A stretch of 64,000 bases of DNA, taken from positions 124,001 to 188,000 of the IMG/VR virus record IMGVR_UViG_3300025141_000020. The stretch is one strand, 5' to 3'. Positions 1-64,000 of this stretch are shown here, in pieces; position 1 is the stretch's first letter, and each line of letters starts with the position of its first letter. The translations under genes were made by a program, and so were the position numbers. The notes below the pieces were generated by a model, which was not told where the DNA came from, searched no databases, and saw only the letters and a list, made by a program, of their open reading frames with translations.

Positions 1-2
1 AG

Positions 3-293
3 GAACAAACAATACCCACTTTATTCCATAATCTATATAATGATAAAGACCTTAAAATCTCCCCAACATCAGTGTGGATGAATCTTTATTTGTCACTTGA
101 TGAGATTTCAGCTATGAAACTTATATTAGATTCTGAATATGAGAAATTACGTGGATATGTACGTTACGGTTTAGCTGATAGTACTAACACCCCTCTTAGA
201 GATGTTATGTTGTCTGGTGATTTTTTATTTGGGATTAAACGGGTTGGTAGGACTATGGATTGTCCAACCAGGTCATTCATTAACGGCTTATGA
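3..293 (+). CDS. 3' end of a gene entering from the left edge (hypothetical, probably part of the sugar cluster)
   Basis: Frame 3 is open from nt 3 (EQTIPTLFHNLYNDKDLKISPTSVWMN...) to TGA 291-293, 1 nt before the next ATG. Track ORF 72..293 is its tail. Confidence 0.6.
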   Translation, partial: EQTIPTLFHNLYNDKDLKISPTSVWMNLYLSLDEISAMKLILDSEYEKLRGYVRYGLADSTNTPLRDVMLSGDFLFGIKRVGRTMDCPTRSFINGL

Positions 294-294
294 T

Positions 295-1113
295 ATGAAT
301 AGTATATTAGGCTTAAAGGGAAATTCAGGTTGTGAGTTAGCTATTTTAGGAGATACGATTCGAAAGTCTTGCGAACGTAACTATAACGATAGGTTAAAAT
401 TACAGTGTAAAAAACAAACTGATTTTAATAATGGTATATTTAGTACACCAAAAGTTTATGAATCTGGTATAGACAATCAAGGAAAATTCTTTTTTAATAT
501 GGAATTCATGCCGTGTAAAACGTTTGATAGGGTATTTAATACTGCAACTAAGGCTTATTTAGATACTATTATAGGAAAACTCTTGGATTTCACAATAGCG
601 AATACTAAAAAAACAACGGATTTTTCAAGTAAGATAATAACCACCAAATATGAATCAGTAAAAAATAACATAAGGGCACAGAAAAATATTGATGTTAGCT
701 ATTTAGACGATATTTTTTATTCATTAGATGAAACTATAAACATACCTGAAGGTTATTGTCATGGAGATTTAACATTTTCTAATTTATTATTCGATGGAGA
801 TAATATAGTTTTGTTAGATTTTTTAGATACCTATCTAGACTCACCAATGCAGGACATTGTAAAAATTAGACAAGATACAAAATATCATTGGTCTATAAGA
901 ATGTTAGATTGTAAGTTTGATGGAGTAAAATTGACTCAGTGCCTAAATTATATTGATAAAAAAATAGATTATGAGTTCTCAAAAAATGAGTACTATGTAG
1001 AATACTATGCAGTTTTTCAGATTCTAAATTTACTTAGAATAGTACCATACTGTAAAGAAATAAAGAATGTTAATTATTTAATAAATGAAGTAGATAAGTT
1101 ATGTCAACACTAA
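295..1113 (+). CDS. APH/choline-kinase-like phosphotransferase (sugar kinase-like)
   Basis: Brenner-type motif YCHGDLTFSNLLF and LLDF metal-binding motif. Likely start is ATG 295 right after the upstream stop; the track's 202 extension overlaps the upstream gene. Confidence 0.7.
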   Translation: MNSILGLKGNSGCELAILGDTIRKSCERNYNDRLKLQCKKQTDFNNGIFSTPKVYESGIDNQGKFFFNMEFMPCKTFDRVFNTATKAYLDTIIGKLLDFTIANTKKTTDFSSKIITTKYESVKNNIRAQKNIDVSYLDDIFYSLDETINIPEGYCHGDLTFSNLLFDGDNIVLLDFLDTYLDSPMQDIVKIRQDTKYHWSIRMLDCKFDGVKLTQCLNYIDKKIDYEFSKNEYYVEYYAVFQILNLLRIVPYCKEIKNVNYLINEVDKLCQH

Positions 1114-2159
1114 TAATACCATGTGCAGGTAGAAGCACAAGATTCCCTAACTCTAGGCCTAAATGGTCTCTTACCCATCCTTACGGAGACTTAATGTTTA
1201 TTCAGTCGATTAAGGGGTTAGATTTAAGCAAATACTCAGAAATAGTATCAGTTTTTCTAAAAGAAGACATCGAAAAGTTTAATTTATTAGATGGGCTTAA
1301 TCAGTCTCTTGGAGAAATAGACGTGAAAACATCAATAGTTTTACTTGAGGAACCAACATCTAGCCAAAGCGAAACTGTTTCAGAAGCTATAAAGGCATTA
1401 AACCTTAAGGGAGATATCCTAATAAAAGATTGTGACGCATATTTTACAGCTGAATATAGTACTGGAAATTTTGTTTATACTTCAAATCTTAGAGATGTTT
1501 CAAACATCAAAGCAAGTAGTAAGAGTTATGTTGATGTGGATAAGAATGGAATAATACAAACAGTAGTAGAAAAAGATGTAATTAGTAATGAATTTTGCTG
1601 CGGTGGATATGGATTTTCAGACGCAGAAAAGTTTGTACAGACCTATGATAAGCTAAAAGATTCTGCAGAAGGAGAAATTTATATTTCACATATAATTTTT
1701 CAACAACTACTAGATGGAGAACAGTTTATTACTTGTAGTACTTCAAACTTCAATGATTGGGGAACATTAAAGGATTGGAATGAGTATAAAAAACAATATA
1801 AAACTTTATTTTTAGACTTGGATGGTGTATTGGTGGAAAATTCGGGAGAATATATAGGAAAAAGATGGGGCACCACTGATGCTCTAGAATCAAATAAAGA
1901 CTACATAAACAATTTGTATGAAACAGGCAAGGTGAGAATAATATTCACAACTTCTAGAAAGAGTAAATTTAAAGGTGAAACTATTTCACAACTAGAAAAA
2001 TGTGGAATAAAGTATCACAACATAATATTCGATTTACTACATTGTCAGAGAATATTAGTGAATGATTTTTCTAGCAGTAATTCATTTCCAACAGCTAAGG
2101 CGGTTAATCTTCCAAGAAACAATGACAATCTAGAACAATATCTATCGGATAGTTTTTAA
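1101..2159 (+). CDS. Nucleotidyltransferase (NTP_transferase) fused to a C-terminal HAD-like phosphatase
   Basis: N-terminal LIIPCAGRSTRF and DCDAY; C-terminal FLDLDGVL HAD motif I plus FTTSR and NDF motifs. Confidence 0.75.
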   Translation: MSTLIIPCAGRSTRFPNSRPKWSLTHPYGDLMFIQSIKGLDLSKYSEIVSVFLKEDIEKFNLLDGLNQSLGEIDVKTSIVLLEEPTSSQSETVSEAIKALNLKGDILIKDCDAYFTAEYSTGNFVYTSNLRDVSNIKASSKSYVDVDKNGIIQTVVEKDVISNEFCCGGYGFSDAEKFVQTYDKLKDSAEGEIYISHIIFQQLLDGEQFITCSTSNFNDWGTLKDWNEYKKQYKTLFLDLDGVLVENSGEYIGKRWGTTDALESNKDYINNLYETGKVRIIFTTSRKSKFKGETISQLEKCGIKYHNIIFDLLHCQRILVNDFSSSNSFPTAKAVNLPRNNDNLEQYLSDSF

Positions 2160-2171
2160 AAATAATTAATT

Positions 2172-2987
2172 ATGAAAATACCAGTAATTTTAATACATAA
2201 AGGATACCAAGACTACTTGGGTTGTGCAATTAACCAAGCACTTAAAAATAACCCGGTACGATTAATCGGTGATACTTCACCACCCATAACACATGATAGT
2301 TTTAAATTTGTTAACCTAAATAACTATTGTTTAGAGTGTGACGAATTTAGGTCACATTATGAGCACTTAAATACCACACCTGTTGAGTTTGAGATTTTTT
2401 GTTACCAAAGATGGTTCATATTAAAGAATTATATGCTAAGCAATAATTTAGATAAGATATTTTATATTGACTCTGATGTATTACTTTTTGCGAATATGAC
2501 CACTGAGTGGGAAAAATTTAATCAGTATGAAATGACTTTGTTACATAGGACAGCCGCTATATCTTCATTTATTACTTTAAGGGGGGTTACAGATTTTTGT
2601 AATTTTTTAATGTCGACATATGGAGATAAAAATACTTATAATTATAAAAAAATTGCCTCACATTATCAGGTTAGAAAAGAATGTGGTTTAGCTGGTGGTG
2701 TTTGTGACATGACACTCCTAGAATTCTTTCATTATTGTTCTGAGTGTGGGGGTGGTCCTGGTAAGGTTGGTGAAATGATGCAAATAATAGATGATTCCAC
2801 TTATGACCATAATATAAATGTTCCTGACCAAGGATTTGCATTTATTAATGGTAGAAAAGACTTCAAAATAAAAGGAGGCATTCCCTATGTTTATAATGAA
2901 AGATTAGGTAAGGAGATAAAATTTAATTCTCTACATTTTCAAGGTGGAGCTAAACAATTAATGAGAAGTGTGTATGACCAATGTTAA
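2172..2987 (+). CDS. Putative GT-A fold glycosyltransferase
   Basis: IFYIDSDVLLF DxD motif; sugar-cluster context. Confidence 0.55.
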   Translation: MKIPVILIHKGYQDYLGCAINQALKNNPVRLIGDTSPPITHDSFKFVNLNNYCLECDEFRSHYEHLNTTPVEFEIFCYQRWFILKNYMLSNNLDKIFYIDSDVLLFANMTTEWEKFNQYEMTLLHRTAAISSFITLRGVTDFCNFLMSTYGDKNTYNYKKIASHYQVRKECGLAGGVCDMTLLEFFHYCSECGGGPGKVGEMMQIIDDSTYDHNINVPDQGFAFINGRKDFKIKGGIPYVYNERLGKEIKFNSLHFQGGAKQLMRSVYDQC

Positions 2988-3576
2988 CGATTCCTGGAAA
3001 AATAAGAATGTCTTTAAAAAACAATTAAATTTTAATATATCCGAATTATCTTCTAAATCCACATACCCAAACCATTGGATTGATTTCATAACATTAATAA
3101 ATCTATTCAACCCTAAGTCGATATTGGATGTAGGATGTGGATGTGGTGCTATATACGAATTATGTAAAAAAGAACTTCCCAATTTACAATATTATGGTGT
3201 AGATTATTCTGAAGACGCGATAAATTTAGCTAAAGAGCATTGGAATAAGGATGTGTTTAGTGTTTGTGACTATAAGGATTTAACCAAGTCATATATCTCT
3301 AATTTTGACCTTATTCATCTTGGGGCTGTATTAGATGTGTTGGATAATGGTGATGAAGCTTTGGAGTACCTACTTTCATTATCTCCTAAAAATATTCTAA
3401 TCGGTAGAATGAAAATAACGGATAAAGATAGTCACTACACAACCTACCAAGCTTACGATGAGATAACTACTTGTGCCTATTACCATAGTAAAAATAATTT
3501 CTTATCTTTATGTGATAAATATGGTTACAATATACGTAACATAAATGATAATTTTTATTTAAACAAAAAAATATGA
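2968..3576 (+). CDS. Class I SAM-dependent methyltransferase
   Basis: SILDVGCGCG motif I, YYGVDYS motif II, FDLIHL. Confidence 0.85.
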   Translation: MCMTNVNDSWKNKNVFKKQLNFNISELSSKSTYPNHWIDFITLINLFNPKSILDVGCGCGAIYELCKKELPNLQYYGVDYSEDAINLAKEHWNKDVFSVCDYKDLTKSYISNFDLIHLGAVLDVLDNGDEALEYLLSLSPKNILIGRMKITDKDSHYTTYQAYDEITTCAYYHSKNNFLSLCDKYGYNIRNINDNFYLNKKI

Positions 3577-4325
3577 CAGAATTTCTAGAAAAGTGGGATA
3601 GGGTAGATTTGATAAATTCTTTAGATGAATTTAATGAATTATATAAAAGTAGGCCCATAAAAGATAATGACGGTGGTATGAAATCACCCCACATGTTTTC
3701 CGCTTGGTTTATTGTAAAACAACTTAAGCCTGAATATCTAATAGAGAGTGGTGTTTGGAAGGGTTTGGGTACTTGGTTCTTTGAGAAGGCTAGTCCTGAA
3801 ACAAAGATAATTTCTATTGACCCGGCACCACATTTTAGAAAATATACAAGCCCTAATGCCACTTACCAAACAGAGGATTTTTTGGTGTCGGACTGGAGTC
3901 ATTTACCTAAAGAAGATACTTTTATTTTCTTTGATGACCATCAAAACTTTCTTGAGCGAATGAAGCATGCTTATAGTCTTGGGTTTAAAAAAATGATTAC
4001 GGAGGACAATTACCCTTACCAACAAGGAGATTGTTATACACCTAAAAAAATATTGGCTAATTGTAAGTATGTTATTGATTTAGCTGGTTCTAGAACTTGG
4101 TATGACAAAGTAGATGAGGACAATGAATATTTTAAAAATAATGTATCTGTGTATCAAGAAATGCCTCCAATATTTAAAGGTGAAGTGACTAGGTGGGGAG
4201 ATTTGTGGGGTGATGATTACCCAACACCAGAACCACTTTTAAAATTAGAAGATAGTATAAAATACTCAACTTTTTTTGGTGAAAAGGATGATTATACCTG
4301 GATTTGTTATCTTGAGTTAACATGA
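3573..4325 (+). CDS. Methyltransferase-like protein
   Basis: LIESGVWKGLGT...IISIDP and FIFFDDH resemble class I MTase motifs. Confidence 0.5.
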   Translation: MTEFLEKWDRVDLINSLDEFNELYKSRPIKDNDGGMKSPHMFSAWFIVKQLKPEYLIESGVWKGLGTWFFEKASPETKIISIDPAPHFRKYTSPNATYQTEDFLVSDWSHLPKEDTFIFFDDHQNFLERMKHAYSLGFKKMITEDNYPYQQGDCYTPKKILANCKYVIDLAGSRTWYDKVDEDNEYFKNNVSVYQEMPPIFKGEVTRWGDLWGDDYPTPEPLLKLEDSIKYSTFFGEKDDYTWICYLELT

Positions 4326-5245
4326 TAGGGTTATTTAACATAAATACCCATACCTTAGATACGTCTAGGTACACCAATTTACTTCACGATAATATCGTTA
4401 CTGAGTTTGAGGATTCCATCAAAAGTTATGTGGGGGCTAAATATGCTGTTAGCTTTAATAGTGCTACTAGCGCTATTTTTCTATCTTTATTAAATAAAAA
4501 TACAATTTTAGATGTTCCTAGTATGATACCACCAGTGGTTTTAAATGCTATAGTAACATCTGGAAATAAATATACCTTTAACGACAATACGGGTTGGGTT
4601 GGTGATTCATACGTCTTACACGATTTTGGAGATTATAAAATAGTGGACTCAGCTCAAAAATTAGAAAAAAACCAATTTAAGTCAGAGTGTAATGATGGGG
4701 ATTTAATGGTCTTTAGTTTTTACCCTACTAAACCTGTTGGTGGGTCTGATGGTGGTATTATAGTCTCCAACGATATAGATAAGATTACGTTATTAAAGGA
4801 AATGGCTCTTAATGGTATGACTTATTCACATAATAACTGGGAAAGAAAAATTAGGTTTCCTGGGTATAAAATGTATATGAACAGTATTCAAGCTGATATA
4901 GCTATGAATAATTTTAATCTGTATGAGGAAAAGTTATCGTCACTTAAAAAAATTAGAGACATATATAATAACAAGTTAGGTTATTCAAATACTAGTAACC
5001 ACCTATATAGAATAGAAGTGGATAAGAGGGAAAATTTTATAGAGTATATGAAAACAAATGGTGTGTGGTGTGGAATACATTATGAAGCTGCTCATCTTAA
5101 CTCAGTATACTCTTTGGGTAATGTTAACTGTCCATTGTCAGAGAAAAAAAGTTTAAGAACTGTTTCTATACCTTTTCATGAACGATTGACTATTTCTGAA
5201 GTTAATATTATCATTAATGCAGTAAAAGAATATCGTGAAAAATAA
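4322..5245 (+). CDS. DegT/DnrJ/EryC1/StrS PLP-dependent sugar aminotransferase
   Basis: AVSFNSATSAIFL, IVDSAQ, FSFYPTKPVGGSDGG (PLP lysine), VSIPFH. Confidence 0.85.
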   Translation: MIGLFNINTHTLDTSRYTNLLHDNIVTEFEDSIKSYVGAKYAVSFNSATSAIFLSLLNKNTILDVPSMIPPVVLNAIVTSGNKYTFNDNTGWVGDSYVLHDFGDYKIVDSAQKLEKNQFKSECNDGDLMVFSFYPTKPVGGSDGGIIVSNDIDKITLLKEMALNGMTYSHNNWERKIRFPGYKMYMNSIQADIAMNNFNLYEEKLSSLKKIRDIYNNKLGYSNTSNHLYRIEVDKRENFIEYMKTNGVWCGIHYEAAHLNSVYSLGNVNCPLSEKKSLRTVSIPFHERLTISEVNIIINAVKEYREK

Positions 5246-5633
5246 TATAAAGTGTACATTGGATGTCTTCGAGGATTATAGGGGTTGTTTATTGCCTATA
5301 GAATTTACTGGACTAGGTTTTGAACCTAAGAGAGTTTTTGTGGTCAATAGTGTTCCTGTTGGTGACATTCGTGGAAATCACTCACACCATAAAACTAAAC
5401 AGTATATAATTTGTACTAATGGGTCGGTTAATGTTATGTTAGATGACGGTAAAACTAAAAAAACAACAAAACTAAATAGAAACCAGTCTATTATGGTTCC
5501 AGAGTTAGTGTGGGATTCTCAAGAATTTTTAACGGAAGACGCTGAAATATTAGTTATATGTTCAACAGAATACAACATAGAAGATTATATACTAACCTAT
5601 GATGAATTTATTAAAGTGATTAACCAAAGATGA
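5235..5633 (+). CDS. FdtA/QdtA-like NDP-4-keto-6-deoxyhexose 3,4-ketoisomerase (cupin)
   Basis: DYRGCLLPIE, PKRVF, RGNHSHHKTKQ cupin His motif, YILTYDEF. GTG start. Confidence 0.85.
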   Translation: MKNNIKCTLDVFEDYRGCLLPIEFTGLGFEPKRVFVVNSVPVGDIRGNHSHHKTKQYIICTNGSVNVMLDDGKTKKTTKLNRNQSIMVPELVWDSQEFLTEDAEILVICSTEYNIEDYILTYDEFIKVINQR

Positions 5634-6631
5634 AGAAAACAGCTTTAATAACAGGGATAAATGGGCAAGATGGTTCATATCTAGCTGAGTTACTACTTGC
5701 TAAAGGATATGAGGTCTGGGGCATACTAAAAAGAAATTCTGTAGCAGAAAATCAAACAGCTAGAATTCCAGATGATGTCTACAAAAAGTTAAATCTAGTT
5801 TATGGTGACATGACTGACATACCATCACTAATTAATGTAATCCAAAAGTGTAAACCACAAGAAATATACAATCTAGCTGCTCAATCACATGTTAGAATAA
5901 GTTTTGACCAACCTATTTATACGGCTCAAGTAACTGGTATAGGCACATTAAATTTATTAGAGTCTGTTCGGTTAACGGACCCTAAAATCAAAATATACCA
6001 GGCTAGTAGTTCAGAAATGTTTGGCAATAATATAGATAATGATGGTTATCAAAGAGAGACAACTCCATTAAATCCTGTATCACCTTATGGATGTGCAAAA
6101 GTATTTTCATACAACATAAGTAGGAATTATAGAAATTCTTACGGGATGTTTATTTCTAACGGAATACTATTTAATCACGAATCCCCTAGAAGAGGTGCTA
6201 ATTTCGTAACTAGTAAAGTATGTAAAGAAGCGGTTAAGATTAAATTAGGTTTGTCTGATAGGTTAAGTTTGGGTAATATGGATTCTAGTAGGGATTGGGG
6301 TCATGCAAAAGATTATGTGGAGGCTATGTGGTTAATATTACAACAAGATAAACCAAATGATTTTGTTTGTTCAACTGGTATATCACATACTGTTAAAGAT
6401 TTAGTAATATATGTTTTTGGTGAACTTGAACTGGATTGGGAAAAATATGTTGTTCAAGATAAAAAATACTTAAGGCCAGAAGAATTAACTCACTTAAAGG
6501 GTGATTGTAGTAAAATAACTTCAGAATTAGGGTGGAAACATAAATACACATTTGAGTCTATGTTAGATGAAATGATTGGCTATTGGTTAGATAAATTAAA
6601 AAATAATAAAAACGATGAATATAGAAAATAA
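5630..6631 (+). CDS. gmd: GDP-mannose 4,6-dehydratase
   Basis: ALITGINGQDGSYLAE, YNLAAQSHV, YQASSSEMFG, SPYGCAK, LFNHESPRRG, RDWGHAKDYV. Confidence 0.97.
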   Translation: MKKTALITGINGQDGSYLAELLLAKGYEVWGILKRNSVAENQTARIPDDVYKKLNLVYGDMTDIPSLINVIQKCKPQEIYNLAAQSHVRISFDQPIYTAQVTGIGTLNLLESVRLTDPKIKIYQASSSEMFGNNIDNDGYQRETTPLNPVSPYGCAKVFSYNISRNYRNSYGMFISNGILFNHESPRRGANFVTSKVCKEAVKIKLGLSDRLSLGNMDSSRDWGHAKDYVEAMWLILQQDKPNDFVCSTGISHTVKDLVIYVFGELELDWEKYVVQDKKYLRPEELTHLKGDCSKITSELGWKHKYTFESMLDEMIGYWLDKLKNNKNDEYRK

Positions 6632-7199
6632 TAAATTATGGTGTGAAGAAGGTCATATGAATATAGACCAGGCAAATTTTATACAAAAATTATCAAAAGA
6701 ACAAAAGCCAAAATATTGTTTAGAGACTGGTTTTTGTACTGGTAGAAGTTCATTATCTGTAATACTAGGTAATGAAGATAATATTGAAAAATTTATAACA
6801 ATTGATATTAACTTTGATTATTGGCCTCCTTCTAGAAAATCTCTTGGTGAATTTGAATCTAAATATAGTTTTTATCGTGGAATTGAAAATAATTCTGCTG
6901 AAGTTTTAACTAAAGAATTTTTTGAATCAGAGTACCCTAATGGAATTGATTGGTTTACTGTGGATGGGGACCATTCATATGCTGGTTGTAAAAATGACTT
7001 ATGGACGGCTCTCCCCCACATGAATAAAAATTCAATCATGATTATTGATGATTATGAATCAAACACCCCAAATGGTTGTCCAATACCAGAAGTCACCAAT
7101 GCGTGTGATGATTTTTATAAAGAAAATTCAGATAAACTAAGTAGAGAAAAATGGAATAAGTTAGGTAAAGGGTTTTGTGTATTTAGAGTTAAACAATGA
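6615..7199 (+). CDS. SAM-dependent methyltransferase (Methyltransf_24-like)
   Basis: CLETGFCTGRSS and VDGDHSYAGCKND...IIDDY motifs. Confidence 0.75.
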   Translation: MNIENNKLWCEEGHMNIDQANFIQKLSKEQKPKYCLETGFCTGRSSLSVILGNEDNIEKFITIDINFDYWPPSRKSLGEFESKYSFYRGIENNSAEVLTKEFFESEYPNGIDWFTVDGDHSYAGCKNDLWTALPHMNKNSIMIIDDYESNTPNGCPIPEVTNACDDFYKENSDKLSREKWNKLGKGFCVFRVKQ

Positions 7200-7876
7200 A
7201 AGGTAAAAAAGTTTTAGTTTTGGGAAATAAACCCTATAGTAATTTCAAACTCAATAATATTATTGATAGCTTTGATATAATTTACAGATGTAACCTTGCT
7301 TGGCCTGGTAAGAACAATGGAACAAAATTTGGTAAATTAGCAATGTGTAATCATATATATGAAAATTTCGTAAAAAAATCTGTTAGTAAAGAACAATCCA
7401 TCAAGCCATATGAAAATGATTATGATAATGCATATTTAAGTGATTGGTATGATTGGTTTCAAGTAAATAAAGAAAATTTTGATGAGGTATTTCATCAAAA
7501 TGAACAGACTGGTAATCAATGGAATGAAATGCTTAAAAACTATGGCTGTCCACATAAATTTACAAGAACACCAAGAACAGGATATTCAACTATTTTTAGA
7601 AATTTAATAAACAATAATAGTGAAATATATGTTTCATCTTTTAGTTTGGATGATGATGAAATTAGAGAATCAATTGGGCTAAAAATTGATAAAGCAAAAT
7701 CAGAAGGTAGCGGTTGTCATTCAAAGTCAGACGAAACAAATATATTAACTTGGTTGCATAACAATGAAAAAATTGACGCGTCACTGTGTATGCTTGAAGA
7801 CACTGAAGAAATTAGTATCAAAAGTAATAATATGAAGTTTTCTAAGTTTATACTTGATTTAGTAAAAAAGAAATAA
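7196..7876 (+). CDS. GT29 (sialyltransferase)-like protein
   Basis: KKVLVLGNKP...IIDSFDIIYRCN resembles sialylmotif L; PRTGYS and a late CHS resemble motifs S/VS; lies directly upstream of a CMP-transferase. Confidence 0.5.
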   Translation: MKGKKVLVLGNKPYSNFKLNNIIDSFDIIYRCNLAWPGKNNGTKFGKLAMCNHIYENFVKKSVSKEQSIKPYENDYDNAYLSDWYDWFQVNKENFDEVFHQNEQTGNQWNEMLKNYGCPHKFTRTPRTGYSTIFRNLINNNSEIYVSSFSLDDDEIRESIGLKIDKAKSEGSGCHSKSDETNILTWLHNNEKIDASLCMLEDTEEISIKSNNMKFSKFILDLVKKK

Positions 7877-7878
7877 TT

Positions 7879-9486
7879 ATGAAAAAGCCTTTAATTTTAG
7901 ATTGCACAATCCGTGATGGTGGAATAGTAAATGATTTTAATTTTGACATTAACTTTGTTAAGAAATGTATGGATACAATAGAAAAAAGTGATTGTAATTA
8001 TTGTGAATTAGGATATATACATGATAAAAAATATATCAATTCATATGACACGTTTTGGAAAAATATAAATATTGTGGAGTTATCATCAATGCTTAAAAAA
8101 TCTAATATTAAATTATCTGTAATGGGTGATATGGGAAAATTTAGTTTAGATTTAATTCCAGAAAAAACATCTAATATTGTTGTAGACTTAATTAGAGTAG
8201 CTGGAACAGAAGATAAATTACTAGGTATGTTGGATTTAACTAAAAAAATATCGTCGAAGGGTTACGAAACATCAATCAACTTAATGGCATCTTCACATTA
8301 TTCTAAAGATGATTGGGAACGCATAGTAGATATTGTTAATAAATCTAGCTTCAAGCCCACATTTATTTATTTTGCAGATAGTTTTGGTAACTTAAAGCCT
8401 AGTGATGTTTTAAGTATAGTTAATAAACTTAAAAAATTAAACGATGTCAAAATTGGCTTTCATAGCCACAACCAACTACAATTAGCTTTTGCTAATACAT
8501 TAAAAGCAATCGAGCTGGATATAGATATAGTAGATTCAACAATAACAGGAATGGGAAAAGGCCCAGGAAATTTACCCACTGAATTATTATTAGGATATTA
8601 TAATCATGATTTGAAATATGTTAATAAATTTATTGACAATGAAATGAAATCACTAATGAATAAATATGAATGGGGTTATTTACATAAATATTTTATTTGT
8701 GGTTTATATAATGCAACACCTAGATATGGTGAATTCATTATGCGAGATAAAAATTCATCCTTGAATGATGTTGTTGATAGTGTTAAAAATAAATCTTTAG
8801 GTGATAAAATTAGTTATAAAAAAGATATTTCTAATGTAAGAATAACAGCTGTTATACCAATAAAAATGAACAATGAAAGATTACCAGGTAAAAACACAAA
8901 TAATTTAGGAGATAAGCCTCTGTGTCAATATATATTTAATACTTTATTAAAAGTTAAAGAGCGTTATAAAAATTTAGACATTATAGTTTATTGTAGTAGT
9001 GATGAGATAAAACAATATTTATTACCTGGTATCAAATTCCTAAAACGAGATAAAAGACTAGATGAAAATAATACAAACTATACAGATATATTTTCTGAAT
9101 TTATTAAAGAAGCTGATAGTGATATATACATTTATACGCATGCAACTAGCCCTTTTATAAAAGCAGATAGTATTATAAATTCAATTAAAAAGGTCTTAAT
9201 AGAAGGTTATGATAGTTCTTTTTCAGTTTTGAAAAAAAATGTTTTTTATTGGGCTGATGACAAGTCAAATTATAACACAAATAATGTACCTCGAACCCAA
9301 GATTTGGACCCTATATTTATAGAGACCAGTGGTTTTTATGTATATAGAAAAGACGTTTTTGAAAATACGGGTACAAGAATAGGAAAAACTCCTTTCCTTT
9401 ATTGTGTTGATGAAGAAGAAGGTATCGATATAGATGATAAAAAAGATTTTGTACTAGCTCAAAATATAATTTGTAGTGTTAAATAG
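7879..9486 (+). CDS. Fusion of a DRE-TIM (HMGL/HOA-like) aldolase and an acylneuraminate-type cytidylyltransferase
   Basis: N-half LDCTIRDGG, FADSFG, GFHSHNQL, GMGKGPGN; C-half AVIPIKMNNERLPGKN, HATSPF, PRTQDL, ETSGFY, DIDDKKDF. Confidence 0.85.
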   Translation: MKKPLILDCTIRDGGIVNDFNFDINFVKKCMDTIEKSDCNYCELGYIHDKKYINSYDTFWKNINIVELSSMLKKSNIKLSVMGDMGKFSLDLIPEKTSNIVVDLIRVAGTEDKLLGMLDLTKKISSKGYETSINLMASSHYSKDDWERIVDIVNKSSFKPTFIYFADSFGNLKPSDVLSIVNKLKKLNDVKIGFHSHNQLQLAFANTLKAIELDIDIVDSTITGMGKGPGNLPTELLLGYYNHDLKYVNKFIDNEMKSLMNKYEWGYLHKYFICGLYNATPRYGEFIMRDKNSSLNDVVDSVKNKSLGDKISYKKDISNVRITAVIPIKMNNERLPGKNTNNLGDKPLCQYIFNTLLKVKERYKNLDIIVYCSSDEIKQYLLPGIKFLKRDKRLDENNTNYTDIFSEFIKEADSDIYIYTHATSPFIKADSIINSIKKVLIEGYDSSFSVLKKNVFYWADDKSNYNTNNVPRTQDLDPIFIETSGFYVYRKDVFENTGTRIGKTPFLYCVDEEEGIDIDDKKDFVLAQNIICSVK

Positions 9487-9509
9487 AGATTAAAAGTAAT
9501 AATAAACTA

Positions 9510-10256
9510 ATGGGAAGAAGAAGTAAGAAATTATCTAGAGAAGAACAACGAGAGGTTGAGGAATGGATTTACCAGAATAATACTGAAGAAACTAGAATGA
9601 CTGACACTATGACTATTCGTGTTAAGTGTAAAACAGAAAATCAGAAGTCTCTAGTTAACGCGATTAAAGAAAAAGAAGTAATTATATGTTCTGGGCCTGC
9701 TGGAACAGGTAAAACTTATCTAGCGTGTGCTGAAGCTTTAAAATTAATTAAAAAATATGCAAAATATAAAAAGATTGTAATTGTAAAGTCAGTCACTACT
9801 TTAAAGAATGAAGAGATTGGTTTTTTAAAAGGTAATTTACGTGAAAAAATGGAGCCTTTTATGTTTTCTTTTGTTCATAACTTTGAAAAATTGGTTGGTC
9901 AGTCTATAACTTCTAAATTAAGAGAATTAAAAACTATAGAAGAAATGCCTATTGCGTACATGAGAGGAATCAATTTAGATAGGTCAATTATAATAATAGA
10001 TGAGGCACAAAACATTTCACAAGAGAATATAAGGACTATTATGACTAGGTTAGGGAGAGACTCTAAAATGATATTTCTTGGTGATGAAAGACAGCAAGAT
10101 TCTAAGGGTGGTAACGGATTAACATTTTTAATGGACCACTTTCAAGACATAGAAGAAATAGGGTGTGTACAATTCACTAAATCGGACGTGGTTAGAAATC
10201 CATTAGTAGCTAAAATAGAGAGGGTATTTGATTCTTTACAAAAGAACATTAAATAA
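9510..10256 (+). CDS. phoH: PhoH-family ATPase
   Basis: GPAGTGKT Walker A, EEIGFLKG, YMRGINL, IIDEAQN, GDERQQD, VVRNPLV. Confidence 0.95.
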   Translation: MGRRSKKLSREEQREVEEWIYQNNTEETRMTDTMTIRVKCKTENQKSLVNAIKEKEVIICSGPAGTGKTYLACAEALKLIKKYAKYKKIVIVKSVTTLKNEEIGFLKGNLREKMEPFMFSFVHNFEKLVGQSITSKLRELKTIEEMPIAYMRGINLDRSIIIIDEAQNISQENIRTIMTRLGRDSKMIFLGDERQQDSKGGNGLTFLMDHFQDIEEIGCVQFTKSDVVRNPLVAKIERVFDSLQKNIK

Positions 10257-10268
10257 TTAAGTTTAAAT

Positions 10269-10847
10269 ATGGTAATTAGTGTAAGTATAAATGGTGTGTT
10301 AAGAGATGTTCTATCTAGATTTGAGGATGTGTATAACAAATACTTTGAGGATGGTGTAAAATCTGAAGTGGTAACCTCTGATTTACTTAAGTACACCCAT
10401 TTTGAAACACCTGAAGAGTTATTTGAGTTTATGTATGAAGAATCTCCTATGGAGATATTTGGACAGGCTAAGGAGACCCATATCAACGTAATGACACACC
10501 TAACAGATTTATATAAAGAAATGCCTAAAGGATATAAATTGCGTGTTGTTGGCGATGATTTAGGTAGAGCTAAATCATCAACCTTGTGGTTTTTAGCTAA
10601 ATATGGTTGTTCGTGTGATGAAATATCATTTTACAACACTTCTACTATAAATGAAATATGGGAAAAAACAGATTTATTTATAACATCTGATTTAGATATT
10701 ATAAAATCTAAACCCGAAGATAAAACATTAATAATCGTAGATAAAGTTTACAATTCCGATTTGGTTTGTAATTTACGTATAAACACAATTAAAGACATTG
10801 AGTCGTTTGAAAACATACATGAAAAACTTGAGTGCGTTAAATCTTAG
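10269..10847 (+). CDS. HAD-like (5'(3')-deoxyribonucleotidase-type) protein with degenerate motif I
   Basis: VISVSINGVLRD aligns with the xIxIDxDGVL motif I, but both Asp are replaced; WFLAKYG segment. Confidence 0.5.
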   Translation: MVISVSINGVLRDVLSRFEDVYNKYFEDGVKSEVVTSDLLKYTHFETPEELFEFMYEESPMEIFGQAKETHINVMTHLTDLYKEMPKGYKLRVVGDDLGRAKSSTLWFLAKYGCSCDEISFYNTSTINEIWEKTDLFITSDLDIIKSKPEDKTLIIVDKVYNSDLVCNLRINTIKDIESFENIHEKLECVKS

Positions 10848-11133
10848 AATAGGTAATGAAGTATTATATTATGATGTTGATGAGTTTATGAACCAAGTAA
10901 CATATAAACCTATTACAACTGATGAAAAAACTGTTGTCGTTGATTCGGATATTAAAAATACCGACATAATGTTACCTAAGTTTGAGTTTTTTAAACTTAT
11001 GATTGATACGACATGTAATGTAATAGAAGATGTTGACCCTACTTTAGGTTCTTTATCTTTAGAAAAAATGTCGGTGTCTTATAAATTAGCCCTAAATACC
11101 TTAATAAAGTATAAAATAATTAAAAAAAAATAA
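10819..11133 (+). CDS. Hypothetical protein
   Basis: Open frame packed between neighbours; start uncertain (ATG 10819 chosen over TTG 10798). Confidence 0.55.
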   Translation: MKNLSALNLRIGNEVLYYDVDEFMNQVTYKPITTDEKTVVVDSDIKNTDIMLPKFEFFKLMIDTTCNVIEDVDPTLGSLSLEKMSVSYKLALNTLIKYKIIKKK

Positions 11134-11139
11134 TAAATA

Positions 11140-12198
11140 ATGGAACAATTAGAACAATTAGAAAATGCCTTGTCTAAACTAAAAAACAAAGAGTCAAAAC
11201 TTTATTTTTTAACCCAGGACACCGTTGGTAATGCTGCTGCGTCAGTAAACACCAATTACCAATACGTAAAACATCTTAACGAGGCGGGGTATAAAGCGTA
11301 TATACTACACGAAAAAACTGAGTATAAAGGTGTTAGTTCTTGGTTAGATGAAGAGTACTCGAATCTACCTCACGCTAATATTGAAGGTGGTGAGTTAAAG
11401 GTGGGTCCACAGGATTTTGTGATAATCCCTGAGCTGTTTGGTCATGTTTTAGAACAGTTAAAAGATATGCCTTGCACTAAAATTATGTTATCACAATGTT
11501 ATGATTACATATTAGAAACTCTACAGCCCGGTTTTGGTTGGCCTAATTATAATGTACATAAATGTTTAACTACAACAGAAGAACAAGCTGCCCACATAAA
11601 AAAATTCTTTCCTTCAGTAGAAACTACGGTTATAACACCAACAATTCCAGAATATTTTAAAGATTCAGAAAAACCTAAAAAACCTATAATCGGTGTTCAT
11701 ACTAGAGACCAAAGAGAAACTATGAAACTTATAAAAGGTTTTTATCTACAGAACCCACAATTTAAATGGGTCACATTTAAAGACCTTAGAGGTTTATCTA
11801 GAAAAGATTTTGCTAAGAGTTTAGGTGAGTGTTGTGCTTCTGTGTGGGTTGACAGAATTAGTAGTTACGGTACTTTTCCTTTGGAATCTATGAAGTGTAA
11901 AACTCCGGTGATTGGGGTGTTACCTATAATGAAACCTTCATGGTTAACAAATGAGAATGGTGTTTGGGCTTTTGATGAATCTAAACTTATCGAGGTCTTG
12001 GGTAATTATATGAAGAACTGGTTGGAGGATTCTTTACCTGATTCTTTATATGAAAAGATGGCGGAGACCGTGAAAGCCTTGCCTAAAGACTCTGAACGCG
12101 AGGGCATTATTTCTTATTTTGATAAGTTAGTGTCTGATAAAATATCGGAAATGGATATTTCTATAAATAAACTTAAACCTGTAGAGGAAACTATTTAA
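11140..12198 (+). CDS. GT-B fold (GT4-like) glycosyltransferase
   Basis: DFVIIPELFG and SSYGTFPLESMKCKTPVIG, matching the E-x-F-G-x-x-x-x-E-A-M-x-x-G-x-P-V-I family motif. Confidence 0.65.
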   Translation: MEQLEQLENALSKLKNKESKLYFLTQDTVGNAAASVNTNYQYVKHLNEAGYKAYILHEKTEYKGVSSWLDEEYSNLPHANIEGGELKVGPQDFVIIPELFGHVLEQLKDMPCTKIMLSQCYDYILETLQPGFGWPNYNVHKCLTTTEEQAAHIKKFFPSVETTVITPTIPEYFKDSEKPKKPIIGVHTRDQRETMKLIKGFYLQNPQFKWVTFKDLRGLSRKDFAKSLGECCASVWVDRISSYGTFPLESMKCKTPVIGVLPIMKPSWLTNENGVWAFDESKLIEVLGNYMKNWLEDSLPDSLYEKMAETVKALPKDSEREGIISYFDKLVSDKISEMDISINKLKPVEETI

Positions 12199-12202
12199 TA
12201 TT

Positions 12203-13000
12203 ATGAAAAATGAAAATGTTAGTGTAATTTTACCGGTACACGATGTATCTGGTGATTTTGATGTGTGGTTTAAAAAAGCCATAAGAAGTGTTGAACAATC
12301 AGTGGTTAAGCCTAGTAAGTTACTGATTATCTGTGCTGATAATAAAGAGATTAAACAATACATGGATTCTTGGGAAAAACCTACCGATTTAGGGTTATCC
12401 ATACTATATAATGATGATAAGACTGATTATTGTGGTCAAGTAAACTATGGTGTTGATAAATGTGAGACAGAGTATTTTTCTATTTTAGAGTTTGATGATG
12501 AGTATTCCAATATCTGGTTTAAGAATTTTGATGAGTACTTAAAACATTATCCCGATGTGGATATGTTCTTGCCTTTGGTTGTTGATACTGATGAGCAAGG
12601 TCAGTTTCTAGGTTTCACAAATGAAGCTTTATGGGCTATGGGATTCTCAGAGGAACAAGGTTACTTAGATAATAATACCTTATTAAAATTTCAGAATTTC
12701 CAAGTAAGTGGTTTTATCATGAAAAAAGAAAAGTTTGAGGAAATAGGTGGGATGAAACCTTCTATTAAATTAACCTTTAATTATGAGTTTTTATTAAGAG
12801 CAACCTATAATGATACTACCATTATGACCATACCTAAAGTAGGGTATAAACATACTAACCAAAGAACTAACTCTTTATTCTGGGATTATAAGTATTCAAA
12901 TGAAATCTTGTTAAGTCCTGATGAAGCTAAGTTTTGGGTTGATACAGCAAAAAAAGAATATTTCTTTACCACTGACAGGGAAGTATCTTTTAATTCATAA
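12203..13000 (+). CDS. GT2-family glycosyltransferase
   Basis: VSVILPVH start, NYGVDKCETEYFSILEFDDEY, YEFLLRA. Confidence 0.75.
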   Translation: MKNENVSVILPVHDVSGDFDVWFKKAIRSVEQSVVKPSKLLIICADNKEIKQYMDSWEKPTDLGLSILYNDDKTDYCGQVNYGVDKCETEYFSILEFDDEYSNIWFKNFDEYLKHYPDVDMFLPLVVDTDEQGQFLGFTNEALWAMGFSEEQGYLDNNTLLKFQNFQVSGFIMKKEKFEEIGGMKPSIKLTFNYEFLLRATYNDTTIMTIPKVGYKHTNQRTNSLFWDYKYSNEILLSPDEAKFWVDTAKKEYFFTTDREVSFNS

Positions 13001-13006
13001 ATTAAA

Positions 13007-13708
13007 ATGGGTAGGAAACCTTTAACTAAGCAGTATTTTGGTCCACCTCAAGAAGAAGCGGTAAGAATATTTCTTACTGCGAGTACCTGGGATGAAAAAA
13101 ACTTAGTATATAATGACTACCTTAGGGACCCATTAATTAAGATGATTGAAAGTATAATAAGAAGGTATAAGCTATATAGACCAAATATGGATTTTACTGA
13201 TATACACACTGACACCCTATCTTTTCTAGTTACTAAAATGGAAAAGTTTAAACCCGCTAAAGGAAAAAAAGCTTATTCGTATTTTGGTACTATCTGTAAG
13301 AATTATCTAATGGGTCAAATAATGAAAGACAATAGGGATAGAAATAGAAAAATTTCTTATGAAGATATATCCTATAGCTTAGAACAAAACGAAAAGTATT
13401 CCTACACTATTCTTGATAATGATATTGAGGCTGAGACTGTGATGTCTTCTTTAGTGGAAGAACTTAAACAATTTACTGTTGATAATAGGTTAAATGTTAA
13501 TGAAGAAAAAATCGGGTATTGTTTAATCGACGTTTTTGAAAACTACGAATCCATATTTATTGCCGGGAAAGGAAACAAGTTTAACAAGAATATAATACTT
13601 TACCAATTAAGAGAGATGAGTGGATTAACTACAAAAGAAATTCGTTCCGCTCTTAAACCATTTAAATCCTTATACAAAGAGCTTGTAGAGAAATTGGTAA
13701 ATAGATAA
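13007..13708 (+). CDS. Phage late sigma factor, T4 gp55-like
   Basis: Sigma region-2-like KFKPAKGKKAYSYFGTICKNYL, comparable to gp55 AFAYFTQI; directly upstream of the structural genes. Confidence 0.65.
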   Translation: MGRKPLTKQYFGPPQEEAVRIFLTASTWDEKNLVYNDYLRDPLIKMIESIIRRYKLYRPNMDFTDIHTDTLSFLVTKMEKFKPAKGKKAYSYFGTICKNYLMGQIMKDNRDRNRKISYEDISYSLEQNEKYSYTILDNDIEAETVMSSLVEELKQFTVDNRLNVNEEKIGYCLIDVFENYESIFIAGKGNKFNKNIILYQLREMSGLTTKEIRSALKPFKSLYKELVEKLVNR

Positions 13709-13714
13709 TACAGA

Positions 13715-13721
13715 TATTTAT
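13715..13721 (+). promoter_or_regulatory. Putative late-promoter motif TATTTAT(A) on the sense strand (one of about 17 copies)
   Basis: Sense-strand copies upstream of starts. Plus: 13715, 18261, 43041, 63014. Minus (seen as (T)ATAAATA on +): 21855, 26816, 27584, 28881, 30752, 32498, 37339, 38101, 47304, 52128, 52925, 55781, 57993, 62602. Confidence 0.7.
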
Positions 13722-13725
13722 TAGT

Positions 13726-14109
13726 ATGCCAAGACCTAAAAGAAAACAAATAAATTTAACTAACGAAAGTGCTTTAAGTTTAATGCAGGAAATTTATAAT
13801 GAATGTGTTGAACAACGTACTACCGCTATCCGTATCCAAAATAAAATGATTGGGTTTATGAAAGAAGCTGCTGATATGGCTTTGATTGGTCCTGTATTGA
13901 AGGAACAACAAAAAATTATCGACTCCGCTATAGACAAAAAATTACAATTATCTAAACTAATGGCTACTATTATGAGTAAAAATAATGAAGGTAAGATTGC
14001 TGGTTCTGTCCTTGACGGTGATGTTAGAGAAACTTTAACGGAGTTACTTAGTGATATTAGTAAAGACACTAAAGATGATGGTGATAATAGTTTAGAATAT
14101 AAGATGTAA
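13726..14109 (+). CDS. Hypothetical protein (late motif upstream)
   Basis: Full ORF; TATTTAT ends 4 nt before the ATG. Confidence 0.7.
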   Translation: MPRPKRKQINLTNESALSLMQEIYNECVEQRTTAIRIQNKMIGFMKEAADMALIGPVLKEQQKIIDSAIDKKLQLSKLMATIMSKNNEGKIAGSVLDGDVRETLTELLSDISKDTKDDGDNSLEYKM

Positions 14110-16265
14110 TGCCAGATACTCAAAACACCCAAAAAGACATATTTTCAAAAGTAGAAGGTTTAATAGCTTTTTTAGATACTACTGATGAGAAAAAAGTTCG
14201 TGAAAATACTAAAGAATGGCAAGATACCCTGGAGGCTTTAAGGGATATAACAAATAATCCTCTCCCTTTTTTGTTGGGTTTGTTAAAAGAATTACAAGAG
14301 AGTAAGTTTGGTCAGAATGTTACCGCTAAAATTAAAGGTTTTAAAGCGGCAAAACGTAAAAAAAGAAAAGGTAAGGAGGGTGATGCAGATTTTAAAGAAA
14401 CTAAAAAATCTTTTAAAGAAAAACATTTAAAAGATAATTACGCTAATGTATGGTTAACTACACTCAATAGGTTAATTAAGAATGCGGTATTAACTGTACT
14501 GCCAAGAGTTAAAGACATTCTGGTCGAAGAAATAATAAAAGCTTTCAATTGTGATTTAACAACTTTAGTTCCTGTTGTGGGTGATGGGTTGTCTGGACCT
14601 CTTGTTATTGAGGTTGCGGAAATAGACTTACTTAAACAATTGTTTAATGACCCTTTACCAACCGCTGTACCTCCTAATCCTGCAGCTAAATACATGTATG
14701 AACAAAACCCACTTAATGGTGGTGCATACCCAGTTGGTACTAGCCCTTATCCAGTTAATCGTTTTTTACGGGACTTAATATATAATAACGCTACTCTTAT
14801 AGGTAACGGAGTTCCTGCAGCACCAAATACTATTAGAACAATATACGGTAAGAGTGGTAAAGCTTTATTTGATGTTGAGGTTCTTGCTGTGTTAGGTAAT
14901 CCGACAATCCTAAAGATATACCCTTATTATAAAACTGAAACGGGTAATACCCAATTTGCTAATGCTCCAGGGTGTAACGGTACTCCCCCTGCTGTTCCAG
15001 GTCAAGGAAGTAAATTTACTTTTATAGACTTCTTACACGACTATTTCAACAATATAGTGTTAATAGAATTACAAAATTTAGCGGGTGCTTTGTTGGAGAT
15101 ATTAACTGGTTTTATGAGTACCACAAATAAGGCTTTCAGCATTCAAGATTCAAAACACCTACAATGGTTTGTTGGTTTTGTTGAAAATGTTCTAAAGGCT
15201 TGTGATGGAGATGATTTAATAGGTCCTAATAGTGAGTCTATTGGTCACCACGCAGAATTAACAGATGAGGACAATTATTTTAACTTTACAGTAGAAGAAG
15301 AGCGTGCTATGATGTTAGAGGTAAGTCGTAAACAAAATAATGTATTAACCTTACAAAGTTGTGGTTCTTTGGATATCCCTATAGATAATAGTATGGTGGA
15401 TAAGGCTGTAGATGACATGCTAGCTACACAAGTAATGGAAGAGAAATTGCAAATATTTGATTTGCTACTTCAAAAACTGGCTAGGTCCTCAGCAAAAAAA
15501 GCTGGATATGATTTAGGATTAGGCACTATTACTTTACCTGTAGAAATTGATTTTAAAGAAAATATAATAAAAAAATTACCTCAGATATTGGTTTATTGTA
15601 TTATGAACCCTAAAGCCGTCCTTCCTTTAGTTATAACCGGTAAGATATTAAATCAAAATGGTCAATTATGTAGTTCTATAGACTTATTTGCAAAAGTATT
15701 TAGACGAGTTATTATTCGTGTTATCAAAGAAATACTTCAAGAAGTAACAAAAGAAATTATGAAAATGGTTAAACAGTATTTGTTACAAAAAATACGAGAG
15801 TTGATTAGAAGGAAATTAAGTGAACAAGCAAAGAAAAAAATACGAATGATTCGTAGATTATTAGATTTATTATTACCATTAATAAGTGCTTTAAATAACG
15901 CAAAAAACTGTCAAGAAATATATAACATATTATTAGGTTTACTAATGGCTAATATGCCTGACATACCCTTTAAAGTGCCAGCATTTTTAGTTTCTGCTGC
16001 AGAACTGAGAGCTGGAACCACTGCTTTAGGTACGTTTGAGAGATTTTTGACCAAGTGTCAACAAGATGGTATTCCTATAGGGGATTTACCTGATGGTAGT
16101 TCTAATATGATATTACCTGCATTTCGTAAAGCTTTTGAGGCTAAGGAAGAGGAGGATAGTGACCATAAAAAACTATTAGGTGTTATACCCCAAGGTCAAG
16201 TTATTACAGCTTTTGGTCCTGCGTCAATTGTGCCATTTACAAAGGTAACTGGTACGTCAGCTTAA
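14109..16265 (+). CDS. Large hypothetical protein, probably tail/baseplate-associated
   Basis: 718-aa ORF translationally coupled to the upstream gene (TAATG) and two genes before the gp5-like gene; no recognised motif. Confidence 0.45.
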   Translation: MPDTQNTQKDIFSKVEGLIAFLDTTDEKKVRENTKEWQDTLEALRDITNNPLPFLLGLLKELQESKFGQNVTAKIKGFKAAKRKKRKGKEGDADFKETKKSFKEKHLKDNYANVWLTTLNRLIKNAVLTVLPRVKDILVEEIIKAFNCDLTTLVPVVGDGLSGPLVIEVAEIDLLKQLFNDPLPTAVPPNPAAKYMYEQNPLNGGAYPVGTSPYPVNRFLRDLIYNNATLIGNGVPAAPNTIRTIYGKSGKALFDVEVLAVLGNPTILKIYPYYKTETGNTQFANAPGCNGTPPAVPGQGSKFTFIDFLHDYFNNIVLIELQNLAGALLEILTGFMSTTNKAFSIQDSKHLQWFVGFVENVLKACDGDDLIGPNSESIGHHAELTDEDNYFNFTVEEERAMMLEVSRKQNNVLTLQSCGSLDIPIDNSMVDKAVDDMLATQVMEEKLQIFDLLLQKLARSSAKKAGYDLGLGTITLPVEIDFKENIIKKLPQILVYCIMNPKAVLPLVITGKILNQNGQLCSSIDLFAKVFRRVIIRVIKEILQEVTKEIMKMVKQYLLQKIRELIRRKLSEQAKKKIRMIRRLLDLLLPLISALNNAKNCQEIYNILLGLLMANMPDIPFKVPAFLVSAAELRAGTTALGTFERFLTKCQQDGIPIGDLPDGSSNMILPAFRKAFEAKEEEDSDHKKLLGVIPQGQVITAFGPASIVPFTKVTGTSA

Positions 16266-16277
16266 AAAAAATAAATT

Positions 16278-16460
16278 ATGGAGTTTTTTAAAATATATAA
16301 GGAAAAATCAAATAAGGAGTTATCTGATATGTTGACTAACTTAAAGACTGAGTTTGATAAGACTAAGTCTTTATTAATTGGTTTGACACACCATTTAGAT
16401 GATATAGAAAAGAAATTTAAACTTATCGAGTCTGAATTAAAAAAACGTAAAGTTAATTAA
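16278..16460 (+). CDS. Small coiled-coil hypothetical protein
   Basis: 60-aa ORF filling the gap in the operon. Confidence 0.6.
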   Translation: MEFFKIYKEKSNKELSDMLTNLKTEFDKTKSLLIGLTHHLDDIEKKFKLIESELKKRKVN

Positions 16461-16462
16461 CT

Positions 16463-18259
16463 ATGAAGTACTATTTCCAAAAATCTGATGATAGTATGTT
16501 CTCTAAAGACCAAAATAGAGGGGCTTATGATGTTAGTTATAAGTCATTTACTTTTGTTGTTTGTGTTGATAATGCTGACCCATTGCGATTAGGTAGAATT
16601 CGTGGTGTATCACCTTTCGGTGGTGGGACTACTGGAAGTAGAAAAAACGACCCTACTGTTGCAGATGCGTCTAGAGATGAAAATGGAAATAAAGTAAAGC
16701 CATGGGATAAAGACGACCCTTATTTGTTTAATTCCCTATTACCTTATAATTTAAACGTTATACCAATGGTGAAAGAGTTATTTACAGCATTTTCTCAACA
16801 GTCACCCAAAAGTAGTCTAAATAAATTCTATATTGGGCCTGTAATATCCCACCCATCTAATGTTAAAATGGATAAATGGACTAACGCTTTAAGTATTACA
16901 GCATCTCAAAAACAAAATAGTCGTTTGGGTGAACCGTATTTAAAAGGTACTCCTAGTGCATCAGGTGAGACCTCGTTGGTTCCAATAATTAGTAAAAAAG
17001 GGGTTTTTCCTAATCCTGAGGATATAGCTATTGTTGGTAGGTATAACACAGATATTGTTTTAGGTATGCGAGAATACTCCTTGCCTGACGATAATGAAGG
17101 AAGCGAAGTACAGAACTGGTACCCTCAAATCCTTATTCGTTCAGGTAAATTTAAAAAGGTTAAGGGTAGTGAAGTTCCTGATACTAACCCTAAATCTACC
17201 TTTATACAATTAAATACATTTCCTACTACAATGGAACGAGTTGAAGTTGATGAACCGGAAATTAGTAGCAACGACGATAATCTTAGAACTATGATTGTTT
17301 ACCATCTAGATTCGTCTAATTTAGTGGATGGGGCTGGTTTAGAATGGGACAACCTAACTGGTTGGGTTGCGGCGTATAGTATGATTAGTAGTGTGAGTGG
17401 TACTACCGTTGGTTATGACCCAGGTTCTGTTAAATCTTATATGGCTGGAGATTACGATTTAAGTCAAGATGTTCCGGGGATAACAACATCTCCAACACCA
17501 CCTAATCCAGATAATTATTGGGTTAAGTATTCTTTTAGTGGGTTTAATAAAAAGAAGGTTGCAAGCCAAATAGAAAAATTTATTTCTTATATCGATGAGG
17601 GTGAATGGGATAAATTAACAAAGATGTTAGATAGTAATGCTGCCCCACCAGAAAAAATTAAAACTTTACCAAAAATATTTCCCATGTATTTTAGGCCTGA
17701 TAGAGCTACTCTAGATATAATGGATAAAAACGATAGTGCTGTACCAACCCCATTTTTTCAAGCTAAAAAAGATGTTGCTAATTTTATAAAATCTAATATT
17801 GAGTTGGATGGTGTTACTACTGAAGGGTATGGGTTAGCTTTGACCGAAAATTCTGGGAAACGAGATGTTGAGGTTAATTCTACCACTAGGAAAGTTTTTA
17901 AAGTAAATTCTGGTCTACGTGGCCAACAAGGTATTGTTTCCGTTGGGTCTGAAAAAATCTACCTGTTGTCACATTCAATAGATTATCTGGGTAACCTTAA
18001 TCTTAAAGATAATCATTATGGTGTAACTCAAGAAACTTATATAACTGATATTGACCCAAAAACAAATTCTATTGTACGTGGTGAAGAATTAATAAAATTA
18101 TTAGAAAAGATTGTAGATTTTATGCAAAATCATTGTCATGCCTTCCCTGGTTTAGCTCCAGTTCCTCAAGCCCATGGAGGAACTAGAATTGAGGATGTAA
18201 GTAGATTGTTGTTAGATGCCCCTAAAACAATCCTAAATAAAAATATTAGGATTAACTAG
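16463..18259 (+). CDS. Baseplate hub/spike protein, gp5-like (no lysozyme domain seen)
   Basis: N-terminal VDNADPLRLGRIR resembles the gp5/VgrG OB-fold motif D-P-x-x-x-G-R-V; C-terminal HCH resembles the spike-tip HxH metal motif. Confidence 0.6.
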   Translation: MKYYFQKSDDSMFSKDQNRGAYDVSYKSFTFVVCVDNADPLRLGRIRGVSPFGGGTTGSRKNDPTVADASRDENGNKVKPWDKDDPYLFNSLLPYNLNVIPMVKELFTAFSQQSPKSSLNKFYIGPVISHPSNVKMDKWTNALSITASQKQNSRLGEPYLKGTPSASGETSLVPIISKKGVFPNPEDIAIVGRYNTDIVLGMREYSLPDDNEGSEVQNWYPQILIRSGKFKKVKGSEVPDTNPKSTFIQLNTFPTTMERVEVDEPEISSNDDNLRTMIVYHLDSSNLVDGAGLEWDNLTGWVAAYSMISSVSGTTVGYDPGSVKSYMAGDYDLSQDVPGITTSPTPPNPDNYWVKYSFSGFNKKKVASQIEKFISYIDEGEWDKLTKMLDSNAAPPEKIKTLPKIFPMYFRPDRATLDIMDKNDSAVPTPFFQAKKDVANFIKSNIELDGVTTEGYGLALTENSGKRDVEVNSTTRKVFKVNSGLRGQQGIVSVGSEKIYLLSHSIDYLGNLNLKDNHYGVTQETYITDIDPKTNSIVRGEELIKLLEKIVDFMQNHCHAFPGLAPVPQAHGGTRIEDVSRLLLDAPKTILNKNIRIN

Positions 18260-18283
18260 ATATTTATATATAAACATAATTTA

Positions 18284-20308
18284 ATGTCTATACACAGGTC
18301 ATATTTCAGTAAAAATAATACAATAATATCTAATAGTGCTACTAACACTGGTAGAAATCCCGTAACTCAATTATTTTATGGTAGAAATAGTTCACGATGC
18401 AAATTTACTGGATATAGTGGTGATACTTGTAATGATAAAACTGGATTCACTAAAACAGCTATTCATGGTTATAGTAGATTTATTTTTGATTTGGATTTAT
18501 CTGACTTAAGAACTAAATATACCAATTGTTGTATGCCTTTAACTTCTTGTACATATACTGGTGTATATGATGAGGCGGCGACCTTTAATTTTACATTTAC
18601 ATCTACAGGAGATACCATTAATTATATGAGTTTAGTTGACTCTGTTGGTTTAACTGTTAGTTATGTTAACATTTCTGCTAACACCGCCACTACTATTAAT
18701 GGTTCACACATTACTGATGGTGGTGGTAACCTATATACACAATTTATATATAATATAGGTACTACGTTATCAAATCAAGCTACAAATTTTTGTTTAGCTG
18801 TTAATGGTGTTAGTGGACATAATGGTAGTATTTTATGTACGTCTGATGGTGCTAATGTTACTTTAACACAAGCAGGTTTAGGTGCTTCAGGAAATACTCC
18901 TGTGTATCCTGGAAATCTTAGTAATTTAAGTGTTAATACTGGTAATTTTCAACTTATCTCAGATATAGTATTTAGTGCGACAACAAATCCTTGTTCTAAC
19001 GAATTTTGTGGTGGAGGGATAGGTACGGGCTTTGATACTTGTGATGGACAACCCTATTATTCAATAACTTACAACCCAGACGTTAAACACACTTTACGTA
19101 TGACAAATACGTCTAGTTTTGATGACCAATTGATAAATGGTAAGATTTTAGTTAATGATACTAGAAGAGCTACATCATTTACTCTGATGTTATATAAAGT
19201 GCCTACTTCAAAAACTTCATTATGGGATGAAGGTGTTGGGTATGACTATGAAGTACCTGCTGTTTCTCTTGAACCTGAGTATAACCTCACACAATCTAAT
19301 AGACCTAGTAATTGGATTAATAGTACAACTCTTTCGACTTGGCCTAACCCAGGAACTTATAATAACTTACTTCCCTCTTCTTACACTGTTTTAGCCACCC
19401 AAAGTTTTGATGCTGGTAATGAAGACATAGCTTTTAGTAGTATAGCTTTAAATAATGAAATTGGTAGTCAGTTAGCATCACCACAAACTGGTGTTACCTA
19501 TGGTATAGCTTTTTTACCACAATTTGAATTATTATCTGGTTTAACAGAAGCTTATTCTGTTGGTTTCTTTTCTAGGCACACCCAAACATATTTTGAGCCT
19601 TTCTTGGAAACTTCTTTTAATGATTATATAAATGATAGTAGGAACCACTTTGAGGTTGGGTGTGAAAATAGGTTATTTTTATACGCTTATGACTGCAATG
19701 GTGACCCTATGTGTTTCACACAGGACCCTGTGGTTTATATTAGAGATTGTAATGATATTGTAACTTCTACTATAACCGCTTCTACATTAACGTGTGGTGC
19801 TTACTACGTAGATTATACGATATTACCACCGTTACCACAGACGCCGCCTGTTCAATACACAGACGAATGGTCTAACCTTTTTGTGGGAGGCATATCACAA
19901 CCAAATATAACTAACGAGTTTATAATTCACACTAACGGTTATACTATAGGCACTACTGTTGTGAAACCAAAGATATTTGGTTATTCTGTTTCTGGTATTA
20001 AGAACGATGAAAAGATTAAAGCTGGTGATACTAGAAAAATATTTGTCTCTACTAGGGTTCCTTATACGGTAAATCAAGAAGTGTTAGTGGATAATATACA
20101 ATATAGGATATATGTTAAACAGGGTACTACTGAGGTGAGTGTTATTCCTTGGTCTAAAATAAACAAAACTTTTACTGATAATTACTTCTTATTAGATACT
20201 TCCTGGATGATACCTAACGAATATTACCTAGATATAAAAGCAACTTCTAATCAACAAGTAGATACTTATAGTAAAGTGATAAAATTTCAAATAACTAACC
20301 AATTATGA
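18284..20308 (+). CDS. Putative virion structural protein (Thr/Ser/Gly/Cys-rich, beta-rich)
   Basis: Late motif at 18261; composition typical of baseplate/appendage proteins; 15 Cys. Confidence 0.55.
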   Translation: MSIHRSYFSKNNTIISNSATNTGRNPVTQLFYGRNSSRCKFTGYSGDTCNDKTGFTKTAIHGYSRFIFDLDLSDLRTKYTNCCMPLTSCTYTGVYDEAATFNFTFTSTGDTINYMSLVDSVGLTVSYVNISANTATTINGSHITDGGGNLYTQFIYNIGTTLSNQATNFCLAVNGVSGHNGSILCTSDGANVTLTQAGLGASGNTPVYPGNLSNLSVNTGNFQLISDIVFSATTNPCSNEFCGGGIGTGFDTCDGQPYYSITYNPDVKHTLRMTNTSSFDDQLINGKILVNDTRRATSFTLMLYKVPTSKTSLWDEGVGYDYEVPAVSLEPEYNLTQSNRPSNWINSTTLSTWPNPGTYNNLLPSSYTVLATQSFDAGNEDIAFSSIALNNEIGSQLASPQTGVTYGIAFLPQFELLSGLTEAYSVGFFSRHTQTYFEPFLETSFNDYINDSRNHFEVGCENRLFLYAYDCNGDPMCFTQDPVVYIRDCNDIVTSTITASTLTCGAYYVDYTILPPLPQTPPVQYTDEWSNLFVGGISQPNITNEFIIHTNGYTIGTTVVKPKIFGYSVSGIKNDEKIKAGDTRKIFVSTRVPYTVNQEVLVDNIQYRIYVKQGTTEVSVIPWSKINKTFTDNYFLLDTSWMIPNEYYLDIKATSNQQVDTYSKVIKFQITNQL

Positions 20309-20766
20309 AAAATATAAAAATAACTGAAAATGAATTAATCTCTCTTATAGAGAAAGTGGTTAATGAAAATCTAGGCTCAACACCATCATTAAGTGCTCAT
20401 GGAGGTGGTTTTGCAAATTTAGGAATGGCAAAACCAACTGATAAGTATAAAGACCTATATGAAGATGATGATATAGAAACTGAAGTAGATGAAGACTACG
20501 ACCAAGACCCTGAAGCTGAAAAATCAGCTGATATTACAGTAACAACACAACCTGGTTCAGATGATGAGGATGCGTGGATGGAAAGTATTGTTGATAGATT
20601 AAAAAGTAAACTAACCGAGGGTAAATGTCCTAAAAGTGGGTGTGTAACTAAACGTGGTAATAAATGGAGAGTCATTAGTAATAAAACTGGAAAACTGTGG
20701 GATGCTGAATATGATAGTAAAGCTGATGCGGAGTCGGGTTTAGAGGCTTATCACGCAAATCAATAA
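20305..20766 (+). CDS. Acidic putative capsid-internal protein with a small basic C-terminal module
   Basis: Leader MKNIKITENELISLIEKVVNE; acidic linker; LTE followed by GKCPKSGCVTKRGNKWRVISNKTGK... Confidence 0.55.
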   Translation: MKNIKITENELISLIEKVVNENLGSTPSLSAHGGGFANLGMAKPTDKYKDLYEDDDIETEVDEDYDQDPEAEKSADITVTTQPGSDDEDAWMESIVDRLKSKLTEGKCPKSGCVTKRGNKWRVISNKTGKLWDAEYDSKADAESGLEAYHANQ

Positions 20767-20809
20767 TAGAAAATATATATAATAAATAAAACCTAAAAAA
20801 TTAAAAATT

Positions 20810-20875
20810 ATGAAATGTGATTGTCAAATATGTAAGTGTGGTACGACATGTGACTGTACTTGTTGCGACTGTTAA
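20810..20875 (+). CDS. 21-aa Cys-rich metallothionein-like peptide MKCDCQICKCGTTCDCTCCDC
   Basis: Translated by hand: ATG 20810, TAA 20873-75, 9 Cys of 21 aa. A-rich leader like neighbouring genes; terminator follows. Below the ORF-track length cutoff. Confidence 0.75.
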   Translation: MKCDCQICKCGTTCDCTCCDC

Positions 20876-20903
20876 ATAACAGTTAATTAAAAAATAAAGA
20901 TAT

Positions 20904-20932
20904 AAAAAAACCACTTATTAGGTGGTTTTTTT
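20904..20932. terminator. Bidirectional rho-independent terminator
   Basis: AAAAAAACCAC-TTATTAG-GTGGTTTTTTT between convergent genes. Confidence 0.8.
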
Positions 20933-20936
20933 GTTT

Positions 20937-21242
20937 TTATATATCATCATGTTCATCGTGGTCCTCGTAATCATATTCATGAGTTACTGTTGTATGAGAC
21001 GGTTTTGGTTCTTCCGGCTCTACTGGTTCTGGTGGTGTGTTACCAAAATTTTCAGATGCTGTAAACCCTAACCCAGCCATTACAATCCACTGTAAAGATT
21101 CAAACATATTGGATGCTACTTCAAAATTCCAGAACAGATTAGCTACATACCCTATTATCATAAATAATAGACATATAAATGTTACAACTCTTTTACTAGA
21201 GACTTTACTCCCACTACTTAACATGTTTTTAAGAAAATGCAT
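20937..21242 (-). CDS. Small 2-TM membrane protein (holin-like candidate)
   Basis: SSKRVVTFICLLFMIIGYVANLFW and WIVMAGLGF hydrophobic segments; acidic His-containing tail. Confidence 0.5.
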   Translation of the reverse strand: MHFLKNMLSSGSKVSSKRVVTFICLLFMIIGYVANLFWNFEVASNMFESLQWIVMAGLGFTASENFGNTPPEPVEPEEPKPSHTTVTHEYDYEDHDEHDDI

Positions 21243-21253
21243 AATATTTGTTT

Positions 21254-21841
21254 TTAAACTTTTGAAGCTGTTACATTGTCACCAATATAAAACTGATTAC
21301 TTCCTTCTAGTCCTTGCCACATTGCCTGACGTACATCTGTTGCTTCATCAAAAACAACTTTAATTTTTAACGTATAGTAATTTGGGTAGGATATGTATAA
21401 CCCATTTTGTGCCATCTCCTCTTCATCTAATAATGCTCTTGCTACATTTGTTTTAACCGTTCCAGCTTCCGACTTTAGTATCATCGCTACATTACCTTCA
21501 GTTATATATGCATCATCAACTGGTAAGTCATAACCTCCAGCCTCAAGACTATAATAATTAGTTTTATGTCTTCCACCTACTGTACCTGTTATTTTTAAAT
21601 TCTTTGAGCTGGTATCGTAAACAAATAAATCTCTAGGTAGTCCATTCAGTAAGTTACCACCTAGGTTTCTCTCTACACCTGCTTCCGGGTCCGCCATTAC
21701 GTCTACATCGATTTCTATTTCTGGTTTTCTGTCCTCAACTTCAGTTAATACTGATGTAATTCGGTTATCTTTAGACTCTACTAAATGTAGCCCTCTAATC
21801 CTGTTCTTTTCTTCTTCTGTTAAACTAAATATATTTTTCAT
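21254..21841 (-). CDS. Hypothetical late protein with putative capsid-targeting leader
   Basis: MKNIFSLTEEEKNRIRGLHLVE...VLTE; late motif at 21855. Confidence 0.6.
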   Translation of the reverse strand: MKNIFSLTEEEKNRIRGLHLVESKDNRITSVLTEVEDRKPEIEIDVDVMADPEAGVERNLGGNLLNGLPRDLFVYDTSSKNLKITGTVGGRHKTNYYSLEAGGYDLPVDDAYITEGNVAMILKSEAGTVKTNVARALLDEEEMAQNGLYISYPNYYTLKIKVVFDEATDVRQAMWQGLEGSNQFYIGDNVTASKV

Positions 21842-21889
21842 AATATGGTTTATTTATAAATATCTAGTAGCAATAAAAAGGTTAATATG

Positions 21890-21921
21890 TTTGGTTATTA
21901 AAAAAATTATATTTATCTTTG
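21890..21921 (+). promoter_or_regulatory. Bacteroidota housekeeping-type promoter
   Basis: TTTG(21890)-N20-TATCTTTG(21914). Confidence 0.8.
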
Positions 21922-21961
21922 TAGTACAATTATCGGAAGTTTAATTATAAAATCAAAAAAA

Positions 21962-22189
21962 ATGAATAAAAAGAAAATTTTAATATGGTCAGTTATTATA
22001 ATAGCTCTAGTATATTTTAGACATGCAATCCTTGCTGGTCTTGTAATGGCATATATGTATCTGTTCCAAGCGGATAAAATAGATTCTATAAAAAATATAG
22101 AATTTATTCCTGTAGAAGAAGTGGAAATGATAGATACAATACCTACTGACACTCTTATTATTAATACCGACACCTCAAATTTACAATAA
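21962..22189 (+). CDS. Small membrane-anchored hypothetical protein
   Basis: N-terminal hydrophobic segments; first gene after the host-type promoter. Confidence 0.6.
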   Translation: MNKKKILIWSVIIIALVYFRHAILAGLVMAYMYLFQADKIDSIKNIEFIPVEEVEMIDTIPTDTLIINTDTSNLQ

Positions 22190-22191
22190 AA

Positions 22192-22797
22192 ATGAAAAAA
22201 ATACTTAAGTGGGTTTTCTATGCCTTAATTGCAAAGATAATGTTATTTATTAGTTTTATTATTCTGTCTTTAATATTAACATATATTACTGTGGATTCGG
22301 ATGCTCAAGGACCTTTTAATAAAGAAATTTATTTAAGTGATAATGGAATACACGTAGACTTAGTTATACCTGATAATGGGAAATACATTGCTTATGGATG
22401 GGGAAGTGAAATATTTTATATAAATACACCGACCTGGGATGAACTAACTATAAGTAATGCTTACAAAGCCTTATTTACTGAACCTTCTAGTGTAATGCAT
22501 GTAACTACCTACAATCAAATAGAAAGCTCGTGGATAAAAATAGAAGTAAATGAGAAACAATTATCTAATATAAAACGTTTAATTAATAAGTCATTTAAAT
22601 TAGATGATAACAAAAATAGAATAAGGTTTGAAGGAGCAGGTTATTATCATAATGATGAATTCTACAAAGCGGTTGGTCGATATTCTTTTTTCAGAACTTG
22701 TAACTCATGGACCAACGAACTACTTAAAAAAAGTAATATTAAATCTTGTTATTGGACACCCTATAGTTTTGGTGTTGTTAATAACCACAAAAATTAA
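22192..22797 (+). CDS. DUF2459-like membrane-anchored protein (papain-like His/Cys dyad)
   Basis: NGIHVDLVIP, YGWGSEIFY and YSFFRTCNSWT; N-terminal TM segment. Confidence 0.7.
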   Translation: MKKILKWVFYALIAKIMLFISFIILSLILTYITVDSDAQGPFNKEIYLSDNGIHVDLVIPDNGKYIAYGWGSEIFYINTPTWDELTISNAYKALFTEPSSVMHVTTYNQIESSWIKIEVNEKQLSNIKRLINKSFKLDDNKNRIRFEGAGYYHNDEFYKAVGRYSFFRTCNSWTNELLKKSNIKSCYWTPYSFGVVNNHKN

Positions 22798-22802
22798 ATA
22801 AA

Positions 22803-23351
22803 ATGAAAAAATTATTATTGTTATTATTCCTATTAGTTTATAGTATTAGTTATTCTTCGGGTGTGATGGATTCTTTACATCCTGTTAAAGTAACTCTTTA
22901 CACACCTCTAATGTCAGAAAAATATCTTCCTGGACATATAGAAGCTGAAATACTTAATGTAGATGGTTTACCTAATTCTATAAAAATAAATTATGATTTC
23001 ACAAAAAGTCCTCAAAAAGGTGGTGATTATTATTATGTAAATTACTGGCCTTCAGGAAATAAAAAACCAGAAGTAAATCCTAGTAAAAAATATAAGGGTA
23101 TAAAAACAATAATAATATATCTTAACGAGACACAATTAGTTAAATTTATTAAAAATGCTAACAAAATTGCTAAGGAAATAACCAATAAAACATTTGGTGA
23201 CTATAGGGTGGGTTATAACTTAATAAAGAATAATTGTGCTGACGCTTTATTACTTTCGTTAGGTTTAACCCCTAAACCTTACAAGTCTTTAGGCATTACC
23301 ATTCCTGGTAATGTATATAATGGAATCGTACTAAACTTTAGTGATTACTAA
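22803..23351 (+). CDS. Secreted permuted papain-like (DUF4105/PPPDE-type) protein
   Basis: Signal peptide MKKLLLLLFLLVYSISYS; GHIEAE followed later by YNLIKNNCADAL. Confidence 0.55.
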   Translation: MKKLLLLLFLLVYSISYSSGVMDSLHPVKVTLYTPLMSEKYLPGHIEAEILNVDGLPNSIKINYDFTKSPQKGGDYYYVNYWPSGNKKPEVNPSKKYKGIKTIIIYLNETQLVKFIKNANKIAKEITNKTFGDYRVGYNLIKNNCADALLLSLGLTPKPYKSLGITIPGNVYNGIVLNFSDY

Positions 23352-23382
23352 AAAAAAAAGCCCTCTTACGAGGGCTTTTTTT
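23350..23382. terminator. Bidirectional terminator ending the major capsid transcript
   Basis: A10-GCCCTC-TTAC-GAGGGC-T7. Confidence 0.9.
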
Positions 23383-23400
23383 AATATATTAGATTAATAA

Positions 23401-25197
23401 CTATCTAAGTTCTCTAACATCAAACGTTCTAACTCCGTCAACAGTGATTCTTCCGTAGAATCTATTGTTCACCATTTTCTTAGCGTATCTAGTCATGATA
23501 CCTTTGATTGGTGTAAAGTTGAATGGGTTATACATTGTAGGAGTTAACTGTAATGGTACATACGGTGCGTAAACGTACCCAGTATCCAATAAAGATGTTC
23601 CTTTATGTCCAATTAACACTTGGTTAGCTGGGAAGTAAGGGTCTCTATATACAGTAAATCTTCCTGATAATGTTCCAATTTTCTCAATACCCATATTGTA
23701 TTGGTCTTGGTCCGCTGCTGCGTTAGAAACGTGGAAGTATTCCAAGTCATCAAATATCGCAGAAACTTCAGAAGAACATACAATCCAGTTAGCCCCACCT
23801 CTTAAAGTAGACTTGTGGATTTGAGCTGAAATTTGGTTAACCGCTGTGATTAATGTTTGGTTCCAGTCTTTTTGAGTATATGGAGCTTGACCAGCTGAGA
23901 ATCTCTTCCAACCGTTGTAGTCCCATCTTAAATCCCAAGCTGCACCTTTTCTAAGGTCTCTTAAGATTTCTCTATCAATCTCTGCAGCAACTTCTTCAGA
24001 TAATAAAGCTGTTAATTCAGCTTCAGCATCTATGTTGTGGAATGCAGAAACGTCTTGTGCAAGTTCTGGTGACCATTGAGCTCTTAATTTTCTTTCACTT
24101 ACAGAAACTGTAACACCTTGAAGGTCGAAAGAAACTTCTCCCATATCTTCTTCAAATTCTAATGTAGCGTATTGTCTCCATTCTGCATTGAACTCAAAGT
24201 TTGCACCAGTTCCAGTCATACCAACATAACCATCAACTGAAGTACAACTAATACAAGCTGGACAAGAAGTATCAACCTCTAAATAGATATCTCCATTTGC
24301 GTCACACGTATCAGCTCTATCTACAATACCAAAACCGTATTTCTGTGTAACAACACGGAATAGGATTGGTGTTTGTGTTCCATACCCTAACGTTGAAGCT
24401 GCAATCTGATTACTTGTAGTTGCCGTAACAGAGTCACAACAAGATAAAATGTTAGCTGTAGTTAATTGTAATGAAGATAAGAAATCTTCTGTATCTTGCT
24501 CATTTCCATCAGGCCCAGTTAAAGTACCAACACCTGTTTGTGAGAAACCAGATAACTTAACAATAACACCTCTAGTACAAACTGTTACATCTCTTTGACC
24601 ATCACTTAATGCTGGTGGAACTGCTCCATTCCAGATAACCTCTACAGTACCTGCCGTTACGTTAGTGTATTTACCTCTAGAATAATCATAAGTACCATTA
24701 TCCATTTCTTGTGGTGAATTACCTGCATAGTAAGCGTCATATAGATTTCCTGTCGCTGCTGATACTGGATTAGCGTTGTTTGGATTTCCTGTTGACCCCA
24801 TTGGTGCTCCGTGAGTACCTGTACCAGGAGGTCCTACCTCTGTTCCTGCTACTACAGTTCTAGGTGTAATTTTAGGTACGAAGTAGAACAATTTACCAAT
24901 TGGTAAGTTCATAGCTTGTACAGAAACGATATCGTTAGCTAACAATTTCGAGAATACTCTTCTAATGATTGGAAATACAACCGTTTCGAAGGACCCTGAA
25001 TCACCAGCCGTCGTTGCTTCGTTTATTAAATTTGTTGCTTGGTTTTCATATAACTGTGCAACATTTTCTTTGACATGCCCTTTAAGTCCATCTAAGAACC
25101 CAAGACCATCCCATTTTTTTAAGGTATCTTCCTTGATAACTTTAAGGTGTTTTAAACCTATGTTACCAACCATACCTGATTCTAATAGTGCTCCCAT
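23401..25197 (-). CDS. gp23: Major capsid protein, T4 gp23-like, with an enlarged Cys-rich insertion
   Basis: VSVQAMNLPIGKLFY, RKLRAQWSPELAQDV, HNIDAEAEL, EIDREI, YAPYVPL, GIMTRY. Confidence 0.97.
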   Translation of the reverse strand: MGALLESGMVGNIGLKHLKVIKEDTLKKWDGLGFLDGLKGHVKENVAQLYENQATNLINEATTAGDSGSFETVVFPIIRRVFSKLLANDIVSVQAMNLPIGKLFYFVPKITPRTVVAGTEVGPPGTGTHGAPMGSTGNPNNANPVSAATGNLYDAYYAGNSPQEMDNGTYDYSRGKYTNVTAGTVEVIWNGAVPPALSDGQRDVTVCTRGVIVKLSGFSQTGVGTLTGPDGNEQDTEDFLSSLQLTTANILSCCDSVTATTSNQIAASTLGYGTQTPILFRVVTQKYGFGIVDRADTCDANGDIYLEVDTSCPACISCTSVDGYVGMTGTGANFEFNAEWRQYATLEFEEDMGEVSFDLQGVTVSVSERKLRAQWSPELAQDVSAFHNIDAEAELTALLSEEVAAEIDREILRDLRKGAAWDLRWDYNGWKRFSAGQAPYTQKDWNQTLITAVNQISAQIHKSTLRGGANWIVCSSEVSAIFDDLEYFHVSNAAADQDQYNMGIEKIGTLSGRFTVYRDPYFPANQVLIGHKGTSLLDTGYVYAPYVPLQLTPTMYNPFNFTPIKGIMTRYAKKMVNNRFYGRITVDGVRTFDVRELR

Positions 25198-25231
25198 AAT
25201 TTTTTTAATTTTTTTAAGCGTTTATTTATTA

Positions 25232-26758
25232 TTATAATTTAGACATTAAGTCTTTCATTCTACTAAATTGAGGGTTTTCATATACTTTTGATTCCAAAAG
25301 TTTTCCGCCACTCCCACTAGTAGATGATTTAGTAATTTTTCTTTCAACAGCTTCAGAAATAGTTTTGGTTTTATCCTTAACTTCTTGTGAAAACTCTTGT
25401 CTGATTACCTTATACAACCCTTTAGATTCCTTCAATGTTTTAACATTGTCGAAACGCTTTAAGATGTTGATTTTCTCCTGCTTAGTAGTTGAATGTTCAG
25501 TGAATACTCTGGTAACGTAAGCAAGGTTAGAATTAAACACACCCACTTCATTCAATTTATCTTTAAAAGTAATTAATGCTTTTTTATACTCAACATTTTT
25601 TGATTTTAAAGAGTCTACTTCTTCTTTAAGAAGATTGTAGGACTTTCTTATACGACTTTCACCTAGGTTAGCTTTTCTTGGTCTACGAGATTCTCTTTGT
25701 TTCCCCCATTTACCTTGTCCAGCCATTCTAGAAAATGAACTATTCGGTCCAGCTTTTAATCTACTAGTTTCCTCTATTTCACCTTCCATTTCATAATCCT
25801 TATAATGCCCATCGACATCACCAGATTTATGACCCTTAGTTCTTTTGTACTCATCTTTCTTACTACCCCAAGTTTCTTCAACTTCACCTTCAACATCATC
25901 GCCTTCTCTATGTAACATACCTAAAGATTCGTCTTCTCTATCATCATAACCTTGTTCACCTCCAGATAATCGATGTAAAGCATCTGGTGTTTCACCATAA
26001 TGTTTTCTCATCCCTTCTCTTTCATGTCTTCTATCACCATAAGATTGTCTTTCGTCCATTTCCATTGAGTCGTCTGTTTCGTCTAACTCATCGTCATATG
26101 AAGATAAAGCTCTTTCTGATTCAGGAGCATCTACGCCCATTACACCAGTTTCGTCAAAATCTTCGTCCATCTCGATTTCATAGACTACTTCGTCAAGTCC
26201 TTCTTCGTTATCAGTAGTTTCGTCTTCAGTCTCAACCACTTCTTCTGTGTCATTAATGGATTCTTCTTCTCTCATGATTTTTGATTTTTTAGATTGTTCC
26301 AACTTAATTAGGTATTCAGTATCCGTATTTGTATCGGTCAAATCGATTTCATTATCGTCCTGTTGGATAATAATTCCGTCTTCGTCACCCATGGCTTTGA
26401 ATACTTTTAATACTTCAGCATCTGATGCTAATGTTAAATCTAGAGGTGGTAACTCTAGTGATACTTCGTCGTCTTCAGTATCGTCCTCCACATCAAGTCC
26501 TAAATCGAGGTCCATTGTCGGTTCTTCTAAATCCACCGTATCGGCTTCATCTTCCAAATCTTCAATATCTAAATCGATTTCAACTTCTTGTTCGTCTTCT
26601 TGCTCTTCTAGGTAATCATTTTCGCTTAATGATTCTTTTACTAATTCATGAATTTCTTCCTTCATAGTTGATGAAAGTATTTCTTTTGCATTAGACCTCA
26701 TAGTTTCTTCTAACTGTTCGGCCTCGAGCAACGCTTTTTCTAAGATTGTTTTACTCAC
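25232..26758 (-). CDS. Prohead core scaffold protein (gp22-like, long and acidic)
   Basis: Lies between protease and MCP; highly acidic; coiled-coil C-terminus (LNEVGVFNSNLAY); GTG start. Confidence 0.75.
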   Translation of the reverse strand: MSKTILEKALLEAEQLEETMRSNAKEILSSTMKEEIHELVKESLSENDYLEEQEDEQEVEIDLDIEDLEDEADTVDLEEPTMDLDLGLDVEDDTEDDEVSLELPPLDLTLASDAEVLKVFKAMGDEDGIIIQQDDNEIDLTDTNTDTEYLIKLEQSKKSKIMREEESINDTEEVVETEDETTDNEEGLDEVVYEIEMDEDFDETGVMGVDAPESERALSSYDDELDETDDSMEMDERQSYGDRRHEREGMRKHYGETPDALHRLSGGEQGYDDREDESLGMLHREGDDVEGEVEETWGSKKDEYKRTKGHKSGDVDGHYKDYEMEGEIEETSRLKAGPNSSFSRMAGQGKWGKQRESRRPRKANLGESRIRKSYNLLKEEVDSLKSKNVEYKKALITFKDKLNEVGVFNSNLAYVTRVFTEHSTTKQEKINILKRFDNVKTLKESKGLYKVIRQEFSQEVKDKTKTISEAVERKITKSSTSGSGGKLLESKVYENPQFSRMKDLMSKL

Positions 26759-26868
26759 GTTTTTTATTTTTTTTAAAAATTGTTAGGTGCATACATAGTA
26801 TATGCACGGTTTTATTATAAATATAAGTTTATTGTAAAAAATCCTTCTTAGGATTGAATTAAAGTGAT

Positions 26869-27570
26869 TTACTGACTTAAGAAATTATTTAATCTATTCA
26901 TTAGATTAACTGACTTGTCAACATTTAGTGATTTGTTAGATTTTTTTGTTTCTACTACTGGTAATTCTTCGTCAACACTGTCAGGGGTTTCGTCCTCTTT
27001 AAATAAGTATGAACCTGGTGTAGATGGTGACGAAACTAAATCAAAACATACCAGTTCAAAGTCTTCCTGGACTTCGTTGTACTCACCATTTTTTGTTAGT
27101 GAGCCCACACCTCGAGATGAGATACCTAATGTAACACCTTGTCTTAGTAGATTAGCTGCCATATCACCAACACAAGAAATAACACCTTCTTTAAGATATC
27201 CTGGTGAAGTTAATAATTTTAATTTGCCTACTAATCTATTTCCGTCCCACCATGTCTCTGTTATTATATGCGAAGCTCGGTCTAAATCAATTAAAGATGA
27301 TTCTGGGTGGTTCAATTCTGATATAGCTCCCCCTTTCTTTATAACTTCTTGATATCTCTCATTTTCTCTTTTAAGAATACTTTCTGGATATACTCTACCA
27401 TTTCTGTTTGGTACCCCGTATTTTTGTAATATAGCATTCATATATATCTCCCCGTCGAAGTTATCTTTTGCCATCTCTTTAATTATGCCCTTATTATCTA
27501 TCGGTGAAATATAACCATCACTTTCGACTAATATGCCGTGACCTATCTCTCTAGCTTCTAAAATTTTCAT
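26869..27570 (-). CDS. gp21: Prohead core protease (gp21-like, U9/S80)
   Basis: NRNGRVYP, ELNHP, GISSRGVGS, FDLVSSPS. Confidence 0.93.
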   Translation of the reverse strand: MKILEAREIGHGILVESDGYISPIDNKGIIKEMAKDNFDGEIYMNAILQKYGVPNRNGRVYPESILKRENERYQEVIKKGGAISELNHPESSLIDLDRASHIITETWWDGNRLVGKLKLLTSPGYLKEGVISCVGDMAANLLRQGVTLGISSRGVGSLTKNGEYNEVQEDFELVCFDLVSSPSTPGSYLFKEDETPDSVDEELPVVETKKSNKSLNVDKSVNLMNRLNNFLSQ

Positions 27571-27637
27571 ATTTCTCTTTTTTTATAAATATAAAACTAG
27601 ATAAAAAAAACTATTAATGTTTAAGTATTGTTTTAAA

Positions 27638-28075
27638 TTATTTTTTCTTTTTGTGAAACTTAAATGTGTTGGTTGTAGATAGTGGCCCATTTATGACTTT
27701 TCTGGTTATTTTGTTGATTGTATCTGATAATATTCTGGATTTTATGTGGTATTTATTTTTATAATTTAAAAACATTGTCACCTCACACCTCATAAAACTA
27801 CGTTTCCCTATTTTCATACCACTAGCTCTAAGGTCTAAATCTACTATAGCTTTTTCTTTAAATTCAGTATCTTTTAGTTCTTTGTGTATAAGATTATCTA
27901 TGTTATATTTGAACTTTTTTATTGGGGTTGCCCAATTATCAACTTCTTCAAGCGGTTCTACCCAAGTACTTAAATTTAAGTATAATGATTTTAATGTGGT
28001 AGAGTCTACCGTACCATATGATGTTCTAAATACATCTGAAATGTTAGTTCTAACTTCTCTTCCTTGTTTTCCCAT
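27638..28075 (-). CDS. Hypothetical protein in the head module
   Basis: Full ORF co-oriented with the head genes. Confidence 0.6.
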   Translation of the reverse strand: MGKQGREVRTNISDVFRTSYGTVDSTTLKSLYLNLSTWVEPLEEVDNWATPIKKFKYNIDNLIHKELKDTEFKEKAIVDLDLRASGMKIGKRSFMRCEVTMFLNYKNKYHIKSRILSDTINKITRKVINGPLSTTNTFKFHKKKK

Positions 28076-28119
28076 AATATTAACTTTTTACTTAAGTTAA
28101 TAATAACAATTGTGATGTT

Positions 28120-28866
28120 TTAGTTCAAGTCCTCTAAGAAGCCCCTAACCCTAATGTAGTTAGTTTTGGAGCTTGTTAATGTGTTAATTTCGTTCTTGGT
28201 TTCGACTAATTTAGCGGAAATATTGTCGTCTTTTGAATCGGATAGAAGTTTGTTTAATGTGGTAATTGCTGTATCTTTTACATTATTAAATTCTTTTATT
28301 ATACTATCTTCAGTCATTAATAATGTATTTTTAAGGATGCCTTTTTCCGATTCAGTTAATTTACCACCAAATTCCTTTTCATAATTTTTAGAAATTACGT
28401 GTGCCAACACCTTTGGTGTTATGGTCTTCTTTATTCTCTGTTTGGTGTTTTTCTGAATCATGGCCTCAGATAAGAATTTTTTTGATTTTACATTATCCTC
28501 TAACCTTTTTACACTATTATTAAATATTAAGCTGTCTATCTCTTCGTAAATTTTATTGGTTGTGTTGGTGCATAAGTCTTTTCTATCACCGATAATTTTA
28601 TCTAGTACGTTTTTAACCTTAGTTAATTCTTTTTTATTTCTTTTAAGGTGTCCTAAAGCTTCAGATATATAGACTCTACTATCCTCGATAGTCTCAAATC
28701 TTTTACTTTCTATTTCATTGTATAGGGTAAAGAATTCTCTAAGTGGTTTGGAAAATTTCATAGCTCCCATAATTACAGAAAGATTTTTTTTAAAATCTTC
28801 TTTATCTCCATAAGAGTTTTCTAAAATATTGTCTAAATTTTGTTTGTATTTGGCAAATCCTTTCAT
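28120..28866 (-). CDS. Hypothetical helical protein in the head module
   Basis: Late motif at 28881; ORF between portal and protease. Confidence 0.65.
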   Translation of the reverse strand: MKGFAKYKQNLDNILENSYGDKEDFKKNLSVIMGAMKFSKPLREFFTLYNEIESKRFETIEDSRVYISEALGHLKRNKKELTKVKNVLDKIIGDRKDLCTNTTNKIYEEIDSLIFNNSVKRLEDNVKSKKFLSEAMIQKNTKQRIKKTITPKVLAHVISKNYEKEFGGKLTESEKGILKNTLLMTEDSIIKEFNNVKDTAITTLNKLLSDSKDDNISAKLVETKNEINTLTSSKTNYIRVRGFLEDLN

Positions 28867-28891
28867 AAGTATGGTTTATATATAAATATAC

Positions 28892-30727
28892 CTAATCCTT
28901 TAATAAGGTGTCTACTTCAGTGTTAATCTTATCTATGTTCTTATTACTTTTATTGATAGCGTCTTTTAAACCCTCTAAATCCATACCTTTTCTTTCCATT
29001 AATAATGGAAGTCCTTTTTCTACATTATATCCCTCTGCAGCTGGTTCAGGTATTTCTACATCTGTTTCTGCTGTGTCTGTTTCACCACCGGTATCATCAC
29101 CCATACCAAAATCCATTCCAGCATCTGAGTCATCACCAACATCTGCACTATCATCTGTAGCCCCTTCTTCACCTTCTTTTTTAGGTATGCCATATAAATT
29201 ATCAATATTACTAAAGATTCCAGTTTTCTGTATTACTTCTGCCGTTTTTTCTAATTCACCAGCTAAAGCTTTTTCAAATCTTTGTTGTTGTAAATCTAAT
29301 TTAATTTCTTCATCACTCATACCTAAGATTTCTTTCTTAGCCCAAGTAGTAGATACAGCCTGTAGGCCATTTCCTGGGTCAGTTACAGCGTCTCTATATA
29401 ACGCGATTCTTTCTTTCCATTGTTCTATTTTTAATAGGTCTGTTTGTGTAGATGGGTTAGATAAAGCTAATTTAAAATTAGTAAGTTCATCCTGAAAGCC
29501 TAAAACATATAAATGTATTATAGCAATTTTATTTAATTCTGCCACAATAGCTTTTTGTATTCTATTAATTGTTCTTGCAAATCTAATGTCTAGTAAAGCT
29601 AAATTTTTACCTTCACCGACAACTTCCTCAAAACCAAGAAAGGCTTTAGGAATTCTTAATGATGCAAGTAACTTTTTTTGGATGTATTCTATATCTGCTA
29701 TTTCACTTAAATTTGTAGCTCCTGGTAAGGTATCTATCGGACTTGCCGCAGCTGGGTCTCTAACCGGTATAAAATAATCTTGGTCTACAGCCATCTGATT
29801 CATTCTTAAGTCCACATTTCCATTCTGTGGGTCTACAACAGCGTCTCTTTTAAATTTATTAGCTACTTTTTGGATGTATGCTTCAACATCTTTATCGTCC
29901 ATGTTACCCACAAATACTTTAAATACTCTTCTTTCAGGAGCTCTTGACGTTCTATACACCAACATTGCGTCTTCCGCTAACAATAACTGTTTCCAAATTC
30001 TTCTTGCTTTTTCCAACATAGAAGTACCATAAGGAAGTCTTCTATCATCACCTAATATCCTGAAATGTGCTATTTCCCATGTATTAAACTCTAACTCTTT
30101 TTCTCTCCACTTAAATTCAACCTTAGGTTCTTTTTCATCTTGTTTTTCTCCATGTAATGTAAAATAGTTAGATTGGTCTCCTCTTTCCATTTCAATATTT
30201 GGTAACTGGTTACATCCTATAATACCTTTTTCTGGGTCAATTTTAAGATACACAAAATTGTCACCATATTTACATGTGTTTCTAACCCACATAGCTAAAT
30301 TAGTATTGACGTCCAATATATTATTAAATAAATCTGCTAATATAGATTTTATTCTTGCTGATTCGGAAAAAATTGTTAATGTGTGACCTTTTTCTGATGG
30401 TGTTGTACATTCCTCAGCATATATATCTAAAGCTGCGGATATTTCTGGTGTAAATTCCATAGATTCATAATCGTAATATGAAGCTAAACGAGTTGGTTCA
30501 TAATATATGGATTTAGTATATAGTTCATTATCTACTTTTTGCCATTGGTTGGCAAGATAGGCGGCTTGTTGAAATTCTAACTTTTTTTCGTCGTAATCTT
30601 GTTTATTTGTAGTTTTAAGAATTTCTTGTGACCCTACTGTAAATTGTTGTATAGAACTCTTTGGTGCTGTTGGTCCTCCTGTCCCAAAAAGCTTACCTAA
30701 TCTTTGATATATTGTGAATTTTGCCAT
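28892..30727 (-). CDS. gp20: Portal protein (gp20-like)
   Basis: RLPYGTSMLEKAR, EDAMLVYRTSRAPERRVF, DYFIPVR, IDTLPG, LRIPKAFL, DIRFARTI. Confidence 0.95.
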   Translation of the reverse strand: MAKFTIYQRLGKLFGTGGPTAPKSSIQQFTVGSQEILKTTNKQDYDEKKLEFQQAAYLANQWQKVDNELYTKSIYYEPTRLASYYDYESMEFTPEISAALDIYAEECTTPSEKGHTLTIFSESARIKSILADLFNNILDVNTNLAMWVRNTCKYGDNFVYLKIDPEKGIIGCNQLPNIEMERGDQSNYFTLHGEKQDEKEPKVEFKWREKELEFNTWEIAHFRILGDDRRLPYGTSMLEKARRIWKQLLLAEDAMLVYRTSRAPERRVFKVFVGNMDDKDVEAYIQKVANKFKRDAVVDPQNGNVDLRMNQMAVDQDYFIPVRDPAAASPIDTLPGATNLSEIADIEYIQKKLLASLRIPKAFLGFEEVVGEGKNLALLDIRFARTINRIQKAIVAELNKIAIIHLYVLGFQDELTNFKLALSNPSTQTDLLKIEQWKERIALYRDAVTDPGNGLQAVSTTWAKKEILGMSDEEIKLDLQQQRFEKALAGELEKTAEVIQKTGIFSNIDNLYGIPKKEGEEGATDDSADVGDDSDAGMDFGMGDDTGGETDTAETDVEIPEPAAEGYNVEKGLPLLMERKGMDLEGLKDAINKSNKNIDKINTEVDTLLKD

Positions 30728-30771
30728 TGCTTGTAATAATATATATTATATTATAAATAGTATACCTTTCC

Positions 30772-32493
30772 CTAACGTCTTTTAGTGAATAGCCAGCTAT
30801 TTTCGATATATTGTTTTTTTATTTCATTATTGCCTGCCCCTGTAACCCCAAATACTGGTTCAGAAGAAGGCATGTCACTATTTTCATGAGAATTTGACGT
30901 CCAACCGTCTAACATTGCTTTGGTTAAATCATTTGCCTTATTTAAATCTGTAAATGAATGTTCTCCAACATATAAGGCCATAGCTAGTGCCATAATCAAA
31001 TCATCGTGTTTTCCTTTCATATGGTTAGGTCTACCGTTTATATAAACGAAGGTATACATCTCATTTAATAACCTTTTAGACCTAACTATAAAGTCATGTC
31101 TTAGCGCTTCTTCAAACGCTGATATTATTTGTACCCTTTTATTATTAAATGCTAACCCTGGGATTTTATTTTGTGTGTTATTATTGTATTTCCATTTATC
31201 CGCGGTATTAATCCCTTCAACATATAAATCCTTATACCCCAATTCTTGTAATTTACGGGAAGTTGCTACTCCCATACCTCCGGTGATATCTGTAACCACG
31301 TACGCGTTATACATACCGCCCCATTTGTATATTATATCTGCTGCAAGGTCTGGTGGTATTTTGCCTAAATATTCTGCTACTTGGTGTCGTGTATCGAAAT
31401 CAATAATAACGATAGATGTAAAATCTTCTGAGTCCCCTCTACTTACATCACACCCCAAAATGTATCTATGACCCTCAATAGGTTTTTCCCATATCCACAT
31501 TTGATTACCAACAAACATATCGTCCGGTTCTCTAATATCTTCATTTTTTATTTTTTCTATTGTTTCTACTGGTACCACATTATCCCCGGAACCTAAAAAC
31601 GCGCTTTCTAACTCTTGTTGTACTTTTCTTCTATCATATTTAAGTTTCTTAACCATACTTTCAAACCAAGAAGAACATGGTTTATACCCATTTCTCCCTA
31701 GTTCTTCAAATTTTGTTTGGTCTAATTCATGGATAAATTCTTTTTCATCATAATCTTCTCTATTTAATAGGAAGTGTACTATGTCCTTTGTTTTTACCCA
31801 GAAAATATCTTTTGTAAATCTAGGGTCATTCTCCCAATGAAGTTCTGATATATGAAAACTGTTTAACCCTTTTACTGATTGTTCGTATATTTCATAATAA
31901 ATTTTATCATATCCGTTTGGTGTAGATATTACTATTACTTTTCCTCCAGTTGATAGTGATGCCATACAAGCTGCCCAAAAATCGTCTCCCGCTTCAATAT
32001 ATGCAGCTTCATCAAATATAAGTGTGGTTGGTGTGTACCCTCTTAAAGCATCTACTGATGTAGCCACAGCTTTAACTTCACACCCATTATTTAATTTAAA
32101 GTGTTTTTGGGAATCCTTGTCTTTTGAAAATCCTACATTAACCCAGTCAGGCCATTGATTCAAAAAACCTCTGACTTTATTTGCAAACTCAGATGCTGTA
32201 TCTAATTTATTTGCTATAATTAATATTTTTTCTGGTCTTGTTTTGGGGGCAAATTGTAGATTTTTAGATACCCAAGCGGCAGTAGCGGTGGATACTCCCG
32301 CTTGACGATACTTTTTTGTTATGTTGTCATTATATTTATCGAAATTGTTTAACATCATTTCCTGTTCGGGAAATAATATAAACGGCACGTATTTAGATTT
32401 GGTATTGTCATACGTTTCTAAATAAGTCTTTATAGCGTATGATGTGTCATTATAACATTGTGCGTATTCTTGTATTAATTCTTGTTGGGTCAT
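30772..32493 (-). CDS. gp17: Terminase large subunit (gp17-like)
   Basis: KKYRQAGVST, LIFDEAAYI, ISTPNG, QQELES, GCDVSRG, HDDLIMA; no intein seen. Confidence 0.95.
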   Translation of the reverse strand: MTQQELIQEYAQCYNDTSYAIKTYLETYDNTKSKYVPFILFPEQEMMLNNFDKYNDNITKKYRQAGVSTATAAWVSKNLQFAPKTRPEKILIIANKLDTASEFANKVRGFLNQWPDWVNVGFSKDKDSQKHFKLNNGCEVKAVATSVDALRGYTPTTLIFDEAAYIEAGDDFWAACMASLSTGGKVIVISTPNGYDKIYYEIYEQSVKGLNSFHISELHWENDPRFTKDIFWVKTKDIVHFLLNREDYDEKEFIHELDQTKFEELGRNGYKPCSSWFESMVKKLKYDRRKVQQELESAFLGSGDNVVPVETIEKIKNEDIREPDDMFVGNQMWIWEKPIEGHRYILGCDVSRGDSEDFTSIVIIDFDTRHQVAEYLGKIPPDLAADIIYKWGGMYNAYVVTDITGGMGVATSRKLQELGYKDLYVEGINTADKWKYNNNTQNKIPGLAFNNKRVQIISAFEEALRHDFIVRSKRLLNEMYTFVYINGRPNHMKGKHDDLIMALAMALYVGEHSFTDLNKANDLTKAMLDGWTSNSHENSDMPSSEPVFGVTGAGNNEIKKQYIENSWLFTKRR

Positions 32494-32525
32494 ATATTAT
32501 AAATATAATCGTTAGGTAATAATAG

Positions 32526-32547
32526 AAAAGGTCCGTAAGGACCTTTT
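32526..32547. terminator. Rho-independent terminator
   Basis: AAAAGGTCC-GTAA-GGACCTTTT. Confidence 0.8.
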
Positions 32548-32571
32548 AAATATAATTGTGTTAATTAGAAA

Positions 32572-33888
32572 TTATAAATTATATAAAAAGTCTTTCTCTT
32601 CTTGTGTTAAAGACTCCATTCCAGTTTTATTTATTTTGTCTAAAATAGTGTCCATGTCTAAAAATACCTCTTCACTATCAGGTATGTCTATTTGTGGTTC
32701 TATAACTTCTCCTGTGGCATCCTCATAATCCTCATCTTTTAATTGTTTTTTAATATCACCAACAATTTTTGCTACCATTTCTTTACCTCTTTGTGACCCC
32801 GATAAAATTTCTTTGGCTAAACCGATAAATGGTTCTGGTTCTAAAGAAACAATATTATAATATAAATAATTTTTTATTCTACCATAATCTTCACTATTTA
32901 ATAAATCCTCAGGATAGGACTCTAAGAATTTTTCCCAAATAATCGGCCCTAATCTTAAATCCCATACCTCAGCTGGTAATGTATCTTCTGTACCAATTAC
33001 TTCTTCCGCGAATTCTGGGTCTGAAGGTAGTCCATGCATTGAAACGTACTCCATAACACCTTTCCATAATTCATGTACTAGAATAGGAAACATTATTCCT
33101 TTTGCTTTAATTGTTGGTGGGTCGGTCTCTAAATCTACCTCTTCTCGTCCCGCTGCTAATGAGTCACCACCACCAGCACCTAACATACCTTCCATATCAG
33201 GCATAATCCAATACATTAAATCATTTACTGCCATAATTAAAGAATATAGATTTACTAAGTCTGGGTTAATTTCATTCAGTGTTTCATTTACTAAATGATA
33301 CATATAGTGAGCTTTTTTTGATGAGCCTTGTATTAAAGAATTAATTAATCGTCTTTTTTGTTTTTCTAAATCTAATTTTGCTAATCTTTCAGCCGCTTCT
33401 TTATCTTCGGTATCTGGTTGTTTAAACTCTAGTTCTTTTTTCTTTTTTTCTTTAGGTTTTTTCTGCATTCCCTCTAAAGTGGGTTTTTCTAACTTTGCAT
33501 CAAATTGTAAATCACCTTCTGGTATTGACATTTGGTCAACTACTAATGAAACCGCTAAATCCTCTAGTTTTTGTTTATTTTGGGACTCTATTTCCATTGT
33601 CCTTTGTACCGCACTCATTAACATTGGTTGTAATGACATTGCTGATTGTGGGTTTATCTCTTCTAACCCAGTAGCATCTTTAACTTTATTAATAACATCC
33701 TGAAATCTTTTTGAAGCTATAATTTCCTCAAAATTATTCTCATCTCCTTCTTCCCCAGGAAATGCTTGGTGACCGCCTAGCGGGTGTTCTCTAGACCTTA
33801 ATTTTCTTTCAATGTCCGGCGACATTCTCTCTGGCCTATCATTATAGTCTATAGGGGGTGCTTCGGTTAATTTTATCTTCTTAGACAT
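32572..33888 (-). CDS. Hypothetical head-module protein
   Basis: 438-aa ORF; leader MSKKIKLTE; contains HELWKG. Confidence 0.6.
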   Translation of the reverse strand: MSKKIKLTEAPPIDYNDRPERMSPDIERKLRSREHPLGGHQAFPGEEGDENNFEEIIASKRFQDVINKVKDATGLEEINPQSAMSLQPMLMSAVQRTMEIESQNKQKLEDLAVSLVVDQMSIPEGDLQFDAKLEKPTLEGMQKKPKEKKKKELEFKQPDTEDKEAAERLAKLDLEKQKRRLINSLIQGSSKKAHYMYHLVNETLNEINPDLVNLYSLIMAVNDLMYWIMPDMEGMLGAGGGDSLAAGREEVDLETDPPTIKAKGIMFPILVHELWKGVMEYVSMHGLPSDPEFAEEVIGTEDTLPAEVWDLRLGPIIWEKFLESYPEDLLNSEDYGRIKNYLYYNIVSLEPEPFIGLAKEILSGSQRGKEMVAKIVGDIKKQLKDEDYEDATGEVIEPQIDIPDSEEVFLDMDTILDKINKTGMESLTQEEKDFLYNL

Positions 33889-33891
33889 ATT

Positions 33892-34842
33892 CTAATCCTC
33901 TGTTAAGTTGTCAAATTTTAGCCAATCAGGTAATTCATTGTCCCGTGCTTTAGGTTTTGGGTTTGTGTTTGGATTGGGCACTTTAAATGGCCCTCTTCTT
34001 TTTTTTTCTCCTGGTTTGGTGGTTGGTGGTGCTATAGTCGGCGTTGGGGTTTCTAATGGAGATTGTTCATCCAATTCTTCTTCACCAACAACAACGCCAT
34101 CTAAGTATACTTCACCAGATTCTTTAATAAGTAGTTCTATTACTTTTTTTTTAGATTTTAAATACCCTTTAATATTGCCTTTAATATTTTCAACAACAAC
34201 TTTCATTGGTGGGTCCATTTCTTTAGCAGACTCATTAATCATTTTAAATGAGTTTTTCTGTTTATCTATTTTTTTACCCTTCCTATTTTGTTGTGCTTCT
34301 TTTACTGTTTTAACAAACTTTGATTTTGTTATCTCAGCTGGTTGATTCTCCTCGACTAAGGACATAATCCAATTTTCTAATATTTCTTCTTCATTAACTC
34401 TTTCAGGTAAATCTTCGTAATCTTTTTTAGTCATTTTAGACGCTAATTTTTCAGCAGCTGCTGGATTAACAGCGTAAAGATATCCTTGTTGTGCTTTAGA
34501 AGCGAAATCTTCACTAATCTCAGTATCGTCACCAGAATTTAATAATGTTTTTTCTTCACCATCAGGATACTCAAATTTTGTTACAGGGTCTCCATCTTTG
34601 TCAACCTCTATTTCATCTGCTTTTTCCTCTTCAGGTATTTCTAATTTTAATGCGTCTAACTCTTCTTGTTTTGCACTGATTAAATCTTCATAAGCTTGTT
34701 TAGTTTTTTCTGTAGTATCTTGTTCAAATAATATTTTTTTACCTAATACGTTTAATTGTTTGTCTGAAAACAAAGATAGGGTCCTATGTGTGAACCCTTC
34801 ATTTATTAACTTTGTTATTAATTTTTTTCTATTTTTTGGCAT
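33892..34842 (-). CDS. Acidic hypothetical head-module protein
   Basis: Likely start MPKNRKK at 34842; many [IL]xE sites (LINE, LFE, ISE, VNE, INE, LDE); Pro-rich tail. Confidence 0.6.
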   Translation of the reverse strand: MPKNRKKLITKLINEGFTHRTLSLFSDKQLNVLGKKILFEQDTTEKTKQAYEDLISAKQEELDALKLEIPEEEKADEIEVDKDGDPVTKFEYPDGEEKTLLNSGDDTEISEDFASKAQQGYLYAVNPAAAEKLASKMTKKDYEDLPERVNEEEILENWIMSLVEENQPAEITKSKFVKTVKEAQQNRKGKKIDKQKNSFKMINESAKEMDPPMKVVVENIKGNIKGYLKSKKKVIELLIKESGEVYLDGVVVGEEELDEQSPLETPTPTIAPPTTKPGEKKRRGPFKVPNPNTNPKPKARDNELPDWLKFDNLTED

Positions 34843-35239
34843 TTTCAAAAAGTTTATCAAATTTTAATATTATATCTCTAGAATATAATTTATCTTTAAC
34901 ATTCTCTAGCTCGTCACCGTAGTGGAAGACTAGTCTTTCTTCGTTATCGTTTTCATACTCACCATCATAACTTTCCCAACCTAAAGCTACAACATTGTCT
35001 AAAGCATGTTCCATTCCAAAGTAGTCAGAGTTCTGAACTAAATCTAATTTTAGACTTGTTCCTTCTAAAATCCCAACTTTTTTTATATACACCATTTCTG
35101 GTGGTCCTGGTTTTCCGTGTGCTGGACTAGAATCCCAATCTTCACCCCATAATTCATCTGAGTTTTGGCCAAATATAAATTCGTAAATATTTTCTTGTTT
35201 ATAATTAGGGCCTAATTCATTAATGAATATAAGTTTCAT
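34829..35239 (-). CDS. Hypothetical acidic protein
   Basis: Full ORF translationally coupled to its neighbours. Confidence 0.65.
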   Translation of the reverse strand: MKLIFINELGPNYKQENIYEFIFGQNSDELWGEDWDSSPAHGKPGPPEMVYIKKVGILEGTSLKLDLVQNSDYFGMEHALDNVVALGWESYDGEYENDNEERLVFHYGDELENVKDKLYSRDIILKFDKLFENAKK

Positions 35240-36930
35240 TACTTTATACTACCTTCTCTCGTAATAAATATATTTTTGTTATCTGACAATATAGCTATAT
35301 CACCCCTTTTAGTTACCCCTTTAAGTTTAGAATATTTATTTTCGTTTAAATATTTTTTAACACCTAACTCTTGTTCAACAGTTTTAGATAACTTTTTTAT
35401 AGTTTCGTTAGTTTGGTTTTTTCCAATTTTTTCTTTTATGTACTGTTGTGGTGTTTGTTTTGTAACATAAGATTCTAATAGCTTTGATACTCTATTTTTT
35501 AAGGATTTCATCGCTACACCTTCTTTTACAGCTGCTTTTCCTCCGTCTTTTGCTTTATATGTCTTTATAATATGTTTAAGAGCTTTTAAGATAACCCCAC
35601 CTGGGAACACTAACGCAGCTGCTTCAATCATTTTAATTTGTGCGGCAGTGAATTTTTGTATTGCTTTTTCATCTTTAGCTTTTTTTATTAGTTTAGCTAA
35701 CTCTGGTTTTACAAATGGTAACATTGGTAGTACTGGGGCCAGCAGAAATTGTTCTTTAAGAGGTAGTTTTGTACCTTTCGTAAGAGTTTTCCCTACGAAT
35801 CTGAGTGCTTTTTTACCTTTTTTAGATTTTAATGAGTCAACTGCTTTTAATATTGCTGTAATCCCGACAAATATAGGTCCTGATGGAAATGCGGCTAGAC
35901 CTGCCGTTAGTAGGGCTATCTCTGTCTTAGTTAGTGTGGATGCATCTTTCTCACCTTTAGCAATTGCGTCTTTGAGTTTCTTACTAATAAATTCTAACAT
36001 CTTCTTAGCCATCTTATGTTGTTCTGACATAATATTTTTACGTCTTCTCCTTGATTCTGGTAACATTACGTCCATATCAAATTCTTCACCTTCACCTTCA
36101 TCCTCAAGACCTTCCATGTCTTCAGTATCATCTATTGCTAACTCATCGTCATCTATAGCTAATTCTTCATCACCTAGTTCTTCATCACCGTATGCAGTTT
36201 CGTCTTCTTCGAATCTTGATAATATATCTTCTCTGTCTTCGTCATCTAACACATCTAAATCTACAGCGGATATAACTGAATTTATAACATACTTTATATC
36301 TGCACTTCCTATCTCTTCTCCAGCGTCTCTAAGTTTTTGACCTAATTTACCGGTAAGTTTTTGAATTGGTTTCATAAACCCTTCCATTTCTTCTTCCTCC
36401 TCACCTTCTTCATCATCCATCGCTAACTCTTCATCATCCATCGCTAACTCTTCATCATCCATCGCTAACTCTTCATCATCACCTAAATCAAAATCCTCTT
36501 CACCACCAATTTCGTCAGTTGTAACATCTACTTCAGCTTCAGGTGTTTTTAAAACAAATTTGTTTTCTTCACTAGCTTGTTCAAATATTGGGTCTGATTC
36601 ACCATTATTAAATTCTTCATTTATTGGTTTAAAAATTAAATTCATTCTTTTTAATGCTGAACTATAACTTCTAAATCTATTTCTTTTTTTGTTGTGTAGT
36701 CCATCAAGATAATCTAACTCCGATTCATTAATCCCTCTTTTTAGGTAGTATCCATCTTTTTCTTGAATAATAGCGTACGTGTTTCCATCACTAGCTTTTT
36801 TACTAAACGATAACGTTTTAGTGTGGTAAGAATCATTTTTCTTTGTCTCACCATAGGTCGCGATTTCCATAATTCTCTTAATCTTATCTTGACCTGTTAA
36901 TTTTTCACTTCCGATTGGTTTTAATCCCAT
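35239..36930 (-). CDS. Acidic putative capsid-internal/core polyprotein
   Basis: Leader KIKRIMEIATYGE; DDEELAM repeats; two hydrophobic FP-x-G modules. Confidence 0.55.
   Translation of the reverse strand: MGLKPIGSEKLTGQDKIKRIMEIATYGETKKNDSYHTKTLSFSKKASDGNTYAIIQEKDGYYLKRGINESELDYLDGLHNKKRNRFRSYSSALKRMNLIFKPINEEFNNGESDPIFEQASEENKFVLKTPEAEVDVTTDEIGGEEDFDLGDDEELAMDDEELAMDDEELAMDDEEGEEEEEMEGFMKPIQKLTGKLGQKLRDAGEEIGSADIKYVINSVISAVDLDVLDDEDREDILSRFEEDETAYGDEELGDEELAIDDDELAIDDTEDMEGLEDEGEGEEFDMDVMLPESRRRRKNIMSEQHKMAKKMLEFISKKLKDAIAKGEKDASTLTKTEIALLTAGLAAFPSGPIFVGITAILKAVDSLKSKKGKKALRFVGKTLTKGTKLPLKEQFLLAPVLPMLPFVKPELAKLIKKAKDEKAIQKFTAAQIKMIEAAALVFPGGVILKALKHIIKTYKAKDGGKAAVKEGVAMKSLKNRVSKLLESYVTKQTPQQYIKEKIGKNQTNETIKKLSKTVEQELGVKKYLNENKYSKLKGVTKRGDIAILSDNKNIFITREGSIK
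36408..36480. repeat. 21-bp tandem repeat x3.5 (encodes DDEELAM)
   Basis: CTTCATCATCCATCGCTAACT at 36408, 36429, 36450 plus a partial copy. Confidence 0.95.
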
Positions 36931-36960
36931 TTTAATTTCTTTTTTTTATAAATTATTATT

Positions 36961-37320
36961 TTAACTATTTAATCCTTCACCTCCTATTATTGTTGGGGCG
37001 TACATTTGTGCCCCAGAATATGTTACTGATGATGGTGCTGTCGTACCTGACATTGTTGAATCACATGAGCAGTCGTAACAAAGAAATATTGCTTCTGCAT
37101 GTGCCGTATCTAGTAGACGTGGTTCAATTATTAAATCTAATTTCGTCCCTATTGTTGCCATAGGTATCACAACACCTTTATACGTAAATGTAGCGGCTGC
37201 ACCAATTGATAACACTGAAGTACACATATAATTTGCGTATGTTGTTGCTTTTCCAGTATTTAATGTACCTCCAGCAATAGGTGTTGTTGGTATTGAACTT
37301 CCTCCATAGTTTCCTGCCAT
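36961..37320 (-). CDS. Small late structural protein candidate
   Basis: Late motif at 37339; Gly/Thr/Ala-rich; CYDCSC. Confidence 0.55.
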   Translation of the reverse strand: MAGNYGGSSIPTTPIAGGTLNTGKATTYANYMCTSVLSIGAAATFTYKGVVIPMATIGTKLDLIIEPRLLDTAHAEAIFLCYDCSCDSTMSGTTAPSSVTYSGAQMYAPTIIGGEGLNS

Positions 37321-37349
37321 AACTAAATATTCTTTTGTTATAAATAGTC

Positions 37350-38096
37350 CTAACTATCAGAAACGGAAGTTTCTAATGTAAGACTTTTATCTATTAATTT
37401 ATTTTTTAAATCGTTTAATTTGCCTAAATAACCATTTCTTCTTAAAAATTTAAAACTTAGGTTCTCATAAGAGTATTCTCCTTTATCTTTAAGACCTGTA
37501 CCTCTATATTTTTTTAGCTTCTTTTTTACTTCGTTAATAGCGGACATTAGAGATTCCTCATCCATCCTTTCTATATTGTCTTCAATGTTATCAATAGCTT
37601 CAATCCATTGTTTAGATTTACTTAAAATTTTATGAGAATCTAATACAACATTTTCTAACTCAGGCTCTACAATCCATTCGTCAAACATAACTGAATACAC
37701 ACCACTAGCAAAATGTGGTTCATCCATATCTTGTACATAAATTTCTACTTCAAATCCCTTAACTTCTATGTCTCGTAAAGAATTCCAAATAATTCTACGA
37801 CTATCTAAATATTTTTTTAGTAAGGAATCCTTGTCACCACCAAAATCCAATAATAAATGTAAATCAACATCTGAGAAGTTAGACCAATTAAAGTTAGATA
37901 ATGAACCTGTGAGAGTTATGTTTTCAATATCCATATCCACATCAACAAAATTACTAAAATCTTCTACTATTGCCAATAAAGAATCCCTAATTTCTGGTTT
38001 CATCTTATAACTTCCGTCATCTAAAAACCAAATATCAGGGTTTAATTCATCATGCACTTGAAAGCTGTTCAGGATATTTTTTGAGTTGTTTGCCAT
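37350..38096 (-). CDS. Pol-beta-superfamily nucleotidyltransferase
   Basis: TLTGSLSNFNWSNFSDVDLHL (GS...DxD) and third carboxylate in VEIYVQD. Confidence 0.75.
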   Translation of the reverse strand: MANNSKNILNSFQVHDELNPDIWFLDDGSYKMKPEIRDSLLAIVEDFSNFVDVDMDIENITLTGSLSNFNWSNFSDVDLHLLLDFGGDKDSLLKKYLDSRRIIWNSLRDIEVKGFEVEIYVQDMDEPHFASGVYSVMFDEWIVEPELENVVLDSHKILSKSKQWIEAIDNIEDNIERMDEESLMSAINEVKKKLKKYRGTGLKDKGEYSYENLSFKFLRRNGYLGKLNDLKNKLIDKSLTLETSVSDS

Positions 38097-38121
38097 ATTA
38101 ATAAATATATGGACTTTATTA

Positions 38122-38367
38122 CTATACCAATTTTTTATATTTGTAAGTTCTAGATATATTTTTAGAAAAATATTTACCTTGGCTTTCAGCCATTCTCATT
38201 TTAGTAAAAATAGCTATGGGCACTTTTTCATAAATGTATGACCCTCCTTTTGCAAACTCCACAATCAATTCATTTGTTTCTGTATTATATTTAGTTTTAC
38301 CTAAATTTGTAGAATTATATTCATTTATTATAAATTTGCCTTCTATTTTTTCTGATTTTATTGCCAT
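38122..38367 (-). CDS. KTSC-domain protein
   Basis: STNL...YNTETNELIVEF...YIYEKVP....MAESQGKYF. Confidence 0.85.
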   Translation of the reverse strand: MAIKSEKIEGKFIINEYNSTNLGKTKYNTETNELIVEFAKGGSYIYEKVPIAIFTKMRMAESQGKYFSKNISRTYKYKKLV

Positions 38368-38804
38368 TATTGTTGTGTTGCTTGTTGTGGTATTGGGTGT
38401 GGTGGTGGTGTTACATTAGGTGTTGCTGATGCATTTACCTGTTGTTGTAAAGTTTGTAATGTTTGGTTTGTTTGATTTAGTAATAATGTTATATTCTTAA
38501 CAGCATTATTTACTTGGTCTATCCTTTCTTCAAACCCTAGTCGTTTCATTGGGTGTTCAGCGAAATGTTTAACTCTAGCAATTAGTTCCTCTGCGGTTCT
38601 AAAGTCTCTATTTGGCATCCATATTTCTTCTTGGTAAACAATTGTTGGTGTCATACCTAACCCAGTAATTCTAATTATTTCGTTCCAATCACCTATATGT
38701 TCAGAAGTAATTATTTCTTCATATTCTATTTCTGCTTTTGTTAACTCAGTTTTTATTTTATTACAGTAATGACATGTCGGGTTTGTATATATTTTCATTT
38801 TCAT
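38367..38804 (-). CDS. Glutaredoxin-like protein with coiled-coil/Gln-Pro tail
   Basis: IYTNPTCHYC (CxxC) and TPTI cis-Pro motif. Confidence 0.8.
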   Translation of the reverse strand: MKMKIYTNPTCHYCNKIKTELTKAEIEYEEIITSEHIGDWNEIIRITGLGMTPTIVYQEEIWMPNRDFRTAEELIARVKHFAEHPMKRLGFEERIDQVNNAVKNITLLLNQTNQTLQTLQQQVNASATPNVTPPPHPIPQQATQQ

Positions 38805-38877
38805 AATCTTTTTTTTTTAATATTACTAATTTATAAAGTGAATGGGAAGGTATTCCCTCCCCAAACACATATTATTT

Positions 38878-40749
38878 TTACTTAACTTCTTCAAATTCCA
38901 CATCTGTAGAATCCTGGGGGTCATTCTCCGTAGTATCGTCATTAGATTCTTCGGTTTGCTGGTATAACTTTGTACTAATTTCTTGCCATACACTATTTAA
39001 TTTTTCTGACAAGTCTTCAATGCCTTCCATGTCTTCTGCCTCAATAACTTCTTTAAGTTCTTTAATGGTATTTTCTAATCTAGATTTATCTGTTTCCTCT
39101 AACTTATCCCCAAAATCTTCCATTTGTTTTTCTGTTTGAAATATTAGTGCGTCAACCTCATTTAATTTATTAATTTTTTCTAGTTTTTCGTTGTCGGTTT
39201 TAGCGTTTGCTTCAGCCTCTTTTTTCATTCTTTCAACTTCTTCATCTGATAAACTACTTCCAGACTCAATTTTAATATTTTGAGACTTACCAGTTCCTTT
39301 ATCGACCGCTTTAACATCAATAATACCGTTTGCGTCAATATCAAAAGTAACCTCAATCTGTGGTATCCCTCTGTGTGCTGGTGGTATGTCGGTTAGTTGA
39401 AATCTACCTAATGTTCTATTGTCTCCAGCCATTGGTCTTTCCCCTTGTAGTACGTGAATATCTACTGCTGGTTGATTATCTACCGCTGTAGAAAATACTT
39501 GACTTTTGGATGTTGGTATTGTTGTGTTAGCGTCTATTAGTTTAGTCATTACAGCTCCCATAGTTTCAATACCTAAGGAAAGTGGTGTTACGTCCAATAA
39601 TAGCACATCATTTACATCACCAGCTAATACCCCTCCTTGAATTGCTGCTCCCATAGCTACCACTTCATCAGGATTTACTCCTTTTGATGGGTCTTTTCCA
39701 AATAATTTTTTAACGGCCTCTTGTACCGCTGGAATCCTAGTAGAACCACCAACCAATAAAATCTCATCTATGTCACTAATCTTTAATCCAGAATCTTTTA
39801 AAGCTTTTCTACATGGTGTTAAACTTCTCTTAACTAAATTACTAACCATTGACTCAAATTTTGCTCTGGATAACGTGCGTACTAAATGTTTAGGTCCTGT
39901 ACTATCTGCGGTAATATACGGTAAATTAATTTCTGTTGTTGTAGAGTTTGATAATTCTACTTTTGCTTTTTCAGCTGACTCTCTTAACCTTTGTAGTGCT
40001 GATGGGTCTTTAGTTAGGTCCATACCGTTCTCAGTTTTAAACTCGTCAACTAACCAGTCTATAATTTTTTCGTCAAAATTATCTCCACCTAGGTGAGTAT
40101 CACCATTAGTAGATTTTACTTCAAATACTCCATCTCCAAGTTCTAAGATTGAAACGTCAAATGTACCACCTCCAAGGTCATAAACGGCAACAGTCATATC
40201 TTTATCTTTCTTATCCATTCCATAAGCAAGGGCTGCAGCAGTAGGTTCATTAATAATCCTAAGAACTTTTAATCCAGCTATTTCTCCCGCTTCTTTTGTT
40301 GCATTTCTTTGTTCGTCATTAAAATAAGCCGGTACAGTTATAACCGCTTCTGTTACTTTTTCACCCAAATAATCTTCAGCTGTCTTTTTTAAATTTTGTA
40401 ATACCACAGCGGAAATTTCTTGTGGTACATAAGTTTTATCACCAACCTTTATAGTTACAACATCTTTTTTTCCTTTAAGTACTGAGTAAGGCATTTTTTT
40501 TAACTCCTTACTTATTTCACTAAACTTACTACCTATAAATCTTTTTACTGAATATATAGTATTTGTAGGGTTTGTTACAGATTGTCTTTTAGCTGGGTCA
40601 CCTACACTTCTATCCCCGTCTTTAAACGATACTATAGAAGGTGTTGTTCTTCTTCCTTCTGAGTTTACGATTATTTCTGGGTTTCCACCCTCTATTACTG
40701 AAACACACGAATTCGTTGTTCCTAAATCAATTCCAATTACTTTTGCCAT
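38878..40749 (-). CDS. dnaK: Chaperone DnaK (Hsp70)
   Basis: [40 protein letters not shown], full substrate-binding domain. Confidence 0.99.
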
Positions 40750-40837
40750 TTTTAATTTTATTTTTAAATTATTGTCTCTTTAAGTATAAGACATTTATTG
40801 TTATTTGTCACCCCCATATAAAAAAAATTTATATTGT

Positions 40838-40868
40838 TTTGTTGGTTAACATATTTTTATTACTTTTG
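40838..40868 (+). promoter_or_regulatory. Bacteroidota-type promoter for clpC
   Basis: TTTG(40838)-N19-TACTTTTG(40861). Confidence 0.75.
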
Positions 40869-40992
40869 TAGTACAAATAGTATACCGTTGGTGTACTTTT
40901 AAGTAAAGTGTGTCATAATGTCAATAGTTGGTGACAGTTTGTCAGTTATTGATATTTGTAACTTTTTATATTAACTTTAAATAAAAAAATAT

Positions 40993-43035
40993 ATGATAGA
41001 ATTTAGAGATTCAGATGCAGACGTAGAGGATTTAGGTGGTCCTGGGCAACCGGGTAAAGAATTGCCTAATAGTAGTACCCCTATTTTAGATAATTTTTCT
41101 AGGGATTTAACTTCCTTAGCTATTGAAGGTAAGTTGGACCCAGTGATAGGAAGAACGGAGGAGGTTAAACGTTTAGTTCAGATTCTTTCGAGAAGAAAGA
41201 AGAACAACCCTGTTCTTATTGGAGAACCTGGTGTTGGTAAGACTTCTGTTGTAGAGATGTTAGCTACCATAATTAATTCTGGTAAGTGTCCACGTACTTT
41301 ATTGGGTAAACGCATTATTTTATTAGAATTATCATCTTTAGTGGCTGGAACTAAATATAGGGGTCAGTTTGAGGAGAGAATGAAAGCTATAATAGATGAG
41401 TTACGAGATAATAAAGATGTTATTATTTTTATAGATGAGATACACACAGTTATTGGTACTGGTAATTCATCTGGTAATTTAGATGCTGCAAATATCTTTA
41501 AACCTCCTTTGGCGAGGGGTGAAGTTCAATGTATTGGTGCTACCACATTAGATGAATATAGAGAAAAAATAGAAAAAGACGGAGCTTTAGAAAGAAGGTT
41601 TCAAAAAGTTATTATAGAACCACCTTCGGTTATAGACACAATAGAAATATTAAACAACATAAAATATGTTTATGAAAATCATCATAATGTTAGTTATTCA
41701 GAAGAGGTAGTAAATTTATGTGTTAGATTAGCGGAAAGATATATTACAGATAGAGCTTTTCCAGATAAAGCTATTGATATACTGGATGAGGTTGGAGCTA
41801 CTGTCCAAATAGAGGTTAAAACCCCCAAATCTATAACAAAACTTAAATCGGAAATAGAAAGTGTAAAACAAGAAAAGATTAATGTTGTTAAATCACAGAT
41901 GTATGAGAAAGCTGCTGACCTAAGGGATGTAGAAAAGAAATTAAAAGATAAGTTATGTAGTGTAACCAATAAATGGGAAGAAAAACAATCTGACAATAAG
42001 ATTGCCATAACTATTTATGATGTTATGTCTGTAGTATCTAGAATAACTAGAATACCTTTAAATAGGATGGACCATGGTGAAATAAAGAATTTATTAAATT
42101 TAGATAAACAATTAAAGAAGTCTGTAATTGGTCAAGATAAAGCAATTGAAACTATAGTTAAGTCTATAAGACGAAATTCTGTCGGTATAAAAGAGTTAAA
42201 TAAGCCTGTTGGTTCTTTTATTTGTCTAGGTCCTACTGGGGTTGGAAAGACCCATATTGCTAAAAAATTAGCTGAATTAATGTTTGGTTCTGAAGAATCT
42301 TTAATCCGTGTTGATATGTCCGAATTTCAAGAAAAACATTCACTTTCTAGACTTATAGGTTCTCCTCCTGGTTATGTTGGTTATAGTGAAGGTGGCCAAT
42401 TTACAGAAAAAGTAAGACAGAAGCCTTATTCCTTAATATTATTTGACGAGATAGAGAAGGGGCATAAAGATATATTTAATGTTCTATTACAGATATTAGA
42501 TGATGGTTATGTTACCGACGCTTCAGGGAGGAAAATTAATTTTAGAAATACTCTAATTATGATGACATCTAATATAGGAGTTAGACAATCTCAGGACTTC
42601 GGCACTGGTTTAGGGTTTGCAACTAAAGCAACTCAGCAGACAGATAAAGAACGTGTTAGAACAATTATTTCTAAATCATTAAAGGATACTTTTAATCCAG
42701 AATTTTTAAATCGTTTAGATGATGTTATATTTTTTGAGTCCTTAGAGGGTGATAGTATTAAAAAAATAGTAAGATTAGAATTATCACACTTATTAGATAG
42801 GTTAAGGGAAAAGAAATATAATATTAAATTTGGCCCTAGTGTGGTAGACCATATTAGTAAGATTGGTTATGACCCCAAATTTGGGGCTAGACCATTAAAA
42901 AGAGCTATACAATCTGAGGTTGAAGATTACATCTCTGAAGAAATTTTAAGGGGCACTATAGTTGAGGATATGTCCTATTCTATTGGTTATAACAAATCTA
43001 CTGAGAAGTTTAAACTGACAGAAAAAGGTAGATAG
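40993..43035 (+). CDS. clpC: ClpC-type AAA+ unfoldase lacking the N-terminal Clp-repeat domain
   Basis: Two AAA modules (GEPGVGKT, GPTGVGKT), UVR-like M-domain (YEKAADLRD), ClpP-docking GLGF loop; only about 27 aa precede TPILDNFSRDLT. Confidence 0.9.
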   Translation: MIEFRDSDADVEDLGGPGQPGKELPNSSTPILDNFSRDLTSLAIEGKLDPVIGRTEEVKRLVQILSRRKKNNPVLIGEPGVGKTSVVEMLATIINSGKCPRTLLGKRIILLELSSLVAGTKYRGQFEERMKAIIDELRDNKDVIIFIDEIHTVIGTGNSSGNLDAANIFKPPLARGEVQCIGATTLDEYREKIEKDGALERRFQKVIIEPPSVIDTIEILNNIKYVYENHHNVSYSEEVVNLCVRLAERYITDRAFPDKAIDILDEVGATVQIEVKTPKSITKLKSEIESVKQEKINVVKSQMYEKAADLRDVEKKLKDKLCSVTNKWEEKQSDNKIAITIYDVMSVVSRITRIPLNRMDHGEIKNLLNLDKQLKKSVIGQDKAIETIVKSIRRNSVGIKELNKPVGSFICLGPTGVGKTHIAKKLAELMFGSEESLIRVDMSEFQEKHSLSRLIGSPPGYVGYSEGGQFTEKVRQKPYSLILFDEIEKGHKDIFNVLLQILDDGYVTDASGRKINFRNTLIMMTSNIGVRQSQDFGTGLGFATKATQQTDKERVRTIISKSLKDTFNPEFLNRLDDVIFFESLEGDSIKKIVRLELSHLLDRLREKKYNIKFGPSVVDHISKIGYDPKFGARPLKRAIQSEVEDYISEEILRGTIVEDMSYSIGYNKSTEKFKLTEKGR

Positions 43036-43052
43036 GGTGATATTTATTGCCA

Positions 43053-44153
43053 ATGAAACTAATAATAACACAAAGACAATCTAACCTACTAATAAAGGAG
43101 GCTATGGGGGTACCCAAACCTATCGAATTCTGGGTTGACTCTTTATCTTCTTTAATTAGAGATGGTTTATTAATGATGGTGTCTTCTGATAATACTTCTG
43201 AATACTTTGATGGTGAAGATGTTCAAGAAAAGGTAACTTCTTTGGGTTGGAATACTTCTAGTGAAGACTTTATAAAATTTCCTCTTGCCGAACCAAAACT
43301 AAAATTAGACTTAGTTATTGTGCCAGATGAAGACATTAAAATTGGTGATGATTATATAAATAATGCGTCCTTTGATACTGCCGATATGGATATCAGGGAT
43401 GCTACCTTTGACGATGGAACCACAAGACCTTTATTGGTTGGTGGTACCATAACCATAGAAATATCAATCCCACAATCTTCTTACGATAGTGCGACATTTG
43501 TTGAGTTATTTGATACTGAAATTAAACCTTATGTGGAATCGGTCTTATTTCACGAACTAACCCACGTATATGAATTCTACAATAGGTTATTAACCTCGTC
43601 TTTGGACCCTAGTTTTGAGAATATTAGTAGTGCTTCTTCTATGGTTAATAAAATGGGTTTAGTAGATGATTGGGACGAATTGATGTTTTTAATTTATCTG
43701 CACCTATCTTTTGAGTTGAATGCTAGGGTGTCTGAGGTTTATGGTTTAATTAGAAATAAGAATATTCGGTCTAAGAAAGAGTTCTTAGATTTTTTAAAGA
43801 CTTCTAGGGCTTTTTCTTACGCTAAAAGGTTAAGAAACTTCAACTCAGAAACTTACTATAATGATTTTGAGGTTCCTCAAGATAACATAGATAGGGTTAG
43901 GCAGTATGATGGTAAAGAAACCCCAATAGAAGAAATAAAAGAAATAGTTATGCAACAACTGGTTGATAATTGGGTTGTGTCGTATAAGCAACTATTAGAT
44001 GATTTTTCCGATGATGAGACTTTGTCGGTTCCAACCCTACCTTCTAAAGCAACTTCTTCACCTAAAAACTTTTTAAAATTTTGGCAAAAAAGATTTAATA
44101 GAGCTGGTGAAGACTCAATAAGAAAAATTTCAAAACTATATTCGTTACTTTAA
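43053..44153 (+). CDS. Late protein with HExxH zincin-like motif and putative capsid-targeting leader
   Basis: TATTTAT at 43041; MKLIITQRQSNLLIKEA; LFHELTHVYE with downstream FELNAR. Confidence 0.55.
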   Translation: MKLIITQRQSNLLIKEAMGVPKPIEFWVDSLSSLIRDGLLMMVSSDNTSEYFDGEDVQEKVTSLGWNTSSEDFIKFPLAEPKLKLDLVIVPDEDIKIGDDYINNASFDTADMDIRDATFDDGTTRPLLVGGTITIEISIPQSSYDSATFVELFDTEIKPYVESVLFHELTHVYEFYNRLLTSSLDPSFENISSASSMVNKMGLVDDWDELMFLIYLHLSFELNARVSEVYGLIRNKNIRSKKEFLDFLKTSRAFSYAKRLRNFNSETYYNDFEVPQDNIDRVRQYDGKETPIEEIKEIVMQQLVDNWVVSYKQLLDDFSDDETLSVPTLPSKATSSPKNFLKFWQKRFNRAGEDSIRKISKLYSLL

Positions 44154-44172
44154 TATTTTTTTTATATCTTTG
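44141..44172 (+). promoter_or_regulatory. Bacteroidota-type promoter
   Basis: TTCG(44141)-N20-TATCTTTG(44165). Confidence 0.65.
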
Positions 44173-44197
44173 TATTATACAATAAAAAAAATTAAAT

Positions 44198-44800
44198 ATG
44201 GAAGGATACATTTATTTAGGAGAACATTATGATGTTCTTAATCGAGAAATAGGTATTTCTGATAAAAAAATAGGCTTGTCTATAGACCCTATTAGTAGAG
44301 AAAACTCTTTAACTAAAACTAAATCCCCTATTAGATATAGAATTGTTGCTGTTTATAAAGTAGATAATATGCGAAGAGTTGAAAAAATGTTACATAGTAT
44401 CTTAGACAGTAGGAGGGTTTTTGGTGAGTGGTTTAAAGATGATGACGATACTTTAGAAGGCGACTTTATTAACTTTATGAACGCATACGGGGCGGAAGTT
44501 TATAATATACAAGAAATTAAAGAAGAAAATATTTTATTAAAAGAAGATACCAGATTATTAGAAGTTGTTAAAAAACATGGAGCTCCCCTTAATTTAGTTA
44601 GAAAATATCTAGGAATAGAATATGATGTTTTACTAGATAAGAATGGTCTTCTACATTTTAATGGTGATGTTTTTGATACCCCAAATAAACTTTACAACAA
44701 TGGTATTGTCTTTCACGTTAAAAAGAAACGAGGTGGAAGTGGTACTAACAACTTATCTCAATTTAAAATCAAAGAAACTGGCGAAAGATTAGTAGATTAA
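44198..44800 (+). CDS. GIY-YIG (T5orf172-type) nuclease-like protein with possible RAMA-like C-terminal domain
   Basis: GYIYL...KKIGLS...R...EKMLH...GEWF; C-terminal G..FDTPN segment. Confidence 0.7.
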   Translation: MEGYIYLGEHYDVLNREIGISDKKIGLSIDPISRENSLTKTKSPIRYRIVAVYKVDNMRRVEKMLHSILDSRRVFGEWFKDDDDTLEGDFINFMNAYGAEVYNIQEIKEENILLKEDTRLLEVVKKHGAPLNLVRKYLGIEYDVLLDKNGLLHFNGDVFDTPNKLYNNGIVFHVKKKRGGSGTNNLSQFKIKETGERLVD

Positions 44801-44832
44801 CTTGGTGGTGTCATTTATTTTTCTTATCTTTG
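44801..44832 (+). promoter_or_regulatory. Bacteroidota-type promoter, 4 nt from ATG (leaderless)
   Basis: CTTG(44801)-N20-TATCTTTG(44825)-TAGT-ATG(44837). Confidence 0.75.
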
Positions 44833-44836
44833 TAGT

Positions 44837-45337
44837 ATGAATTTAGAAAAAACACGAAATATGGCACTTAAACTAATGAGACAACACGGTCTTATTAGTT
44901 ATACTTTTAAATGGGATAGAGCGGTAAGAAGATTTGGTTCCCATAATGGAGGAAGCTGCACTATTTCTCTTTCTAGACCTTTAACTTTACACGAAACTAA
45001 CGAGTGTAGAGTTAAAAATACTATTTTACATGAAATCGCACACGCTTTAGACCACCAACAACGTGGTTATTCTAATCACGATGCTAACTGGAAAAGAATT
45101 GCAAGGTCTATTGGGTGTAATGGTGAAAGATGTAGTAGTAGTTCAGGTGTAGATAAATCTAAAATATTAAAATGGGTGGCTACTTGTCCTAGTTGTGAAA
45201 GAAAAGTTTACTACGCAAGACAAAAAGCAAAAGATGTAGCTTGTGGTAAATGTTGTAAAAAACATAATAATAACAAGTATACCCCTGAGTATAAATTTAA
45301 TTGGAAATTAAATAGAAATGTCGTAAAATATATATAA
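44837..45337 (+). CDS. SprT-like metalloprotease with C-terminal Zn ribbon
   Basis: ISLSRPL, TILHEIAH, HDANWKRIARSIG, CPSC...CGKC. Confidence 0.85.
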   Translation: MNLEKTRNMALKLMRQHGLISYTFKWDRAVRRFGSHNGGSCTISLSRPLTLHETNECRVKNTILHEIAHALDHQQRGYSNHDANWKRIARSIGCNGERCSSSSGVDKSKILKWVATCPSCERKVYYARQKAKDVACGKCCKKHNNNKYTPEYKFNWKLNRNVVKYI

Positions 45338-45867
45338 TGGAAAAATTACAATATAAAATAAAAAACGGACCAAGAGTAGAGTCTCTCAATCAATTTGAGT
45401 TGTCTGATGGTACCATAGTAGCAATCTTTCAAGGTTTTAGGGGTGAAAACCCTGACTTAGACTTTATTGTGAAATATAAAGAACCTGGGAAAAGATTAAG
45501 AACTCCGTCACATACTCATTGGATTGTTGATTTAATAGTTAAGGGTGAAATTAATAGACCTAGTACATTAGATTTAGTTAAAGAACTAATAGAAGTTTAT
45601 GATGCTATTGACCCATTTCAGACTGTAGAAGAAAGGGATAATTATGAATTGGTATACGCTAGTGAGATAGCTAGAGATTTTTCATGGTTAGATGGAACCG
45701 GTTCTTTATCATTAGAATTAATAGGTACTTTAGTAGAATTATTCTCTAAATGTGAAAAACAAACAACCGGTGCATTTATGTTTAAAAGTATGTTAACCTT
45801 ATCAAAAGATTATCTGGAAGGCAAAAAAGATTATTATCAAATAATAGGAACCTCAAAAAGAGTTTAA
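45337..45867 (+). CDS. Hypothetical protein
   Basis: Full ORF translationally coupled in the operon; RTPSHTHWIVD motif not recognised. Confidence 0.65.
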   Translation: MEKLQYKIKNGPRVESLNQFELSDGTIVAIFQGFRGENPDLDFIVKYKEPGKRLRTPSHTHWIVDLIVKGEINRPSTLDLVKELIEVYDAIDPFQTVEERDNYELVYASEIARDFSWLDGTGSLSLELIGTLVELFSKCEKQTTGAFMFKSMLTLSKDYLEGKKDYYQIIGTSKRV

Positions 45868-45868
45868 T

Positions 45869-46678
45869 ATGATTAAAGAAAAATTAAAAGAATTATTGGC
45901 TATCCCAACTAAGACCTGGGAAGAGGACCGACTTATATCTTATTTAATAGAACATTTTGAGGCTCGTGGGTATCATTACGAATTAGATGAGATGGGTAAC
46001 TTATATGTAACTAAAGGCATTTCCGAATACTATCCTTTAGTTTTAGCTCATACTGATAGTGTGCACGATATTAAAGAAATGGTAGTAAAAGAAGAATACC
46101 TACCTAATTCACAGGGGGATAAAAAACTAGCCCTCAAAGCTTATACTAAAGACGGTAATCTCCCTACTGGTATAGGAGGTGACGATAAAGCAGGCGTATT
46201 TATTTGTTTACAACTTTTAGAACGGTTTAATGTTATTAAAGGGTTTTTCCCAGTCGCAGAAGAAACCGGATGTCATGGTAGTAGAGGAGCAAAAGAATCA
46301 TTCTTTAATAATGTAGGTTATGCTATCCAGTTTGATTCTACCGAAAATGATACTATGTCACTCTCACTTATGGGTACGCAGTTATTTGAACAGGATTCTG
46401 AATTTTTTAATAAAGCTAAGAGTTTAATATTAGAACACGGTTTTACTGAGTGGAAACATCATCCGTACACCGACACAATGGTGTTAAAAGAAAGATTTAA
46501 TTTTGCTTGTTTAAATTTTGCTGCGGGATATTACAACTATCACTCAGATAACGAATATGTAATTGTTGAAGATGTGTTGAACTCTATACTTTTAGGTGAG
46601 AGTGTGATAAAAAAATTAGGTAATAACTTTTACGAATTTAGGGTATCTAAAAAAGATTCTTTTGATTGGTTTGATTAG
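45869..46678 (+). CDS. M20/M28/M42-like zinc peptidase
   Basis: LAHTDSVH, GGDDKAG, AEETGCHGS, IQFDS, GYYNYHSDNE. Confidence 0.8.
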   Translation: MIKEKLKELLAIPTKTWEEDRLISYLIEHFEARGYHYELDEMGNLYVTKGISEYYPLVLAHTDSVHDIKEMVVKEEYLPNSQGDKKLALKAYTKDGNLPTGIGGDDKAGVFICLQLLERFNVIKGFFPVAEETGCHGSRGAKESFFNNVGYAIQFDSTENDTMSLSLMGTQLFEQDSEFFNKAKSLILEHGFTEWKHHPYTDTMVLKERFNFACLNFAAGYYNYHSDNEYVIVEDVLNSILLGESVIKKLGNNFYEFRVSKKDSFDWFD

Positions 46679-47292
46679 TAGTCTTCGTGAGGTGTAACAT
46701 CAAAAAATGTTTTTGAACTTTTATAATTATCTAACTTTAACCCATGTTTTTCTTCTGATTTAACAACATTATTTATCCATTCTGAGACAGGTTTATAGAT
46801 AAACGTACCGGAATCACCAAATATTTGTTCGAAATCCTCATATTCAACCGTACCCTTTTCTGGGTTACTTTTGAAGTCTATTTCTGGGTATAATCCTAGT
46901 TTTTCCACATCTTGTATCATATCCGCGATTGTAGACGATAACCAATGACTAACATAATTAAATCCTTTAGCTTCTCTTAATCTTTTTACTAGGGTTTCCC
47001 TCCACTCTTTATCTAAATAATTCAATAAATAAAAATCTTTAGTTTCTTTTCGTTTTTCTGGAGTTAGAACTAAGGTTTGTTCTTCCATTGGTAATTTTCT
47101 ACTTATGTCCTCTAGCCTATTAAGTGCTTCTGGATTCCAGCTAGAATCTTTATTAACAAAATGTAACATTATAGCAGTTTTTTTATCCACATCCAATATT
47201 TCACTTATATTAGTTATTTCTATAAGAACCTCATCATCCGAATTTTCTACTATTCTACCTACCTTATCTAATATTCTACTTAATTTACCCAT
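46675..47292 (-). CDS. Hypothetical late protein
   Basis: Late motif at 47304; MGKLSRILDKVGRIVE leader; stop overlaps the peptidase stop. Confidence 0.6.
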   Translation of the reverse strand: MGKLSRILDKVGRIVENSDDEVLIEITNISEILDVDKKTAIMLHFVNKDSSWNPEALNRLEDISRKLPMEEQTLVLTPEKRKETKDFYLLNYLDKEWRETLVKRLREAKGFNYVSHWLSSTIADMIQDVEKLGLYPEIDFKSNPEKGTVEYEDFEQIFGDSGTFIYKPVSEWINNVVKSEEKHGLKLDNYKSSKTFFDVTPHEDY

Positions 47293-47312
47293 ACTTATTT
47301 TATTATAAATAT

Positions 47313-47343
47313 TTTGTTTTATATAATAATTTACCTATATTTG
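47313..47343 (+). promoter_or_regulatory. Bacteroidota-type promoter for the small basic protein and probably the tmRNA
   Basis: TTTG(47313)-N19-TATATTTG(47336). Confidence 0.75.
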
Positions 47344-47364
47344 TACTATATATAAATAAATATT

Positions 47365-47553
47365 ATGCCTAAATCAAGAAATAGAAAAAATCACAGTAAA
47401 AAAGTTTTAGCGAGAAACTTAAGGTTAAAACAACAACAAAATTCCATGAATAAACAAATGGAGTTGATGAAAGAAGAATATATAAAAAAAATGGCTGAAA
47501 AAGCTAAAGAAAAAGAAACCGATGCTGGGGAAGTACCTTTGACATTGGGTTAG
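47365..47553 (+). CDS. Small basic hypothetical protein directly upstream of tmRNA
   Basis: MPKSRNRKNHSKK...; stop 5 nt before the tmRNA 5' end. Confidence 0.65.
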   Translation: MPKSRNRKNHSKKVLARNLRLKQQQNSMNKQMELMKEEYIKKMAEKAKEKETDAGEVPLTLG

Positions 47554-47558
47554 AATAC

Positions 47559-47967
47559 GGGGGTGACTGGAATTGATTGGCGTCAGTCGATTAATGTCAG
47601 CACGTCGAGCCTGAATTAAGCTCGTAAAATCTGATTCATTTTTTTAACTGGCAAAACAATTGCTAAGTTGGCGACTTTAGGACTTGTCCGTGAGGGGTCA
47701 ACAGTGGCTATCGCGTAACTAAGTTACGATATAGCTCCGTTTTCGTTAAAGTCTCTTAAGATTTGTAACTTTATATATGAAAACGTCATTTAGACAAATC
47801 GACCCCACCCTCTACTGTTTGGGTGGTAAAATATAAGATGGTCTAGGTTACTTTGAGGGTTGTTTATTCTGTAAAAGTAACTGAATAGTTAGAATAAACT
47901 AAACGTGTAGGATAGATGTTAGTAGAAGATGAACAAGACGGGGGTTCGATACCCCCCACCTCCACCA
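47559..47967 (+). ncRNA. ssrA: tmRNA (SsrA); tag ORF 47650-47718 encodes GKTIAKLATLGLVREGSTVAIA*
   Basis: 5' GGGGGTG pairs with 3' CACCTCC-A-CCA with G3.U70 wobble; T-arm GGGGG-TTCGATA-CCCCC; PK1-like CGAGC/GCTCG; TAACT-GGC resume context; stop inside hairpin CGTAAC-TAA-GTTACG. Confidence 0.95.
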
Positions 47968-47972
47968 AAAAG

Positions 47973-47997
47973 AAAAGGACCTAACGGTCCTTTTTTT
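47973..47997. terminator. Bidirectional terminator after tmRNA
   Basis: AAAAGGACC-TAAC-GGTCCTTTTTTT. Confidence 0.85.
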
Positions 47998-49276
47998 ATT
48001 TTAATAGTTTTCCTAAACCAATAACCTTGGTTTCTAGTAATGTTCCCAAACCAACCGTAGTTATATTTTCTTGTAAAGTTATTTTACCATTACTATCTAT
48101 GGTGATGTTTTTAACTTCTTTAAATCTATATGACCCTCTATTATTTTCTGTGTTTAGTAAATACTTTCTTAAAACATCAATATGGTTTTCTTGTGTGTAA
48201 CCACCAGCGTTCTGTGACAATCTAAGATGTATTATAGGTAGTGTTAATTGTAATTTAATATCTCCAAACCTTGGAGATGTTAAAGCTGTCCCTTTAAAAA
48301 ATCCTAGGTAGTTTCCATTAGGGCTATACATAACTAAGTCACTCTCTTTACTAATATTACCTTCAGAGGCTCTATTTAAAGAGTACCTTCTATAATGTAA
48401 GATAGTTAAAGCTTTTGCTAAATCTTTAACTTCATCCGCTGTGGGTCCGTTTGGTGAATAAAATCCTTTTTCAGTACTTATTTTTGTGGTTGGTGGCGAC
48501 ATATTCACTATAGCGGCTATGGCATCCTGATATATAGAATTATATTTCTCTTCAAAAGATTTATAACTACTATTACCTGATTCTATTGCTTGTTTTCCTG
48601 TAATACAATTACCCCCACCTGTTTCGTGACAAGTATCCTTAATACAAAAACAAAATTTATTTACTAAGTCTAAAACTTTAACAAATCTACACCCATAATT
48701 AACTGTTGCTAATGGGTCATAGGGAGTATCAACATGTAAGGTAACATCCTCTGGTAGTCCTTCGGGATTTACCATACAACCTCTTATTTCTTCAACTGGT
48801 GCAACATCACCTTCTTCAATTTCCTCACACTCACACTTACTTTTAACCCATTTGAAGTCTTCTCCATTCGATATTAATGACTCACAATCTTCCTTTCTCT
48901 TATTATATTCTTTATCTCCTATTAACTCTTTACACGTTTTCTTTTTTACTACATTATCTTTACATGCTTGTTTTAGTGTTGTTATGTATGAACTAATATT
49001 GTGACCATCCCATACACGTCCCGTTACCGCTTTAACTAATGTATTGTAAATTAAACATAGGTCTGCAGCTTTTTCTTCACCCATCTTAGCCTTTTTAACC
49101 TTTTCTATTGCTTCATTAAAAGTATCACCTTTATCAAAATAATTACCGTCTTTTTGAATTGTTGCATGGTCACCAATGTCCGTTTTGGGTGCAATAGACT
49201 TAATACTCGCGTACGATTTATTAACCGCTTCCCCTTCTGGTGTACAACAACTTAATTCTCCTAACTTTGCTGCCAT
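47996..49276 (-). CDS. Cys-rich hypothetical protein
   Basis: 426-aa ORF directly downstream of the 49281 gene; multiple Cys clusters. Confidence 0.65.
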   Translation of the reverse strand: MAAKLGELSCCTPEGEAVNKSYASIKSIAPKTDIGDHATIQKDGNYFDKGDTFNEAIEKVKKAKMGEEKAADLCLIYNTLVKAVTGRVWDGHNISSYITTLKQACKDNVVKKKTCKELIGDKEYNKRKEDCESLISNGEDFKWVKSKCECEEIEEGDVAPVEEIRGCMVNPEGLPEDVTLHVDTPYDPLATVNYGCRFVKVLDLVNKFCFCIKDTCHETGGGNCITGKQAIESGNSSYKSFEEKYNSIYQDAIAAIVNMSPPTTKISTEKGFYSPNGPTADEVKDLAKALTILHYRRYSLNRASEGNISKESDLVMYSPNGNYLGFFKGTALTSPRFGDIKLQLTLPIIHLRLSQNAGGYTQENHIDVLRKYLLNTENNRGSYRFKEVKNITIDSNGKITLQENITTVGLGTLLETKVIGLGKLLK

Positions 49277-49280
49277 TATT

Positions 49281-51653
49281 TTATTTGGTGTTTAGTACAT
49301 TTATTAGACCTTCATATATGTTTGGGCTTGGGTTCCTTCCTTTTTCTTCTTTTTTATCTTCTTTTTTATCTTCTTCATTCCATTCGTTTATTTGGTCTCT
49401 AACAGCACCAAACCCTCCCTCCTGAAACGCTTTCGTAAGGTCTTTTATTATATTTGAGAATTCTAGCTGAATGTCTTTGATTGCTGCACCACTTCTCTTA
49501 CCTACATCCTCATGGTCAGGGTCTGTCGTAAAATAAACTTCGGGACATTTACCCCCTGTTTTATTACAACATTGTCCTTTGTTAAAGTCTTCAGAAGTTA
49601 GTCCGTTTAAAAACTCTTGGAAGTCGTTGGACCACTTATTAGTAGCGTCTCCTTCTGGTTTATAATCATTACACATTGCTAACCTAGATAGATTATCTGT
49701 ACTAATTAGAGCTTCTGGTTTGTAACGACCATATACTGTTTGACCACGTTCATTTTCTCTTGTTTCTGCGTATTCTGGCCAGAAGTCTGTCAACATTTTT
49801 GCTGCTTTATCCAGAGAATCATCGTCCGAGTCCGAACCAACTACCCACGACTTCTCCCCAATCCAATCCAACGCGTCACCTTTATCTGTTGTTACCAGAT
49901 TTATCAGCAAACCTATTAGTGGGATTTTCTTATTCATTAACCCTAAATCATCTATAAATTTAGTTTTTCCAATTTTATTATAAAAGAAAACTATTTGTGA
50001 CATTGCTAAAACTGTTGGTGCGGCATCTATAACCGCTTCAATACTCCAGTCATCCACACCAGTTATCCATTTAAGGAATGTGTTTGATTCAAATACCCAA
50101 GTATCACTATATCTTGCCATCTCACCTATAAGTTCCTTTCTAAAAGCTTCTCTATCTTTGTTTGGTATTCCAGCTATTGTTTTTTTGCCCGCGTCATCTT
50201 CTATCGCATATTTGTTAATTAATTCTGTCATGTCATCAGATTCATCAAAATCTCTAACAACCATATAACCTCTAAGGTAGACATGTAATTTGTCAGCTAG
50301 TGCTTCTGCTTCAGAGTCTGATAGTCCACCCAGTTGATAAATAGCGTCTTTATTCCCTTGGAATTTTTTATATAGTTGTTCGGTTGCACCAGCTATTGAT
50401 TTATTACTAGCTGTCAAGGTCATGAGTGATTGGATAAGTTGGTCTATAAGGACAGCTCCAGTTATCCCTAGTGCTGTATACATGAGCCCTTTTTTTGTTT
50501 TTGGGATAATTTTAAGTAAGGTACCTCCAACAGTAAATTTGTCTTTTAACATGTTTCTCAACATTGATATGAGGTCAGTGGTTGCGTTCTTTTCTCCACC
50601 TAACAGAGTTCTAAGTGCGGCATCGTCTAGTGTACCATTTTTAGCTGCTCTACGTGTTGCTGCATCAGAGTTTTTCCATATTAATTTAATAATGTTATCT
50701 TGTTGGTCGGACCTTGATAGTATCCCTATCAAATCATCAAGAACTTCAGGTGGTATCACTCTGTCTTTTTCAATTGCCCTACCTATAAGAGCTACTAGTT
50801 CATCTACCGACCTTGGTAACGTGTGAGTGGACTGACTTGCTAATTCCGTTAATTCTTTTTGTAATGATTTAAGGTTAGTAACTCCATTTGTTGGGTCATC
50901 TATCCAAGCCTTAAATACTTTTTGTTTAGTTCCACTAGCACCTGCTGATTTTGTTTTCCATATAAAGGCTTTCAAATCCTTAGTAAAAGTCTCTAACCAT
51001 GTGGTTGATTTAAGTGTAGTCAAGTCAACTGCTTCTTTTTCTGCCTTTTCAATTGCTTCTCTTTCTGCTTTCTCAATTGCTTCTCTTTCTGCTTTCTCAA
51101 TTGCTTCTCTTTCTGCTTTCTCAATTGCTTCTCTTTCTGCTTTCTCAATTGCTTCTTTTTCTAACTTTTCCGCAATTTCTTTTTGTACTTTTGCTTCCAA
51201 AAGTTTCATTTGTTTGCTGAATGAGGTAGCAAATCCATCTCCATTTTTTAAAAAATATGGCATCCAGGCTAAAAAATCATCTAACTGCTTTCCACTAAGA
51301 GACCCATCTGCCACCTTAGTCATTACCTTTTTTATAGTTGCCATGTCATAGAGTTCTCCGTTTCTACCAACTAAAGCTATAATAGTTTCTCCATCAGCAG
51401 CAAATTTAACATTAGCTTTTCTTGTCATTCTATCGAATACGTTAGCTACTGCTTGTGAACCTTCCTTTCCTACAAGTTTTATCATCCTGTCTGCTAATGC
51501 TTGTGAGATTTCTTTTCCTCCTTTTTTAGTGAATAGTTTTTGGAAAAATTTAACTATATCATCTCTTTGTTCTGTTATTAGGTTATTAGTAGGTTGTTTT
51601 AAGCCCATTATTTCGCGGGCTCTTTCTAATTCGTATATAATTTTTTTATTCAT
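49281..51653 (-). CDS. Large putative capsid-internal (ejection-type) protein with leader, EKAEREAI repeats and a hydrophobic segment
   Basis: Start MNKKIIYELERAREIMGL...LITEQ; central TM-like GLMYTALGITGAVLI. Confidence 0.55.
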   Translation of the reverse strand: MNKKIIYELERAREIMGLKQPTNNLITEQRDDIVKFFQKLFTKKGGKEISQALADRMIKLVGKEGSQAVANVFDRMTRKANVKFAADGETIIALVGRNGELYDMATIKKVMTKVADGSLSGKQLDDFLAWMPYFLKNGDGFATSFSKQMKLLEAKVQKEIAEKLEKEAIEKAEREAIEKAEREAIEKAEREAIEKAEREAIEKAEKEAVDLTTLKSTTWLETFTKDLKAFIWKTKSAGASGTKQKVFKAWIDDPTNGVTNLKSLQKELTELASQSTHTLPRSVDELVALIGRAIEKDRVIPPEVLDDLIGILSRSDQQDNIIKLIWKNSDAATRRAAKNGTLDDAALRTLLGGEKNATTDLISMLRNMLKDKFTVGGTLLKIIPKTKKGLMYTALGITGAVLIDQLIQSLMTLTASNKSIAGATEQLYKKFQGNKDAIYQLGGLSDSEAEALADKLHVYLRGYMVVRDFDESDDMTELINKYAIEDDAGKKTIAGIPNKDREAFRKELIGEMARYSDTWVFESNTFLKWITGVDDWSIEAVIDAAPTVLAMSQIVFFYNKIGKTKFIDDLGLMNKKIPLIGLLINLVTTDKGDALDWIGEKSWVVGSDSDDDSLDKAAKMLTDFWPEYAETRENERGQTVYGRYKPEALISTDNLSRLAMCNDYKPEGDATNKWSNDFQEFLNGLTSEDFNKGQCCNKTGGKCPEVYFTTDPDHEDVGKRSGAAIKDIQLEFSNIIKDLTKAFQEGGFGAVRDQINEWNEEDKKEDKKEEKGRNPSPNIYEGLINVLNTK
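51050..51145. repeat. 24-bp tandem repeat x4 exact, with degenerate flanks (encodes EKAEREAI)
   Basis: CAATTGCTTCTCTTTCTGCTTTCT at 51050, 51074, 51098, 51122. Confidence 0.97.
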
Positions 51654-51664
51654 AATTGTTTTTT

Positions 51665-52117
51665 TTACCATAGAGGGTTGGATTTACCTCTACTTGGTTG
51701 GTAGCTGTCTGCCCATTTACTATTTATTATTTGGTTTGCGCTGCCTCTGGTTATTCCACTTTCCCAAACACCGACTGATGCTGTACCAGCACCCGCTCCA
51801 TCATCAGATTCACCTGTTCCTGCCCCATCATCCTGCTCCATAAATTCTTCTGGGGCATAACTATCTTGTGGACCATCACTATAAAAATCATATGCTTGGT
51901 CTTCTTTAGAGTAGTTGGTTTCTGGTTCTGTAAACCCTTCTTCATCTAGTTCTGGTTCAGAACCTAAAGCTCCTTTACTAGTAAAGTTATATTCACTTGC
52001 ACCATCTGTATCCGCGTAACCACCTTGTAAGCCAGACATAATATCTTCATTTAATGGTTCACCATCAAACATTATTTCCTTAACTCTATTTATATTTTCT
52101 TGTAACGACTCACGCAT
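51665..52117 (-). CDS. Acidic late protein with EINR-type leader
   Basis: MRESLQENINRVKEIMFDGEPLNED; late motif at 52128; C-terminal WESG..RG.AN / W....RGK.NPLW. Confidence 0.6.
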   Translation of the reverse strand: MRESLQENINRVKEIMFDGEPLNEDIMSGLQGGYADTDGASEYNFTSKGALGSEPELDEEGFTEPETNYSKEDQAYDFYSDGPQDSYAPEEFMEQDDGAGTGESDDGAGAGTASVGVWESGITRGSANQIINSKWADSYQPSRGKSNPLW

Positions 52118-52144
52118 ATCTATACTATATAAATATAAATACCG

Positions 52145-52167
52145 AAAAAGGTGGAATAATCCACCTT
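52145..52167 (-). terminator. Rho-independent terminator
   Basis: AAGGTGGA-ATAA-TCCACCTT with a T5 tract on the minus strand. Confidence 0.7.
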
Positions 52168-52171
52168 CAAT

Positions 52172-52453
52172 TTAATAATCTAAAACTCCTTTATTTTGAT
52201 TAATGTATGTGATTAACCCTTCACTAAGTTGTGATTCATCTACATCATTTTTAATTGTGGTTACTTCCATGTCGTCATCACCATCGTTAAACCATTCTCT
52301 TTCATAAAAAAGGTCGCACAATTCTTCTAATTCTTCAAGTGGAATTTCTAACTCATACTCATCACAGATATCCTCATAACATAAGTTAAATTCTACAAAA
52401 ATTGTTCCTCTGTCCTTATATATAGAATAAGAATGTATTTCTTCAATTACCAT
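52172..52453 (-). CDS. Small acidic hypothetical protein
   Basis: Full 93-aa ORF co-oriented with the late genes. Confidence 0.6.
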   Translation of the reverse strand: MVIEEIHSYSIYKDRGTIFVEFNLCYEDICDEYELEIPLEELEELCDLFYEREWFNDGDDDMEVTTIKNDVDESQLSEGLITYINQNKGVLDY

Positions 52454-52495
52454 AATATCTTTTTTAGTTTAAATATATGGTATTAAAGTAAAGTG

Positions 52496-52912
52496 CTAAA
52501 GTCTACGGGATTTTAACCAAAATATTTCTCTTCCGGCTCTAGTTTCTAACGCTCTTAATTTTTGTTTAGACTTTTTCATATCTAAGTCTTTGTTGGTGTC
52601 TAAATCCAGCATTTGATATTCGTTAAATTCTAATATGTCCGCAAGTAATTCTTCAGTATATTGTACTCTGTCTTGTAATTGTTCTATTTGGTCTTGTTGT
52701 AAGCCCATAATCTCTTCTGGTGATAAGAGTTGTTCTAACTCGTCCTCAATACCACTGATATCATCTTCAGCGTCATAAACCTCCTCCCCTTCATCATTAA
52801 TCATATTAGCTCTATCTAAAACTCTAAGAACCTCATCTTCACCGGTCTCTTGTTCTAGTATGTTCTTAAGCACACCATCTAATTGTTCTTCGGAAATTTT
52901 AATTCTTTTCAT
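52496..52912 (-). CDS. Acidic late protein with ISExQL-type leader
   Basis: MKRIKISEEQLDGVLKNILEQ; late motif at 52925. Confidence 0.6.
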   Translation of the reverse strand: MKRIKISEEQLDGVLKNILEQETGEDEVLRVLDRANMINDEGEEVYDAEDDISGIEDELEQLLSPEEIMGLQQDQIEQLQDRVQYTEELLADILEFNEYQMLDLDTNKDLDMKKSKQKLRALETRAGREIFWLKSRRL

Positions 52913-52946
52913 CTTTGTTTTTATTATAAATATAACCTAATATTTA

Positions 52947-52977
52947 TTTGTCAATTAAATTATTTTTATTATCTTTG
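52947..52977 (+). promoter_or_regulatory. Bacteroidota-type promoter, 4 nt from ATG (leaderless)
   Basis: TTTG(52947)-N19-TATCTTTG(52970)-TAAT-ATG(52982). Confidence 0.8.
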
Positions 52978-52981
52978 TAAT

Positions 52982-53143
52982 ATGAAAGAAAAACTTAAAA
53001 CACATAAATTAGTGGGAATATCCGATGATAATCAGGAGAGACTTGTTAAAGCTGGTAAATTAGTGCAAAAAGGTTTAGCACAGAGAGCTTACTGGAGTAT
53101 GGACAAATCATACTACTGGGTTAAACGAGGAAATAAAATATAA
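52982..53143 (+). CDS. Small basic hypothetical protein (53 aa)
   Basis: True start probably ATG 52982 just after the promoter; the track's 52883 extension overlaps a late gene and the promoter. Confidence 0.6.
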   Translation: MKEKLKTHKLVGISDDNQERLVKAGKLVQKGLAQRAYWSMDKSYYWVKRGNKI

Positions 53144-53147
53144 TATT

Positions 53148-53327
53148 ATGACAAGTAATCAAGAAGATACCATGTATACCATCCACACCCAAGTGGAAGA
53201 ATTAAATATATCTAAAGAATTTCATATTCAGGTAGAAAAAATGTGTACCCAAGATAAACATAAATGGAAAGATATGTGTGAGAAATGGGAGTACGCATTT
53301 AATAAAATTAAAAATAAAGCAAAATAA
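53148..53327 (+). CDS. Small hypothetical protein (59 aa), not in ORF track
   Basis: ATG 53148 to TAA 53325-27, MTSNQEDTMYTIH...KIKNKAK; terminator follows immediately. Confidence 0.6.
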   Translation: MTSNQEDTMYTIHTQVEELNISKEFHIQVEKMCTQDKHKWKDMCEKWEYAFNKIKNKAK

Positions 53328-53357
53328 AAACCTTGGCCGTCACCAAGGTTTTTTTTT
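53326..53357 (+). terminator. Rho-independent terminator
   Basis: AAAAACCTTGG-CCGTCA-CCAAGGTTTTTTTTT. Confidence 0.85.
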
Positions 53358-53467
53358 GCAACACATAAGTTATCTAAAATCCGTTATTAGTTTCCATTTT
53401 TTGGTTGCGGGAAAAAACTTTCACTAATTGCAACCGTTTCAAATTACTTATCCTGTTATCCTGCTTT

Positions 53468-53893
53468 TTAGAATCTGTATGATAAACCAAGATTGAAAGT
53501 GCCCTCTCTTTCTTCGTTTTCATCTTCTTTTAATCCCATACTATAGTTTGGTTCAACATTAAGACCTTTCCACACATTGAAAGAATATCCGATTCCAACA
53601 GTTAAGTTGTCCATCATATCTTCTTGTGGTGCTTGTAAAGAAACATACGCATTGTTTTTCAAATTGTATCTTCCCCAGATGTCATAAATAGTTTCACCGT
53701 CTACGTCTTCACCATTTTGAATCAAGCCTACAGTCCATGTGTCGTTAACAGCGTAACCAAAACCAACGTTTTGAGTTAACTTGTCCATAGTTTCTTCTTG
53801 GTCTCCATCATAAGTTGTTACGACCGTAAAGTTCTGAGCTGAAGCAAATAATGTTGCGAATGCTATAGCGGATGTTAAAATTAATTTTTTCAT
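53468..53893 (-). CDS. Small outer-membrane beta-barrel protein (OmpA-TM/porin-like)
   Basis: Signal peptide ending FASA-Q; alternating amphipathic strands (VGFGYAV, VGIGYSF); C-terminal BAM-type LGLSYRF. Confidence 0.85.
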   Translation of the reverse strand: MKKLILTSAIAFATLFASAQNFTVVTTYDGDQEETMDKLTQNVGFGYAVNDTWTVGLIQNGEDVDGETIYDIWGRYNLKNNAYVSLQAPQEDMMDNLTVGIGYSFNVWKGLNVEPNYSMGLKEDENEEREGTFNLGLSYRF

Positions 53894-53977
53894 TTAAATA
53901 TTATTTTTTTTAACTTTTATATTTCTGATTTTTTTATATAGATGCTCAAAAATAAACATCTTCTTTTTACTGTTATG

Positions 53978-54202
53978 TTATTTCTTAACAAAGAATGAAG
54001 AAAGTAATACTAACACTACTAATCCTACGAATCCACCATTACCTAATGATGTGATAAGTGCTGTTAAGTTAGCTACTACATCCATTCCGAAAACTGAACC
54101 ACCTGTTAAGATGTACCATAAGATTGTTACTGGAAGAACTGCCATTAAGACTGTTCCTAATCCCCCAACAAATCCTGTAATTTGTTTAATTACGTTATCC
54201 AT
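53978..54202 (-). CDS. Small Gly-rich integral membrane protein
   Basis: 74 aa, almost entirely hydrophobic; upstream of the beta-barrel gene. Confidence 0.7.
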   Translation of the reverse strand: MDNVIKQITGFVGGLGTVLMAVLPVTILWYILTGGSVFGMDVVANLTALITSLGNGGFVGLVVLVLLSSFFVKK

Positions 54203-54453
54203 AATTTTTTCGTTTTTTTAAATGTTTATATCACATAAGTTCCGGTTAACTTAGTGATGGTTGTACCTTTTTAACCCATGTTTTTAAAGGTTCTTACAAT
54301 ACATAGGTTGTTTAATTAAAAAGTCAATAAAAGTTAAAAAATCTGTGTTTTTGGGGTAATATTGGGTATTATAATAGTAATTTGGTTTAGGTATTACGAT
54401 GTATCGTACTTGATTTTTACGCTTTTTTAGCTTATTTTTAGTAAAAATAGCTT

Positions 54454-55425
54454 ATGAAACTCAAAACATTAAAGGACCAGAACAAAAATTACAACCTATC
54501 TATCATAGATTTTATAAAACTTTTAGACCCTAGTAAGAATGGTAAATTTCTTAGAATTTTATTAAATGAATTAAAATTTTACGATAAAGCGGTGACTATA
54601 TCACAAGGTAGTGTGTGGGAACTAAGTCACCAAGTAGAGGTTACTCGAGGTGTAAATGAAGAGATAATAAACTTACTTATAGAGTGTTTAGGTGGTGTTG
54701 ATGTTATAAATGATTTAGAGAAATTTGAGGTGTTGTGTGATGAAAATTTGATTTCCGTTAAAGATGTTCAAGAATATAGGTCTTTGGGTGAAATATCTTT
54801 GGCGGTTATAGATGCTGAAGAAAAACGGTGTGGTGCTAAACCTAGAAAGGAAATTGTTTTAGAAAATTCCAATTATTTAATACTTAAACCTCTTAATGTA
54901 TTTGCTTCTAGAAAGTATGGGTCTTCTACAAAGTGGTGTACTTCTAGTAAAGAACCTAAAACTTTTTATGAGTACTCAACTAATGGTGTCTTACTTTATA
55001 TTATATCAAAACAAAATAATGTAAAATGGGCTGTATATTATGATATAAAAGCTAAAGAATTATCGTGGTGGGATTCTAAAGATGTTCTTACGGATGGTTA
55101 TCTAGTAGATTTACCAGAAGAACTAAAAAAAGATATATTACAATATATTTTAAATGAAAATAAATCAAATAGCTATTATTTTGATGAGGAAACTAGATTA
55201 CTTTCTGAACAAGTCTTTGTTGGTGTTGTTGATGTGGATGGCGACTATCAAGAGGTTTTAGCTACACCAGAACCATTTACTGGTATATGGCGTAATGGCA
55301 CTAATGGTCCTACCTGGAATCCTAATTACACCACTACAAATGATAAGATTGATGGGTTGGTTAATAAAACATTGGAGTATTACTATACTATAAATGCTTT
55401 AAAGAAGGGTGGGGAAGAGATGTAG
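54454..55425 (+). CDS. Hypothetical phage protein with KYGxxTKWC motif
   Basis: LILKPLNVFASRKYGSSTKWCTSS...LLYIISK; family not confidently named. Confidence 0.6.
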   Translation: MKLKTLKDQNKNYNLSIIDFIKLLDPSKNGKFLRILLNELKFYDKAVTISQGSVWELSHQVEVTRGVNEEIINLLIECLGGVDVINDLEKFEVLCDENLISVKDVQEYRSLGEISLAVIDAEEKRCGAKPRKEIVLENSNYLILKPLNVFASRKYGSSTKWCTSSKEPKTFYEYSTNGVLLYIISKQNNVKWAVYYDIKAKELSWWDSKDVLTDGYLVDLPEELKKDILQYILNENKSNSYYFDEETRLLSEQVFVGVVDVDGDYQEVLATPEPFTGIWRNGTNGPTWNPNYTTTNDKIDGLVNKTLEYYYTINALKKGGEEM

Positions 55426-55430
55426 TTATA

Positions 55431-55739
55431 TTAACTAATGTAATATTTTAATTTTTCTTCGTATAAGTATCCTGGTTGTACTCCCTGCATAGATTCTTGC
55501 ACTTCACCATTTTTGATTATCGTTACGTTTGGAATCCCTCTTATACCATATCTTGCGGCTAATGATTGCATTTTATCAACATTAACTTTTAATATGTTAT
55601 TTGGGTATTGTTCTTTTAATTTATCTATTGTTGGTGTTAACATCCTACATGGCCCACACCATGGAGCCCAGAAATCTACTAACACAACTTCTTCACTTTT
55701 TAGTTTTTGGTCAAAAACCTGTTCACTAATTATATCCAT
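55431..55739 (-). CDS. trxA: Thioredoxin
   Basis: VLVDFWAPWCGPCRML, KVNVD, YGIRGIP. Confidence 0.97.
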   Translation of the reverse strand: MDIISEQVFDQKLKSEEVVLVDFWAPWCGPCRMLTPTIDKLKEQYPNNILKVNVDKMQSLAARYGIRGIPNVTIIKNGEVQESMQGVQPGYLYEEKLKYYIS

Positions 55740-55797
55740 TTGTTTTATTTTATATTAAAAATACTTATTTTATTCATATAATAAATAGTCATAATAT

Positions 55798-55828
55798 TTT
55801 GTTATGTCAACCCATTTAGTTATCTTTG
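55798..55828 (+). promoter_or_regulatory. Bacteroidota-type promoter
   Basis: TTTG(55798)-N19-TATCTTTG(55821). Confidence 0.8.
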
Positions 55829-55921
55829 TACTGTAAATAACTCTTATGATTGTAACAACAAAGATAGATTTTACGTATATAATAATACCAACTAAATGTA
55901 TGGTCTAACAAATAAAATTAA

Positions 55922-56398
55922 ATGAAAAAATTAACCACAATATTATTATTACTCCTTTCCATAATTTCTTATGGACAAAATAATGTAGATATGCAAGCGT
56001 TTAATAAAATAAATGAATATCGTATATCCAATGGGGTGTCTGCTATTGTCCTTGACAGTACTATATGGAAAGGGGTGAATTATCATAGTAACTATCTAAT
56101 AGATAATGGTTATCCGTATAATTACCCATTAGATAATCCTCATGATGAACTGATTTTAGCTCGTCCTTCTGACAGATTATTTCAATATAATTTCGTTATG
56201 AATGGAGTTATTAGAGAGTGTATTACGGTATTTACCTGTGTTCCGGATATGGAATTAACAACGGATTGGGTTATTAAGAACTTTGATAAGTCCACTCCTC
56301 ACAAAGAAGCTGTTTTAGACCCTAGGGTAATTAGGGGTGCAATTTCCTTAACTTTTTCTGGTGATTTATGTTATGCTACATTAATTGTAGCAGAATAA
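55922..56398 (+). CDS. Secreted CAP (SCP/CRISP) domain protein, paralog 1
   Basis: Signal peptide ...SYG-Q; INEYRISNG, HSNY, H....RL, E, STPHKEAVL. Confidence 0.75.
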   Translation: MKKLTTILLLLLSIISYGQNNVDMQAFNKINEYRISNGVSAIVLDSTIWKGVNYHSNYLIDNGYPYNYPLDNPHDELILARPSDRLFQYNFVMNGVIRECITVFTCVPDMELTTDWVIKNFDKSTPHKEAVLDPRVIRGAISLTFSGDLCYATLIVAE

Positions 56399-56401
56399 TA
56401 T

Positions 56402-57988
56402 CTATTTAGCAGCTGTTTTAGTAGTAATAGGGATACCACATTTATTTAATGTTAATAGTTTTGTGTTGGCTAAATCCCCTCTTTTCATTTTAATAGTAGG
56501 TTGTCCATCATAAACTTCCCCATTATAATTTTCTATAGTAACCCATGGAACATCACTATGACTACCCGAAAACCCTAAATTTAAATTTACATCCCCGTAA
56601 AATGCACAAGTATTATTAAAATTCGGAGGGGCAAACCCGGAAGGAGCGGGTGATACACCAAAACAAGGAGGTACTGATTCACCGGCGGACCCTACTTTTT
56701 TCATTACGACTAAAGCTTGCATTGAAAGTATTATCTCGTCCTCTGTTTCTGCCATTATTTGTGTAGCTTGTTCTGGGGTAACAGTAAATGTTACAGCTCT
56801 ACTACCACCAAATTTACCATCATCTATACCGTCCCTATCTCTTGCGGCATATGTTGAAGCTAACATTTGTCTTGGTTTTAGGTCAAACTGATTTCTCCAA
56901 TCAGGTATTTCTCCAATCATTTTTTCTCCCTCTTCATTAGTAAACTCCATAGGTTCTTGTGGACCATAACGTATTGCCTTTCTTAACATTTTTCCTATGT
57001 CACTTTTCTTTAATACATATCCATTCTTGAGTTCAGTTCCAACATCATTTGCTGTTACGTATGCCGCAGGAAGGTCATAATATGGTATGGAATTAGCTGC
57101 TTCAGGGGTAAATACATCTAAAGCCCCATTATTTAGGTTTGCTATTCCTAAACTAACACCATTCATTTTAACATCAAAAATTGCTTCATCACAAAAATGA
57201 TTATGTTGTCCTTTATTGGTATAGTATCCGATAGTACATTTTAGGTGTACTAAGCAGTCTTCTTCAACTTCATAGATTTTTTCAATAAAAGAGAATACTA
57301 AAGTGATTATTAAAGCTTGTCCTTTTTTAGGTGCTTTAGAGTCTTCATTGTTATCATCTGTAGCTCCTCCAGTATCAATAATAAAACCTTCTGGATTTGT
57401 AGATAATTTACTAACATCTATTTTTTCCTCTTTAAACAATGGTATTATTGCCTCGATAAATCTCTTAGCTCTCCTAGTAGCTAAATCTTTGTTAGCTTCT
57501 ATATTTTCACTTTTTTCGGTAAAAAAAGTTCCTGGGTATGAGCCTGCTTTTTTTAATTCTAACCATTTTTTCCAATCACCTTTATAACCATCTTTCGCCG
57601 CTAATTCTTCCCATCTTTCATCAGTAACCTCCACTAGTTTTTTATTGTCCTCACCTACGAAATCATTTCCTATTTCTGGTATCATAGGTTTCCTCCAGTA
57701 ATTACTTGCTCCCGCTTTAACGTCAATAGAGTCTAACTGTAATTTACCGGCTTTTAGTAGGGCTGCGTGTTGGGTGTTACTATTAATTTCTTTGATAATA
57801 CCTGCGACTACAGTGTTTATGAATGGTGAAGGGTCGTCCACACCTGTTGGGTAATTATATTCATACCTTAAGGGTATTTCTATATCTATATCGGAGACTA
57901 GTTTTCTTATATAAACCATTTCTTGTTCTCTAATAAGACCCATAATCTCTCTAGCTCTGTTAACCTCAGATAAAATATTCTTTTTCAT
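56402..57988 (-). CDS. Late protein with EINR-type leader and OmpA_C-like domain
   Basis: MKKNILSEVNRAREIMGLIREQ; late motif at 57993; AGASN...ANKDLATRRA. Confidence 0.55.
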   Translation of the reverse strand: MKKNILSEVNRAREIMGLIREQEMVYIRKLVSDIDIEIPLRYEYNYPTGVDDPSPFINTVVAGIIKEINSNTQHAALLKAGKLQLDSIDVKAGASNYWRKPMIPEIGNDFVGEDNKKLVEVTDERWEELAAKDGYKGDWKKWLELKKAGSYPGTFFTEKSENIEANKDLATRRAKRFIEAIIPLFKEEKIDVSKLSTNPEGFIIDTGGATDDNNEDSKAPKKGQALIITLVFSFIEKIYEVEEDCLVHLKCTIGYYTNKGQHNHFCDEAIFDVKMNGVSLGIANLNNGALDVFTPEAANSIPYYDLPAAYVTANDVGTELKNGYVLKKSDIGKMLRKAIRYGPQEPMEFTNEEGEKMIGEIPDWRNQFDLKPRQMLASTYAARDRDGIDDGKFGGSRAVTFTVTPEQATQIMAETEDEIILSMQALVVMKKVGSAGESVPPCFGVSPAPSGFAPPNFNNTCAFYGDVNLNLGFSGSHSDVPWVTIENYNGEVYDGQPTIKMKRGDLANTKLLTLNKCGIPITTKTAAK

Positions 57989-58003
57989 ATATTATAAATA
58001 GTA

Positions 58004-58110
58004 GAAACATTAGTTAAGTTATACCGTATAATATAATACAATTAACTTGGTCGTTTAACTTAAATTTATTATCTTTGTAGTATGAAAAAATTAATCACAG
58101 TATTATTATT
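58004..58110 (+). repeat. About 107-bp imperfect direct repeat (copy 2 at 58618-58724) containing the promoter and CAP signal-peptide start
   Basis: GAAACATTAGTTA...CAATTAACTTGGTCGTTTAACTTAAATT...ATGAAAAAATTA recurs at offset 614; promoters CTTG-N20-TATCTTTG (58046-58077) and CTTG-N20-TACCTTTA (58660-58691). Confidence 0.9.
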
Positions 58111-58609
58111 ATTCCTTTCCATATTTTCTTATGGTCAAACTAAGTTAGATTTACTTATTTTCGAAAAAGTGAATAACTATCGTACACAAAATGGTTTATC
58201 TCCGTGGGCATGGGATAATAGGGTTTTCGTGGTGGCTGAAAAACACAATAATTATCAACTAAGTGTAAGTGATATTTCACATGACGAATTAGTTGATGTT
58301 GTAGGTCATGAAGAAATTAATAGGTTAGCTCATCGTTTTGACGCTATTTTTACTAATTGGTTACGTTGTGGGGAAAATATTGCTGTTGTAAACACATCTG
58401 ATATGACATTAGAAAAAATTGCTAATACAACATTAGAAATGTGGATTGATTCCCCACCGCATAATAAAATACTTTTGTCTGCAACTAAATATTGTGGTGG
58501 AGCTATAAGCTCTCACCACAGTACAACCTGGTCACGTTCTAAATATGCTTCTCACAATAGTTGGGTGTACGTTACCTTAAATTTGTATGGTGGTTCTATA
58601 TATAACTAA
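58082..58609 (+). CDS. Secreted CAP-domain protein, paralog 2
   Basis: Signal peptide ...SYG-Q; VNNYRTQNG, HNNY, SHDE, GENIA, WIDSPPHNKIL. Confidence 0.85.
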   Translation: MKKLITVLLLFLSIFSYGQTKLDLLIFEKVNNYRTQNGLSPWAWDNRVFVVAEKHNNYQLSVSDISHDELVDVVGHEEINRLAHRFDAIFTNWLRCGENIAVVNTSDMTLEKIANTTLEMWIDSPPHNKILLSATKYCGGAISSHHSTTWSRSKYASHNSWVYVTLNLYGGSIYN

Positions 58610-58695
58610 TATATCTCGAAACATTAGTTAGATTATATCGTATAATATAATACAATTAACTTGGTCGTTTAACTTAAATTCCTTACCTTTACATT

Positions 58696-59223
58696 ATGAA
58701 AAAATTACTCACAGTCTTATTAACTATTTTAACTTTCTGTTCATACGGACAACAACGTATTGTAGAAGCAGAAAAAATCATTTTTAGAATGGTAAACGAA
58801 TATAGAGTGTCTCAAGGGTTAGACGCTGTTGTATGGTCTGAAGACGCGTATAATGCAGCGTATCACCACTCATCTTATATGTCTAATAAAGGTGTCCCTT
58901 ATGCACACACTGAAACTGTTGATGTGGATGGTCATGAGGAGATAAGTAACCCTCAGATGAGAATAGCGAAGTATTGTAGCCCTTCTTCTTGGGGTACGGA
59001 ATGTATGGCGGGTCTTCCTTTATTATCGTGGACCGTAGAACCTTGGGATTTAGAGAAAGCGTGTCGTACAGTAGTAAATAATTGGATTAATTCTCCCGGA
59101 CACAAAAAAGCTATATTATATGATAAAGAAGGTAACGGTAACCTTAGTATTGGAGCTGTGAGCGTAATTAAGTTAAATTATTGTGAGAGTTCAATCCCGG
59201 TATTAGTCTTGGTGAACAAATAA
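58696..59223 (+). CDS. Secreted CAP-domain protein, paralog 3
   Basis: Signal peptide ...SYG-Q; VNEYRVSQG, HSSYM, HTE, E, WINSPGHKKAIL. Confidence 0.85.
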   Translation: MKKLLTVLLTILTFCSYGQQRIVEAEKIIFRMVNEYRVSQGLDAVVWSEDAYNAAYHHSSYMSNKGVPYAHTETVDVDGHEEISNPQMRIAKYCSPSSWGTECMAGLPLLSWTVEPWDLEKACRTVVNNWINSPGHKKAILYDKEGNGNLSIGAVSVIKLNYCESSIPVLVLVNK

Positions 59224-59233
59224 ACCCCTTCCT

Positions 59234-62071
59234 TTATGCTGGTTTGGTTAGTTGCTGTGAGGCATCCTTACCACATTTAACATTTAATCCCCACGCTGTA
59301 CCCCCTAATGGAGCTATTACCTGTAACCAAGCAGTATCTGTACCTTCAATTTTATTAAAGGTTATCTCACCATTAGGTCCTATCATACCCTCATCAAAAC
59401 CTAATGATTCCAGCTCTGCATTAAATTCTTTTGTTCCACCAATATTATTAGAAGCATACTTTCCTCCAGTACGTACATTCCACTCCCACTCCTTCTTAGA
59501 TATGTTAGCGGATTTTATTAATTGTTCTATTCTGTTTTTATTAACATTTATTTCATTTAGTATAATCTTAAGTTCATTTTCTAAATCTTGTACTACCTTC
59601 TTTTTTCTATTCGCGATTTCATTTTCCTTCACTGGTATCTCCTCCTTCATGGCCTCCAATTCATTTTTCTGGTTCTTTAACTGTATCGCTTGTAGTTTTT
59701 TCATTGTGATAAAGAACTCTTTAAGGTCATCTTTTTTGAATCCCGTTTGTTTTTTGTTCCTGTTATCCACCAATTTATTATAACCAGTGCTTTTCTGTAC
59801 TTTCGACTTATTGTCATATGGGTAAAGTTTGAAAAAATTGGTAAACCACTTTTCATCTAGTTCTCCCGCTGCTTTTAAATTATAATAAGCATTGCCAAGG
59901 TATTGAGCTCTCTTGTATTCTTCTTGAGTTTCATTGCCTCCATCTCTCTTACGTACCAACTTGTCTGACACATCATCATCTTTATGTACAAACCAGTAAA
60001 CATTAGGTACGTTTCTGTTAGGGTAATCCAGATAGTGGGTGATATACGAGCCCCATTTCTTGCCATATTTTTTATACTTTGAATCCCCGCCCAGACCTAT
60101 AGGAATACTAAAACCATACTTTTCTATTTTCTCATTAATCTTTTCTATTGATAACTTTAGGTTTTCCTCTTCCTGCTCTAATTTAGCTGTTATTTTTGCT
60201 GCTTGCTCTTCTGTAGTTGAATCTATAATTGCTTGTGCTTCCGCGTTTTCAGTTTCTAACTTTTTCACCTCCTCTTGTGCCTTTTTTAATTTTGGTTTGA
60301 CTAGGTCTAACTCTTCTTGAGACATTTTTTTAAATAAGTTTGAGACAAACCCTTCCTCCCCAGTATCTGGGTTTGAACTAACGTATTCTTTGTCATCATA
60401 AGTTAAAATAAACTTATCGGGAACAGTATACGCGTCAAACTGTAAAGTTATCTTTCCTACTCCAGCTCCTAAAGGTAATTCCATTCCATCACCTGGATAT
60501 ATTTTATACTCAGGACCTTGGGCTTGCCCTCCTTCTTCTGGTTTAAACTTTTTCTTACAAAAAGCTGGTAACGCTTCTAATACTTCTTGAATACCTGTGG
60601 CTTTAAAGGAGATGTTCATCTTTTGTGCTTTAGTATAATCATCGTGGTCAGCTCCTTTGTTTCGGTCCCAGGGTACAGTTCCTAAAGTAAGAATGGGTTT
60701 TGGGATAGTAACATTATCAATACCAGCCTGGGCTAATGCATTTTCTAAATATGTCTTTACTGCTTCTGTTCGTTTTTCCGCTAACCACATATTTCTTTCT
60801 TTTGCGTCTTTAGTCTCCCAGCCAGGCATTCCCATTTCTTTTGCTTTCTCATCTTGGATTGGTACAAGTGAGGCTCCACCTTCTAGTACAATCTCAAATG
60901 TTATGCCTTTTAAATCAGGAACACTAAAAAAAGTTACCATTCTTTTTGCTAGGTCTTCGACCGCGTCTAGAGACTTATCTTTTAGTTCATATACTGCCGA
61001 TGCGAATTTTTGTCCTATATTAATTGGCGGTAACTCGGTTTTTATTATATCAACTATTCTTTGCTTTTTACCGTTTCTAATAACAACATCACCCTTTTGG
61101 TCTTGTTGTTCCATAAGAGGTTTTAAACCCATTATTTCACGTACTCTATTAATTTCATTTAAATAGTGACTTTCTTCTACTTTGTATGCTTCATTTATTT
61201 CTACGTACTTTCCGTCTTTAACTAGATAAAGTATTTTATTCTTATTATTTCGGTAATATTTACCTTCCTCTGCGTTAGATACACTAGGTGTAGCTCCGAA
61301 TGGGTTTTCTTTAGTCCCTTTTTCTTCCTCTCCTGTACGTACATTTTCTCCTGCTCCTATTGTGTCATCTTTGTCAGACTCGTCTGAGTCAGACGTGGAT
61401 TTTACATTGGCCTTATCATACTTTTCTCTTTCCTCCTTGGATTGATTCTTTTTTCTCACTTCGTCACACCACTTCCATATATCCGCTTCGGTTTCTTTAT
61501 CATATGGATTTTTCGGGTTATCCCCAGGAGTGTACATATGGTTCGCGTCCTTTGCCCATGGACATACTTTATCTCCTCCCCTCAGTGCTAACTGCTCTTG
61601 TTTCAATTTAGATAGGGTGCTGCCTAAGTTTTGGTCTAGGTTATATTTCTCTCCTTCGTCAAAATTCCCTGAAAGAACTAATAAATCTACAAATTTTTCG
61701 GGTTTATTCTCATTATCAGAATCTTTAAATGCAATTTGTGTTAAAGTATCTAATTCATCTAGACCCATATATCTTGCCTCACCCGTCAAATACTTTATTA
61801 CACTGGATTCATCGACAAATATTCTATCCAACTTATTAACTAATTTCGCGAACATCCTAAGTTCATCGTCTCCAAATACTGGAGGTGTCTTCTTTCTATC
61901 ACTATCCTGTATCCAAGCACTAGTTTTTCTCCATTCCACACCAGATTTAAGTATGTTATAGATATCCTCTCTTCTTTTCTTGCCACCCCATAATCTGCCC
62001 CACCAATCTTCATTCAAAAGGCCCATTATTTCTTTGGTTCTATTAATTTCTGTTAAAATTTGTTTTTTCAT
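59234..62071 (-). CDS. 945-aa putative capsid-internal polyprotein with two EINR-type leaders and an OmpA_C-like domain
   Basis: N-terminal MKKQILTEINRTKEIMGLLNED; internal YLNEINRVREIMGLKPLMEQ; EGGAS...RNMWLAEKRTEAVKTYL; coiled coils. Confidence 0.6.
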   Translation of the reverse strand: MKKQILTEINRTKEIMGLLNEDWWGRLWGGKKRREDIYNILKSGVEWRKTSAWIQDSDRKKTPPVFGDDELRMFAKLVNKLDRIFVDESSVIKYLTGEARYMGLDELDTLTQIAFKDSDNENKPEKFVDLLVLSGNFDEGEKYNLDQNLGSTLSKLKQEQLALRGGDKVCPWAKDANHMYTPGDNPKNPYDKETEADIWKWCDEVRKKNQSKEEREKYDKANVKSTSDSDESDKDDTIGAGENVRTGEEEKGTKENPFGATPSVSNAEEGKYYRNNKNKILYLVKDGKYVEINEAYKVEESHYLNEINRVREIMGLKPLMEQQDQKGDVVIRNGKKQRIVDIIKTELPPINIGQKFASAVYELKDKSLDAVEDLAKRMVTFFSVPDLKGITFEIVLEGGASLVPIQDEKAKEMGMPGWETKDAKERNMWLAEKRTEAVKTYLENALAQAGIDNVTIPKPILTLGTVPWDRNKGADHDDYTKAQKMNISFKATGIQEVLEALPAFCKKKFKPEEGGQAQGPEYKIYPGDGMELPLGAGVGKITLQFDAYTVPDKFILTYDDKEYVSSNPDTGEEGFVSNLFKKMSQEELDLVKPKLKKAQEEVKKLETENAEAQAIIDSTTEEQAAKITAKLEQEEENLKLSIEKINEKIEKYGFSIPIGLGGDSKYKKYGKKWGSYITHYLDYPNRNVPNVYWFVHKDDDVSDKLVRKRDGGNETQEEYKRAQYLGNAYYNLKAAGELDEKWFTNFFKLYPYDNKSKVQKSTGYNKLVDNRNKKQTGFKKDDLKEFFITMKKLQAIQLKNQKNELEAMKEEIPVKENEIANRKKKVVQDLENELKIILNEINVNKNRIEQLIKSANISKKEWEWNVRTGGKYASNNIGGTKEFNAELESLGFDEGMIGPNGEITFNKIEGTDTAWLQVIAPLGGTAWGLNVKCGKDASQQLTKPA

Positions 62072-62081
62072 GGTTTTTATT

Positions 62082-62564
62082 TTAATTCCACATTACTGTT
62101 ATAGTTTTATCGTCTAAATCAACGTGTAGGTTTGTAGGTAATATAGTGTGGTATCTTTCATTATCTTTTTCATCATAATAATACCACATATCTGGGTCAT
62201 CACTTTTAAATCCACCCATGTCATCTACATTTAATTCAATTTCTTTTTCCACCTCTACCTTAGTGTAGTCTTCGTCATAAATCTCAATCGCTCCTTTTAT
62301 CACTACACTAGTCGTGTAAATGCTTATATCTTTAATACCCCAACTTCTTACGTCTAAATCAAACCTCCAATTTACAACACAATCTAGATATGATATGTCC
62401 ATATCTCGGTCTTTATATTCCGGGAAATAGTTTTGTAGTCCAGAAAAATCTATATCATCTACTTGTGTGCTAAATGAGTTTGGGTCGTCGTCCCATTGTT
62501 CTGTTATAACCTTATCTATTATTTTAACTAATTGGTCTTGTTTAAGTGATATTTTTTTTCTCAT
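62082..62564 (-). CDS. Acidic late protein with ISxxQL-type leader
   Basis: Likely start MRKKISLKQDQLVKIIDKVITEQ at 62564; late motif at 62602. Confidence 0.6.
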   Translation of the reverse strand: MRKKISLKQDQLVKIIDKVITEQWDDDPNSFSTQVDDIDFSGLQNYFPEYKDRDMDISYLDCVVNWRFDLDVRSWGIKDISIYTTSVVIKGAIEIYDEDYTKVEVEKEIELNVDDMGGFKSDDPDMWYYYDEKDNERYHTILPTNLHVDLDDKTITVMWN

Positions 62565-62655
62565 AGTATTAAAAGCTAATTTGCTGGCTTGCTTGCATAT
62601 AATAAATATAAGCATTATACTATAAATATTAATATATTTTTACTATAATTAATAT

Positions 62656-62997
62656 ATGAAAAATTTAATTCTTTGTATGGTAGTTTTTGTAATCGCTCAG
62701 ACTATGGTGTGGTTACAACTAAACGGACAATTTGTCTGGGAATCTTTTCGTAAATATGAATGGGTGTTAATTCTTTTCGGACTCCCAATTAGTTGGTTGT
62801 TTTTAGAAGCCACTAGACATGGTGTAACTGCTTTTGATGGGTTGCTTTGGCCCCAAAGATTTCTTGCTTTCGCTTGTGGAATTATTATTTTTAGTTTATT
62901 TACTTGGCTATTTAAAGGTGAAGGTATTAACACAAAAACAATGATTTCTCTTGGTTTGGCTAGTTGTTTAGTTTTAATACAAATTTTCTGGAAATAA
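62656..62997 (+). CDS. Small 4-TM membrane protein (SMR/DMT-like)
   Basis: 113 aa with four hydrophobic segments. Confidence 0.6.
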   Translation: MKNLILCMVVFVIAQTMVWLQLNGQFVWESFRKYEWVLILFGLPISWLFLEATRHGVTAFDGLLWPQRFLAFACGIIIFSLFTWLFKGEGINTKTMISLGLASCLVLIQIFWK

Positions 62998-63025
62998 ACT
63001 GTAACTACACTAGTATTTATATAAT

Positions 63026-64000
63026 ATGCAAACGACATTTAAAGACATATTATTAAAGGAAGATTATACAGGTAATATGATTACCGGAGAATTAAGTAAA
63101 AAACTCGATAATACCCTTTTTACCCTTATTCATGTACTTGGTGGGTTCACCACCTCAGACGTTATTAACTTTGCAAGAAACGCAAACTATAGAGAACGTA
63201 GACTATTAGATAAGATGGTTAATGACTTACCTTTATCGGATAGACCTTTTGATAAGGAGATGATTAAAAATTCTTCTAGATATCGAGCTTTAACGGTTTT
63301 TATTCAAGTTATAGGTGACTCTTCTAATGTTAATGAATCGTATGTAATTAATAGAGATTTACCGGAACATATAGATAATCAATTATATTTTCTATCACAC
63401 TATATAGGTGGATTTACCACAATGGATGTTGGTCGTTTTGTTAACAACTCTACTCCTAAACAAATTAAAAGACTTGGTCTATTACTTAATAGGATTCCTT
63501 CAGACCAATATGAATTAATTCCTTTAGCTGGAATGTACAAATCTATATATGATAGTCCAGACTATCAAAAACTAATATCTTTAATTCTAGGTACCTTAAC
63601 TGAAGATGTACAATATGACGCAGAGGGGTATCCCACCACAGACACTAACCCATATTTTACACAATACGTTACTCCTGAAATAAAAAAACAAATATTCGGT
63701 TATTGGGGCAAACATGGAATCTGTTATGATTGTTTAAAATATTTTGGTGTCGATGTGGAGGAGGAGGATATGGAAGGTTATACTGATTTTAGAAATATTA
63801 GTGATATTGTATACCCACTATTAGTTATGGAGTATGGTGGTGGTCTAGAAAGCTCTGAGTTTGCAAAAGCTCCGTGGAAATACACTAATGAGATGGGTTT
63901 TAATAATCTAAAGTTTAAAGTAGAACCTATTAGGTTTGACTACATGTTTGATGAATCTGAAAATTTTGGTGAGCATGGTTACGCTTGTTGGGATATTAGG
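63026..64000 (+). CDS. Partial late gene running off the window edge, not in ORF track
   Basis: TATTTATA at 63014, ATG 63026, open to the end (MQTTFKDILLKEDY...GYACWDIR); internal duplicated GGFTT module. Confidence 0.75.
   Translation, partial: MQTTFKDILLKEDYTGNMITGELSKKLDNTLFTLIHVLGGFTTSDVINFARNANYRERRLLDKMVNDLPLSDRPFDKEMIKNSSRYRALTVFIQVIGDSSNVNESYVINRDLPEHIDNQLYFLSHYIGGFTTMDVGRFVNNSTPKQIKRLGLLLNRIPSDQYELIPLAGMYKSIYDSPDYQKLISLILGTLTEDVQYDAEGYPTTDTNPYFTQYVTPEIKKQIFGYWGKHGICYDCLKYFGVDVEEEDMEGYTDFRNISDIVYPLLVMEYGGGLESSEFAKAPWKYTNEMGFNNLKFKVEPIRFDYMFDESENFGEHGYACWDIR

Follow-up and report, generated by a model that had tools for sequence, protein, structure and literature searches.

A 21-codon open reading frame (ORF) with nine cysteine codons, located in a 64-kb stretch of phage DNA (the whole analysed stretch, hereafter the window), is almost certainly a real gene that was passed over by annotation. 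Judged from its sequence, the encoded peptide probably binds metal in the manner of a metallothionein, and the reading that fits the material best, which we hold with some confidence, is that of a cytoplasmic nine-cysteine metal-thiolate peptide shared by phages and their hosts. The further proposal that these peptides may form the shortest metallothionein family, the first for Bacteroidota and the first that is widespread in phages, is made more tentatively on the same kind of evidence. The window belongs to a phage represented by a 210.6-kb IMG/VR contig with a G+C content of about 31-32%.

Position and composition of the mini-gene

The preliminary description of this DNA placed at this position an ORF of 21 amino acids with nine cysteines in CxC, CxxC and CC motifs and no aromatic residues, all of which was confirmed on the sequence (Table 1). 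Cysteine thus makes up 43% of the product, no larger ORF overlaps the reading frame, and the frame is placed in an AT-rich spacer, 170 nt long, that separates two convergent genes. Nine cysteines per stop-free stretch of 21 codons is the highest value within the window, and the maximum found in 100 simulated 64-kb sequences (first-order Markov) was four in 15 runs, five in 63 runs and six in 22 runs. Two further stretches of the window with at least six cysteines were discarded as off-frame noise.

Table 1. Features in and around the mini-gene (positions in the window)
Feature	Position	Strand	Description
Upstream gene, 153 aa	20305..20766	+	Last large gene in a long + strand operon
Translation initiation region	20785..20809	+	A-rich; A at -3, -6, -12 and -13; no Shine-Dalgarno sequence
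Cys9 mini-gene	20810..20875	+	ATG start, 21 codons, TAA stop; product MKCDCQICKCGTTCDCTCCDC
3' spacer of the cassette	20876..20901	+	Identical to relative L002 (over 20876-20907)
Bidirectional intrinsic terminator	20902..20934	both	Hairpin scored on either strand; serves two convergent transcription units
Convergent gene, 101 aa	20937..21242	-	Conserved; hydrophobic stretches
Major head protein gene	23401..25197		Matches phrog_138

The A-rich character that had been attributed to the initiation region was borne out, and other genes of the window also have start regions without a Shine-Dalgarno sequence. No promoter-like TTTG or TAnnTTTG element was found by eye in the initiation region, and the mini-gene is therefore probably co-transcribed with the upstream gene. 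The mini-gene had also been credited with a terminator of its own. The hairpin is real, but it is the shared terminator of two convergent operons, since in two relatives without the mini-ORF (L281 and L284) this bidirectional terminator comes immediately after the same upstream gene. The assignment to a phage late region is plausible because the major head protein gene, whose product presumably resembles T4 gp23, is only 2.5 kb away; apart from that head protein, PHROGs gave no function for the five nearest large ORFs of the window. The 153-aa upstream gene, homologues of which precede the mini-gene in 11 loci, had neither a Pfam nor a PHROG assignment, and the product of the convergent gene is apparently membrane-spanning.

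A family conserved in viral and cellular DNA

The first relative, L002, was found via the upstream protein (43% identical) and keeps the ORF as MCDCEICKCGTKCDCTCCDC, in which, relative to the window, one codon is deleted in frame, two codons are changed synonymously and two spacer residues are replaced. A looser first DNA pattern, with nine TGY codons at the spacing of the window, was searched in IMG/VR and mostly gave poly-cysteine or TGY repeats. The strict pattern comprised nine TGY codons, with V required to open six of the spacer codons and TRR to follow the ninth cysteine; it matched at least 120 viral contigs in IMG/VR, and all matches listed were family members. Among prokaryotic genomes, with one genome per species, it matched 33 contigs, of which 32 were from marine Bacteroidota. 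By our own arithmetic the probability of a chance match to the strict pattern at this composition is about 1e-16 per position, so the matches are homologues and not chance occurrences. Most family copies came from a pattern demanding nine cysteines, and the sample is accordingly one of nine-cysteine copies with this spacing. Pooling of the matches listed gave 141 unique loci, 110 viral (at least) and 31 cellular, which encode 124 distinct peptides in 134 different coding sequences. The signature of the family is M-x(0-3)-CxCxxCxCxxxCxCxCCxC-stop, and the peptides have 20-23 residues and a mass of about 2.2 kDa.

Conservation of the frame and the cysteine pattern, which had been named as a check, was observed in more than 100 viral contigs, where frame, start, stop and all nine cysteines are kept. 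An in-frame ATG lies zero to three codons ahead of the first cysteine in 122 of 123 matches listed, even though the pattern did not demand one, and of the 107 unique loci listed, 101 have TAA and 6 have TAG after the ninth cysteine, the permitted sense codon TGG being absent. Synonymous variation, the other comparative check that had been proposed, is abundant, as is spacer variation, and the loci retrieved through neighbouring genes (see below) agree. TGT and TGC alternate at all nine cysteine codons, pN/pS is about 0.5 at the non-cysteine codons, and the entropy at the first, second and third positions of those codons is 1.08, 0.94 and 1.40 bits, respectively, so that the third position is the most variable. 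Length varies only as whole codons ahead of the first cysteine, and the peptide pattern is invariant in DNA that is 70-90% identical. A variant in which the CxCxxCxC module is duplicated, giving 36 amino acids, was also seen (L133).

The spacer residues of the 124 distinct peptides are hydrophilic (N, D, K, E, Q, T, S and G); no phenylalanine, tryptophan or tyrosine occurs at a core position, and a single histidine was found. One cellular peptide has a tyrosine at residue 2, ahead of the first cysteine.

The spacing to the neighbouring genes is operon-like. In the 113 listed viral contexts the mini-ORF is co-oriented with both neighbours in 76, the gaps to the neighbours are often 1-14 nt or are replaced by overlaps of 4-11 nt, and a larger ORF overlaps the mini-ORF in one. 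Upstream of the start, the frequency of A across the family is 0.91 at -3, 0.75 at -6 and 0.74-0.88 at -11 to -14 (0.87-0.88 at -13 and -12), while G is at or below 0.1 from -17 to -1, with no enrichment. Adenines at -3, -6, -12 and -13 were shown by experiment to be positive determinants of initiation in Flavobacterium johnsoniae, whose phylum initiates without Shine-Dalgarno pairing (PMC6847099), and the profile of the family agrees with this experimentally defined Bacteroidetes initiation signal.

Retrieval through neighbouring genes

Because a pattern that demands cysteines is circular with respect to their conservation, copies were also retrieved through neighbouring genes. With the convergent membrane protein as bait, 55 loci were obtained, 10 of them with the mini-ORF; a FAD/NAD dehydrogenase gave 80 loci with the mini-ORF in 17; and three homologues (64-70% identical) of a 119-aa protein that adjoins the cellular copies gave seven contigs, all seven with the mini-ORF. 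A more distant homologue of the 119-aa protein, in another context, lacked it. All 34 copies retrieved in this way had the nine cysteines, the start and the stop intact, and no decayed copy was seen among the neighbour-retrieved loci. Copies are thus either intact or cleanly absent, which makes the mini-gene an optional accessory cassette of about 100 nt.

In comparison to L002, the ORF and the 3' spacer of the window are 89-100% identical, against 57-64% for the flanking genes. The 32 nt from the stop codon to the terminator stem (20876-20907) are 100% identical, and 22 nt of flanking non-coding DNA are likewise highly conserved. Such identity points to a cassette that is exchanged between related phages, strongly constrained, or both. 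The presence/absence polymorphism in syntenic relatives, together with homologues in genomes of the host clade, is what is expected of an accessory gene (moron).

Cellular copies, viral contexts and hosts

The Bacteroidota carriers are marine metagenome-assembled genomes (MAGs) and single-cell genomes, with contigs of up to 1.1 Mb, from Flavobacteriaceae, Cryomorphaceae MED-G11, Candidatus Marisimplicoccus and Marinoscillum/Cytophagales. Most cellular copies share one neighbourhood, consisting of glutamine synthetase, a Na/Ca exchanger, a tRNA gene, the 119-aa protein and the mini-ORF, which starts 24-31 nt after the 119-aa gene and is followed by a lipoprotein-like gene and pirin. The 119-aa neighbour had no Pfam or NCBIfam match; AlphaFold models it with confidence (pLDDT 87.5) as an all-helical protein, and a Foldseek search of this model against the PDB and AFDB clusters gave nothing better than E = 0.39.

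The cellular copies are a subtype distinct from the phage copies. Their sequence is typically MDCNCxxCNC(T/N/D/Q)(K/N)SC..., glycine at core position 9 is found in 78 of 96 distinct phage peptides listed in comparison to none of 28 distinct cellular ones, and the N-terminus is mostly MK in phage peptides and MD in cellular ones. One contig from a Flavobacteriaceae MAG (L252) has a phage-type copy and is itself phage-like, with genes for a helicase and a dCMP deaminase. The gene had been presented as phage-encoded, and with at least 110 viral loci this is correct; it is not peculiar to phages, however, since chromosomes of uncultured marine Flavobacteriales carry it in conserved synteny, and the phage copy is for that reason best regarded as an accessory gene shared with the host.

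The viral carriers are diverse, with at least six gene contexts: (i) following a holin gene, the stop of which overlaps the mini-ORF start as TAATG; (ii) before the FAD/NAD dehydrogenase; (iii) 9-11 nt ahead of the gene for a 163-aa protein of the form CxxC...CxxC, close to a clamp-loader-like gene; (iv) before dCMP deaminase; (v) behind the gene for an 87-aa protein, whose stop overlaps the start of the mini-ORF; and (vi) the type of the window. The dehydrogenase, which is similar to FAD/NAD pyridine-nucleotide-disulphide oxidoreductases, is the next gene in 26 of the 113 listed viral contexts; a functional pairing of the two genes was rejected, each being found without the other. Genes for metal regulation, transport or resistance are not among the conserved neighbours of either the phage or the cellular copies. 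The preliminary description had also suggested that the peptide might supply metal to cysteine-rich virion proteins, and we see no specific tie of this kind, because other phages have the gene beside holin, dCMP deaminase or replication genes.

The taxonomic restriction of the cellular copies, the low G+C content and the starts without Shine-Dalgarno sequences lead us to infer that uncultured marine Flavobacteriales are the hosts of the 210-kb phage of the window and of many other uncultured phages.

Absence from databases and the literature

The gene had been called unannotated, and this holds for gene callers, Pfam, NCBIfam, the PDB and deposited phage records alike. At the DNA level, neither the 2.1-kb region nor pieces of 100-118 nt around two of the mini-ORFs had a real match among deposited phage genomes, the only alignments being chance AT-rich fragments (E about 0.1 or more). 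A tblastn search of the same genomes with the peptide returned nothing, probably owing to low-complexity masking. With two neighbour proteins, tblastn against deposited phages returned only distant relatives, namely one uncultured phage and dehydrogenases of Campylobacter phages (about 25% identical), and since these matches are distant there appears to be no cultured phage relative.

Pfam gave no family for the peptide of the window, and over 71 members the only Pfam match was PF01439, in 10 members with E of 0.33 or more. A profile search of the PDB with the family gave no match at E of 10 or below, NCBIfam gave none for the peptide family, and an exact look-up of eight family members in a collection of 15 billion protein sequences found none of them. 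The mini-gene was also absent from the gene calls on the carrier contigs. Our literature searches turned up neither a family of this kind nor a metallothionein from a phage; in one soil study that a review credits with phage-borne metallothioneins, the word is absent from the full text.

Comparison with known metallothioneins

The preliminary description had called the product metallothionein-like. In composition this is true of all 124 distinct peptides: by the criteria of Kagi and of Binz and Kagi, the mass is low (below about 10 kDa), nine invariant cysteines are arranged in CxC, CxxC and CC motifs, and aromatic residues and histidine are scarce. In sequence, on the other hand, no significant match to any described metallothionein family was obtained with the Pfam Metallothio_* models or PDB chains.

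The closest likeness is to the fungal copper metallothioneins, which share with the present family a very short chain, cysteines as the only ligands, hydrophilic spacers of N, S, G, D, K and T, and the lack of aromatic residues. The spacing CxCxxCxCxxxCxC of residues 11-24 of Candida glabrata MT2 (family 10) is identical to that of the family here (sequences in PMC4755600), and the segment CNCGSGCSC of the Neurospora crassa metallothionein may be compared with the family consensus CNCGTSCDC (Table 1 of PMC4755600). Alignment by hhalign with the N. crassa protein paired all seven of its cysteines with one gap of three residues, and that with C. glabrata MT2 paired six cysteines without gaps, but the probability is only 48% in either case and the score is driven by composition, a bias that precludes a claim of homology. 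The fungal peptides of 26 residues and seven cysteines, such as that of N. crassa (Binz and Kagi family 8), were once held to be the shortest metallothioneins (PMC4755600), while the peptides here have 20-23 residues and nine cysteines. The present family ends in CCxC-stop and occurs in bacteria and phages, whereas the copper thioneins are those of fungi, and the likeness could be convergent.

Two other groups may be considered. In the vertebrate metallothionein beta-domain, nine cysteines are distributed across about 30 residues with another spacing. That domain is fused to an alpha-domain and showed no Pfam or PDB sequence match with the family here; the two have in common the number of nine cysteines and the dominance of CxC motifs. 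The BmtA/SmtA type (PF02069) comprises cytoplasmic bacterial metal-thiolate proteins. SmtA opens with a CxCxxCxC motif, has about 55 amino acids and a zinc-finger-like fold, and uses both histidine and cysteine as ligands. The peptide of the window, with 21 amino acids and no histidine, gave no PF02069 match and does not belong to this type.

As a genetic element, the mini-gene resembles phage morons and auxiliary genes shared with hosts, which are likewise optional, present in a minority of syntenic phages, and located at operon ends or beside lysis genes. It differs from the auxiliary genes that are usually annotated in being far smaller and missed by gene callers, and from recent host captures in that the phage copies form a subtype of their own.

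Proposed role of the peptide

The proposed metal-thiolate folding, cytoplasmic location and metal buffering are derived from the metallothionein composition criteria and from the Zn3Cys9 cluster of the mammalian beta-domain, in which three metals are bound by nine cysteines (PMC10243857). The mini-gene would be translated as the last cistron of the long + strand operon, which ends at the bidirectional terminator, and translation would begin from the A-rich, Bacteroidetes-type start region without Shine-Dalgarno pairing. The product should stay in the reducing cytoplasm because it has no signal or leader sequence, and it should fold solely around metal ions because it is too short and too dense in cysteine for a hydrophobic core. 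The folded state would be a Cys9 metal-thiolate cluster, with a likely load of about three Zn(II) or Cd(II), or four to six Cu(I), in line with the loads of fungal copper thioneins and of the beta-domains of metallothioneins. Such a peptide would buffer, sequester or donate soft metals, and the cassette of about 100 nt, as a moron or auxiliary gene of the phage, would add metal-buffering capacity to the infected cell.

Alternative explanations

The alternative that survives best accepts a real, translated gene and assigns its product to a role other than metal buffering, such as a redox or electrophile sink, an Fe-S carrier, or a binder or inhibitor of host proteins in takeover or counter-defence. 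The data identify no metal, the dehydrogenase that follows in 26 of the 113 listed viral contexts could hint at thiol redox chemistry, and a patchy accessory distribution is typical of takeover genes. In 63 of 80 loci, however, the dehydrogenase and its upstream element have no peptide beside them, so that they are not its obligate partners, and a purely anti-host weapon is difficult to reconcile with cellular copies in conserved housekeeping synteny. In addition, the odd number of cysteines, the invariant CxC and CC motifs, the hydrophilic spacers and the lack of aromatic residues form the classic metallothionein signature. We consider such a role fairly unlikely.

A modified or secreted cysteine-rich product, either a RiPP precursor or a disulphide-knotted toxin or bacteriocin, is a very improbable explanation. 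Many RiPP cores and disulphide-rich toxins are small and rich in cysteine, and in some phages the gene immediately follows a holin gene, which makes release at lysis conceivable. Against this, a leader or signal sequence is lacking, as the first cysteine is residue 2-5, with zero to three spacer codons after the ATG; no modifying enzyme, protease or exporter is conserved nearby, the neighbours differing across the six or more contexts; the cysteine count is odd; and the neighbours of the cellular copies are housekeeping genes.

Slightly less credible still is a leader peptide whose cysteine codons sense Cys-tRNA and control a downstream terminator or gene, the peptide itself being functionless. 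Leader peptides that sense amino acids are likewise short ORFs dense in one codon type and are sometimes followed by a terminator, and the mini-gene has nine cysteine codons in 21 and then a terminator-like hairpin in the window, as do 41 of 106 listed viral loci; in the dehydrogenase group about 50 nt separate the stop from the hairpin, and a co-oriented gene comes next. The comparison with attenuators fails, however, at several points. In the window there is no co-oriented next gene, the terminator being bidirectional and the next gene convergent; in the dehydrogenase group the hairpin, the terminator and the gene are unchanged in the 63 of 80 loci that lack the mini-ORF; and in 17 listed viral loci no terminator separates the stop from the next gene, which begins 9-11 nt further on. 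The family lacks a conserved regulated gene downstream, the genes found there being unrelated to one another and to cysteine metabolism. Finally, sensing would need cysteine codons, but not their invariant spacing, a stop immediately following the last cysteine or hydrophilic spacers under purifying selection, all of which are seen in the family.

The weakest alternative, in which the stretch is no gene but either an ORF arisen by chance or a conserved element of DNA or RNA that happens to be open, can point to the mere 66 nt, to the silence of the gene callers and to the conserved 22 and 32 nt of flanking non-coding DNA in L002, but it is effectively refuted by the comparative data: nine cysteines exceed the maximum of every one of the 100 simulations, the start, the stop and the spacing are kept where the pattern did not require them, the third codon position varies most, length changes by whole codons ahead of the first cysteine, and the peptide pattern holds while the DNA is only 70-90% identical.

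Implications

The conservation of a 66-nt gene across no fewer than 110 viral loci and 31 cellular ones, together with its absence from a collection of 15 billion protein sequences, indicates that real genes under selection are missed in the annotation of marine phages and MAGs. If the peptide binds metal, as the metal-thiolate reading has it, it would be a minimal natural metal-thiolate scaffold and, as far as our literature searches extend, the first metallothionein-type gene evidenced in Bacteroidota and as a recurrent accessory gene of phages. If these peptides are moreover the shortest metallothioneins, uncultured Flavobacteriales of the ocean and more than 100 of their phage lineages would have such a peptide in common, phage infection would directly alter the holding of Cu, Zn or Cd inside abundant marine heterotrophs, and the responsible gene would be one that escapes every annotation pipeline. 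The family may represent a possible link between viral infection and the handling of trace metals, under Cu toxicity or Zn and Cd scarcity, in abundant heterotrophs of the ocean.

Conservation of the mini-gene cassette

Window positions 20785-20907, which hold the nine-Cys, metallothionein-like mini-gene, were aligned with positions 5453-5569 of L002, the viral relative found via the upstream protein. The results showed that the mini-ORF was 89% identical and the next 32 nt were 100% identical, in comparison to 57% to 64% for the flanking genes. Conservation is thus much higher in the cassette than in its flanks, which suggests that the cassette was exchanged recently between related phages. 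One family variant, in L133, carries 13 Cys, and the CxCxxCxC module at its N-terminus is present in duplicate.

The 153-aa protein encoded directly upstream in the window ends in a module of the form C..GC..KRGNKWRV...GKLWDAEYD...AE.GL..Y, for which neither Pfam nor PHROG gave an assignment. The module was found again with 63% to 70% identity in other large phage contigs, either as a stand-alone 73-aa protein or as a section of a 440-aa protein, and the mini-gene was not near the copies in L003 and L004.

Coordinates and properties of the features described
Feature	Location	Strand	Details
C-terminal module of 153-aa protein	window 20610-20766		~50 aa
Further copies of the module	L003:4995-5216; L004:4638-5960
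13-Cys family variant	L133:795-905	-	36 residues, MRNRQNCNCENCKCQKACNCMKCNCSKSCDCACCDC
Conserved element before 437-aa dehydrogenase gene	L350:2385-2490		~110 nt; same position in L322-L401
Second mini-ORF family	L353:2265-2373; L371:1972-2080; L372:2268-2376; L384:199-295
dCMP deaminase gene (phrog_174)	L252:5361-5864; L174
tRNA gene	L235:5531-5603		Rfam 54 bits; equivalent position in 13 cellular loci
Archaeal Cys-rich ORF	L248:3133-3231	-	33 residues, MEKKKTKSEKVCSCCECEPCICKPECKCCCCEC; matched family pattern
tmRNA gene in phage contig	window 47559-47967	+	ARAGORN; Rfam RF00023
Near-perfect tandem repeat	window 51025-51162		24 nt x 5.8 copies, 95% matches
Near-perfect tandem repeat	window 36407-36480		21 nt x 3.5 copies, 100% matches

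Element upstream of the dehydrogenase gene

The conserved element before the 437-aa FAD/NAD-type dehydrogenase gene consists of a hairpin with a conserved loop (ATTCATAGC), a linker rich in A, a hairpin that resembles a terminator and has a T-run, and the motif CGTATATTAAC; it occurs both with and without the mini-gene, and no matching family was found in Rfam. In the hairpin with the conserved loop, eight versions of the 4-bp stem core were observed, all fully complementary; at every position, 26 to 27 of the 27 sequences are paired. The mini-gene's slot, between the preceding gene and this element, can also hold a different family of Cys-containing mini-ORFs of 29 to 35 aa, with the form MK.FIC...CFGWC... 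and a Cys-rich C-terminus such as ...KCDCNCNC.

Cellular loci and the archaeal ORF

A tRNA gene lies immediately upstream of the paired 119-aa gene and mini-gene in Flavobacteriales chromosomes. Downstream of the mini-gene there is a TAnnTTTG motif of the Bacteroidetes type, together with roughly 300 nt of conserved sequence that has a hairpin at its end; this could be a further unannotated transcript. The Cys-rich ORF from an archaeal MAG adjoins what we take, from translations read by eye, to be a NifS-like cysteine desulfurase on one side and, on the other, a redox-disulphide protein with a NifU-like protein after it, and the translation of a gene close by was presumably that of an ArsR-type regulator. 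This ORF may be an unrelated Cys-rich peptide linked to Fe-S assembly.

Other features of the window

The window tmRNA scored 123 bits against RF00023 (gathering score 47) with the model covered over its full length, and its tag peptide was predicted by ARAGORN as AKLATLGLVREGSTVAIA*. Both tandem repeats are probably in-frame repeats inside genes, since their periods are multiples of three; an off-frame Cys-rich stretch arises from the 24-nt repeat.

Proteins encoded after the mini-ORF in other phages

In 17 loci (L015, L028, L131 and 14 more), the gene 9 to 11 nt downstream of the mini-ORF encodes a 163-aa protein with CxxC...CxxC motifs, and in another phage group the gene right after it encodes a dCMP deaminase. 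Both are likely zinc proteins, in two phage groups. A metal-donor role of the mini-gene peptide is compatible with these putative zinc-protein neighbours, an anecdotal association that nevertheless fits.

What the first reader, a model, noticed from the sequence alone, without database searches (positions are those of the whole stretch)
59234..62071. Polyprotein with a second, internal copy of the capsid leader
The type-A leader recurs about 300 aa into this ORF (around 61116-61170: ...VEINE|AYKVEE|SHYLNE|INRVREIMGLKPLME|QQ) with no stop or separate start. The downstream half resembles the standalone leader-bearing gene 56402..57988. This suggests two cargo genes fused into a polyprotein that the prohead protease splits into separate mature proteins inside the head. 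The internal motif is seen directly; the processing is inference.
Basis: partly seen in the sequence, partly recalled or inferred. Interest (0 to 1): 0.7.

Follow-up and report, generated by a model that had tools for sequence, protein, structure and literature searches.

The report
Two-cargo phage protein with internal leader
A 945-residue protein of a marine T4-like jumbo phage carries, about 300 residues in, a second conserved copy of a short tag that otherwise sits only at the very start of phage proteins. This makes it a likely two-in-one precursor cut apart by the head protease, but the cutting has not been shown.

Summary
ORF 59234-62071(-) encodes 945 aa. It has the motif E-I-N-R-x-(K/R)-E-I-M-G-L at aa 8-18 and again at aa 306-316 (window 61124-61156).

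The internal copy is not an artefact. Contigs of two sequencing runs span it without a difference. All 10 fused homologues found keep it. It is the best-conserved segment (78% mean identity, against 24% for the linker before it).

Elsewhere the motif is strictly N-terminal (18 of 18 IMG/VR hits). Both halves also exist as separate genes in related phages, each with its own N-terminal leader. So a fusion of two leader-bearing genes is well supported.

Three interchangeable leader families (A, B, C) all end in [ILV]-x-E-(Q), the T4 gp21 cleavage pattern. The phage encodes an S77 prohead protease and gp23/gp20-type head proteins. In P0001 only the leader-flanking [LI]xE sites are conserved.

Cleavage into two mature proteins, and head targeting, therefore remain inference. 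They are coherent with the evidence but rest on no proteomic data.

The claimed likeness to gene 56402-57988 holds only for the leader plus an OmpA-like fold just after it.

Verdict: a new variant of the T4 capsid-targeting-sequence/propeptide theme. Moderately high interest.

The parts
59234..62071 (-). Whole ORF (P0001, 945 aa, 107.8 kDa): leader - domain A - linker - leader - domain B
62009..62071 (-). N-terminal type-A leader, aa 1-21, with [LI]xE sites at E8 and E21 (LNE|DWWG)
   Evidence: E21 conserved 8/8 and E8 7/8 homologues
61457..62008 (-). Domain A, aa 22-205, helical (model pLDDT about 70-83), function unknown. Found as a standalone leader-bearing gene in other phages (P0019, P0020)
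61175..61456 (-). Variable acidic/lysine-rich linker, aa 206-299. Mean identity 24%. Deleted in P0007-P0009. Its last roughly 40 aa (KYYRN...GKYVEI hairpin module) recur in another leader-bearing gene (L029 6263-7096)
61109..61174 (-). Internal type-A leader, aa 300-321 (core NEINRVREIMGL), flanked by LNE306 and LME321|Q. Most conserved segment of the protein (78% mean identity). Low-confidence free helix in the model
60596..61108 (-). Start of domain B, aa 322-492: OmpA/Pal/MotB-like fold (GGASLVP ... RNMWLAEKRTEAV)
   Evidence: no Pfam hit
59234..60595 (-). Rest of domain B, aa 493-945: beta-rich module (FDA..VPD.F), long coiled coils, C-terminal beta module (ITF.K..G....LQV.AP.GGT.W). These modules recur in many other metagenomic proteins
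56402..57988 (-). P0002, 528 aa: type-A leader (aa 1-21, IRE|Q), then an OmpA-like fold, then an unrelated C-terminal domain. Homologues carry type A, B or C leaders
62082..62615 (-). Upstream gene with a type-B leader (MRKKISLKQDQLVKIIDKVITEQ; likely true start at M18). Syntenic in relatives. TATTTATA motif 6 nt upstream of the ORF start, so it probably heads the operon that includes P0001
51665..52117 (-). 150-aa gene with type-A leader (PLNE24|D)
49281..51671 (-). 796-aa gene with type-A leader (ELERAREIMGL ... LITE|Q)
52496..52912 (-). 138-aa gene with a type-B leader and a partial internal A-like stretch (EEIMGLQQDQ)
21254..21841 (-). 195-aa gene with a type-C leader (EEKNRIRGLH...VLTE|V), the leader type that replaces type A at the N-terminus of P0007-P0009
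26869..27570 (-). Prohead protease, Peptidase_S77 (T4 gp21 family): the proposed processing enzyme
23401..25197 (-). Major capsid protein, T4 gp23 family. Candidate [ILV]xE sites VKE44, LYE51, INE60 lie near the position aligned to the T4 gp23 maturation site
25232..26701 (-). Very acidic 489-aa protein between protease and MCP. Candidate scaffold/core protein by position and composition only
   Evidence: no family hit
28892..30727 (-). Portal protein, T4 gp20 family

Best explanation
P0001 is a natural fusion of two cargo genes of a roughly 300-kb marine T4-like jumbo phage, probably of Flavobacteriia. Each half keeps its own 15-21-residue leader.

The leader family is proposed to work like the T4 capsid targeting sequence. 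[quoted passage not shown]

In P0001 the protease would cut after E21 (and perhaps E8) and after E306 and/or E321. That would give two mature proteins in 1:1 ratio inside the head:
- domain A, aa 22 to about 306, about 33 kDa;
- domain B, aa 322-945, about 71 kDa, which starts with an OmpA-like module.

These products would later be ejected into the cell envelope.

Shown: the motif, its conservation, its otherwise N-terminal position, the split homologues, the leader swapping, the S77 protease, and the OmpA-like fold.

Inferred: head targeting, cleavage, ejection, and peptidoglycan binding.
For: 1. The internal leader is kept in all 10 fused homologues (P0001, P0003-P0011). It is the most conserved segment, while the linker before it decays or is deleted.

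2. The same leader is N-terminal in 18 of 18 IMG/VR hits, with the Met 6-7 aa upstream, and each hit is followed by [IL]xE within about 10 aa.

3. Both halves occur as separate leader-bearing genes. P0012 is a syntenic standalone domain B.

4. Leader families A, B and C all end in [ILV]xE(Q). They replace one another in front of orthologous domains exactly at that boundary. Examples are P0012 against P0014/P0056 against P0068, P0001 against P0007-9, and the P0002 homologues.

5. P0001 has 12 [LI]xE sites (13 expected). Only E21, E306 and E321 (8/8) and E8 (7/8) are conserved.

6. The genome has a T4-type head module with an S77 protease. S77 is found on 6 of 10 leader-carrying IMG/VR fragments, which are 13-82% complete.

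7. T4 gp21 cuts after L/I-X-E. T4 internal proteins share only a 10-19-aa CTS that is removed (PMC9026906 sections 2.5-2.6; PMC3012670).

8. Leader genes share a start-proximal TATTTATA element with the protease, portal, TerL and core genes. 36 of 78 hits lie 45 nt or less upstream of a start, against 1.5 expected.

9. Both leaders are low-confidence, unpacked helices in the models.
Against: - There are no virion proteomics or N-terminal data for this phage or any relative. No cultured relative was found.
- The [LI]xE sites are part of the conserved motif itself, so their conservation cannot be separated from conservation of the leader for some other function.
- Gln at P1' is not the usual T4 pattern.
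- About 20 genes in this contig carry a leader, some beside tail genes, which is many for head cargo.
- Some domain-B relatives in phage contigs carry a hydrophobic N-terminal segment instead (P0038, P0110, P0114). This hints at another route to the envelope.
- The protease-plus-leader complex prediction gave no answer.
- The MCP maturation site could not be placed unambiguously.
Confidence: 0.5

Rival explanations
1. The leader is a generic but non-cleaved module, for example an amphipathic helix that docks proteins to a common partner, assembly site or membrane. P0001 is then a stable two-domain protein whose internal copy is a second docking helix or an inter-domain element. The fusion history is the same, but there is no polyprotein processing.
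For: The leaders are predicted helices. About 20 genes carry them, some next to tail sheath genes. Conservation of the flanking [LI]xE can be explained as part of the motif. The complex prediction gave no support for protease binding (this is not evidence against binding).
Against: Three sequence-unrelated leader families substitute for each other in front of the same domains and all end in the same [ILV]xE(Q). That fits a common processing site better than a common docking surface. The position is strictly N-terminal elsewhere. The internal leader is preceded by a disposable linker.
Confidence: 0.25
2. The leaders are recognition tags for another machine: an export route to the periplasm, or the phage's own Hsp70/ClpB-type chaperones. 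The OmpA-like cargo would act in the envelope of the producing cell rather than being packed in the head.
For: Domain B and P0002 begin with OmpA-like folds, which normally work in the periplasm. Some relatives in phage contigs have a hydrophobic N-terminal segment instead of a leader. The phage encodes Hsp70 and a ClpB-like AAA+ protein, followed directly by a type-B leader gene.
Against: The leaders are charged and amphipathic, with no hydrophobic core and no known export signal features. An internal export signal in a 945-aa protein makes little sense. The association with S77/T4-type head modules and the shared promoter-like motif with head genes fit virion cargo better.
Confidence: 0.12
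3. Assembly or sequencing artefact: there are really two genes, with a missed stop or frameshift at the junction.
For: None found.
Against: Contigs of two runs span the junction with 0 differences, and a third run overlaps it. Ten homologues from independent assemblies have the same continuous frame. No in-frame start codon precedes the internal leader; the first is M314, inside the leader core.
Confidence: 0.01

Closest known systems
Capsid targeting sequences (CTS) of T4 internal proteins IPI/IPII/IPIII and other gp21-processed propeptides (PMC9026906; PMC3012670; Mullaney and Black 1996, as cited there)
   Same: A short N-terminal peptide is shared by otherwise unrelated, fast-evolving proteins clustered in a plastic locus. 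It ends in L/I-X-E. The phage has a gp21-type S77 protease and gp20/gp23-type head proteins. The cargo is thought to be ejected into the host.
   Different: There is no evident sequence relation to the T4 CTS. The leaders are longer (15-35 aa) and come in three interchangeable families. They sit on about 20 genes per genome, many of them large (up to 945 aa) and many with OmpA-like modules. Here a leader also sits inside a protein, which I do not know to be described for T4. Function is untested.
Propeptides of giant-phage head and ejection proteins cleaved by the prohead protease (phiKZ, 201phi2-1, SPN3US gp245; PMC10052503, PMC5694885)
   Same: These are jumbo phages with many head-internal proteins. 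Cleavage is after Glu in a three-residue motif. Some propeptides are short (20 and 24 aa in SPN3US gp225 and gp45). Long propeptides carry multiple cleavages.
   Different: The motif there is A/S/G-X-E, not L/I-X-E. Those propeptides are not a shared, swappable leader family. In SPN3US all reported substrate cleavages except the protease's own remove N-terminal propeptides; none releases two mature cargo proteins from one chain.
OmpA/Pal/MotB peptidoglycan-binding domain (PDB 5wtp, 3td3/3td5, 5u1h, 4b5c)
   Same: Fold of aa about 340-490 of P0001 and of the post-leader region of P0002: Foldseek probability about 1.0, TM by target 0.5-0.64 for P0001. The N-x-x-L-A-x-x-R-x-x-x-V helix motif is kept.
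   Different: No Pfam PF00691 hit. The GxTD loop reads GGASLVP, so the Asp that contacts diaminopimelate in OmpA-like domains (my recollection of the 3td5 work) is Ser. There is no signal peptide or membrane anchor. Peptidoglycan binding is untested.
Viral polyproteins cut by a virus-encoded protease (general principle)
   Same: One ORF would give several mature proteins in fixed stoichiometry, separated at short protease motifs.
   Different: This is known mainly from RNA viruses and retroviruses. Here it would be a two-unit cargo precursor in a tailed dsDNA phage, processed inside the prohead, and it is only inferred.

Membership tests
T4-type capsid targeting sequence / gp21-processed propeptide (functional class) | Short N-terminal peptide shared by otherwise unrelated proteins of one phage | tested here: met
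   Type-A leader on 4 genes here and on diverse proteins in 18 IMG/VR loci. Types B and C are on many more.
T4-type capsid targeting sequence / gp21-processed propeptide (functional class) | Peptide ends in the protease motif L/I-X-E | tested here: met
   All type-A leaders end in [IL]xE. Types B and C end in [ILV]xE(Q). In P0001 only these sites are conserved.
T4-type capsid targeting sequence / gp21-processed propeptide (functional class) | Phage encodes a gp21-family (S77) prohead protease and a T4-type head | tested here: met
   PF03420 at 92.5 bits, PF07068 at 247 bits, PF07230 at 266 bits. S77 is on 6 of 10 leader-bearing fragments.
T4-type capsid targeting sequence / gp21-processed propeptide (functional class) | Sequence similarity to the T4 CTS | not tested
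   No tool-derived T4 CTS sequence was compared. From memory there is no evident similarity beyond the MK start and the I-x-E end.
T4-type capsid targeting sequence / gp21-processed propeptide (functional class) | Protein present in virions with the leader removed | not testable with these tools
   No proteome and no cultured relative.
T4-type capsid targeting sequence / gp21-processed propeptide (functional class) | Leader sufficient to carry a foreign protein into the prohead | not testable with these tools
   Needs an experiment.
OmpA-like peptidoglycan-binding domain (PF00691) | Characteristic alpha/beta fold | tested here: met
   The top 50 PDB Foldseek hits of model m5ac396d77fe5 are all OmpA/Pal/MotB-like. 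The Atlas structure hits agree. P0002's model gives similar hits. The models are of modest confidence (domain pLDDT 67-90).
OmpA-like peptidoglycan-binding domain (PF00691) | Match to the family HMM | tested here: not met
   No Pfam hit at E <= 0.01.
OmpA-like peptidoglycan-binding domain (PF00691) | Ligand-binding Asp and Arg | tested here: inconclusive
   The Arg of N..L...R is invariant (R434). The position of the Asp loop reads GGASLVP and is invariant. The residue mapping was done by eye, not by structural superposition.
Protease-processed polyprotein | One ORF holds two units that exist as separate genes elsewhere, separated by a protease motif | tested here: met
Protease-processed polyprotein | Separate mature products observed | not testable with these tools
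   Needs mass spectrometry or gels.

The most novel reading that the evidence does not exclude
A clade of roughly 300-kb marine T4-like phages may use an undescribed, modular cargo-addressing system. It would consist of three interchangeable leader families (A, B, C), each ending in [ILV]-x-E-Q, that send about 20 diverse proteins per genome into the prohead for processing by the S77 protease. Many of these proteins carry OmpA-like envelope-binding modules. P0001 would be a natural two-unit polyprotein in which an internal leader serves as a processing cassette, so that two ejected proteins are packed at 1:1.
Probability: 0.4. Interest if true: 0.7.

Novelty: new variant of a known kind. Interest (0 to 1): 0.6.

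Why it matters
If the leaders are capsid-targeting propeptides, leader presence alone gives a sequence rule for reading the injected-protein repertoire of a large, uncultured group of ocean jumbo phages. That would extend the T4 CTS idea from three small internal proteins to dozens of large, modular cargo proteins. The internal leader would be the first natural case I know of in which a tailed phage packs two cargo proteins as one precursor and separates them in the head. The leaders could also serve as portable packaging tags, as the T4 CTS does. If the leaders turn out not to be cleaved, they are still an undescribed, widespread and swappable N-terminal module whose function needs explaining.

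Tried and rejected
- Pfam and PHROGs on P0001 and P0002 found no family.
- blastn and tblastn against cultured phage genomes found no match, using the 7-kb region, P0001, and the 24-aa leader at E <= 10.
- The search for related loci in IMG/VR with P0001 found nothing.
- A literature string search for the motif (REIMGL, KEIMGL, NRIRGLH, NRVREIM) found no paper.
- hhalign of the P0001 family against P0002 aligned only the 18-aa leader. The claimed resemblance therefore had to be tested by fold.
- Complex prediction of the S77 protease with P0001 aa 296-330 gave no answer: score 0.00, controls not run. This is not evidence either way.
- Internal translation start: rejected. There is no in-frame ATG, GTG or TTG between the linker and M314, and no conserved start in homologues.
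- DNA-level or RNA-level conservation of the leader: rejected. The copies differ at synonymous sites, 30 of 51 nt identical.
- Mapping the MCP maturation site onto T4 gp23* gave three candidate [ILV]xE sites (E44, E51, E60) rather than one.
- Cluster look-up for names or accessions of NCBI-held homologues returned no names.
Full report
**Context.** The window is bases 124001-188000 of a 210,568-bp IMG/VR virus contig. CheckV puts it at 66% complete, so the genome is about 300 kb. GC is about 32%. The window holds a T4-type head module:
- major capsid protein, Gp23 family, at 23401-25197(-);
- Peptidase_S77 prohead protease at 26869-27570(-);
- T4-type portal at 28892-30727(-);
- large terminase at 30772-32493(-).

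No cultured phage is close. Signal peptides of neighbouring genes look flavobacterial; this host guess is my inference.

**The observation.** ORF 59234-62071(-) encodes 945 aa (P0001). The motif E-I-N-R-x-(K/R)-E-I-M-G-L occurs at aa 8-18 and again at aa 306-316. With flanks, the second copy spans aa 300-321, window 61109-61174. In the whole contig a leader HMM finds five strong copies in four genes. All lie on the minus strand between window 49281 and 62071, and the other four copies are N-terminal.

The frame is continuous. Contigs of two runs span 60400-61900 with no difference, though these may be the source samples. A third run has two overlapping contigs over the motif. Short contigs that match only the 33-nt leader core and then diverge belong to other leader genes; one continues upstream as an intergenic sequence followed by a start codon and MQKNI. 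The two copies differ at synonymous sites, 30 of 51 nt identical. What is conserved is therefore the peptide, not the DNA.

**Comparative anatomy.** Eight homologues at 41-78% identity, plus P0010 and P0011, share one plan: leader, then helical domain A (aa 22-205), then a variable linker (206-299), then a leader (300-321), then domain B (322-945).
- The internal leader is the best-conserved segment, at 78% mean identity. The linker just before it is at 24% and is deleted in P0007-P0009.
- The N-terminal leader is itself replaceable. P0007-P0009 carry a different leader (EEKNRIRLLH type, here called C). P0004 has an A/C hybrid.

**Split versions exist.** A profile search of 1.84 billion representative proteins found standalone versions of both halves.
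- Standalone domain B: P0012, P0017, P0018, P0021 and P0029 align from their residue 5 to the start of the internal leader.
- P0012 lies in the syntenic position, followed by the same CAP-domain gene.
- P0014 and P0056 have the same mature start but a type-B leader. P0068 and many others have type C.
- Standalone domain A: P0019 and P0020, both with type-C leaders. P0020 ends exactly where the internal leader of P0001 would begin, and its next gene is an unrelated type-B leader gene.

The fusion reading is therefore well supported. The fusion is old, since it is shared by proteins only 41% identical.

**The leaders as a system.** A degenerate DNA scan of IMG/VR for the type-A core gave 19 loci. 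In 18 of 18 that matched at protein level, the motif is N-terminal with the Met 6-7 residues upstream, and it is followed within about 10 residues by [IL]xE. The downstream proteins are unrelated to each other and are 390-800 aa long.

Aligned leaders fall into three families, all ending in [ILV]-x-E, usually followed by Q:
- A: MKKxILxEINRxREIMGL..[IL]xE
- B: MKKVIKLTESQLKRII..V[IV]SEQ
- C: ..SEEEKNRILxLHE.ATK..YL.xEQ

The families replace each other in front of orthologous domains at exactly that boundary. This holds for domain A, for domain B and for the P0002 family.

This contig has about 20 leader genes. In relatives they form runs of 5-8 consecutive genes. In a 78%-identical relative the slot of P0002 holds a different protein with the same leader. 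This is the behaviour described for the T4 internal-protein locus, where diverse proteins share only a capsid targeting sequence (PMC3012670; PMC9026906 sections 2.6 and 3.1).

**Link to the protease.** T4 gp21, the type member of S77, cuts after L/I-X-E. It removes 7-65-residue propeptides, including the 10-19-residue CTS of internal proteins (PMC9026906 sections 2.5, 2.6).
- P0001 has 12 [LI]xE sites, and 13 are expected from composition. Only four are conserved: E21, E306 and E321 in 8 of 8 homologues, and E8 in 7 of 8. These are the sites bracketing the two leaders.
- S77 is present on 6 of 10 leader-bearing IMG/VR fragments. The four without it are only 13-29% complete.
- The 8-mer TATTTATA lies 5-25 nt upstream of starts far more often than chance: 36 of 78 hits, against 1.5 expected. 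It precedes the protease, a core-region gene, the portal and the terminase. It also precedes at least ten leader genes, including P0002 and the gene heading the P0001 operon. This suggests co-regulation with virion genes.
- In both structure models the leaders are low-confidence helices that do not pack on a domain.

None of this shows cleavage. There is no proteome. The sites are part of the motif itself. The protease-peptide complex prediction gave no answer.

**What the cargo looks like.** The model of P0001 has low overall confidence (pLDDT 56). Residues about 340-490 reach 67-90, and their top 50 PDB matches are all OmpA/Pal/MotB-type domains. Atlas structure hits agree.
- Pfam does not see the domain.
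- The usual GxTD loop reads GGASLVP, while N..LA..R...V is kept. Peptidoglycan binding is therefore plausible but open.
- P0002's model also matches OmpA-like domains right after its leader.
- Beyond that the two proteins are unrelated.
- A few domain-B relatives in phage contigs have a hydrophobic N-terminal segment instead of a leader. This fits an envelope site of action and keeps alive a rival route.

**Verdict.** Processing and head targeting are the best available mechanism (about 0.5) but remain inferred. If cleaved as proposed, the products would be about 33 kDa (aa 22-306) and about 71 kDa (aa 322-945), from a 107.8-kDa precursor.

I found no description of these leaders in the searchable literature. 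I rate the finding a new variant of the T4 CTS/propeptide theme.

Noticed in passing
window-wide; e.g. 27584-27591, 28881-28888, 30752-30759, 32498-32505, 52128-52141, 52925-52932, 57993-58000, 62621-62628 (all minus strand): The 8-mer TATTTATA lies 5-25 nt upstream of same-strand ORF starts in 36 of 78 genome hits (1.5 expected). It precedes head genes, putative tail genes and leader-bearing genes. It is a candidate late-promoter-like element, with very short 5' leaders.
   Followed up: partly
38878-40749 (-) and 40993-43035 (+): The phage encodes a full-length Hsp70/DnaK (867 bits) and a ClpB/ClpA-like double AAA+ protein, divergently arranged. A type-B leader gene (43053-44153) follows the Clp-like gene directly.
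   Followed up: partly
58082-58609 (+), 58696-59223 (+), probably 55922-56398 (+): Two or three paralogous small secreted CAP-domain (PF00188) proteins with signal peptides are interleaved, on the opposite strand, with the leader-bearing genes. The CAP gene next to the P0001 homologue is conserved in relatives (L002, L004, L005, L028).
   Followed up: partly
genome 206051-206731 (-), i.e. about 18 kb beyond the window's right end: A 208-aa ORF carries two type-C-like leader motifs: EEKREIRKLYE near the N-terminus and EDEKERMRQLHREASTIKEQ at aa about 107-121. This is a second protein in this genome with an internal leader copy.
   Followed up: no
52496-52912 (-): This 138-aa gene has a type-B leader and, at aa about 74-81, a fragment of the type-A core followed by QQDQ (EEIMGLQQDQ), as after the internal leader of P0001.
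   Followed up: no
35239-36930 (-): This 563-aa ORF begins MGLKP..., the same residues that follow the Met inside the type-A core. The five codons upstream read KKEIK. It may be a decayed or truncated leader.
   Followed up: no
L029 6263-7096 and window 61175-61300 (-): The last roughly 40 residues of the P0001 linker (EEGKYYRN...LYLVKDGKYVEI, a predicted beta hairpin) recur directly after a type-A leader in an otherwise different protein of another phage. It is a small mobile module of unknown role.
   Followed up: no
53468-53893 (-) and 55431-55739 (-): A small signal-peptide protein with a weak outer-membrane beta-barrel match, and a thioredoxin, sit within the leader-gene cluster. The thioredoxin is syntenic in relatives.
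   Followed up: no
beyond the window: genome 188867-202968 (-); L002 1-7209: Two giant ORFs (1740 and 2948 aa) flank the cluster. The homologue of the smaller one in a relative carries PT-HINT/Hint domains.
   Followed up: no
P0038, P0110, P0112, P0114 (loci L030, L031): In phage-like contigs, OmpA-like relatives of domain B have an N-terminal EEGWKE + 13-15 hydrophobic residues instead of a leader. In P0112 this follows a type-B-like leader. It could be a signal peptide or anchor, or a fourth leader type.
   Followed up: partly
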